In this document: positions 1 to 31,994 of the stretch, piece by piece
Numbering within the stretch: position 1 is the stretch's first letter
Layout: every line of letters starts with the position of its first letter
Virus record (IMG/VR): IMGVR_UViG_3300045988_060868
Coordinates: 1-31,994 of that record
Length of the DNA: 31,994 nt
Direction: 5' to 3' (one strand)
Origin: a virus
Notes under the pieces: generated by a model
The model's database searches: none
What the model was told of the DNA's origin: nothing
What the model saw: only the letters and a program-made list of their open reading frames with translations
Translations under genes and position numbers: made by a program

Positions 1-55
1 TTAAAGAAGTTTACGGAACGGATTGAGGACAATGCAAAGTAATATAACGACGCGT
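1..55. repeat. Terminal direct repeat: bases 1-55 are identical to 31940-31994, marking a circular or circularly permuted genome (assembly overlap)
   Basis: The exact 55-nt string ttaaagaagtttacggaacggattgaggacaatgcaaagtaatataacgacgcgt is read at both ends. The integrase start codon and the last codons of the upstream membrane-protein ORF lie inside it. Confidence 0.9.
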
Positions 56-1075
56 AAAAAAGACAACGCTTATCAAGTCATTGTCAGTTATAAAGATGGG
101 CGAAAATGGCGGCAAAAATCAAAACAGGGCTTCAGAACACAAAGAGAAGCAAAAGAGTACGGGCAACAGATAATAGAAGCCTTAAAAACGCAAATAACGC
201 CAATTGACGAGAATATGAGAGATATAACCCTCGGCGAGTTTGCGGAAGTCTTTTTACGCGAAAAAGTTAATCTTACCTACAGCACCAAAGCTATGTATAG
301 AGTGGCTTTAAAATCGTTCCCTATGCTTACCAATACGGAACTTCGTAATATCAATCATAATCTTGTAATAAGGGCATTTAACGAGATTCATATTGCCCCC
401 AGTACCATGAATTTGTATTTGAGGATATTAAAGGCGATTGCCAATTACGCCATTCGTCCTTATAAGCTTATTAGAGAAAACCCGTTTAATTCGGTACCCA
501 GACGTAAAGAAAGCGTCAAAAAGGTTTCTGCCTTTACCGATGGGGAAATGAAGTTTATTTTCTCTAGCATGGACGGATACGCCCGTGTTATGGTTTCTAT
601 CGCTTATTATGCCGGGTGTCGTATCGGCGAAATTCTAGGACTTACATGGGAAGATATTGACCTTGACGAAAAAACCATTACAATTAATAAACAGGTTGCT
701 ATTATTGATTCGAAGAAATTCGGAGTAACAGCACCTAAAACCGTCAATAGTTATAGAACCATTCCCATACCGCCTGTATTATGTGAGATTCTTAGGGAAT
801 ATAAAGCGACTCAATCGGATCGCCTATTGTTCCCGAAGAAAAACAGTAAGTACGTTCCTCGTATTCTAAAAAAGATTATGCCTGATAAAACCTTTCATGA
901 CTTGCGGCATACGTACGCAACAAAGTTACTTGCGAACGGAGTCGATATTAAAACCGTAGCTAGCTTATTAGGCGATAACGTAAACACTGTAATTAAAGTA
1001 TATGTACATTACACGGACGATATGAGAATGAAAGCGGCGGAGAATGTCGCTAATATTTTTAGCAAAAGTTTTTGA
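23..1075 (+). CDS. int: Phage integrase, tyrosine recombinase family (likely ATG start at 32)
   Basis: C-terminal catalytic motif ...HDLRHTYATKLLANGVDIKTVASLLGD...VYVHY with conserved R..HxxR..Y. N-terminal arm-binding-like domain (KDNAYQVIVSYKDGRKWRQKSKQGFRTQREAKEY). It is the last gene of the lysogeny block, next to the att-like region. Confidence 0.9.
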   Translation: MRTMQSNITTRKKDNAYQVIVSYKDGRKWRQKSKQGFRTQREAKEYGQQIIEALKTQITPIDENMRDITLGEFAEVFLREKVNLTYSTKAMYRVALKSFPMLTNTELRNINHNLVIRAFNEIHIAPSTMNLYLRILKAIANYAIRPYKLIRENPFNSVPRRKESVKKVSAFTDGEMKFIFSSMDGYARVMVSIAYYAGCRIGEILGLTWEDIDLDEKTITINKQVAIIDSKKFGVTAPKTVNSYRTIPIPPVLCEILREYKATQSDRLLFPKKNSKYVPRILKKIMPDKTFHDLRHTYATKLLANGVDIKTVASLLGDNVNTVIKVYVHYTDDMRMKAAENVANIFSKSF

Positions 1076-1258
1076 CGATTTTATTTTTTAATACCCTATA
1101 ATCGCTTTAAATACGCTAATAGTAGACATATTGTAAATTACTATACATTTTCATCAGCTATTAGGACAAATACACATATAACTACAAAATAGCATTATTA
1201 TCACACTTTAACGGCTTTTGTTTTTGCGATTGTTACATAAAAACCAGTTATCTACATA

Positions 1259-1282
1259 TAATTTTTGCCGAATTTTTGCCGA
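1259..1282. repeat. Tandem direct repeat ATTTTTGCCGA x2 in the int-proximal AT-rich intergenic region (candidate attP arm-type sites)
   Basis: atttttgccga atttttgccga read at 1261-1282. It sits between the int stop (1075) and the terminator, in an AT-rich 240-bp non-coding stretch. Confidence 0.35.
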
Positions 1283-1287
1283 AAAAA

Positions 1288-1317
1288 AGAAGCCCCCAAT
1301 ACGGGGGCTTTCTTGTT
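1288..1317. terminator. Bidirectional intrinsic terminator (strong for the minus-strand lysis operon, weaker for the plus-strand int transcript)
   Basis: aaaaaaagaAGCCCCCaatacGGGGGCTttcttgtt. A 7-bp GC stem is flanked by an A-run upstream and a T-rich stretch downstream. On the minus strand it reads as hairpin plus TTTTTTT, immediately after the stop at 1318. Confidence 0.75.
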
Positions 1318-1881
1318 CTACCACTCTTTAATTGTATACAAGACTGTGCCGCCTTTAAGTCCTGTTTGGTCAGCGTGTGCGACCGCTTCCACTCGTCCCG
1401 CTTGATAACCTACTGAACCGTACATTTTACCGTCAACATACGTTACTCCGCTTTTAATCTTATGATTATTGCGGAGATTTATTTTATATACATCTACCTT
1501 TTGTTTGTCCGTATTTTCAACAATGACAGTACGGTCAGTTTTAGCCGTTACGGTAGACGGTAAGGAAGGGTCATTACGGGCGATCTGTTGCCGCGTCATC
1601 TGTGCCGCTTCTTGTACCGTCCTTGCGGGCGTGTAATAGGTTGTTACAGGGGTTGCCCGTTCAACTTCTCGTATAATCGTCGTTGCGTCCCTCGGTGTAA
1701 CGTTAATGGCTTTTGCGAGTTGTTCGGGATTCTTTGCTTGTTCTATAGTGATAACCTTCGGAGCTTTTTCATCTTTATGTAAGTGTCTATGAACAATAAC
1801 CCCCGCCGCAATAACGACGAATAATAAGCTTACGACAATAATAATAGGGGTAAACCGCTTTATATATTCGCTTGTAGGCAT
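1318..1881 (-). CDS. N-terminally membrane-anchored protein, third gene of the lysis cassette (function unknown)
   Basis: One N-terminal TM helix (IIIVVSLLFVVIAAGVIV) followed by a roughly 150-aa soluble domain. Good RBS (aggag) 9 nt upstream. Co-directional and contiguous with the lysin and holin genes, with its own terminator. Confidence 0.6.
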   Translation of the reverse strand: MPTSEYIKRFTPIIIVVSLLFVVIAAGVIVHRHLHKDEKAPKVITIEQAKNPEQLAKAINVTPRDATTIIREVERATPVTTYYTPARTVQEAAQMTRQQIARNDPSLPSTVTAKTDRTVIVENTDKQKVDVYKINLRNNHKIKSGVTYVDGKMYGSVGYQAGRVEAVAHADQTGLKGGTVLYTIKEW

Positions 1882-1893
1882 GTATTAATCTCC

Positions 1894-2493
1894 TTAATCA
1901 ACGTCAAAATCAAGAACTATATCAGCGTCAAACTCATTTCCTTCTATGTTTTCACTAAAGGTATATTGCCAGATATTAGCACCGGGATAGCCGCAATAGG
2001 GGTTAAGATGAGAAACCCACAAGCCGCACCCGCCAAGCTGTTCAGGGTATAAGTAATTTTCAAGCCAATCAATATTTGCGTACAGCCCTGTTTTTGCGTA
2101 TCCGGCACTCCACAATTTATTAATGAAAATACTACAGAAATTCGTTAATTCTTGATTGCTCGGCATTCCTCTGTTGGCTTTGTAATCGTCAGCGTCTTCC
2201 ATGTCATACCAAACGCCAAGCGGTAATTTATCGGGGGTAAGCCCGGAGCTTTGTAATGTATTCAATACAAAATCCGCTTCCTGATTGGCCGCGTCTTCAT
2301 CTAAAGCGTAAGAGTAATGGTATACGCCAACTTTAAGACCCGCATTAATTGCTCCGTTTATGTTGTCATAAAAGCAACTATCAAGCGTATTGCGTCCGTA
2401 CCCCAGTCGAATAATTGCAAATTGATAGCCGTTTGCCGCGACGGTTCCCCAGTCTACTAATCCGTTATTTTCACTTACGTCAATTCCTCGCAT
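1894..2493 (-). CDS. Endolysin, glycoside hydrolase family 25 muramidase (catalytic domain only, no obvious cell-wall-binding domain)
   Basis: N-terminus MRGIDVSENNGLVDWGTVAANGYQFAIIRLGYG matches the GH25 (Lyz2 / Cpl-1-like) signature GIDVS..G.IDW. Sits immediately downstream of the holin. Confidence 0.9.
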   Translation of the reverse strand: MRGIDVSENNGLVDWGTVAANGYQFAIIRLGYGRNTLDSCFYDNINGAINAGLKVGVYHYSYALDEDAANQEADFVLNTLQSSGLTPDKLPLGVWYDMEDADDYKANRGMPSNQELTNFCSIFINKLWSAGYAKTGLYANIDWLENYLYPEQLGGCGLWVSHLNPYCGYPGANIWQYTFSENIEGNEFDADIVLDFDVD

Positions 2494-2506
2494 AATAATC
2501 TCCTTT

Positions 2507-3079
2507 CTAGAACTTTACCTTGTTTTCAATTTTCGTTCTTACTAGATCCAAAAACTTGCCAAGCATTACATTGCCGCCGTCGCGAAGGTTTTCGAGAATT
2601 GAAAGAAACTCACTAGAACCCAAATATAACCACACAAGAGAAACGGCAAACTTCCGTTGTCCACTCATTTCATCAAGTAATACCGCCGCGAATGTGGCTA
2701 GTACGTAAGATAACACTTTCTGCACAAACCCTTTTCGCATGTAGCGACTTGAAATAAGCCTTTTTTCAAATGCTATGGGGATAGCTCTGTACTTTTCCCA
2801 AACCGCAATTTCTTCAGGATTATACTGGTACTCGTCAATTAGCATTTGATAGGCAATAGCTGCCCATTTAGTGAGCAAATCAACGAATACCAGAATAATA
2901 AAAATCCCAAGTATCTGCACATGACGAATGCCGATAAGCCATAAAGCAAGGCCGCCCGCAGCACTCAACGCCGCCTTTAAAATAAAATTAGTCGTAAGCG
3001 TTTCCCATGTGTGTGAAAGCGTGTCAAAAATAAAATTCATTTGCCCTCTCCTTTGCATAATAAAAGGGACGTTTGTCAC
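2507..3079 (-). CDS. Holin, TcdE / Phage_holin_4_1-like (likely start at the internal MNFIFD Met)
   Basis: Three predicted TM segments. Conserved motifs (FVDLLTKW, SEFLSILENL) resemble TcdE-family holins. Directly precedes the GH25 lysin. Confidence 0.75.
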   Translation of the reverse strand: MTNVPFIMQRRGQMNFIFDTLSHTWETLTTNFILKAALSAAGGLALWLIGIRHVQILGIFIILVFVDLLTKWAAIAYQMLIDEYQYNPEEIAVWEKYRAIPIAFEKRLISSRYMRKGFVQKVLSYVLATFAAVLLDEMSGQRKFAVSLVWLYLGSSEFLSILENLRDGGNVMLGKFLDLVRTKIENKVKF

Positions 3080-3089
3080 GTCCCCTATT
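3066..3089 (-). terminator. Hairpin plus T-run between the giant virion gene and the holin RBS
   Basis: Minus-strand reading: aGGGGACGtgacaaaCGTCCCttttatt, then the RBS aaaggagag and the holin ATG. Shares the AAGGGACG stem motif with the hairpin at 8618-8645. Confidence 0.5.
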
Positions 3090-6000
3090 TAACTCTGTCG
3101 TACCCGTATACTCTACGGGCAATATTGGCTTTAAGAACGTTAAAGCGATCTAACTGCTCCCGCTTCTGTTCTCCGCTTATGTTCTCATTGTTCATAATCG
3201 CTTTACTTGCTCTTGATAACTTCGTAAGCTGTTCCCTTGCTTCTTTGAGTTTGCCGAATTGGCGTACATCAAAGTCTTCAGGTTTCTGCTTGGTTATTTT
3301 TGCTTCATTGAACAGCTTGTTCTGTGCGTCGAAGTCATCGTATACCCGTTGTACGCTGTTGCTTCCTTGATACGGGGTTGCCGTAAACTTATTAATTTCG
3401 GGCATTTCATACCAACGTTTTGCGGGTCTGTTTGCGGTTTCACCTGTGGCTGCGTCTATCGCCGTAAGTCCAAGCGTTGCGAGGTTACCGCCGTATCCTC
3501 TAATAGTGTTATCCACTTTATACGGAGATACATTAAACAGCGACCCTATCCCCTTCGCTACTGCTGACGTATTTTGACCGTACTGTAAAGCGTCGGGAAG
3601 GTCTTGTTGTGCTTGCGGTACAATACTCTTTTGCCGCCAGAATGAGTAATTAGCTGCCCATTCTGCAATAGGAATAAACGCCGTCGGCATAACACTCGGC
3701 GTAAGCACGTCGGCCACTCGTTCGCCGTACCCTTTAAAGCCTATTCCCTTTCTTCCGTGTTCCTTATCGTCCATCCACTGTAACATGCGTTCAACGCTAG
3801 TCCCATACAATACGCCAAGTTCGAACGGCTTAGGAATTTTGATTAAATGGTCACCGCTCGGAAGAATCCAATACGTATCCTTAACATACTGCGGAAGTTC
3901 CTGATATTCAGGGTTATCCTTATTGATCTGCCATAACGCAACCGTAGGAATAGTTACAAACAAAGTAGCCCGAATAGAAGCCCCTACAGGGTCTTCCTTC
4001 CACACTCTACGAAGCTTATCAGCCCCTTGAACAGCCGCATTAAAGAACGCCACAACCCTATTAGCTGTCTTGGTGTTCTTCCCTATACGGCTAAAGTCGA
4101 TAGTAATATCACGGGCTTCAAGGGCTGCTTGTTGCGGTGTGAGTGATTTACGTTCACTACCAAAAAGCCTATTGGCAAGACCTGTATACCCTTTTCGAGC
4201 ATTGTCGTATTCGGCAAGACGTGTACTTATTTCGGACGCTTCAGAGATTGCCCGCATTACTTCGATAGGGTTCTTTACAACCTTCTGCCATGTCGGTTCT
4301 TTCCTCAGGATTTCGCGGATTTGACCGCCCATATAGTCACGGTCAAGCGAAACCATGGCCGCACCAGAAGCACCGGAACGCAAGTATTCTTGATACAATT
4401 CGCCTTTCTTAATGAATTGCGAAACGCCTTTAAGCGTATCAAATACAGGTAAATACCCATGCTTAGAAAAGATTGCCGCACTTACGTTATCTCGTACAAG
4501 GTTAGCTAATGCGAACCCTGTTGTAGACGTTGCCCCGGCTCTTAACCAACTAGAGGGAGTTTGCATGATTCTTACAAGTAGGTTACTTGCGTTTTTGTCG
4601 CTCATTTCTAACGCTGCTTTTAGTTCGGGAGTTGTTTCGTATACTACCTTTTGGCCACGTTGCCATACTGTAAAAGTATTGTCCGTTGCCCTTGCCGAAC
4701 CCTCTTTAACCTGTTCAACAATACGCCCCATACCGTGAATATCGGCAAGTTTCGCAAAGTTTTGGGCTACTTTATTGCGTTCAATAGCGTTTGTAAACTG
4801 GTATGTGTTCCGTAAAATGCTTTGCAACGGGTCAATAATATCCCGCGTTGACCCTTTGAATCTCTTAATAGGGCTTGCTACGTTAACAAATCCCTTGCTA
4901 CTTGCAAGAAATCCGTCCATGCTTTCCGCTTTAAAGTCACGGAAGAACGGCACGTAATTCGGATACTTCTTGACAAGTTCGGCGTATATTTCAGGCTTTA
5001 ACATCCCTGATTTTACAAGCTGTTGTAATAAGTGCCGTTGGTATTTCTGTAATTCGTCAGCCGCCTTTTTGAACGTTTCATTCTTTTCGAATTTCCGTAA
5101 GGTTGCCACGTCTTCAGCTTTAGAAAACGTCGCCTTTTGCCCGTTGGCATGAAAATCTAAATCATGCTTGGCCACAAGGTAAGCACTAAAGTTTTTACGC
5201 TCTTTAATTCCGATGGGTTCTAGTATAGCTTTAAGCCCTTTAACCCCCGCCGACTTATCGCCAAATTCAACAAGGGCTTGAGCCTTACCCGTCGCACCTC
5301 TGAATAACCACGCCTGTTTATATACGTCGTTTTCAAAGGGGATTTCTTTCCCAATTTGCTTGTTTACTTCTTTCATTAACTGTTCGAACGGGTGCAACTC
5401 GTCAACGGTATGCGTATACAAGCTATGCCCTAAGTCTAAAAGCTTTTCTTTGAAACCGCCGTTATCGGAAATATCTTTGATTCTTGTAGACAGCTTACCG
5501 TCATCGAACGAAATAGAACCCTTTACTCGTTCTTCCGGATCTTGTTTAAACCATTCATGCGTAATCTTGGAAAGCTTATTAATTGCTCCGTTTAATTCCT
5601 TGTCCTTCGCCAGTCGTTCCGTGAAGTGATCGTAAAACGTCGGGAAGTCGGCTTTTGCCTTGTTTCTATCGCTTACATAGTCATGGAAGAACTCAGCGTA
5701 ACCTTCCTTACGGATACCTTCATCGCCTAATTTGTCATACACATTGCCGAAACGGTCATGCACAACCCTTGAAAACTCGGTGTTAAACTTCGGGTCAATA
5801 CTGAATCCGTTCTTATGGTCTACGTGATGACCAAGTTCATGCATAAGCGTATTTATGTCCCCGAAATTACGAGTACGGATTACTTCCGTCATGCGGTTAT
5901 ACCACCCAAGAACGTCTTTACGCTTGCCAAGCCGTCCCGATTTTACACGTTGGTCAAACAAATCGTTAACGGTATTAATAATTTCCCGTCGTGTAACAGG

Positions 6001-8613
6001 CCGTCCCAGTCGCTCTACGCCTTCCCCTGTAGGGGTGTTATTATTGCTAACGTTATATTCCAAATCTTTATCATTGACTTTTCCCGGTTCATCTGTTACT
6101 CTTGAATCACCAGATGTGTCGGGTCTAGCGTCAGACAATGCGGCACTATCACTGGTTGCCTGCGGGGGACGCTCCGACTGTCGGGCTTTTAGCTCATCGC
6201 GAATGTTACTATTGATATATTCAACTTTATCAATAGCAATTTTCCCGCTGAGCATTTTTTTTGCATTCATCGCAAAACCCCCGCGGCGTGCATTGGAATC
6301 ATCTATAAACGATGTTACTATTTCACCAGACCCATTTTTCTTGACTTCAATAACAACCTTATGCAACAGGTTGCTATTTTCCCCACGATAAAACCCAATG
6401 TATTTTAGCCGTCCATCAACCTGTCGTAAAACCACATCGGGATTAGATATCGTGTCTTTTACAAGCTGTGTTACAAACGCTCTTTTCTTGCTCGGGTGCT
6501 GAGTTCCCTTGCTAGAACCTTTGTACAAATGGTCAGCAAGTCTATCAATAGATTCTTTGTTTTTTGAATCGTAAACAAACCTAACAAGATTGTTAAACGG
6601 ATCCCTTATTCCGTTTTTCAAATTAATAATATTTTGTTTTACTTCTTCAACGGCTTCACGCCAACTCATTTCTTCATAGCGTCTTAAATCATCGGCGTTA
6701 TATTGCCTAAATCCTTCTTGGATTTTAGGCGATTTATTAATTTCTTCTGCTAAAGTTTCAGGTGATATGTCAATATTTTGACTTATCGCCTCTTTTTTTA
6801 CGTTATTTTCGGTTGAATCATCAAAAACCGCCTTATTTTCACTTCTAACACCGTTTATATCATCGGTACTAGTATTCATATTCAAGTCATCTTTAGCACG
6901 GCTTAAATCTGATTCTACGAGGTCGTTTTTTGCCGAAATATTTAAATTTTCTTTGTCTCCGCTTACTTGAGAATTATTTTTATCGCTCTCCACGATTTCA
7001 TGAGGAATTTCCCGTTCAGCCTGTTGGATTCGACGAGATTCACCGTTTTCGGATACTCCATTTCTCGGCGTACTCTTATAATCCCCGTAATTGCCATCAA
7101 AAGTTTCACGGGCAATGCGTTGACGTTCTTCGTCTCTGGCTACATTGGGATTAGGTCTTTCATATTCCCTACGAACAATAACCGCCATTTCTTCTGGCGT
7201 TGCGTCGGGGTGTTCTCGCATAGTATTTAATGCGGCTCTTTCGTTCCCCTCTGTTAACTCGTGGATAGAGAAATCAATTTGCGTTTTCCAGTCATAAGGG
7301 TCAAGACCTCTTTCTGCTGCAAAGTCTTTTAATCCCTGTAGCCTGTCATCTGTAAATTGAATTAGCCCTTCTGATCCATATTCGTCATGGCTTACGACTC
7401 TCGTATCAAAGCTACTTTCTGCCCCTATGTTCCCCGTGAGGGCTGCCGCTTCCACGTCTGTAAATCCCGCTGCACGGTAACGGTTGTAAATGTCATTCTG
7501 AAGATTTCCCGTTTCTTCGTAACCACCTTCAGGGCGTTCGGGTGATACATAATCGCTAACGGCTTCTTCAGGGATAACCCCCTCAAACATGCCTTGCGGT
7601 TCGTATGCGGCTGCAAGTTCAGGCGTTTCGCTTTTAATTTCGTTTCTGCCAATATCGTCAAATGCTCCCGCCGCTTTATTGCGTGCGTTTTCTGCCGCTT
7701 CGCCTATCTTCTCTTTAATCTCACCAACTCGTTCAGGGATTACATCAGAGACTTTATTATAAACGCCTTCTTTCACCCCTTTTGGTACTGCCCCTTTAGT
7801 TAACTCTATAGGTAAAAATACGTCGCTCCAAAGGTTAGTAGGGTTATCGACGATATTGCCAATAAACCCAGACGGGTCACTTACTGCACGTGTTACCGGG
7901 TCTATAATAGGGTCTATCGCAAACTGTTTTGCTGTCGCTACGACAGGATTCCCCATAATTCCTTCGGGTGCTTCTCCGTTGGCTTTGGCTTCGGCGTTTT
8001 GCGTTGCAATCTCTGCAAGGTCTCCCGCAATCATCGGAGCGGCCGCAATCCCGGCTACTGCTCGTATAGGTGTCGGCATGAACGGAGTAATAGCAAGATT
8101 GGCGGCGGGATTGCCGATAGCTTCGTTATATAAGTTTCTTCGTGCATTGGTGTAATCCGTACCGCCGTACTGCGTAAGAGTGGCTTCAGGGTCATCAGAT
8201 ACAACCATAGGAACAACGCCGCCGTTTTCGTTAGACGCGTTAACAATAGCGTTGCCAACTTGGTAATTATAATTATCCCAGGCGTTTTTTACATTGTTCC
8301 CCCAGTCTTTTATCGTGTTCCCTACGTTAGTTAACGTTGTTTCCGCTTGGTCAGCGGCTGCTTTTGCGGCATTATCAAACCCGCTTTGCACGTATTCCAC
8401 ATTGTTAGCAATGCCGTTTTTTACGTACTCTACATTGTTGGCGATTCCATCAATAATAGACCCGCCGCCGCTTTGTTGTGCTTGCTGTTGTGCCGCTTGT
8501 TGGGCTAACTGCTGCTGAATGATACCGTTTTCTACAATATCATCAAAATACCCTTGCGGTGTGTAACTTAAACTATCTTGTTCGTTCGGAAAAAGGTTAT
8601 CAAACGCTCCCAT
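3085..8613 (-). CDS. Giant (1,842-aa) multidomain virion/ejection protein with a tail-lysozyme-like domain and an HExxH zincin metallopeptidase motif (polyvalent-protein-like)
   Basis: Residues ~385-470 (nt ~7204-7461) read GNIGAESSFD...SEGLIQFTDDR, resembling the phage tail lysozyme family. HELGHHVDH is at residues 925-933 (nt 5815-5841). N-terminus is Q/N/G-rich. Long C-terminal region has no recognised motif. It is the last gene of the structural block. Confidence 0.7.
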   Translation of the reverse strand: MGAFDNLFPNEQDSLSYTPQGYFDDIVENGIIQQQLAQQAAQQQAQQSGGGSIIDGIANNVEYVKNGIANNVEYVQSGFDNAAKAAADQAETTLTNVGNTIKDWGNNVKNAWDNYNYQVGNAIVNASNENGGVVPMVVSDDPEATLTQYGGTDYTNARRNLYNEAIGNPAANLAITPFMPTPIRAVAGIAAAPMIAGDLAEIATQNAEAKANGEAPEGIMGNPVVATAKQFAIDPIIDPVTRAVSDPSGFIGNIVDNPTNLWSDVFLPIELTKGAVPKGVKEGVYNKVSDVIPERVGEIKEKIGEAAENARNKAAGAFDDIGRNEIKSETPELAAAYEPQGMFEGVIPEEAVSDYVSPERPEGGYEETGNLQNDIYNRYRAAGFTDVEAAALTGNIGAESSFDTRVVSHDEYGSEGLIQFTDDRLQGLKDFAAERGLDPYDWKTQIDFSIHELTEGNERAALNTMREHPDATPEEMAVIVRREYERPNPNVARDEERQRIARETFDGNYGDYKSTPRNGVSENGESRRIQQAEREIPHEIVESDKNNSQVSGDKENLNISAKNDLVESDLSRAKDDLNMNTSTDDINGVRSENKAVFDDSTENNVKKEAISQNIDISPETLAEEINKSPKIQEGFRQYNADDLRRYEEMSWREAVEEVKQNIINLKNGIRDPFNNLVRFVYDSKNKESIDRLADHLYKGSSKGTQHPSKKRAFVTQLVKDTISNPDVVLRQVDGRLKYIGFYRGENSNLLHKVVIEVKKNGSGEIVTSFIDDSNARRGGFAMNAKKMLSGKIAIDKVEYINSNIRDELKARQSERPPQATSDSAALSDARPDTSGDSRVTDEPGKVNDKDLEYNVSNNNTPTGEGVERLGRPVTRREIINTVNDLFDQRVKSGRLGKRKDVLGWYNRMTEVIRTRNFGDINTLMHELGHHVDHKNGFSIDPKFNTEFSRVVHDRFGNVYDKLGDEGIRKEGYAEFFHDYVSDRNKAKADFPTFYDHFTERLAKDKELNGAINKLSKITHEWFKQDPEERVKGSISFDDGKLSTRIKDISDNGGFKEKLLDLGHSLYTHTVDELHPFEQLMKEVNKQIGKEIPFENDVYKQAWLFRGATGKAQALVEFGDKSAGVKGLKAILEPIGIKERKNFSAYLVAKHDLDFHANGQKATFSKAEDVATLRKFEKNETFKKAADELQKYQRHLLQQLVKSGMLKPEIYAELVKKYPNYVPFFRDFKAESMDGFLASSKGFVNVASPIKRFKGSTRDIIDPLQSILRNTYQFTNAIERNKVAQNFAKLADIHGMGRIVEQVKEGSARATDNTFTVWQRGQKVVYETTPELKAALEMSDKNASNLLVRIMQTPSSWLRAGATSTTGFALANLVRDNVSAAIFSKHGYLPVFDTLKGVSQFIKKGELYQEYLRSGASGAAMVSLDRDYMGGQIREILRKEPTWQKVVKNPIEVMRAISEASEISTRLAEYDNARKGYTGLANRLFGSERKSLTPQQAALEARDITIDFSRIGKNTKTANRVVAFFNAAVQGADKLRRVWKEDPVGASIRATLFVTIPTVALWQINKDNPEYQELPQYVKDTYWILPSGDHLIKIPKPFELGVLYGTSVERMLQWMDDKEHGRKGIGFKGYGERVADVLTPSVMPTAFIPIAEWAANYSFWRQKSIVPQAQQDLPDALQYGQNTSAVAKGIGSLFNVSPYKVDNTIRGYGGNLATLGLTAIDAATGETANRPAKRWYEMPEINKFTATPYQGSNSVQRVYDDFDAQNKLFNEAKITKQKPEDFDVRQFGKLKEAREQLTKLSRASKAIMNNENISGEQKREQLDRFNVLKANIARRVYGYDRVK

Positions 8614-8617
8614 GTTT

Positions 8618-8645
8618 TACCCTTTCATATATAAACAAGAAGGGA
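8618..8645 (-). terminator. Hairpin plus T-rich tract between the 514-aa gene and the giant gene (attenuator/terminator)
   Basis: Minus-strand: GAAGGGGCGtttataaCGTCCCTTCttgtttatatat, followed by the RBS gaaagggtaaaacATG. Confidence 0.45.
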
Positions 8646-8665
8646 CGTTATAAACGCCCCTTCTA

Positions 8666-10210
8666 TTAATCATCAGGCACCCAGTCGGCGTACCTGTTAA
8701 GACCCTTTGCGATTAACTCAGATTTAATCTGTGCTGACGATACCCCTGACGCTTTTAACTGGTTGATTCTATCAGCAACTTGTTGTTGCTCTTCCTCGGA
8801 GTACGTCGGGTTAGCTAAACCCATAGACGTTCTAAGCTTAGCATAATACGGGCTTTCAGATTCGTCCTCTCCGGGGTGACTTGATTGCCATGCCTTATGT
8901 AACGTAACGAGGTTTTTTACGGCTGCATTTTGTTGTGCTGCTCTCGCCGTTGCCGCTTTTGTCGGGTCAACGTATTTACCAACATACTTCATTGAACCGT
9001 CAGCCCCTACCATGTAGGCCGTACCGTCATTCATAACCTTGATATTTTTCTTACCGAAATTGCCAAGGTTTTGTATTTTCCCGTCATCGGTCATTACGAA
9101 CATTTGGCCGTTTTGTGCTTGCTGCATGTTGGATTTTGCGTAGTTGCCAACATCGTCAATTGTGCCTTGGGTCATGTTGAACCGGGCAACGTGTCCGTTA
9201 CTCATCTGTTGGAACTTGTAATCATCATGCAACGCATAAATGCTATTGAGGTTGTTCATGTCAATCTTTTCAGCACCTATCTTATTAGCATAGTAATTGT
9301 ACCTATCGACGGCTGCGGCTATGCCCTTAACCTTCTGCGAATTATACGTATCAACAACCGTATTACCGTCCTTATCCTTAGTGTAAATAAGGCTCTGTAT
9401 GATTTGATTACGCATAGGTGCAAGAACGTTATCGGAGAACGCATTAGCCTGTTTGGTGTACTCGTTATTCACATCGGTATTATAGAGTTCCTCGGCGATC
9501 CCCTTCGCGGTTTTAAAGTCCATACCAGATTTAACGAGGGTCAATACATCTGCCCCTAGCCGCTTCCGTGCGTCCTTTATAATGTCGCTCTTATTCGGAA
9601 CTTGATAGCCCGGCTTGTCCTGTTGCGTCTTGTTATCCGTATCGGTGCTATCTACCTCGCGGGACGCATTACCGAAAAAATTCGGATTCCCCGTTACCAT
9701 GCCAAAATACCCTTGCGGCTGTTGGGGTTGTTGGCCAAATCCCCATAACCCGCCACGTTGATTAAACGAAGGTGTCGAAGAAAATGCAGCCGGTGCCGCC
9801 GTCGTATCGGCATTACTGTTTTGTATCGGCTGTGCCGTTGTCGGTGTAGGTGCTACAGGTGTGGCCTGTGCAGCTTGAGTAATAGGCGTTGTGTTCTGAC
9901 TTTGTCCAAATCCCCACAATCCACCGCTTCCATTGCCTATTTGACTACGAAGGGAATTACTCATATACTGCCCCGCATTAAATTGCGAAGCGGGTAATGA
10001 CTGATTCCATAATCCGTTGCGTCCGTCATCTACAACGGCTGTTTTGTCTGCGGCCTGTTGCTGTCCATTTCCACCACCGCCAAGAACATTATTAAGCCCT
10101 TTAGCCATGTTGTTTTCGTTTAGCTGTCCCAGTCTATGGGTTGCGTACATTCCCGCAAGCTTACCAAGTGCCGCCCACGGCTCAAAGTCCTGTAAATAAA
10201 TCGTACTCAT
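8666..10210 (-). CDS. N/Q/G-rich virion protein with FG-like repeats (putative internal/ejection protein)
   Basis: N-terminal ~190 aa are low-complexity (GGGGNGQQQ, two copies of GGLWGFGQ, a PT-rich linker), then a globular C-terminal domain. Size and position parallel P22 ejection proteins. No motif recognised. Confidence 0.5.
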   Translation of the reverse strand: MSTIYLQDFEPWAALGKLAGMYATHRLGQLNENNMAKGLNNVLGGGGNGQQQAADKTAVVDDGRNGLWNQSLPASQFNAGQYMSNSLRSQIGNGSGGLWGFGQSQNTTPITQAAQATPVAPTPTTAQPIQNSNADTTAAPAAFSSTPSFNQRGGLWGFGQQPQQPQGYFGMVTGNPNFFGNASREVDSTDTDNKTQQDKPGYQVPNKSDIIKDARKRLGADVLTLVKSGMDFKTAKGIAEELYNTDVNNEYTKQANAFSDNVLAPMRNQIIQSLIYTKDKDGNTVVDTYNSQKVKGIAAAVDRYNYYANKIGAEKIDMNNLNSIYALHDDYKFQQMSNGHVARFNMTQGTIDDVGNYAKSNMQQAQNGQMFVMTDDGKIQNLGNFGKKNIKVMNDGTAYMVGADGSMKYVGKYVDPTKAATARAAQQNAAVKNLVTLHKAWQSSHPGEDESESPYYAKLRTSMGLANPTYSEEEQQQVADRINQLKASGVSSAQIKSELIAKGLNRYADWVPDD

Positions 10211-11688
10211 TAGGCTTCTCCTTTCTTATTGCCTTTCTTCTTTTCGCCTTCGCTCAAGGCCTGTAATTCGTCCTGGCTAATGCCTTCGGCTAAGATACCG
10301 TTAGCATAAAACAGGTTATCCCCGTCACATTCAAGTTCATATACCGTTTCTGCAATGCCTGTATCTTCCTTGCTTGTGACCTTTTGCCAACCGTGTACCG
10401 TCATAATAGGCTCACCAACTTCGACTTCAGATACAAGCTTTAAGCCGTCGTTAGTAAGCACCTTTTCACTGGCGGTAGTAACCACACCTGTATCTTCCGT
10501 GTTAAGTCGTACCGTCGGAGATTCTCCCATTTCGTGCATAGCAATAACGTTAAGCACTTTCCCAAGGGATACAACCTTATCACCTGTAATAACTTCTTCA
10601 ATCGGCTTACTTCCTTCAACCGTTGCCACTTCTGTACCTTTCGCAAAACAAAATCCGCTCATAAATCCTCCTAAAAATCCGCCGCTTCCTTGTCGCACTG
10701 TCGTTTGTGCGGGTGCGGCTAATCCATAACGTCCTTGCATGTAGGCTTTTAACAAATCCTCATTATCAGAATTATTAAGCTGTGCCATGGTGTAATAATC
10801 TTTAGCCGGCTGTATTGCCGCCTGTTGCGTCGAACTACCTGTACTAATCGGAGCGGCCGCCAACCCTTCACGCTGTCCGACAAGTCCCGCAGCTGTTCCC
10901 GCATTGTTCACCTGATTGGCGTATCCCTGATTCATTAACGCCGCCTGATTCATAATTCCAGACTGTTGGTTATTGAATTGGTTGCCCCACAAATTCATCT
11001 TTGCCCCAATGCCATTCAAAGCATTGGTATAGGCTTGATTGTTGAGGTTAGCCGCCGTATTAATATCTTGGGTGTATTGTGCTGCCAGTGCGTTCGTTGC
11101 GTTTTTGGATATGTCATTGATAGCACTGTCAGCCTGTGAAGAGTTGATAATCCCGCGACTGGCCAAGCCTGATAACGTATTGCCAACGGTACTTTGCAAG
11201 TCATTGTTTAAAGCCGTCTGCCGTGCCTTTGCGTACGCTTCAGGGATATTGCCTTGGGTAATGTCATTCATGGCAGCCTGATTCTTTAATACCGCTCCAT
11301 TATACTCATTGGCTAAGCTATCGGCGTTATTTACCATTCCGTCCGTTGCCGCTCCAAGTTGTTGAGCGTACTTTGTATTATCCGTAAGGTTTCTTGTCCC
11401 CGCGGATGATACTTGATTTTGCAGTGCCGCTAGTGCATTCTGGTTGCCGTTGTTGGCAGCCAAGTAATTGTTATACATGTCTTGATAATTCGGCGTTACG
11501 GCGTTATTTAATGCCCCGTCTCCCATGCCCTGAAGTCTATTAGCACTAGCGTTTGCCCCGTTAATCCAGTTTAACTGATTCTGAAGTAACCCTTTTTCTT
11601 CAACGCTTGCTTCAGGCAGATGGGCTTCAGTGTGCGATACTTTAGACTTTTTACCGCCACCGCCGAAAAGCTGTAAGTTAAATATCAT
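10210..11688 (-). CDS. N/Q/A-rich virion protein ending in a C-terminal Hint (Hedgehog/intein-like) autoprocessing domain
   Basis: Residues 347-469 (nt ~10282-10650) show GGFMSGF|CFAKGTEVATVEG (Hint block A, C-F-x-x-G-T-x-V), IMTVHG (TxH-like block B) and VYELECDGDNLFYANGILAEG (intein block F). The terminal HN is replaced by EG. ATGA-type overlap with the next gene. Confidence 0.7.
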   Translation of the reverse strand: MIFNLQLFGGGGKKSKVSHTEAHLPEASVEEKGLLQNQLNWINGANASANRLQGMGDGALNNAVTPNYQDMYNNYLAANNGNQNALAALQNQVSSAGTRNLTDNTKYAQQLGAATDGMVNNADSLANEYNGAVLKNQAAMNDITQGNIPEAYAKARQTALNNDLQSTVGNTLSGLASRGIINSSQADSAINDISKNATNALAAQYTQDINTAANLNNQAYTNALNGIGAKMNLWGNQFNNQQSGIMNQAALMNQGYANQVNNAGTAAGLVGQREGLAAAPISTGSSTQQAAIQPAKDYYTMAQLNNSDNEDLLKAYMQGRYGLAAPAQTTVRQGSGGFLGGFMSGFCFAKGTEVATVEGSKPIEEVITGDKVVSLGKVLNVIAMHEMGESPTVRLNTEDTGVVTTASEKVLTNDGLKLVSEVEVGEPIMTVHGWQKVTSKEDTGIAETVYELECDGDNLFYANGILAEGISQDELQALSEGEKKKGNKKGEA

Positions 11689-11697
11689 GTTTATCTC

Positions 11698-12141
11698 CTA
11701 TAAGGTGCGTTCAAGGCTTTCTTTGTTCGTTATAAGGACCTTATAATCCTTCCCGTAATAAGTGTAGTCATAGGCGGGTAGCCGTTTCATATCCCACTTT
11801 TTGACAAATCCATTTACGCTTTTTCGTGCCGTAGCCGTAACGATTGTATCAAGTTTATTCTTATCCATTACGTCTACAATGAATTTCCCGATTACTTTCA
11901 TGTTGCCGTATGTCTGTAAAATGCTAAACACGCGTTCCCCATGTTCTTCGTTAATTCCCCAGAATATGAACCCTTCGTTAGGAAAGAAGTTAAAATATTG
12001 AAAGGTATCATCTCGGAAGTGATTACCTTCGTCAAAGAAAAAGCCATCAAATGAAACCTTTTCACCCGTTCGCCGTTCATAGTCTTTTACCATGTCTTGT
12101 AAGCTGTCTGTTTTCATGACTATACCCCCACGGCGATCCAT
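11698..12141 (-). CDS. Hypothetical virion-associated protein, possibly a tail fibre assembly/chaperone (likely start at MKTDSLQD, ~12117)
   Basis: ORF immediately downstream of the fibre-like gene. No recognised motif. Assignment is by position only. Confidence 0.35.
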   Translation of the reverse strand: MDRRGGIVMKTDSLQDMVKDYERRTGEKVSFDGFFFDEGNHFRDDTFQYFNFFPNEGFIFWGINEEHGERVFSILQTYGNMKVIGKFIVDVMDKNKLDTIVTATARKSVNGFVKKWDMKRLPAYDYTYYGKDYKVLITNKESLERTL

Positions 12142-13520
12142 TGCATTGTTGCCGTCGCAAGAAGCATTCCTTTAATCGTGGCATGAACTTCATACGTGAA
12201 ATCGGTTTTGTTCATCTCGCGGGCAAACACAGAAGCGGCTGAATTGCCCCAAAAACGTCCGTACGCTCCATCGGCAACAGGTGTAATAGTAAACCCCATC
12301 CATAAACATTTATCACTAAAAGCCGTGGCGAATGTTTGCCGAGGAAATATCATCGGGTCGTTACGAGTGTCGGGCTGTTCCCCCACCTGTCTTTTACCGC
12401 CCTGTATGGTAAAGTTATGAAACGCCTTACCAAACTTCATATACCACAAGTCGGGGTTGGTCGTATTAAAGTCCATACCTATAGACGATAAACCAGTATT
12501 ACCTAACGCCTGTACAACGTCATTGCCATCTTTAATGTGAAGAGCTGAAATAATCGAATTAACAGCCCCTAGCGAAACGCCTAATGATAAATTAGCGTCC
12601 TCGGTATTACTTGTAATAATGTTGACGCTGTCAATTATGCCGCTTCCGTGCGTTACCTTTAATTTCCCGTTGTCATAAGCCGCCGACTTTACAAACCCGT
12701 CAAATATCGGCTTATGTGCGGCCGTGTCGCCTTTATGATTGGTTAAGTCACTTCTAACAGCGTTATCAGCGTCGTTTATATACTTTAACGTGTCATCCGC
12801 TAACTTTGCTTTGGTTACGGATTTGTCCGCAAGGTTTACCGTCTTTACTTCTCCGCTTCCAATGCTTACGGATTTTATGCCCTCGTTAGCAATTTGCGTA
12901 CTTGTAATAGAGCCTGTCGCAATGCCGCTTCCGTTCATGCTCGGCTGATAATATTTAATGGTCTTTACGCTTGCTCCGTCCGTTGTTACTTCGGCAATAA
13001 GTACACGTTGTTTACGTTCCCATTGGGATCCGTTATATACATACATCATGTCCATAATGTCGTTGTAGTACATGGCGTTTAAAACGGTGTCAGGCGGCGT
13101 TGACTGTCGCACCGGCTTTACGGTTGTACTGCCATAACTTACGGCACCGCTTCCAGTCCGCTCTACATATATGTACTGCGTTTTATTAGGCAGCAAACTC
13201 CAAGCACTCACCTTACTATCAATAGACGCCACGTAATCAACTGCCCCAAACTCGTTATACCCGTCTGCAAACGATACAATTACGGGCGTTTGTGTTCCGT
13301 CGAGCGTTACGCCTAGGTTATCCCCTGTTAAAAAGGAATATTCCCCGTTGCTTATCTTGCCGTTAAGAAATCTATTGCGGAGACCCGTCGCACCGCCGCC
13401 GCTTTTTAGTTCTACTGTTCTAGCGACTTCTAATATTTCGTCCCGGTTCTTCTTAATACTTTGCCGCACTGTATCGCCTTGAGGCGTTATATCAAGTGCG
13501 TATTTTTCTTTATATGCCAT
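12120..13520 (-). CDS. Tail fibre / receptor-binding-like protein
   Basis: Fibre-like motifs (VNLADKSVTKAKLADDTLKYINDADNAVRSDL...GDTAAH) typical of phage tail fibre N-terminal repeats. S/T/G-rich. Follows the hub-like gene. Confidence 0.55.
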   Translation of the reverse strand: MAYKEKYALDITPQGDTVRQSIKKNRDEILEVARTVELKSGGGATGLRNRFLNGKISNGEYSFLTGDNLGVTLDGTQTPVIVSFADGYNEFGAVDYVASIDSKVSAWSLLPNKTQYIYVERTGSGAVSYGSTTVKPVRQSTPPDTVLNAMYYNDIMDMMYVYNGSQWERKQRVLIAEVTTDGASVKTIKYYQPSMNGSGIATGSITSTQIANEGIKSVSIGSGEVKTVNLADKSVTKAKLADDTLKYINDADNAVRSDLTNHKGDTAAHKPIFDGFVKSAAYDNGKLKVTHGSGIIDSVNIITSNTEDANLSLGVSLGAVNSIISALHIKDGNDVVQALGNTGLSSIGMDFNTTNPDLWYMKFGKAFHNFTIQGGKRQVGEQPDTRNDPMIFPRQTFATAFSDKCLWMGFTITPVADGAYGRFWGNSAASVFAREMNKTDFTYEVHATIKGMLLATATMQWIAVGV

Positions 13521-13523
13521 AGG

Positions 13524-14945
13524 CTATACCTCTTCATATGTGTAATCCAATTGCCGTAAGGAAATAGCTCCCTTTTGCACATGGATTTTAAACTGTACGT
13601 TACGATTAGCACCGCCGCCGATTTTATATACTTTCGTGTACTCGTTAACGTTTAACTTATCGTCCGCACTAAAAGTACGTTCATCGGCGTAATATGTTCT
13701 GGTTGATTTACTAGCAAACGTTACAGGCTTCGGTGTCTTGTCCGATATTTGTACGCTACCGTAGCCGTCTATCAGGTTATGAGTTACGAAATTGTAATTC
13801 ATAATAAGAACGAACAGCCGCATTGCAAGCCTGTTTCCGCTTACTATAGACGTTTCTATTTGCTGTCCGTCGTCTAAGTCTGTACGGTCATCAAGCACCC
13901 CTATTTTATTGCCGTACGCAACGTAAATGTTCTTATTCACGTCCACCACATCATGCACGTCATGAACAAACTGCCGTGACGTAAACACTCCTCGGCCGTC
14001 CTGATACCTCGGCAAGTAGTGATACAGGAAAATACCGCCGCCGTTATGCGGCTTAATCCATAATTGCTTACGGCTCGGACAATGCCACATCTCGCAATCT
14101 TTTCCAACGTAAGTAAGTAGATAAGAGTTAATGTTTAACCCTGTTTCAAACGGTTGTATCTCTGCGTATGTGTTTGTCGGCATGAACGACATTAAGCCCT
14201 GTTCTCCAAGGTAATAACTTCTATCGTCTATATTAATCGCCGAACCACTACAAAAACCCGTGCTAGACAAAGGGTACACGGATAAATTCCCTTCGTCAGG
14301 GGTTCCAACAACCTGATAAACCTTTCCGTATTCCTTGTAAACGATAATTGCACGTGTTAGAAAATCGACGGCAACTATTGCCCCTTTGTCTTTGTACCCA
14401 ACATCTAAATACTGCCCGCTTGAGCTGTCGTTTTTGTTATTCTCCCAACTGTGGTAATCGCCAATAGCCGACCACGTTAGCCGATGAGAATAAATAGACG
14501 CAACGAGAACACGACCCGCATGGCTGTTTACAATCTCACAAGACGGAGAGCCGTCTACCGTCGATAACTCACCCGTTCCGCTTATGGCTTGTAGCTTACC
14601 GCCGCTTGCGATGAGAATATCACCGCTGTAAGCGTGATACTTCGGCTTGTGCTGCCCTGTGAGCGTTCCTAATCGCTTACGTGTTTTTAGATCCGTTTCG
14701 TATAACTCTGTTCCGTGTGTAAAGTACCATTTGTGCCGGTACACGTCGTAATATAACGTGTCTATCGACATTCCCGCGTCGTACGCAATGGTTACCCCTG
14801 ATACCGTTCTTAAAGCATTGTCCGTTCTATCAAACTCGCAATTCATTGCCTGAGTAAGTGCCTGTATATCAATCCCTTCAGGTGGATTGCTCCAGTCAAG
14901 GCCAAGCCTATATCCGTTTGTACTTGCTATTGCTCGTTCGCCCAT
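13524..14945 (-). CDS. Tail hub / tail-tube-like structural protein (P22 gp10-like by size and position)
   Basis: 473 aa, third gene after the major capsid gene, the same position and size as P22 gp10. No sequence motif recognised, so the call is positional. Confidence 0.4.
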   Translation of the reverse strand: MGERAIASTNGYRLGLDWSNPPEGIDIQALTQAMNCEFDRTDNALRTVSGVTIAYDAGMSIDTLYYDVYRHKWYFTHGTELYETDLKTRKRLGTLTGQHKPKYHAYSGDILIASGGKLQAISGTGELSTVDGSPSCEIVNSHAGRVLVASIYSHRLTWSAIGDYHSWENNKNDSSSGQYLDVGYKDKGAIVAVDFLTRAIIVYKEYGKVYQVVGTPDEGNLSVYPLSSTGFCSGSAINIDDRSYYLGEQGLMSFMPTNTYAEIQPFETGLNINSYLLTYVGKDCEMWHCPSRKQLWIKPHNGGGIFLYHYLPRYQDGRGVFTSRQFVHDVHDVVDVNKNIYVAYGNKIGVLDDRTDLDDGQQIETSIVSGNRLAMRLFVLIMNYNFVTHNLIDGYGSVQISDKTPKPVTFASKSTRTYYADERTFSADDKLNVNEYTKVYKIGGGANRNVQFKIHVQKGAISLRQLDYTYEEV

Positions 14946-15457
14946 TACGTAAGCCCTCTAGACGCCTTGATTAACTCCGTCAAGTGGTCAATAAACCCTT
15001 TATCATAATTAGCGTAATCAATCATTAGCGACTTCTTTTTAATCAAGAATGAAATAAGTTGTACCAGATACGACGTAAAAAACTCGCTAAACGGAACGGC
15101 TGAATCCATGGAATTTATATGGTTCTTTCGGATACTGTAAAACACGTCTTGCACGTCCTCACCGTCATATGTTGAGAACAGTCCGTTTACAATCCGTATG
15201 GGATACCCGCTTTTAGGTACAAAACCCATAAAGTTGGTAGGAACGTCGCTATTGTTCGTTACCGTCATACTCTTAACCACTTCATTATCACGAATTGCAA
15301 CCAGTATCATAGAGAGGTAATCAATGCCAGCGTTTATATACTGAATGTAGTCATTGTTATCATCCAGTATTTCGTTGCTTTCTACACTAATCAGCGTAAT
15401 CAGTTCTTGTACTGTCATAATCCCAATACCCCTTAGAAAGAACATAGCCGCTTTCAC
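14945..15457 (-). CDS. Head-tail connector/adaptor-like protein (weak gp6-like N-terminus)
   Basis: N-terminus MTVQELITLISVESNEILDDNNDYIQYINAGIDYL loosely resembles Phage_connect_1 head-tail connectors. Positional support only. Confidence 0.35.
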   Translation of the reverse strand: MKAAMFFLRGIGIMTVQELITLISVESNEILDDNNDYIQYINAGIDYLSMILVAIRDNEVVKSMTVTNNSDVPTNFMGFVPKSGYPIRIVNGLFSTYDGEDVQDVFYSIRKNHINSMDSAVPFSEFFTSYLVQLISFLIKKKSLMIDYANYDKGFIDHLTELIKASRGLT

Positions 15458-15947
15458 TATCGGAACTGTTATTAAGCGACCGTAAGGCCTCTATCATGCT
15501 TCCTGTAATTCCGGATACGTCTATGTTCATAATGCGAGCAACCATATAATCAACTAAAAGAGTTTCAAGTTCAGCAGGGTAATTGCTGTTATCATCGAAT
15601 TTTTTATACTCTGCCGAAGGCACATAATCGACGGATATATCTTGTTCTTTATCGGCTTTAAACTTCACTGTCTGTAAATTTAGAACATGATACCCGCTAA
15701 CCTCTTGCCCGTCTGCCGTAACCTTTCTAATTGCCACGCACTGATTAGGTAGAAAAATTTGCCCGACTCCTCTATCTTCATACGTAGTGACTCCAAGGCT
15801 AGGGCAATATTTCCCCATGAGCGTGTTTAGTAACTGGTTACCCTCGTTATAAAACTCTAAAAACTGATAAGGCGTGTATGTCTCTTGTGACGTATCGCCA
15901 ACTTGCATATACGCCCTATTAATTAAATCTCTAACTCTCATATACAC
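15387..15947 (-). CDS. Head completion / tail adaptor-like protein (P22 gp4-like by size and position; start ambiguous, GTG 15947 or ATG 15941)
   Basis: 186-aa ORF directly after the capsid gene and its terminator. No motif recognised. Confidence 0.35.
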   Translation of the reverse strand: MYMRVRDLINRAYMQVGDTSQETYTPYQFLEFYNEGNQLLNTLMGKYCPSLGVTTYEDRGVGQIFLPNQCVAIRKVTADGQEVSGYHVLNLQTVKFKADKEQDISVDYVPSAEYKKFDDNSNYPAELETLLVDYMVARIMNIDVSGITGSMIEALRSLNNSSDSESGYVLSKGYWDYDSTRTDYAD

Positions 15948-15957
15948 CTCATAAAAG

Positions 15958-15990
15958 AATAAGGGGAAAGGTTATCCCTTCCCCCTTTGT
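15958..15990 (-). terminator. Intrinsic terminator/attenuator after the major capsid gene
   Basis: Minus-strand: aaaGGGGGAAGGGataacCTTTCCCCttattcttttat. A GC-rich imperfect stem plus a T-rich tail, 13 nt after the capsid stop. Typical partial terminator after scaffold and capsid genes. Confidence 0.55.
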
Positions 15991-16002
15991 CCTTTGCGTT
16001 CA

Positions 16003-16974
16003 TTATCTTTCTACCGTACCGCCTGTAATAACTTGAATTACGCCGTAATCCTTGCCGTTATACTTCGACTTTTCAATACCCGCATACAAGGAAATTCCAT
16101 TGCCTTCACGGTTGCCATAGTCGCTAACCTGTTTAATCGGAGTAGCTTCTTTTGCAACCCCGAAGCATGCAGCCTGTTTGCCAAGCAACAAGTTATGGCA
16201 TACATTTGCACTGCTTGCCCCCGTAGTCGTGTTAAGGATACGTTCATATTCGTACAGGATAACGCCGTCGTATTCACCCAACGCACCCGTAAAAATCGGA
16301 TTTTCTCGTCCACGGACGTTTGCTTGTGCCTGAGCCTGAACCCATACGGGATCCGTTTTAAGGTCTTTAGCCGCCCAGGGCGAAACCAACATAATGTAGC
16401 GGTCTTGGCCGTCTACTTTTACAGGGTTCACCTTCGGAGCGTGAAGCATTGCTTTACGTCTTGCACGGGAAATCAAGGCACACGTTAATTTATCGTTTGC
16501 CGTCGTACCGGCTTCAGTACCAGCAGCTGAAGCGTAAATAACTTCTCCAGTTGTAGGGGAAGCGGTCAACTTCTTAATGAAGGTATCATCAAGCCAATCC
16601 GTAACCCACTGCTGAAGAGCCGGTTTAATAATCTGAAGGTTTTCATACGGGCTTTTCTGGTCATCAGCCACGAAGCGAGCGACAGCGTTACGAACAAGTT
16701 CAACGGGAACAGCGAAATCGTAAATGTGTAATTCTTCTTCGTGTCCGTCGAGTGTATTATTTCCCTTAATACCTTCGCCTGTGAGATTCATTGCAAGGCC
16801 AAAGTATACCTTATCGCCTTTAACGCCTTTTAATTTGACGTTCTTATGAATTACGTTGTTTCCGTTTGCGTCCGTAAACTTATCGAAATAAGACGCTTTA
16901 ACGCCTTCCGTCCATACTTTTGCAGCCCATACTTTCGGTACTAAATTAGCGGGAATTTGAATTTCGTTTGCCAT
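16003..16974 (-). CDS. Major capsid protein
   Basis: 323-aa ORF immediately downstream of the scaffold gene and upstream of a terminator, in the canonical terL-portal-scaffold-capsid order. Strong RBS (aggagat). The fold cannot be verified by eye. Confidence 0.6.
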   Translation of the reverse strand: MANEIQIPANLVPKVWAAKVWTEGVKASYFDKFTDANGNNVIHKNVKLKGVKGDKVYFGLAMNLTGEGIKGNNTLDGHEEELHIYDFAVPVELVRNAVARFVADDQKSPYENLQIIKPALQQWVTDWLDDTFIKKLTASPTTGEVIYASAAGTEAGTTANDKLTCALISRARRKAMLHAPKVNPVKVDGQDRYIMLVSPWAAKDLKTDPVWVQAQAQANVRGRENPIFTGALGEYDGVILYEYERILNTTTGASSANVCHNLLLGKQAACFGVAKEATPIKQVSDYGNREGNGISLYAGIEKSKYNGKDYGVIQVITGGTVER

Positions 16975-16985
16975 GTTTTTATCTC

Positions 16986-17909
16986 CTATTCAAGTAAATT
17001 ATCAAAATACTTGCGTACGTCTTCAGGAAGCTTGTCCGCTTCTCCGTTCTGATACGCTTCCAAAATTTCTTCATCGCTTAACTTCGGCGGCGTGTTATTT
17101 CCACCGCTTAACGCTCCCGCCTTCGGTAAGGTCTTGGCTACATCTAACGGACTGTCCTTTACGGTTGTTGCCGCCCGTTTGTTTTGTAACTCTTTTACGA
17201 ATTTACGGACGATTTCAAAATCCGCTTCCGTTCCTTCACCGTTGTCAATATTGGCGAATGCGTCGTTAATCGGTCTTGCGTCTTTTAGCGTCATTTCGTT
17301 AAGAGCTTCTACGCCGTCTTGATACAGTTCATTGAAGTTCGGGATTGATTTTATTTCATTCACAAACGTTTGATTCTTCTGTATCTGGTCGTATCGGCTG
17401 TGCATTTTATTAGAAACTACATACTCAATTTGTGTTTGCAGTCTCAAAAGGTCTTTGTATTTTTGTTCGTCTTCATACATTAACCCTTCCACGTCTTCAG
17501 CCTTTACCCCTAACCGCTTTAACGCTTCTTGCTTTGCAAAATCTCGGATATTAGCTATTTCCTGTTCAGGTAATGTAACGGGTGCTTGCTGTGCCTGTAA
17601 CGTCCTTGCCCGTTCTTCAGCCGCTTTACGCCTTGCCCGCTCTTGAGCAAGTGCCGCTTTTAAATTCTCGGCGTGTTCTTCGCCTTCGGCTTCTTTAGGG
17701 TTTTCGTCCTGTTCTTCAGGATCTTCAGACTGTTCAGGCTTTTCGCCGCTTTCTTGCGTTTCAGGTTCTTTACTGTCAGATTCTTCAGGTTTGTTCTGTT
17801 CCATTTCGCCTTTCACGACTTCCAAATCTTCTTGAGTAAAGCCCATTTCTTCAGCATTAACCATTTCATTGTTATCCATAGCAATATCCTTTCTGCCGTT
17901 TAACGTCAT
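16986..17909 (-). CDS. Scaffolding protein (likely start at MDNNEMV, ~17879)
   Basis: Highly acidic N-terminal third (EESDSKEPETQESGEKPEQSEDPEEQDENPKEAEGEE), then a long predicted coiled coil (AQERARRKAAEERARTLQAQQ). Located between the portal and capsid genes. Confidence 0.6.
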   Translation of the reverse strand: MTLNGRKDIAMDNNEMVNAEEMGFTQEDLEVVKGEMEQNKPEESDSKEPETQESGEKPEQSEDPEEQDENPKEAEGEEHAENLKAALAQERARRKAAEERARTLQAQQAPVTLPEQEIANIRDFAKQEALKRLGVKAEDVEGLMYEDEQKYKDLLRLQTQIEYVVSNKMHSRYDQIQKNQTFVNEIKSIPNFNELYQDGVEALNEMTLKDARPINDAFANIDNGEGTEADFEIVRKFVKELQNKRAATTVKDSPLDVAKTLPKAGALSGGNNTPPKLSDEEILEAYQNGEADKLPEDVRKYFDNLLE

Positions 17910-17995
17910 TGCGGGACGAAATAATTAATTGCAGTTTAACGCCGTTGCCGGGCGAATGTGGTTTATAATTAGCCGTTTAACGTCTTGCCAAGGAC
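17891..17995. repeat. Three ~25-nt direct repeats (consensus GCCGTTTAACGTCaTTGCcGG) in the portal-scaffold intergenic region / scaffold 5' end
   Basis: ctGCCGTTTAACGTCATTGCGGG (17893-17915), ttGCAGTTTAACGCCGTTGCCGG (17930-17952) and taGCCGTTTAACGTCTTGCCAAGG (17970-17993), spaced ~37-40 nt. Each contains a CGTTtAACG inverted core. Confidence 0.6.
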
Positions 17996-18045
17996 GAGAA
18001 AAGGAGGGGACAGTTTATAGACGTGTCCAGGTCTGTTTTTACATT

Positions 18046-20049
18046 TTATAATTGTTGCATGTTCTGCAATAATTGCATTTGTTGCGGGTCTTGCCCTAAC
18101 TGTTGCACGCCTTGCGGCTGTTGTATCTGCGGCGGCGGTGCGTATCCTTTCATTGCCAACCGTTCTTGCAATATCTCTTCAGGGGACATCTGTACGCCTA
18201 TGCTTGAAAGTGCCGTACTCAACGCTTCTGCGGGTAAATCTGCAAGCCGTCCGTTTATACGTACATCGGGAAGGTTCGGTTGCTCTGCCGCTTCTTTCAT
18301 TCTCTTCTTAACGCTTTCTTTTTCGGGGAAGTCCATGAAGTCCAAGATAATATCCATAGGAATATCAACGCCTGATTTCTTCGCTTCAAGTAGCTGATAC
18401 AGGTTTGCCCGTCGTGCCGTTGCAGACGCTTGAGAAGTCGTAATGACAATATCGAAATCAAAGCAAGAAAGGTCATATAATACCTTCTTAATCGGATTGC
18501 CTTCTTCGTCCGTTTTCGGCATTCCTGTAGCCGGGTCAACCGCAAATTGTTCTTGCATAGGTTGCCCTAAATTCGGCGTAATCTGTATAAATTCTTTTTG
18601 CCCGTCATCACCAAGTATCCGCATTACTTTATCTTGATTATAGAACTGCGGTATAAGTCCTTCGGCGTTCTTCTCGCCCCACAAAAGTTGAACAATCTGC
18701 CGCTCTGTTTCCTTCGTCTGGTCGAATATTCCCGCCGTCTGTACTGTCGTTACTGATTGTCGTAAGTCGATCGCCTTACCGCTCATCGCTCCAACGCTAC
18801 CACTTAGCGATTCAGGCGTTATCCCGCTGATAGAGTAAAAATCATTACTTGATTGCTGTTCAAGATTTATATTTACCGAACTATCATAAGCGGGTGTACC
18901 GTCTTGATAGCTTACCCCATTCGGTAAGAATATGTTTGCTCCGGGTGTTGTTGCCTTTTCCTTTATCGTCTTCTTCAGCTGTTCATCAACGACACCCGTC
19001 CAGAATTTAACGCCAAGGGATTGTTGGTTTACAACGTGCATGCGTTGGCTGCGGTTCTTGTTTAATTCCCTTTGTGCGTCCTTTATATCTCGCACAACTC
19101 CGGCCGGCTCTAGTTCAGCGTCTGACAGTTCTCCGGTGTAGTAACAATATTCACGCACTAACGGGAATTTGCCATGCTTGTATGGGCTTTCGCCGTCTTC
19201 CAACAATACATCATCGCAAAACGTTGCGTATCGTATAACCGTCTTCGGTATCGTTGTCGGTGGCGTTCCCGTTGCTTTAAGCTGTGTAAACAATGGATTA
19301 TCTTCTGTAACAATGCCTTCTTTAGTCATATAGACTTCTTGCGTCCCGTACTCTTTATACCAGTATTGAACTACTCGTACTTTCTTGAAGTCGGTGTCAT
19401 ACCAAAGTTTTTCCGTGTTAATCGTGTCAACAGCCGTTTCCGTGCTGTCAAGCTTATGTTGCAGTGTGTCTATTTCTTTTTGCTTATCGCTGTATATTTG
19501 CCGTAGTTTGTCAGGGCTTTCCCATGAGTAACGGCCGCAATACTGAGCGTCGCTCAAATCTTCTTGTTGTGATTCAGGGTCTATAAACGCGTCAAACGGG
19601 CTGACTCTGTCAATCTTGATAGTACCGTCAAGTCGCGAATAATCGAAATCATACGTAATCCAATAATTCGCAAGACCGCATATTACTTTGTCTCTGAAAC
19701 ATTTATTCTTCGTTCTCTGATAATTTGCACGGTCTAAGCAATACTTAGTAATCCCTTTTGCAACTCGGCTTATTCTATCGTCTTCTTCAGACCTCGGCAG
19801 AAAGTCGGGTTCCGTCTCGTTTTGTGCCGCGTAACCGCAAAGAAGATTTATAACCGGTCGGATTCGGTTAATCGTAATTGCCGGTCTTCCCGCTTTCTTC
19901 ATACGTGATAAATCAGCGTCAGCCCATTGCTTGCCCTGCATAAATTCATAATCTTCTTTTGCTCGTTCTCGCCAATCACTAGTCGCACTTAACGCACTCT
20001 TTACCCTTCGTCTAGCCGCTTCTATATCAAAGCTTTTTAAATCCCCCAT
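18046..20049 (-). CDS. Portal protein (P22-like N-terminal domain)
   Basis: N-terminus SATSDWRERAKEDYEFMQGKQWADADLSRMKKAGRP matches the P22-family portal motif (DW..EARREAKNDL.F..G.QWDD). 667 aa. Overlaps the terL stop. Has a Q-rich C-terminal tail. Confidence 0.8.
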   Translation of the reverse strand: MGDLKSFDIEAARRRVKSALSATSDWRERAKEDYEFMQGKQWADADLSRMKKAGRPAITINRIRPVINLLCGYAAQNETEPDFLPRSEEDDRISRVAKGITKYCLDRANYQRTKNKCFRDKVICGLANYWITYDFDYSRLDGTIKIDRVSPFDAFIDPESQQEDLSDAQYCGRYSWESPDKLRQIYSDKQKEIDTLQHKLDSTETAVDTINTEKLWYDTDFKKVRVVQYWYKEYGTQEVYMTKEGIVTEDNPLFTQLKATGTPPTTIPKTVIRYATFCDDVLLEDGESPYKHGKFPLVREYCYYTGELSDAELEPAGVVRDIKDAQRELNKNRSQRMHVVNQQSLGVKFWTGVVDEQLKKTIKEKATTPGANIFLPNGVSYQDGTPAYDSSVNINLEQQSSNDFYSISGITPESLSGSVGAMSGKAIDLRQSVTTVQTAGIFDQTKETERQIVQLLWGEKNAEGLIPQFYNQDKVMRILGDDGQKEFIQITPNLGQPMQEQFAVDPATGMPKTDEEGNPIKKVLYDLSCFDFDIVITTSQASATARRANLYQLLEAKKSGVDIPMDIILDFMDFPEKESVKKRMKEAAEQPNLPDVRINGRLADLPAEALSTALSSIGVQMSPEEILQERLAMKGYAPPPQIQQPQGVQQLGQDPQQMQLLQNMQQL

Positions 20050-21395
20050 GCTGTCACCTCTTCACTGTCATCCATTGTTTTATATCCGTCGCTAAATTCC
20101 TTCTTCTGTCGCGTCGGCTTAATCGGTCGGCTCATACAGAAATACCGCAACTCATCATACGCATGATCTTCTTGAGTTGTGTCTACATCTTCAGGTTTCG
20201 ACTCGTCATACACAAGCTCCGGTAGTGTTCTTAACATGTGTTTACACGTCGAGAAGAATTTAATTTTACCTTCCCTTAAATACTGATGAACCATTAATTT
20301 ACCGGCGATACGTTCCGAATTAGAACGAGTGAAATATATTCCATGCCGTTCGAATATCTCCGCAATACTTTCGCCTTGGATACTCCACTTCATTCGGTCA
20401 TCTTTTTGCCAAATAGCTTTATCAGCTACGTCATATGTATATCGTTCATTGCCCGACAGCCGCACGACTTCGGCGGCTACTTCATCAGGTGTAAGCTTTA
20501 ACCCTTCATCCGGTTCGCCTGTGCAGCCGTAATATTCGCGGTAACAATGGGCTACGCCGTCATAATCGATTGCGTACCAGTGAATAGAAAACGGCTTAGA
20601 GAAACCCCAGTCCATCGAGCGGACTTTTAACCAGTCGTCTAGAATTGTAAATGGTTCTTCTACGTGCTTATCACGGTTAAACTCGGTAAAGACCTGTCCA
20701 ATAAAAACATCCCAGTCACCGTACAAGAACGCTTTCTTCTCTTGTTCCGGCAATGCTTCAAGACGCTTTACATAGTTCGGGTCATTCTTCATTAATACGT
20801 CGTTATCATACACACGAGCCGGTATAAACATCTTCTCTAATCCCGTTGTCTTGTCGATAACTTCATGCTTGCCGTATTCAGTTGCTTCTACATATTTCCG
20901 CTTTACCCACCCGTGACCCTTGCCGCCGGGATTACACGAACCTCGGAAGCGGACAGGGAAGCCACGAGACGAGCGAAGACACGCAGTTAATAACTCAGCT
21001 GTTCGCTCTGTGTGTTTCGTCAGTTCGTCAATACCTAGGTAGTCGAACTCTTGACCTTGGTACGTTTCCGCGTCCTTCTCTGTACGTACATATCGGAATA
21101 ATACTTTAGATCCGTTTATAAGCGTAGCAACATGCTTCTGTTCTGAGTATTCGTACAACTCTCTCGGAACTGACCGCTTCCACTCTCTTATTACGTTCGC
21201 TTCAAGATTCGGATATGTTTCTCGGAACAAATACGCATTACAGCCGCTATGCTCAAGACAGTACGCCAAGCAGTCCATGACAAGGGCTTTAGTCTTACCG
21301 CCGCCTCTCGCACCGCCGTACACCGCATACGGAGCGTTACACATATGAAATTCATCTTGCCGCACATTCGGCATGTAATCGATTGTAATATTCAT
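20037..21395 (-). CDS. terL: Terminase large subunit
   Basis: Walker A YAVYGGARGGGKTKALVMD near the N-terminus, plus C-terminal nuclease-like acidic residues. 452 aa. Followed by the overlapping portal gene. Confidence 0.9.
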   Translation of the reverse strand: MNITIDYMPNVRQDEFHMCNAPYAVYGGARGGGKTKALVMDCLAYCLEHSGCNAYLFRETYPNLEANVIREWKRSVPRELYEYSEQKHVATLINGSKVLFRYVRTEKDAETYQGQEFDYLGIDELTKHTERTAELLTACLRSSRGFPVRFRGSCNPGGKGHGWVKRKYVEATEYGKHEVIDKTTGLEKMFIPARVYDNDVLMKNDPNYVKRLEALPEQEKKAFLYGDWDVFIGQVFTEFNRDKHVEEPFTILDDWLKVRSMDWGFSKPFSIHWYAIDYDGVAHCYREYYGCTGEPDEGLKLTPDEVAAEVVRLSGNERYTYDVADKAIWQKDDRMKWSIQGESIAEIFERHGIYFTRSNSERIAGKLMVHQYLREGKIKFFSTCKHMLRTLPELVYDESKPEDVDTTQEDHAYDELRYFCMSRPIKPTRQKKEFSDGYKTMDDSEEVTAWGI

Positions 21396-21504
21396 ATTTA
21401 TTCCGTTTTTCTTCTTCTATCCCGTGCTTATACGATACTTTTATACAATTCCAAGGAATTTTTCTATCATTTTCAGTGTTTCCATTTCCCTCATGCATAT
21501 AAGA

Positions 21505-21963
21505 CTATTTTGTATCTTCGTTCCGTCTCATATGCGAGAACTCTATAACAATCGGTTGTCCGTCTTTACCGCTTAACTCCGTCTTCTCTGTCAACAACGC
21601 GTAACGCTTAGCGAGAAGTTCAGCCGCTTTTATTCGCTCTTTCATCGCGATCTGTTTTTCCTTCTTCTCTTTTGCGTTCTTGTAGCTCTTTTCTTCCGTC
21701 AATTGCCCTCGCATTGCAGCTGTTAAGAACTCTTCAACTTCTTGAGCCGTTGCAATCGCTTCATTTTTTACTTCAGCTTCAAGCTCTGCGACCTTTTCCC
21801 GTACTTTATCATTATTTATCAGCCTACAGCCGTGCATATAAGCACTTTTTTTGCTATATCCGGCTCTTTCCGCAGCCTTTGTGTTGTTCATATCCTTTAT
21901 ATATTCAATAGCAAATCTCTCTTGCTTCGGATTTAATTTTTCACTCTTTTTTTCTTCACTCAT
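21505..21963 (-). CDS. terS: Terminase small subunit (Terminase_2-like)
   Basis: N-terminus LNPKQERFAIEYIKDMNNTKAAERAGYSKKSA is the classic terS HTH signature. Charged coiled-coil C-terminus. Directly upstream of terL. Confidence 0.8.
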   Translation of the reverse strand: MSEEKKSEKLNPKQERFAIEYIKDMNNTKAAERAGYSKKSAYMHGCRLINNDKVREKVAELEAEVKNEAIATAQEVEEFLTAAMRGQLTEEKSYKNAKEKKEKQIAMKERIKAAELLAKRYALLTEKTELSGKDGQPIVIEFSHMRRNEDTK

Positions 21964-22036
21964 ATACTCTCACCTTCTTTCTGTTGACTTAATTATGCCG
22001 TTTGTTATGTGAGTTCTACGACGTTTAAGCATAACA

Positions 22037-22068
22037 AAAGCCCTCAATTAAGAGGGCTTATTTTTTTA
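22037..22068. terminator. Bidirectional intrinsic terminator between the late activator gene and terS (insulates the late operon)
   Basis: aaAAGCCCTCaattaaGAGGGCTTattttttt. An 8-bp stem with a T7 run on the plus strand. On the minus strand the same hairpin is followed by ttttgtta. A second weaker hairpin lies at 22075-22098 (GGCGGccatattgaCCGCC). Confidence 0.6.
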
Positions 22069-22220
22069 CGGCAAAAGGCGGCCATATTGACCGCCCCGAC
22101 CTGTAAATAAACTACATATAGAATTAGTGGTTGAGACTTGCCGCAGCTGTCTCATCGGAATCGTTCACGCATGAACTTCATCCCCTACTTTTTACATATA
22201 CACTATATCATACTTTGGTT

Positions 22221-22260
22221 GTGTCATTCAGTGTCATATTGTGTCATCTTATGTCCTCTT
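22221..22260. repeat. Four 10-bp phased direct repeats (GTGTCAT x3 plus ATGTCCT) overlapping the 3' end and stop of the ArpU-like gene
   Basis: gtgtcattca|gtgtcatatt|gtgtcatctt|atgtcctctt, read directly with exact 10-bp periodicity. Candidate protein-binding array. Confidence 0.6.
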
Positions 22261-22718
22261 CTATAAAGTTCATTAAAATGAAGTAATGCCCGCTTATGAA
22301 CTCTAAAGGTCTGTTTGTGTGACATATTCAACCCGTCTTCAACCGTGTTCCAACCCTTACAGTACACATACCGTAGCTGTAATACTCGCCGCTCGTACAC
22401 GTCGAACAGCGAATTGATTAATTGTTCAGCCCGTTCCCGCTCGTCAATTAATTTATCCCACTCCGTAGAAGTCTTACTTATTAACTCATCAAGTCGGATA
22501 ATCTTGTCGCTTATATCTGATGAACTTGTTCCGCTTATCTTGTCTTTCGAGTAGTCGATAGCTTGCAATGTACATATGTCTTTACGTAACTGCTCAATGC
22601 GATCTTCTTTTATTCTTAGTCGCACATTCAGACTTCGCACATACTCAAGATATTCCCGTCCGTTCATTTTGTTCTCCATATCTGCACCGAACATATCAAC
22701 AGTAAGCCTAATAAACAA
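22224..22718 (-). CDS. Late-gene transcriptional activator, ArpU / sigma-70 region-4-like family
   Basis: C-terminal RRVLQLRYVYCKGWNTVEDGLNMSHKQTFRVHKRALLHF resembles ArpU-family phage late regulators (sigma-70 region-4-like HTH). Canonical location immediately upstream of a terminator and terS. True start is probably an internal Met. Confidence 0.6.
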   Translation of the reverse strand: MFIRLTVDMFGADMENKMNGREYLEYVRSLNVRLRIKEDRIEQLRKDICTLQAIDYSKDKISGTSSSDISDKIIRLDELISKTSTEWDKLIDERERAEQLINSLFDVYERRVLQLRYVYCKGWNTVEDGLNMSHKQTFRVHKRALLHFNELYRRGHKMTQYDTE

Positions 22719-22855
22719 TCAAATAAGGTTACAAAGAGTGCGAAATCAGACAGTTTAAATTGAGCATATGCCTGTACATGAATTGTTACGATTGCACCAA
22801 TCGCCCCTAGGATTGCAATTGCTGTTCCTAATCGAATTAATATTTTTTCTATCAT
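22664..22855 (-). CDS. Small two-TM membrane protein (63 aa; ORF-track ORF trimmed to the RBS-supported Met)
   Basis: MIEKILIRLGTAIAILGAIGAIVTIHVQAYAQFKLSDFALFVTLFDCLLGLLLICSVQIW. Strong RBS (caggaggaaga ATG). ATGA overlap with the upstream gene. Confidence 0.5.
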   Translation of the reverse strand: MIEKILIRLGTAIAILGAIGAIVTIHVQAYAQFKLSDFALFVTLFDCLLGLLLICSVQIWRTK

Positions 22856-23148
22856 TCTTCCTCCTGTTTTTCTTCGTGTCGCGGTGTTCTTCCCGTTATC
22901 GCCGTAATATAAGCGTCCTCGCCTTCTTGACTTCTGCACTCTCTACAGATGGCTTCATTGTTGCACTTCTTAACCCGTTGCCCGAACTCGTCATATATCC
23001 AGTGCCATGCGGATTCACGGAACAACGGACGACCGCAGAACGCACACCGTGACGCTGATTCTCGCGGCTTGTTGTTCTTCTCTGCTGTCTTGCCTAGGAT
23101 TACAATACGATGAGCTTGATAGTGCCGTCTTTTGTTTTTTCTCGCCAT
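22852..23148 (-). CDS. Cys-rich zinc-finger protein (putative regulator)
   Basis: CAFCGRP...KCNNEAICRECRS gives a CxxC...C-x6-CxxC arrangement. Basic N-terminus and acidic C-terminus. Small size. Confidence 0.5.
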   Translation of the reverse strand: MARKNKRRHYQAHRIVILGKTAEKNNKPRESASRCAFCGRPLFRESAWHWIYDEFGQRVKKCNNEAICRECRSQEGEDAYITAITGRTPRHEEKQEEE

Positions 23149-23462
23149 TTTTTCCGCTCCATTCGTTTTTCTTCTCGTCTTTGTTTCTTCGCCTGAAGTG
23201 CTAAATCGGCAAGTCTGTATTCACCGTGAATTATTGAGTCCTCGTTTTCTTTTACCTTTTTATTAAGTTTTAATCTTAATTCTTCCACCAGTGTTAACGC
23301 CTGCTCAAGTTCTAGTAATTCCATTTCTATTATTTCTTCTACTTCGTCGCGGACATTTTCCGGATAATATTTAAGTGCCGAAATGTGCTTATTTATCTTA
23401 TGTGTTGCGGTCTGTAATTGCCGTGCCTTTTTGCAAGCCCTCAAAAATTGCTCGCTTCTCAT
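23100..23462 (-). CDS. Hypothetical coiled-coil protein
   Basis: 120-aa ORF with charged heptad-like segments (EEIIEMELLELEQALTLVEELRLKLNKKVKE). No domain recognised. Confidence 0.4.
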   Translation of the reverse strand: MRSEQFLRACKKARQLQTATHKINKHISALKYYPENVRDEVEEIIEMELLELEQALTLVEELRLKLNKKVKENEDSIIHGEYRLADLALQAKKQRREEKRMERKKWREKTKDGTIKLIVL

Positions 23463-23944
23463 TCTTTCCGCTCCTTCCTCGCCTTCCGTCTTAGCCGCTG
23501 TAATTCGTCGTAGTCAATCCAGCCCGATTCACTGTATTTATTCGATTTTGCTATCCACTTCAACTTGTATTCGGGATAGTGGTATGCGAACATTTTCCGC
23601 TTTAATTTCGCCGTTTCGGTCGCATATCCCTTGACGTCTATAACTACGTTTATTTTTTCTTCTTCGCTCCAGTATTCAAAGTCGGCGATATAAAAAACCT
23701 CTTTGTACTGCTTTCCGTGCCGTTCCGCTTTCCCCTGTAGCATATATGAGGGATGGCATTGTAGATAATGTATTTTCCCGTCCTTTTCAAGGTTTTTAAG
23801 GTATTCGTAATATTCGCCTTCTATCTGACTATCAAACGTAATGCCGTCAATTACTGTCTTCTTACTTCGTATCATCGATTGCTCCGTTCTGCATATATCA
23901 TAATCAGAATCATGCCCGTTACTAAGAACATTACCGACTTGCAC
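23459..23944 (-). CDS. DUF1064-family phage protein (PD-(D/E)xK-like; probable true start at MIRSKK, ~23875)
   Basis: MIRSKKTVIDGITFDSQIEGEYYEYLKNLEKDGKI...FYIADFEYW...VIDVKG matches the DUF1064 N-terminal signature (SKYG.KKT..DGI.FDSK.EA.RY..L) and has a D...DxK motif. Confidence 0.65.
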   Translation of the reverse strand: MQVGNVLSNGHDSDYDICRTEQSMIRSKKTVIDGITFDSQIEGEYYEYLKNLEKDGKIHYLQCHPSYMLQGKAERHGKQYKEVFYIADFEYWSEEEKINVVIDVKGYATETAKLKRKMFAYHYPEYKLKWIAKSNKYSESGWIDYDELQRLRRKARKERKE

Positions 23945-23973
23945 ATATACCCGATTAATTCAAGTCCGTTCAT
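23872..23973 (-). CDS. Candidate 33-aa hydrophobic micropeptide translationally coupled to the DUF1064 gene
   Basis: Strong SD (aaaggagataagc ATG). Product MNGLELIGYMCKSVMFLVTGMILIMIYAERSNR. The stop TGA overlaps the MIRSKK ATG of DUF1064 (ATGA). Conflicts with the longer MQVGN start shown in the ORF track. Confidence 0.3.
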   Translation of the reverse strand: MNGLELIGYMCKSVMFLVTGMILIMIYAERSNR

Positions 23974-24130
23974 GCTTATCTCCTTTTGTTTTAACTATTC
24001 CCCTTAATATTTTTATTGCTTCACTTATTTCGTCCTCTTCCGCTACAAATATATTCCCAATCCAAAAACCTCTTCCATTATGCCTGGCTTCATATTCTAG
24101 CAAGTCTATCGCTTCTTCTATTGCCAAACG

Positions 24131-24394
24131 CTAAGCTTCTTTAGGCTGTTGGTCATATTCTATTTCGAGATTTGAAAGAGTATTTCTCAATTCTTTAATT
24201 AAATCCCATAAATCAGAAAGTCCATAACCAACACCATCTAAATGTTTGCTGTAGAGAGTCATTCTTGTATCGTCTTTGTAGGCACGGTTTATAAAATTTC
24301 TGTCACCTACTGATATACACATTGCCCTTTCCATTATCGCCTGTACAATTTCGTACAGTTTCTGTTCACGTTCTTCACATTCTCTATCCGTCAT
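24131..24394 (-). CDS. Small conserved hypothetical protein, paralog A of an intragenomic pair
   Basis: Strong RBS (aaggagaggtaat ATG). 87 aa. About 43% identical, gapless, to the product of 29872-30132 (MTD.E...RE..LY..I.AI.E.A.C...G.R..IN.AYK). Confidence 0.65.
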   Translation of the reverse strand: MTDRECEEREQKLYEIVQAIMERAMCISVGDRNFINRAYKDDTRMTLYSKHLDGVGYGLSDLWDLIKELRNTLSNLEIEYDQQPKEA

Positions 24395-24428
24395 GCTATT
24401 ACCTCTCCTTTTTTGTTGTTAAACTACC

Positions 24429-24770
24429 TCATTCTTCTTTGCTCTCTTCTTCTGCAATCATTCGTAAGTACTCCGCAGCCTTCGCGATGTCCGTTGCAGG
24501 TGTACCCTTTCTTGTATATCTATACAGATACTTAATAACATTCCCTTCACAGTATCGTTTATACCCTTCCAACCCTAGTAACTGCCGTATAACATCTTTA
24601 CATTCGACTCCTCTCCAGTTGTAGTGCGTCGGTTTGTGAACCTCGTTGCCCTCTTCAATCTGTCCGTTAATCGGATTCCGTAGATTCGTCTCGGTCAGCC
24701 CGAATTCTTTCATCATGTCTTCAACGAGTTCCAAAATTTCGTCGCGTTCGTTTTTATTGTCCATTTTCAT
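24429..24770 (-). CDS. DUF3310-family phage protein
   Basis: HKPTHYNWRGVECKDVIRQLLGLEGYKRYCEGNVIKYLYRYTRKG...DIAKAAEYLRMI matches the DUF3310 consensus (P.HY..G.E.ID.I....G..F..GNVIKY..R...K.....DL.KA..YL). Confidence 0.6.
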   Translation of the reverse strand: MKMDNKNERDEILELVEDMMKEFGLTETNLRNPINGQIEEGNEVHKPTHYNWRGVECKDVIRQLLGLEGYKRYCEGNVIKYLYRYTRKGTPATDIAKAAEYLRMIAEEESKEE

Positions 24771-24801
24771 TTGCTCCTTTTTCTTCGTATTTTGACTTCT
24801 A

Positions 24802-24856
24802 ACGAGTTTTAGAGTCTTGTACGATAATTTTATCGTCAGTCACTTTAAAACTCGTC
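24802..24856. promoter_or_regulatory. Nested inverted repeats (ACGAGTTTTA...TAAAACTCGT enclosing ACGATA-attt-TATCGT) in the SSB-DUF3310 intergenic region
   Basis: aACGAGTTTTAgagtcttgtACGATAatttTATCGTcagtcacttTAAAACTCGTc, read directly. Lies downstream (minus strand) of the SSB gene. Confidence 0.45.
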
Positions 24857-24886
24857 AGAAGTGCCAAATTTTTAATTTATTCGATA

Positions 24887-25273
24887 TCAAAACGGAATTT
24901 CTTCGTCAACTTCTGTACCTAATCCGTTAAATCCTGAATTATTCTCGTCTTTCTTCTTGAACGGAAATATCGCCGTTCCCGCTCCTGTAGCGACTACGTT
25001 CGATGAGTACCGTGTTTCACCGTTTTTCTCGTACTTCGTTGTTGAGAATCGACCAAATACCCAGACCCGTGTGCCTTTCGTCCAGTCATTCATGCCTTCA
25101 GCTAGTGCGTCGAAAGCGACAAACGGTACAAAATCCGCAACGTCTTTCCATTCGTTCCCGTCCTTTACTCGTCTGTTGCACGCTACCGTTCCACGTGCTA
25201 CTGCCATACCCGACTTCGTGAAGCTGATTTCTATGTCTCTAGCAAGATTTCCTTCCAGTTGTACAGTGTTCAT
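24887..25273 (-). CDS. ssb: Single-stranded DNA-binding protein (SSB)
   Basis: OB-fold-like N-terminal region (MNTVQLEGNLARDIE...VPFVAFD...VWVFGRF) and the canonical acidic C-terminal tail ...EVDEEIPF. Confidence 0.85.
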   Translation of the reverse strand: MNTVQLEGNLARDIEISFTKSGMAVARGTVACNRRVKDGNEWKDVADFVPFVAFDALAEGMNDWTKGTRVWVFGRFSTTKYEKNGETRYSSNVVATGAGTAIFPFKKKDENNSGFNGLGTEVDEEIPF

Positions 25274-25342
25274 TTTTAGCTCTCCTTTTCTTCTTCTAAC
25301 GCCCTCAAAACGTCATGGCAATGAGGGCTACAGCATATTTTT

Positions 25343-25516
25343 CTAGCTAAAATTTCTTTTTTTTCTCGCCCAATAGCTGAACCGAACAGAACCGCCACAT
25401 ATCGGGCATACCCAACAATCCCGCTTCTCTTTTAATCTCTCGGCGTATTTCTTTCGGCATTTCGGGCATAAATCGCTATCGCCTTCATGCCATTCGCCAC
25501 AGTCGATACATCTCAT
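25343..25516 (-). CDS. Small (57-aa) zinc-ribbon protein, below the ORF-track cutoff
   Basis: MRCIDCGEWHEGDSDLCPKCRKKYAERLKEKRDCWVCPICGGSVRFSYWARKKRNFS, with CxxC-x10-CxxC plus CxxCxxC. ATGA overlap with the upstream gene stop. A hairpin (GCCCTCA-n14-TGAGGGC, 25301-25328) follows it. Confidence 0.4.
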   Translation of the reverse strand: MRCIDCGEWHEGDSDLCPKCRKKYAERLKEKRDCWVCPICGGSVRFSYWARKKRNFS

Positions 25517-25806
25517 TGGAACGGCTCTTTCTTAATCGGCTCGGCTTTAATTGCGTCCGCTTCGTCTTCCGTTAAAGACTTAACCAGCTCGTAAGCCTTT
25601 GCCGTCGCAATCTTCGTACTCCGTTCCGCTTGCTGTGCGTGAATTTGCACGTCAACACATTTCCACCCGTAACAGCGTTCCTTCAACATTTCAAGCTGTT
25701 CGTTCACGTCGTGCAGTGCTTCTGCCACTCTTTCTAAGTCTTCAATGATTGCTAACGCTTGGTTCTTGTCGCTCATTTTCTTCTCCTTCCTTCGGCAGTT
25801 CCTCAA
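25513..25806 (-). CDS. Hypothetical protein (probable start at MSDKNQ)
   Basis: 97-aa ORF in the early operon, with coiled-coil-like and acidic segments. No motif recognised. Confidence 0.4.
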   Translation of the reverse strand: MRNCRRKEKKMSDKNQALAIIEDLERVAEALHDVNEQLEMLKERCYGWKCVDVQIHAQQAERSTKIATAKAYELVKSLTEDEADAIKAEPIKKEPFQ

Positions 25807-26074
25807 TCCGTTGTAAATATTCGGCTACTTCATCGGCACTTAAATATCCGATAACATCGTTTTTAATCGGGGTGCTGTAGCACAATACTCCGTCTTTCAG
25901 TACCCCTAGTTCATAAAGCCCATCTTCACCACCCTTGCTATATTCGTTCTGAATTACGTTTGCCCCATACCCATTTGTGAACTCGTATATGTGTTGAATT
26001 GAATTTCCGCTTTTTCGGTCGAAAACTACAATCTCTCGTCGCGGTTCATACTTACCGAATTTTATGTATGACAT
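25742..26074 (-). CDS. Hypothetical protein
   Basis: 110-aa ORF with a good RBS (agaggagaaaaagcaa ATG). No motif recognised. Confidence 0.4.
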   Translation of the reverse strand: MSYIKFGKYEPRREIVVFDRKSGNSIQHIYEFTNGYGANVIQNEYSKGGEDGLYELGVLKDGVLCYSTPIKNDVIGYLSADEVAEYLQRIEELPKEGEENERQEPSVSNH

Positions 26075-26110
26075 TTGCTTTTTCTCCTCTCAACTCAACT
26101 ATAAATTGAA

Positions 26111-26668
26111 TTAACTCAACTTCTTCACAAGGTTCCCCGTTAACTGCTTCAACTTCTCGTTGTTCGGACTTATCCCAAGCACGGCATTATCTCGATTGTC
26201 TTTCTGTCGTTGTGCTGCCAATTGATACGCCCGTCTGAACTGTGCCCGCAGTGTATTCATACCCTCAATCGTAGTCATACAAATGTCTTGCCAACCGATA
26301 TTTTTAACAGCCACTGTTATAGCTTCGTGACTAAATTTCGGCTTCTTGTAATACCCAACGGACTGTATTGCTTTAACTACTTCGCCCCACGCTTCAGACT
26401 CATCAGGTGCCGCATTGCCGCTTATCGTGCCTTTAATGCCGTATGCCGTTTCGCGTATTTCGGCGATTGACGGTAAAAACCTGTTCGTCATAATCAGCTT
26501 TTTTACTGCCACTTTCAAAATTTGAGGCGGTATGTCCGATAACATCATGACGTAGAACTGTAACCTGTCTTTTTCTAATGCACCCTTAAAAGCCAATTGA
26601 AGCGGTGCTATTGCTTTCGTCGTGCTTACTTTGTCCATTCTGTCGCTCCTCTTCTTCGTATTCTGCAA
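26111..26668 (-). CDS. Helicase loader, SPP1 G39P-like (loader/inhibitor of replicative helicase)
   Basis: N-terminal domain LQFYVMMLSDIPPQILKVAVKKLIMTNRFLPSIAEIRE matches the G39P-family hallmark (...W...L.D.....V..A...H......FPPSIAEI). Follows the replisome organiser gene as in SPP1 (G38P-G39P). Confidence 0.55.
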   Translation of the reverse strand: MQNTKKRSDRMDKVSTTKAIAPLQLAFKGALEKDRLQFYVMMLSDIPPQILKVAVKKLIMTNRFLPSIAEIRETAYGIKGTISGNAAPDESEAWGEVVKAIQSVGYYKKPKFSHEAITVAVKNIGWQDICMTTIEGMNTLRAQFRRAYQLAAQRQKDNRDNAVLGISPNNEKLKQLTGNLVKKLS

Positions 26669-27392
26669 TTAATTCATTCACAACGTTTATTGCTTCTTGC
26701 CGTTCTTGCTCTGCTCTGCTTATAGGCGATCGCCTATTGTTCCGTACTTCGGGTTGATTCAAATACCCTTCAAACTTTGTGCCAAATAGCGTTTCAGGTC
26801 TCAAATATTGAGCCATGTCGGTTTCTTGCCATTCTTTGGCTTTCTTGGTGATGACGGCTTTAAAGTCTTCCAAGGTAAAGCCTTCTGCAAGCCGTGCGGC
26901 AATTAGCCTACGGGTCTTGTCTGTTGAAGCCTTGTACTTACTCCCAGTAGTTGAGTTAAGAAAGGATATAATGTTTTCCGTATCTCTATCTTTATCTTTA
27001 TCTCTGTCTTTATCTCTTTCTCTAACTCTATCTATATCTCTATCTCTGGTGGTCATTTGTCGGACATTTGTCGGACATTTGTCCGTAATACCCTTTCTAT
27101 TTGCTCTTTTACGGTCTCCGTCACTACTTCCGTTGCCAATAAAGTTTTGAATATCGAGCATGTATATAGCCCCGTTATCAAGTACTTCAATTAGCCCCAA
27201 GTCTTTAAAAATCGTCAGTGCTTGTTTAATTGTTCCGACTTGATGACCCGTAATTGTTGCGAGCATTTCAGCGTTATACGGGATTCGTTCATTGAGCATT
27301 AAGCAGCCGTCATTTTTTAGCGACCGCAAGTACAACTTGAGCAAGATATTGCCGTATAAGTACCCGTCTTTCATCGACTCCATTACCTTCAT
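26586..27392 (-). CDS. Replisome organiser / origin-binding protein (DnaD-like C-terminal domain) with an internal repeat block
   Basis: N-terminal phage replisome-organiser-like domain (YGNILLKLYLRSL...NAEMLATITGHQVGTIKQAL). RD-repeat linker (RDRDIDRVRERDKDRDKDKDRD). C-terminal DnaD/'conserved phage C-terminus' motif (NIISFLNSTTGSKYKASTDKTRRLIAARLAEGFTLEDFKAVITKKAKEW...YLRPETLFG.KFE.Y). Confidence 0.75.
   Translation of the reverse strand: MKVMESMKDGYLYGNILLKLYLRSLKNDGCLMLNERIPYNAEMLATITGHQVGTIKQALTIFKDLGLIEVLDNGAIYMLDIQNFIGNGSSDGDRKRANRKGITDKCPTNVRQMTTRDRDIDRVRERDKDRDKDKDRDTENIISFLNSTTGSKYKASTDKTRRLIAARLAEGFTLEDFKAVITKKAKEWQETDMAQYLRPETLFGTKFEGYLNQPEVRNNRRSPISRAEQERQEAINVVNELIAEYEEEERQNGQSKHDESNSTASIGF
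26981..27090. repeat. Putative origin of replication: ~11 tandem TATCTC/TTTATC hexamers followed by 2.5 copies of an 11-bp iteron CATTTGTCGGA, inside the replisome organiser gene
   Basis: tatctctatctttatctttatctctgtctttatctctttctctaactctatctatatctctatctct, then ggtggtCATTTGTCGGACATTTGTCGGACATTTGTCCGt. The 11-bp period is roughly one helical turn. Iterons inside the initiator gene are typical of SPP1- and lactococcal-phage-type origins. Confidence 0.6.
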
Positions 27393-27447
27393 TTCGTCAG
27401 AGTCAAAAAAGCTATCTTTTAGCCGTATGTAGTAGTATTTCTTATTG

Positions 27448-27753
27448 TCACTCAGTAGACTTACCCCCTTTTAATCTGTCGATATACGACTGAAAAAACT
27501 CCCTGTATTCCTTCGCCTTTACGCCGTGTGCTTTCGTGTTATGACACTCACGGCACAAGCAAACAAGGTTATCAAGGGTGCTTTTGCCACCTTGTGAGCG
27601 AAATACGATATGATGAACATCGCACCCGTAATGACCGCAGATTACGCAGCAGTTGCTGTCTCTCTCAATTGCTTGCCGCTTCGTCTTGCGGAATAGTTCC
27701 CTATCTTGCTTAGTGTTCTTGTTCATGTCGTCAATGCCCTTTCCACACTCCAA
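27448..27753 (-). CDS. HNH endonuclease
   Basis: CVICGHYGCDVHHIVFRSQGGKSTLDNLVCLCRECHNTKAHG shows the HNH motif with a CxxC...CxxC zinc site. Confidence 0.85.
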   Translation of the reverse strand: MECGKGIDDMNKNTKQDRELFRKTKRQAIERDSNCCVICGHYGCDVHHIVFRSQGGKSTLDNLVCLCRECHNTKAHGVKAKEYREFFQSYIDRLKGGKSTE

Positions 27754-28157
27754 CCTCGGCGAAGTCTGTAGAGCAAGGTGTTTGCCTTAATGCCTACAGA
27801 ATCAGCCCATTGCTGAAGGGTTGCCCGTTTGCCCTGGAACGTAATCATGTGATTGTTTCGTTTATTGTTCGCTTGAGTTTTCCAGTTAACCCAGCGGCAA
27901 TTGTCGGGGCAATAGTCGCCATTTGTGTCTTTGCGGTCGATTGTGAGCGTTTCGCCGTATCCGTTCGACATCGCCCAGGCGTAGAAATCCATAAAGCTAT
28001 TCCATTCGTCGCACACCCGTATGCCCCTTGCTCCGTATAACTTGTAATCAGGGTTGTTCTTGCGGTTGCAACGGGCTTTTATCCCACTCCATATGTTGTA
28101 CAACCGTGTATGTCGGTGTCCGTGTTCCTTATACGTTCCGTACTGATTTGTTATCAT
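27723..28157 (-). CDS. AP2-like / homing-endonuclease-type DNA-binding domain protein
   Basis: RLYNIWSGIKARCNRKNNPDYKLYGARGIRVCDEW and ITFQGKRATLQQWADSVGIKANTLLYRLRRGWSVERAL resemble DNA-binding modules common in phage HNH/homing-endonuclease-associated proteins. Assignment is from motif memory and is moderate. Confidence 0.45.
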   Translation of the reverse strand: MITNQYGTYKEHGHRHTRLYNIWSGIKARCNRKNNPDYKLYGARGIRVCDEWNSFMDFYAWAMSNGYGETLTIDRKDTNGDYCPDNCRWVNWKTQANNKRNNHMITFQGKRATLQQWADSVGIKANTLLYRLRRGWSVERALTT

Positions 28158-28695
28158 CGGTATGCCCCCAGTCGTTTATGAGTGATTGCATGTATTCAGG
28201 CGGTTCAAGGTGTATGCCTAATTGGCTGCACTCATCGGTCAGGCAGTCAATGAGCCTTGTCATCTCTGCGGTGTCGTAAGTGCTTGAACCGTGATAAGCG
28301 GCAAGGACCATATACCCTTTTGCCTTTCGTGCTTCGCCTAAATCCTCGGTAATCCACCCAATACCATGAGCCGCCCATATCGTCTTGAACCGCTCAACCG
28401 CTTCGGCTCGTACAGGTATCGGGGTGAAGTGTCCGCAGTCCTTAATTGCTTTGCGGTATACGTCTTCACGGCTTGAATATTGCCCGTCGCGGCTTAAATG
28501 CTCCGCGATTCTTTGGCACAAGACCCAACAAAACGCGTTAGCATTTAGGCTTCTTTTTTTGCATACTTTCTTTATCTCAACTGTATATTCTTGCGATTCG
28601 TCTATCTGTGATAATTCGTTGTCTTTCGGAGACGGAATAAATAGACCGACTCCGAAAGACTTAATTACCTGTATTCCCTTTGTTGTAAACTTCAT
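28129..28695 (-). CDS. NinB/Orf-like recombination mediator protein
   Basis: RSLNANAFCWVLCQRIAEHLS parallels lambda NinB RSLDQNRKLWACLGDVSRQV. Located between the SSAP and replication genes. Confidence 0.55.
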   Translation of the reverse strand: MKFTTKGIQVIKSFGVGLFIPSPKDNELSQIDESQEYTVEIKKVCKKRSLNANAFCWVLCQRIAEHLSRDGQYSSREDVYRKAIKDCGHFTPIPVRAEAVERFKTIWAAHGIGWITEDLGEARKAKGYMVLAAYHGSSTYDTAEMTRLIDCLTDECSQLGIHLEPPEYMQSLINDWGHTDDNKSVRNV

Positions 28696-29381
28696 GATTC
28701 AAGCCATTTCTTGAAGCCCTTGTAAACTTCGGCTAATTGCTCAACTGTCAACCCGTCCATGCTTTCAACCTTCATTGTGTCTTTAAGCCAGTCAGCAAAG
28801 GGCTGTTCCGCTTTATGCTTCTTGACTAGTTCGGCAATGGCTTCTATTCCCTTCTGTCGGCGGTCGTCTGTCGGTTGCGGGCGATCTGTTTTCGTTCCGT
28901 TCAGGCGGTACCGTTCCCTACCCTTATCGTCGCATATCGTGAGCCGCGTAAACTCTCGCTTCTCCCTGTCATACTTGATATCGGTTACATGGAAACGGTC
29001 GTACTTGCCGACTTTTCCAGATATCCAGATAAACGGAGAATCATAGAGTTCTCTGCCAATCCCCCAAGAGAATCCCGCACGCTTAAACGCGTCGGACGCT
29101 TCCCCCTTCTCGCCTTGAGTATTCGACGGCACGCCGCAATCTTGTTTATTTACCCATTGCCCTTTATCCGCGTCATAAATCGAAATGGTACAAAACAGAT
29201 TGCCGTTCACAACCTCGTGATGACGTTGCCAATTCATCGAGCCTACAACATCATCGAGTATTCTCATGTCAGCCCGTGCCGTCTTGTAGAGTAGTAAAAC
29301 CGCTCCTTTATCGTTCACCGATTGAATACGGCATTCTATATCTTCCTTCGTTAATAACGGTATTTCCTTCATTGTCATCAC
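28692..29381 (-). CDS. Single-strand annealing protein, Rad52/Sak-like
   Basis: EASDAFKRAGFSWGIGRELY matches the Rad52/Rad22-family core motif (E..SDA.KRA...FGIGR.LY). Adjacent to NinB, SSB and Gp157-like genes. Confidence 0.8.
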   Translation of the reverse strand: MMTMKEIPLLTKEDIECRIQSVNDKGAVLLLYKTARADMRILDDVVGSMNWQRHHEVVNGNLFCTISIYDADKGQWVNKQDCGVPSNTQGEKGEASDAFKRAGFSWGIGRELYDSPFIWISGKVGKYDRFHVTDIKYDREKREFTRLTICDDKGRERYRLNGTKTDRPQPTDDRRQKGIEAIAELVKKHKAEQPFADWLKDTMKVESMDGLTVEQLAEVYKGFKKWLES

Positions 29382-29383
29382 CT

Positions 29384-29872
29384 CTATTTAATGCTCATGT
29401 TCTGCCGTTCGACGAGTTCCGCACCTGTTACAGTTTCGCCGTTCTTTAGGGCTTTGCTTATCCCTGTCTTATCAACCTTCGGCGGTTGAGGGATTAAGAA
29501 TGTCGGCGGGATATTCTTCTCGTCTAAGACGTTGACGGCTGTTGACTTACGCCAACTAATTGCGAAGTCCGTGCCGGTCACCTTTTCGCCATTCAACACG
29601 CTTGCGAGGTAGCCGCTTAATTGTTCGGCTTTCTTCTTAGCCGCGTCCTTTCTCGCCTTAAACGCCTTTTCTTCCGCGTCCAGTGCGGTTACGTCGCTTT
29701 TTAAATTCTTAATCCACAACGCAATATTTCTAATCTTCTCGGAACGTTCAAGTTCCAAGGCTTCCAATGCAGCTACGTCGATAACCTCGCCTGTTTCCGT
29801 GTTTATCGTCGTACCGTCCTCTACCGTAATGCAGTTCAAAAGTTCTTGATTGATGTTGTATAAAGTAGCCAT
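29384..29872 (-). CDS. Siphovirus Gp157-like protein (recombination-module accessory)
   Basis: 162-aa protein with an acidic/coiled N-terminal half (AALEALELERSEKIRNIALWIKNLKSDVTALDAEEKAFKARK) directly upstream of the SSAP, as in Sfi21-type phages. Family call is from memory only. Confidence 0.45.
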   Translation of the reverse strand: MATLYNINQELLNCITVEDGTTINTETGEVIDVAALEALELERSEKIRNIALWIKNLKSDVTALDAEEKAFKARKDAAKKKAEQLSGYLASVLNGEKVTGTDFAISWRKSTAVNVLDEKNIPPTFLIPQPPKVDKTGISKALKNGETVTGAELVERQNMSIK

Positions 29873-30132
29873 TATTTCGTCTCCTTTTCTTCGTATTCTT
29901 CTTCAAGTTCTTCAATAATCTTTCCAAGTTCGCCAATAAGGTTAAATAAGTCTTCAAATGCGTATTCAGCGTTATTAAGGTGCTTACGGTATCTGAATGC
30001 TTCCGTTTCGTTCTTGTAAGCACCGTTTATAAGCGGTCTACCGCCTGAAGCGAAGCACAAAGCCTTTTCGGATATTGCATGTATAGCTTTATATAGCCGT
30101 TCTTCACGGTCTTTATATTCTTGGTCTGTCAT
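29872..30132 (-). CDS. Small conserved hypothetical protein, paralog B of the intragenomic pair (RBS-supported start; ORF-track ORF extends to 30186)
   Basis: Strong RBS (caaggagattataac ATG). Product MTDQEYKDREERLYKAIHAISEKALCFASGGRPLINGAYKNETEAFRYRKHLNNAEYAFEDLFNLIGELGKIIEELEEEYEEKETK is ~43% identical to the 24131-24394 product. Confidence 0.6.
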   Translation of the reverse strand: MTDQEYKDREERLYKAIHAISEKALCFASGGRPLINGAYKNETEAFRYRKHLNNAEYAFEDLFNLIGELGKIIEELEEEYEEKETK

Positions 30133-30196
30133 GTTATAATCTCCTTGAGTTCTTTTGTTGTGAGTCGTGTCGGTTGCCGCCGTCACGGCTCTTTTT

Positions 30197-30370
30197 TTAT
30201 ACGGTTGCTGCGAAGATGAGCATGCCGCCGATATACAGCCATAACGCCGCTGTTTCTTTCCATTCGCTCACCTCGCTTTTTTCTGTAAAACGGATCTCCT
30301 TTCCTTCCGTCAGCCCGTGGCGGCTGTTTACCCATGCGGGCGGTGCGGTAAGTGCTACTTGCTTTTTCAT
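30197..30370 (-). CDS. Small (57-aa) protein with a C-terminal TM helix, below the ORF-track cutoff
   Basis: Strong SD (tagagaggagtgtaaaag ATG). Product MKKQVALTAPPAWVNSRHGLTEGKEIRFTEKSEVSEWKETAALWLYIGGMLIFAATV. Co-directional with its neighbours. The plus-strand ORF 30174-30389 is its antisense. Confidence 0.45.
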   Translation of the reverse strand: MKKQVALTAPPAWVNSRHGLTEGKEIRFTEKSEVSEWKETAALWLYIGGMLIFAATV

Positions 30371-30385
30371 CTTTTACACTCCTCT

Positions 30386-30721
30386 CTAAATTTCGTTGCT
30401 AATTACAAGTAAGTCGCTTGTAATCTTCCTGATTTGACTTCTAAGCCATTCGTTTTCATCCCGTAGCTGTTCGCATTTAGCCCTGAGCCTTCGGCACTCT
30501 GTAGCCGAATATTCAGCCCTTAGAGTTGCGAACGCTTCGACCTCTTCCCGTGAGAACCTCAACCCCGGAACTTCCAAGGCGTGAAGTTTTCCTTCATTCC
30601 GCATGGCATATACTGCGTTAACGGAAATCTGGAAGAAGTCAGCGACTTCCTTCGCCGTCATTACGGCGTTTCCTGTTATGATTTTAATCTTCTCCTTTTG
30701 TTTCGTTTTAGGTAACTTCAT
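30386..30721 (-). CDS. Helix-turn-helix DNA-binding protein (excisionase/MerR-like HTH plus coiled coil)
   Basis: MTAKEVADFFQISVNAVYAMRNEGKLHALEV is an Xis/MerR-type HTH, followed by a leucine-zipper-like C-terminus. Second gene of the early leftward operon. Confidence 0.55.
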   Translation of the reverse strand: MKLPKTKQKEKIKIITGNAVMTAKEVADFFQISVNAVYAMRNEGKLHALEVPGLRFSREEVEAFATLRAEYSATECRRLRAKCEQLRDENEWLRSQIRKITSDLLVISNEI

Positions 30722-30956
30722 GGGTAAAAAAAATATCCCAAGGATTTTTAAGTCCCAGAATTATGGCAATTTTCTCAATTTGGTTGGTATTAAACCGCCC
30801 GTTCTTGAGTCTTGCCCGAAAAGCCCTATCACTAATACCGATAGCGTCCGCAACTTGTTTTTGCGTCATTCCTTTCGCTACAATTTCGCCCTTAAGCCTA
30901 TTTACGTTTATCACAATTGTCATCTCCTTTCCTATAAGGTAACTAAATTGTAACAT
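30708..30956 (-). CDS. cro: Cro-like XRE-family HTH regulator (probable start at MTIV, ~30923)
   Basis: INVNRLKGEIVAKGMTQKQVADAIGISDRAFRARLKNG is an XRE-type HTH. First gene transcribed divergently from the repressor. Confidence 0.7.
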   Translation of the reverse strand: MLQFSYLIGKEMTIVINVNRLKGEIVAKGMTQKQVADAIGISDRAFRARLKNGRFNTNQIEKIAIILGLKNPWDIFFTHEVT

Positions 30957-31080
30957 TTGTTTCCTTCTTTGTAAAGTAATTTAGGAAACTTTTTTATACA
31001 TTTATGTAATAATTGTTGTCTGATAGGTTTGTTGGTGGTGTATTATTGGCACAACAGTTATGCGTAAAGAGGTGAATAGA
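30957..31080. promoter_or_regulatory. Divergent promoter/operator (genetic switch) region between the cro-like and cI-like genes
   Basis: AT-rich. Candidate leftward promoter (-35 aGACAa, 17-nt spacer, -10 TATAAA on the minus strand) and rightward -10 TATTAT at ~31041. Short inverted repeats GTTTCC...GGAAAC (30959-30987) and TACAT-tt-ATGTA (30997-31008) are possible operators. Confidence 0.5.
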
Positions 31081-31500
31081 ATGACAGACACAAACCGTTG
31101 GGGTAAAGAAATAACAGACTTACAACAGGGACTTGCAAAGCGATTAAAGGACGCTCGCGAAGCGGCCGGGCTTACTCTTGAAGATGTTGGGAAAATAATC
31201 GGCGTAAGTAAGGTAACCGTATTAAGGTATGAACGGGCAGATATTGCCGTGCCTAGCGATAGGCTTGAACGCCTAGCCACATTATACCGTGTTTCACCCG
31301 CCTATCTTATGGGGTGGGATAATCCCGACAGCGGCTATTATATCGACGCTCAAGCAGCTGAATATGCGGAAGAATTGCGGACAAACAAAGATTTGCGAGT
31401 GTTGTTTAGTGCAAGCCGCGACCTTTCAAAAGAACAAATGAAAGAAACGTATGACTATATAAAATATCTAAAATCGAAGGAAACGCATAATGACGATTAA
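31060..31500 (+). CDS. cI: CI-like repressor, XRE-family HTH, no S24 peptidase domain (probable ATG at 31081)
   Basis: LAKRLKDAREAAGLTLEDVGKIIGVSKVTVLRYERADIAVPSDRLERLATLY is an XRE HTH. RBS aagaggtgaatagaATG. Transcribed divergently from cro and followed by the ImmA-like gene. Confidence 0.75.
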   Translation: MRKEVNRMTDTNRWGKEITDLQQGLAKRLKDAREAAGLTLEDVGKIIGVSKVTVLRYERADIAVPSDRLERLATLYRVSPAYLMGWDNPDSGYYIDAQAAEYAEELRTNKDLRVLFSASRDLSKEQMKETYDYIKYLKSKETHNDD

Positions 31501-31750
31501 TATAATTTTCGCACCTGTACCGAACACCAAAGCAGCAGTAACAGAAAATGAGGACGGCAGCTATTCTATTGTTGTGAGTAAGTCGCTAAGTCGCGAACAG
31601 GCACAGAAAGAAATCATTCATGAGTTGGGTCATATTGTTTCCGATGATTTCAGCAAGGATGTACAGGCGAATTTAATAGAAGAAATGATAAGACGCAGCG
31701 GCATTATCCCTGATATAAATGGTATAGAGTTTTTCTGTCAAGTGGTGTGA
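31490..31750 (+). CDS. ImmA/IrrE-family HExxH metallopeptidase (putative repressor-cleaving anti-repressor)
   Basis: EIIHELGHIVSDDF carries the HExxH motif in a small 86-aa protein immediately downstream of, and overlapping, the repressor. This is the ImmR/ImmA-type arrangement (established for ICEBs1 and many Firmicutes prophages). Confidence 0.7.
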   Translation: MTINIIFAPVPNTKAAVTENEDGSYSIVVSKSLSREQAQKEIIHELGHIVSDDFSKDVQANLIEEMIRRSGIIPDINGIEFFCQVV

Positions 31751-31759
31751 GGTGATTGT

Positions 31760-31981
31760 ATGTTAAAAGAATTTAAAGATTTTTATAGCGGGTCTATTTT
31801 ACCGTTATATTTGGCGGCATTTATCATTGGTTTTTTGGTTTCTGCACTCGTCAAAGACGGCGGGAAAACTGGTTTTTTCATTGCAGGCGTCGGGCTTTGG
31901 GTCGGATATATTCCGATTAAGCTGATAACCAATCACGAGTTAAAGAAGTTTACGGAACGGATTGAGGACAATGCAAAGTAA
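31760..31981 (+). CDS. Small two-TM membrane protein between ImmA and the integrase (candidate superinfection-exclusion protein)
   Basis: ILPLYLAAFIIGFLVSALV and FFIAGVGLWVGYIPI are two TM helices. RBS gaggtgattgtATG. In the lysogeny operon, with its stop 11 bp inside the int start. Confidence 0.55.
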   Translation: MLKEFKDFYSGSILPLYLAAFIIGFLVSALVKDGGKTGFFIAGVGLWVGYIPIKLITNHELKKFTERIEDNAK

Positions 31982-31994
31982 TATAACGACGCGT

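What the first reader, a model, noticed from the sequence alone, without database searches (positions are those of the whole stretch)
3085..8613. 1,842-aa polyvalent-like virion protein combining a tail-lysozyme domain, an HExxH zincin motif and ~900 aa of unassigned sequence
Three features are read directly. A lysozyme-like block AALTGNIGAESSFD...SEGLIQFTDDR sits at aa ~385-470 (nt ~7204-7461). A zinc-metallopeptidase motif NTLMHELGHHVDH sits at aa 923-933 (nt 5815-5841). A compact domain at aa ~640-800 (nt ~6214-6696) and a long C-terminal region have no recognisable motif. The protein is the terminal gene of a podovirus-like structural block with no tape-measure, tube or sheath genes. In that position it resembles the cell-wall-penetrating ejection proteins T7 gp16 and P22 gp16. 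It is far larger than those and adds a peptidase. That is reminiscent of the injected 'polyvalent proteins' described for phages and conjugative elements, which may also carry anti-defence activities.
Basis: partly seen in the sequence, partly recalled or inferred. Interest (0 to 1): 0.75.

Follow-up and report, generated by a model that had tools for sequence, protein, structure and literature searches.

The report
Giant injected multi-tool phage protein
This 1,842-residue gene is a real member of an already described class of giant multi-domain "polyvalent" phage proteins (a cell-wall cutter, a swappable effector domain, a zinc protease and a very widespread tail module of unknown fold), so it is a well-dissected example of a known kind, not a new kind.

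Summary
Window 3085-8613(-) is one 1,842-aa ORF with a Phage_lysozyme2 domain (aa 372-506) and a single HExxH (H925/E926/H929).

The C-terminus carries Pfam LPD38 ("large polyvalent protein associated domain 38", E 2.7e-46).

- **Conserved core.** The zinc protease plus the following ~800 aa form one core. The ~800-aa part matches 15,193 protein clusters, always at the C-terminus of proteins of 650-4,000 aa with variable N-terminal cargo.
- **Swapped cassette.** The "compact domain" (aa ~630-812) is a sub-threshold PBECR2-like (putative RNase) domain. It occurs as at least 7 alleles sharing 27-73% identity, while the rest of the protein is 81-98% identical.
- **Genome and host.** The window is a complete 31.9-kb temperate podovirus genome. 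A near-identical prophage sits in a Megasphaera/Anaeroglobus-like (diderm Negativicutes) chromosome.

Packaging, injection and self-cleavage are inferred from homologues, not shown here. Verdict: new member of a known kind, moderate interest.

The parts
3085..8613 (-). Whole gene: 1,842-aa LPD38-class polyvalent protein. It is the last structural gene, lies directly upstream of the holin and endolysin, and takes up 17% of the 31.9-kb genome.
7504..8613 (-). N-terminal region, aa 1-370. It is rich in Gly/Ala/Asn/Gln, has a tandem GIANNVEYV motif (aa 56-75) and a hydrophobic segment at aa 173-204. No family was assigned. Only 19 of 256 diverse relatives share it.
7096..7500 (-). Phage_lysozyme2 domain, aa 372-506 (the phi29 gp13 N-terminal type). 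The GAES motif, with E399, is invariant in 80 family clusters.
   Evidence: E 1.5e-23; (phi29 gp13 3csr, E 0.12)
6079..6813 (-). Exchanged cassette, aa ~601-845. Against the near-identical prophage L002, nucleotide identity falls from 0.91-0.97 to 0.44-0.58 and third-codon-position identity to 0.31-0.52. There are at least 7 discrete alleles in the family.
6178..6726 (-). Folded mid domain, aa 630-812. It is PBECR2-like (putative BECR-fold RNase). The predicted core is a helix at aa 707-723 carrying invariant R711, followed by four strands. T721, P725 and D726 are invariant. 'TS' at aa 767-768 is conserved in most alleles.
   Evidence: PBECR2 E 1.2e-4, 22.7 bits against cut-off 27.1; 6 of 10 divergent homologues hit it
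6007..6177 (-). Predicted disordered linker, aa 813-869 (pLDDT below 35), with the motif RQSERPPQATSD at aa 811-822 straddling its N-terminal edge. It is a candidate processing site; this is inference.
5509..6006 (-). Zincin (gluzincin) metallopeptidase domain, aa 870-1035. Key residues are H925-E926-x-x-H929 (nt 5827-5841) and E970 in the EGxAEF motif (nt 5704-5706). It resembles the anthrax lethal factor / MtfA type.
   Evidence: lethal factor 2l0r, E 0.0073
3088..5508 (-). Conserved C-terminal module, aa 1036-1842. It is almost all alpha-helical, is predicted with confidence, and has no solved structural relative. It matches 15,193 cluster representatives, always at the C-terminus.
3400..3912 (-). 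Pfam LPD38 domain, aa 1568-1738.
   Evidence: E 2.7e-46, 158.5 bits against cut-off 27
3925..3990 (-). Hydrophobic helix, aa 1542-1563, just before LPD38. It is a possible membrane-inserting segment; this is inference.
8638..8664 (-). Terminator-like hairpin with a 12-bp stem, immediately upstream of the ribosome-binding site (GAAAGGG) and the ATG.
3064..3086 (-). Terminator-like hairpin with a 9-bp stem, overlapping the stop codon.

Best explanation
This is an LPD38-class 'polyvalent protein' of a temperate short-tailed phage that infects Megasphaera/Anaeroglobus-like Negativicutes.

**Shown here**
- One polypeptide holds a phi29-gp13-type lysozyme, a PBECR2-like domain flanked by disordered linkers, a lethal-factor-like zinc endopeptidase with all catalytic residues intact, and an ~800-aa helical module that includes LPD38.
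- The peptidase plus the helical module form a conserved chassis. It always sits at the C-terminus, and the N-terminal cargo differs between phages.
- The PBECR2-like domain is a recombining cassette.

**Inferred from homologues and established work on polyvalent and ejection proteins**
- The protein is packed inside the capsid through its conserved C-terminal chassis.
- It is expelled through the tail ahead of or together with the DNA.
- The lysozyme cuts peptidoglycan locally.
- The helical chassis, with its hydrophobic helix, helps bridge the cell envelope.
- The zinc peptidase cuts the protein at its own linkers and releases the mid-domain effector into the cytoplasm.
- The effector probably acts there on RNA or on a variable host or defence target. 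That would explain why it alone diversifies.
For: **Domains**
- LPD38 and Phage_lysozyme2 score far above their Pfam cut-offs.
- PHROG 9854 covers aa 891-1835.

**Zincin**
- 154 of 256 diverse relatives carry the domain, and 148 of those keep HExxH.
- H925, H929 and E970 are 100% conserved; E926 and E974 are 99%.
- The profile's best PDB matches are anthrax lethal factor (E 0.0073), MtfA and an ATLF-like domain. The HExxH and the distal Glu are aligned.
- The AF2 domain has pLDDT ~90 and the zincin topology of helix, three-stranded sheet, HExxH helix, helices.

**Chassis versus cargo**
- Region-by-region phmmer hits among 256 diverse relatives: 248-256 for the C-terminal regions, 151 for the zincin, and only 12-21 for the lysozyme, mid domain and N-terminus.
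- Long relatives carry SNF2/ResIII helicases, ddrB-ParB, Zeta toxin, ART-PolyVal, PBECR1, SLT, LPD3 and LPD23 as cargo. Vibrio relatives carry a methyltransferase.

**Cassette**.

**Virion and ejection role**
- The gene is last in the structural block.
- In the T7-ordered pelagiphage Lederberg, the homologue occupies the gp16 slot.
- LPD38 proteins are found in virions by mass spectrometry in phi24B and JC1.
- The PTXU04 homologue (tblastn E 6e-40) is essential for infection.
- The self-processing idea comes from Iyer et al. 2017.
Against: - No experiment exists on this protein or on any close relative.
- Packaging, ejection, muralytic activity, self-cleavage and RNase activity are all unproven here.
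- The PBECR2 match is below Pfam's cut-off, and Foldseek gave only non-significant Sm-like hits for the mid domain.
- The C-terminal module has no structural or sequence relative among solved ejection proteins, so its role as a conduit or packaging module rests on position and analogy only.
- The phi24B authors propose a different job for the peptidase, namely peptidoglycan degradation.
Confidence: 0.7

Rival explanations
1. It is purely an envelope-penetration (ejection-conduit) protein. Both enzymes attack the cell wall: the lysozyme cuts glycan strands and the zinc peptidase cuts peptide cross-links. The mid domain is a structural or surface-exposed part that varies for reasons unrelated to an intracellular effector role.
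For: The phi24B authors suggest that the metallopeptidase of gp47 degrades peptidoglycan. The cyanopodophage A4 ejection protein gp28 combines a lytic transglycosylase with a metallopeptidase. phi29 gp13 pairs this type of lysozyme with a peptidase (my own knowledge of phi29 gp13; weak match).
Against: The closest solved relatives of this zincin are protein-specific endopeptidases or regulators (lethal factor, MtfA, and weakly ImmA/IrrE-like PrpR and PprI), not cell-wall peptidases. The zincin is conserved in relatives whose cargo is plainly cytoplasmic, such as helicases, methyltransferases, ParB nucleases and ADP-ribosyltransferases. That fits a processing role better. The mid domain repeatedly hits an RNase family.
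Confidence: 0.17
2. It is a DarB-like anti-restriction protein, or a DNA methylase as close homologues are named in nr ('Type I restriction enzyme Methylase').
For: Homologues that are 86-87% identical carry that name. Bcep22/JC1 gp69 and the Vibrio and Shewanella relatives do contain methyltransferase and/or helicase domains together with LPD38.
Against: Pfam, NCBIfam and PHROG find no methyltransferase or helicase domain anywhere in this protein, even at E up to 1-5. The similarity to those proteins is confined to the zincin/LPD38 chassis.
Confidence: 0.03
3. It is a tape measure protein of a long-tailed phage.
For: PHROG 9570 ('tail length tape measure protein') matches aa 333-592 at E 1e-15.
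Against: That match covers only the lysozyme part, which some tape measures also carry. It aligns to profile positions 452-684 of 689. The genome has no tube, sheath or tail-chaperone genes, and its portal is P22-type. All cultured phages that share the chassis have podovirus-sized genomes, and the three inspected have podovirus-style late-gene layouts.
Confidence: 0.02

Closest known systems
LPD38-containing large polyvalent proteins of podoviruses: phi24B/933W-type gp47, Bcep22 gp75 / JC1 gp69 'DarB-like', coliphage PTXU04 gp25, Bacillus phage Page gp20
   Same: They share the C-terminal LPD38 module and are giant late genes placed next to the lysis genes or the end of the structural block. 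Direct similarity to PTXU04, Page, the Vibrio phages and the pelagiphages runs over 660-960 residues; for the Vibrio and Shewanella phages it also covers the zincin. phi24B gp47 is reported to carry a metallopeptidase domain. The same logic applies: a fixed chassis with variable cargo.
   Different: The cargo differs. This protein has a lysozyme plus a PBECR2-like cassette, and no methyltransferase, helicase, LPD1, LPD3 or LPD5. It is smaller (1,842 aa against 2,200-4,500). Its host is a diderm Firmicute. In Page the lytic domain is a separate upstream gene.
Polyvalent proteins as defined by Iyer, Burroughs, Anand, de Souza and Aravind 2017 (PMC5512222)
   Same: Unrelated enzymatic domains sit in one polypeptide around a zincin metallopeptidase hub, in a virion-gene context. 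LPD38, PBECR2 and lysozyme are listed there as phage-specific domains.
   Different: That work did not single out the zincin plus ~800-aa module as one co-conserved C-terminal unit. It also did not describe allelic cassette exchange of a PBECR-like domain among near-identical phages; it did note mosaicism in Helicobacter jhp1044.
T7 gp16 and P22 gp16/gp20/gp7 ejection (internal virion) proteins
   Same: This is a likely functional analogue. It is a large internal protein with a peptidoglycan-cutting domain, encoded late. In a T7-ordered pelagiphage the homologue sits exactly in the gp16 slot.
phi29 gp13 (tail-associated peptidoglycan hydrolase), N-terminal lysozyme domain
   Same: The lysozyme domain belongs to the same Pfam family, Phage_lysozyme2. 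There is a weak direct match to 3csr.
   Different: gp13 is a 365-aa tail-knob protein whose second domain is a cell-wall endopeptidase, not an HExxH zincin (my own knowledge).
Anthrax lethal factor / MtfA / ATLF-like gluzincins
   Same: They share HExxH plus a distal Glu about 41-45 residues downstream in an ExxAE-like helix. This is the same link that Iyer et al. reported for polyvalent-protein peptidases.
   Different: The match is marginal (E 0.007-0.15). The substrates are presumably the phage protein itself.

Membership tests
Polyvalent protein, LPD38 class (Iyer et al. 2017; Pfam PF18857) | LPD38 domain above the Pfam gathering score | tested here: met
   158.5 bits against a cut-off of 27, at aa 1568-1738.
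Polyvalent protein, LPD38 class (Iyer et al. 2017; Pfam PF18857) | Two or more unrelated domains, including enzymes, in one large polypeptide | tested here: met
   Lysozyme, zincin and LPD38, plus a PBECR2-like domain.
Polyvalent protein, LPD38 class (Iyer et al. 2017; Pfam PF18857) | Zincin-like metallopeptidase with HExxH and a distal Glu | tested here: met
   H925, E926, H929 and E970 are 99-100% conserved. The predicted fold topology fits. Lethal factor matches at E 0.0073.
Polyvalent protein, LPD38 class (Iyer et al. 2017; Pfam PF18857) | Encoded among the virion genes of a phage or prophage | tested here: met
   It is the last structural gene, between the tail genes and the holin.
Polyvalent protein, LPD38 class (Iyer et al. 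2017; Pfam PF18857) | Physically packaged in the virion and delivered into the host | not testable with these tools
   Known only for proteins that carry LPD38 in other phages: phi24B gp47 and JC1 gp69 by mass spectrometry.
Polyvalent protein, LPD38 class (Iyer et al. 2017; Pfam PF18857) | Self-processing into separate domains by the peptidase | not testable with these tools
   This is a hypothesis in the source paper. Here only disordered linkers and intact catalytic residues are seen.
Phage_lysozyme2 (PF18013; phi29 gp13 N-terminal type) | Profile match above the gathering score | tested here: met
   84 bits against a cut-off of 28.2, at aa 372-506, covering profile positions 3-138 of 140.
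Phage_lysozyme2 (PF18013; phi29 gp13 N-terminal type) | Conserved acidic catalytic residue in the G-x-E-S motif | tested here: met
   I396, G397, A398, E399 and S400 are 100% conserved in 80 family clusters. That E399 is the catalytic residue is inferred.
PBECR2 (PF18810; phage BECR-fold RNase) | Profile match above the gathering score | tested here: not met
   The best score for the window is 22.7 bits, E 1.2e-4, against a cut-off of 27.1. Six of 10 divergent homologues hit the same family at E below 0.01.
PBECR2 (PF18810; phage BECR-fold RNase) | BECR core: a helix followed by 4-5 strands, with His/Arg in the helix and Thr/Ser near the C-terminus | tested here: inconclusive
   The AF2 model has a helix at aa 707-723 (invariant R711) followed by 4 strands, at pLDDT 70-88. 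Foldseek gave only non-significant Sm-like hits.
T7 gp16 / gp15-type internal virion proteins | Sequence or fold homology | tested here: not met
T7 gp16 / gp15-type internal virion proteins | Position after gp14/gp15-like genes and before the tail fibre in T7-ordered genomes | tested here: met
   The homologue Lederberg_8 (1,254 aa) in Pelagibacter phage Lederberg occupies that position.
Tape measure protein | Encoded between tail chaperones and distal tail proteins, with tube genes present | tested here: not met
   No such genes were found. The PHROG 9570 hit is limited to the lysozyme part.
DarB-like anti-restriction protein / DNA methylase | Methyltransferase and helicase domains | tested here: not met
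   Pfam, NCBIfam and PHROG detect none.

The most novel reading that the evidence does not exclude
The zincin + LPD38 module would be a universal virion 'delivery chassis', comparable in logic to polymorphic-toxin carriers. In these Megasphaera-type phages it would carry a polymorphic, recombining PBECR2-like effector whose alleles are matched to strain-specific host RNAs or defence systems. Cassette identity, rather than tail fibres, would then decide which strains can be productively infected. The chassis itself would be a large helical architecture with no solved relative and with its own still-unknown activity.
Probability: 0.3. Interest if true: 0.65.

Novelty: new member of a known kind. 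Interest (0 to 1): 0.45.

Why it matters
The zincin/LPD38 chassis is one of the most widespread large phage protein modules with no known structure or mechanism. Its ~800-aa helical part alone matches 15,193 clusters at 50% identity in public data.

This small, complete 31.9-kb genome offers a compact version for study. It has one wall-cutting domain, one swappable effector and the chassis. A natural allelic series changes only the effector. That makes three questions directly testable:
- how giant proteins are packed into and expelled from short-tailed phages;
- whether the built-in peptidase releases the cargo;
- what the variable domain targets in gut and oral Negativicutes.

It does not overturn current views. 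It fits the 2017 polyvalent-protein framework.

Tried and rejected
**Searches that found nothing**
- Megablast of the gene against 50,697 phage records: no match.
- Scan of GTDB species genomes with the full protein: no relative.
- NCBIfam: nothing relevant.
- PDB sequence search with the full protein: only spurious HisF hits on aa 712-778.
- PDB profile search with the C-terminal module: nothing.
- hhalign of the C-terminal profile against T7 gp16, T7 gp15 and the N4 vRNAP C-terminus: nothing.
- hhalign of the zincin profile against the N4 vRNAP C-terminus: it aligned the HExxH region but was not significant.
- Foldseek of the mid + zincin model: nothing significant. The best hits were ImmA/IrrE-like PrpR and PprI, and Sm proteins.
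- Profile search of the mid domain in the 5.8-billion-protein set: nothing, not even the family itself. I treat this as a technical null.
- phmmer of the neighbouring tail proteins against those of the Page, Vibrio and pelagiphage relatives: no similarity.
- Search for a template repeat that would indicate a diversity-generating retroelement behind the cassette variation: none.

**Explanations rejected**
- Tape measure protein, DarB-like protein or methylase, and homology to T7 or P22 gp16. The reasons are given under the rival explanations and the membership tests.
Full report
**1. Observation**

Window 3085-8613(-) is a single ATG-initiated ORF of 1,842 aa.
- AALTGNIGAESSFD at aa 390-403.
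- SEGLIQFTDDR at aa 414-424.
- NTLMHELGHHVDH at aa 921-933 (nt 5815-5853). The HELGH core is at aa 925-929, and it is the only HExxH in the protein.

Pfam places Phage_lysozyme2 at aa 372-506 (E 1.5e-23). PHROG 9854, of unknown function, covers aa 891-1835 at E 2.4e-151. The protein contains no cysteine. It has two moderately hydrophobic segments, aa 173-204 and aa 1542-1563.

**2. Genome and host**

An exact 55-nt repeat at both ends shows that the window is a complete, circularly assembled 31,939-bp genome.

On the minus strand the gene order runs as follows:
- small and large terminase, a P22-type portal and a Phage_capsid_3 major capsid protein;
- seven tail-region genes;
- the giant gene;
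- holin, GH25 endolysin and one gene of unknown function.

An integrase lies on the opposite (plus) strand just past the lysis genes, and the early genes lie at the other end of the window. No tape measure, tube or sheath gene is detectable.

A relative that is 85% identical is integrated in a bacterial contig next to rpmG-secE-nusG-rplK-rplA. Its ribosomal protein L1 is 94% identical to that of Anaeroglobus geminatus and 88% identical to that of Megasphaera hominis. The host group is therefore Veillonellaceae, which are Firmicutes with an outer membrane. The phage has many close relatives in metagenomes, often as contigs of 32-34 kb, but no match by DNA among cultured phages.

**3. The conserved chassis**

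*Similarity to cultured phages.* tblastn shows that only the C-terminal half is shared with cultured phages. These include the Bacillus megaterium podoviruses Page, Palmer and Pony (30% identity), pelagiphages, many Vibrio phages, Shewanella X14, coliphage PTXU04 and a Planktothrix phage annotated 'large polyvalent protein'.

*Spread and position.* An exhaustive HMMER search with aa 1036-1842 finds 15,193 representatives of 50%-identity clusters at E up to 1e-3, and 5,710 at E up to 1e-30. The match is always at the C-terminus of proteins of about 650-4,000 aa.

*Region-by-region conservation.* Searches against 256 diverse relatives show a sharp split:
- The three C-terminal segments occur in 248-256 of them.
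- The zincin segment occurs in 151.
- The lysozyme, mid domain and N-terminus occur in only 12-21.

*The zincin.* In the relatives that have it, H925, H929 and E970 are 100% conserved. E926, E974, G903 and R913 are 99-100% conserved. A profile of the domain finds anthrax lethal factor (E 0.0073), MtfA and an ATLF-like domain as the best PDB sequences, with HExxH and the distal Glu aligned. This reproduces the link reported by Iyer et al. 2017. AlphaFold2 gives this domain pLDDT ~90 with the expected topology of helix, three-stranded sheet, HExxH helix and further helices. The peptidase is therefore real, probably active, and part of the core rather than an addition.

*The variable cargo.* Long relatives carry SNF2/ResIII and Sbno-type helicases, ddrB-ParB, Zeta toxin, ART-PolyVal, PBECR1, SLT, LPD3 and LPD23 as N-terminal cargo. 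Vibrio relatives carry a methyltransferase.

**4. The ~800-aa module**

With a 51-sequence alignment, AlphaFold2 predicts aa 1036-1842 with mean pLDDT 84.9 and pTM 0.84. The model is almost entirely helical, with two small beta-hairpin units.

No solved relative was found:
- Foldseek against the PDB found nothing (best E 0.43, TM at most 0.13).
- A profile search of PDB sequences found nothing.
- hhalign against T7 gp16, T7 gp15 and the N4 vRNAP C-terminus found nothing.

The module keeps many invariant polar residues, including R1374, D1375, E1461, E1468, D1506 and N1525 (window numbering derived). It may therefore do more than act as a scaffold.

Its role is inferred from four observations:
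- It is the last structural gene here and in phage Page.
- In the T7-ordered pelagiphage Lederberg the homologue sits where gp16 sits, between a gp15-sized gene and the tail fibre.
- LPD38 proteins are abundant in purified phi24B and JC1 virions but invisible in the symmetric cryo-EM map of phi24B.
- The PTXU04 homologue is required for plaque formation.

**5. The mid domain**

*Family assignment.* The region at aa ~630-812 gives a PBECR2 (phage BECR-fold RNase) hit at E 1.2e-4. This is below Pfam's cut-off (22.7 bits against 27.1). Six of ten divergent homologues hit the same family independently.

*Predicted structure.* The model shows a helix at aa 707-723 carrying invariant R711, followed by four strands, at pLDDT 70-88. 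Disordered linkers flank the domain. Foldseek gave no significant match. I rate the RNase assignment as plausible but unproven.

*Variation in the close family.* This is the clearest result. Across 80 close family clusters, identity to the window is 0.92-0.97 in the N-terminus and 0.96-0.98 from the zincin to the end. It is only 0.36-0.38 across aa 641-870. There are at least seven discrete alleles, sharing 27-73% identity with one another.

*Comparison with prophage L002.* Codon by codon, nucleotide identity drops abruptly from 0.91-0.97 to 0.44-0.58 between aa ~601 and ~845. Third-position identity there is 0.31-0.52, which is close to saturation. Every other late protein of the two phages is 92-99% identical, including the tail-fibre-like ones.

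*Other lineages.* One related lineage (1,753 aa) replaces the domain with a helical spacer. All alleles keep the skeleton DPLG...KRAF...DT...PD...TS. No template repeat suggests a retroelement mechanism.

This pattern indicates exchange of old, homologous alleles by recombination in the conserved flanks. Such a pattern is typical of effectors in an arms race.

**6. Mechanism**

The steps shown and the steps inferred are separated in the best explanation. In short:
- The chassis would mediate incorporation into the capsid and exit through the tail.
- The lysozyme would open the peptidoglycan.
- The chassis, with its hydrophobic helix, would help span the envelope of a diderm host.
- The lethal-factor-like peptidase would cut the disordered linkers and free the mid-domain effector.

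The main rival is that the peptidase attacks peptidoglycan peptides, as suggested for phi24B and as seen in A4 gp28. I consider it less likely. This zincin's relatives are protein endopeptidases, and it is conserved next to clearly cytoplasmic cargo.

**7. Comparison with what is known, and novelty**

The protein passes every testable defining feature of an LPD38-class polyvalent protein. It fails the tests for T7 gp16 homology, tape measure protein and DarB/methylase. The nr name 'Type I restriction enzyme Methylase', carried by homologues 86-87% identical, is not supported by any domain in this protein.

The class has been described since 2017, and its members are now being seen in virion proteomes. 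This is therefore a new member of a known kind.
- evidence that the zincin and the ~800-aa module form one ubiquitous unit;
- evidence that the module has no solved structural relative;
- the allelic cassette;
- the host assignment.

**8. Scores**

- Interest: 0.45.
- Most novel reading not excluded: a universal delivery chassis carrying a polymorphic effector that sets strain-level host range. Probability about 0.3; interest 0.65 if true.

Noticed in passing
window 1-55 and 31940-31994: An exact 55-nt direct repeat sits at the two ends of the window. This is an assembly overlap, so the window is a complete circular phage genome of 31,939 bp. The giant gene takes up 17% of it.
   Followed up: partly
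window 3085-8613 (-): The 1,842-aa protein contains no cysteine at all.
   Followed up: no
window 8638-8664 (-) and 3064-3086 (-): Two similar GC-rich terminator-like hairpins on the gene's own strand bracket the giant gene. One lies just upstream of its ribosome-binding site and the other over its stop codon. They could attenuate expression or mark a module boundary. A third, bidirectional hairpin at 1290-1311 ends the lysis block.
   Followed up: partly
window 10210-11688 (-), aa 347-379: A 492-aa tail-region protein has a Hint_2 (intein/hedgehog-type autoprocessing) N-terminal motif hit just above Pfam's cut-off (29.3 bits against 28.4, E 1.3e-6).
   Followed up: no
homologues P0048, P0064, P0110 and P0116 of the window protein: Public nr records name these homologues 'Type I restriction enzyme Methylase', and P0048 and P0064 are 86-87% identical to the window protein. 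No methyltransferase domain is detectable in the window protein. The name probably spread from Vibrio and Shewanella relatives that do carry one.
   Followed up: partly
window 1318-3079 (-); locus L002 15397-17118: The inferred host group (Megasphaera/Anaeroglobus, Negativicutes) has an outer membrane. The lysis block nevertheless shows only a holin, a GH25 endolysin and a 187-aa protein of unknown function (phrog_10797). No recognisable spanin was found.
   Followed up: no
window 8389-8448 (-), aa 56-75: There is a tandem duplication of the peptide GIANNVEYV near the N-terminus, at aa 56-64 and aa 67-75.
   Followed up: no
window 7174-7353 (-), aa 421-480: A second, milder divergence dip lies inside the lysozyme domain. 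Against the otherwise ~95%-identical prophage L002, amino-acid identity there is 68% and third-position identity is 0.58.
   Followed up: no
window 2507-3079 (-): The holin ORF as listed (190 aa, GTG start at 3079) probably starts 13 codons later. The homologue in L002 is called at 177 aa. This leaves the hairpin at 3064-3086 intergenic.
   Followed up: partly
loci L001, L003 and L004 compared with window 8666-20049: Apart from the giant protein's chassis, none of the window's tail-region proteins shows phmmer similarity to the late proteins fetched from the Page, Vibrio 1.183.O or pelagiphage Lederberg loci. In this comparison the chassis is more widely conserved than the tail proteins around it.
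   Followed up: partly
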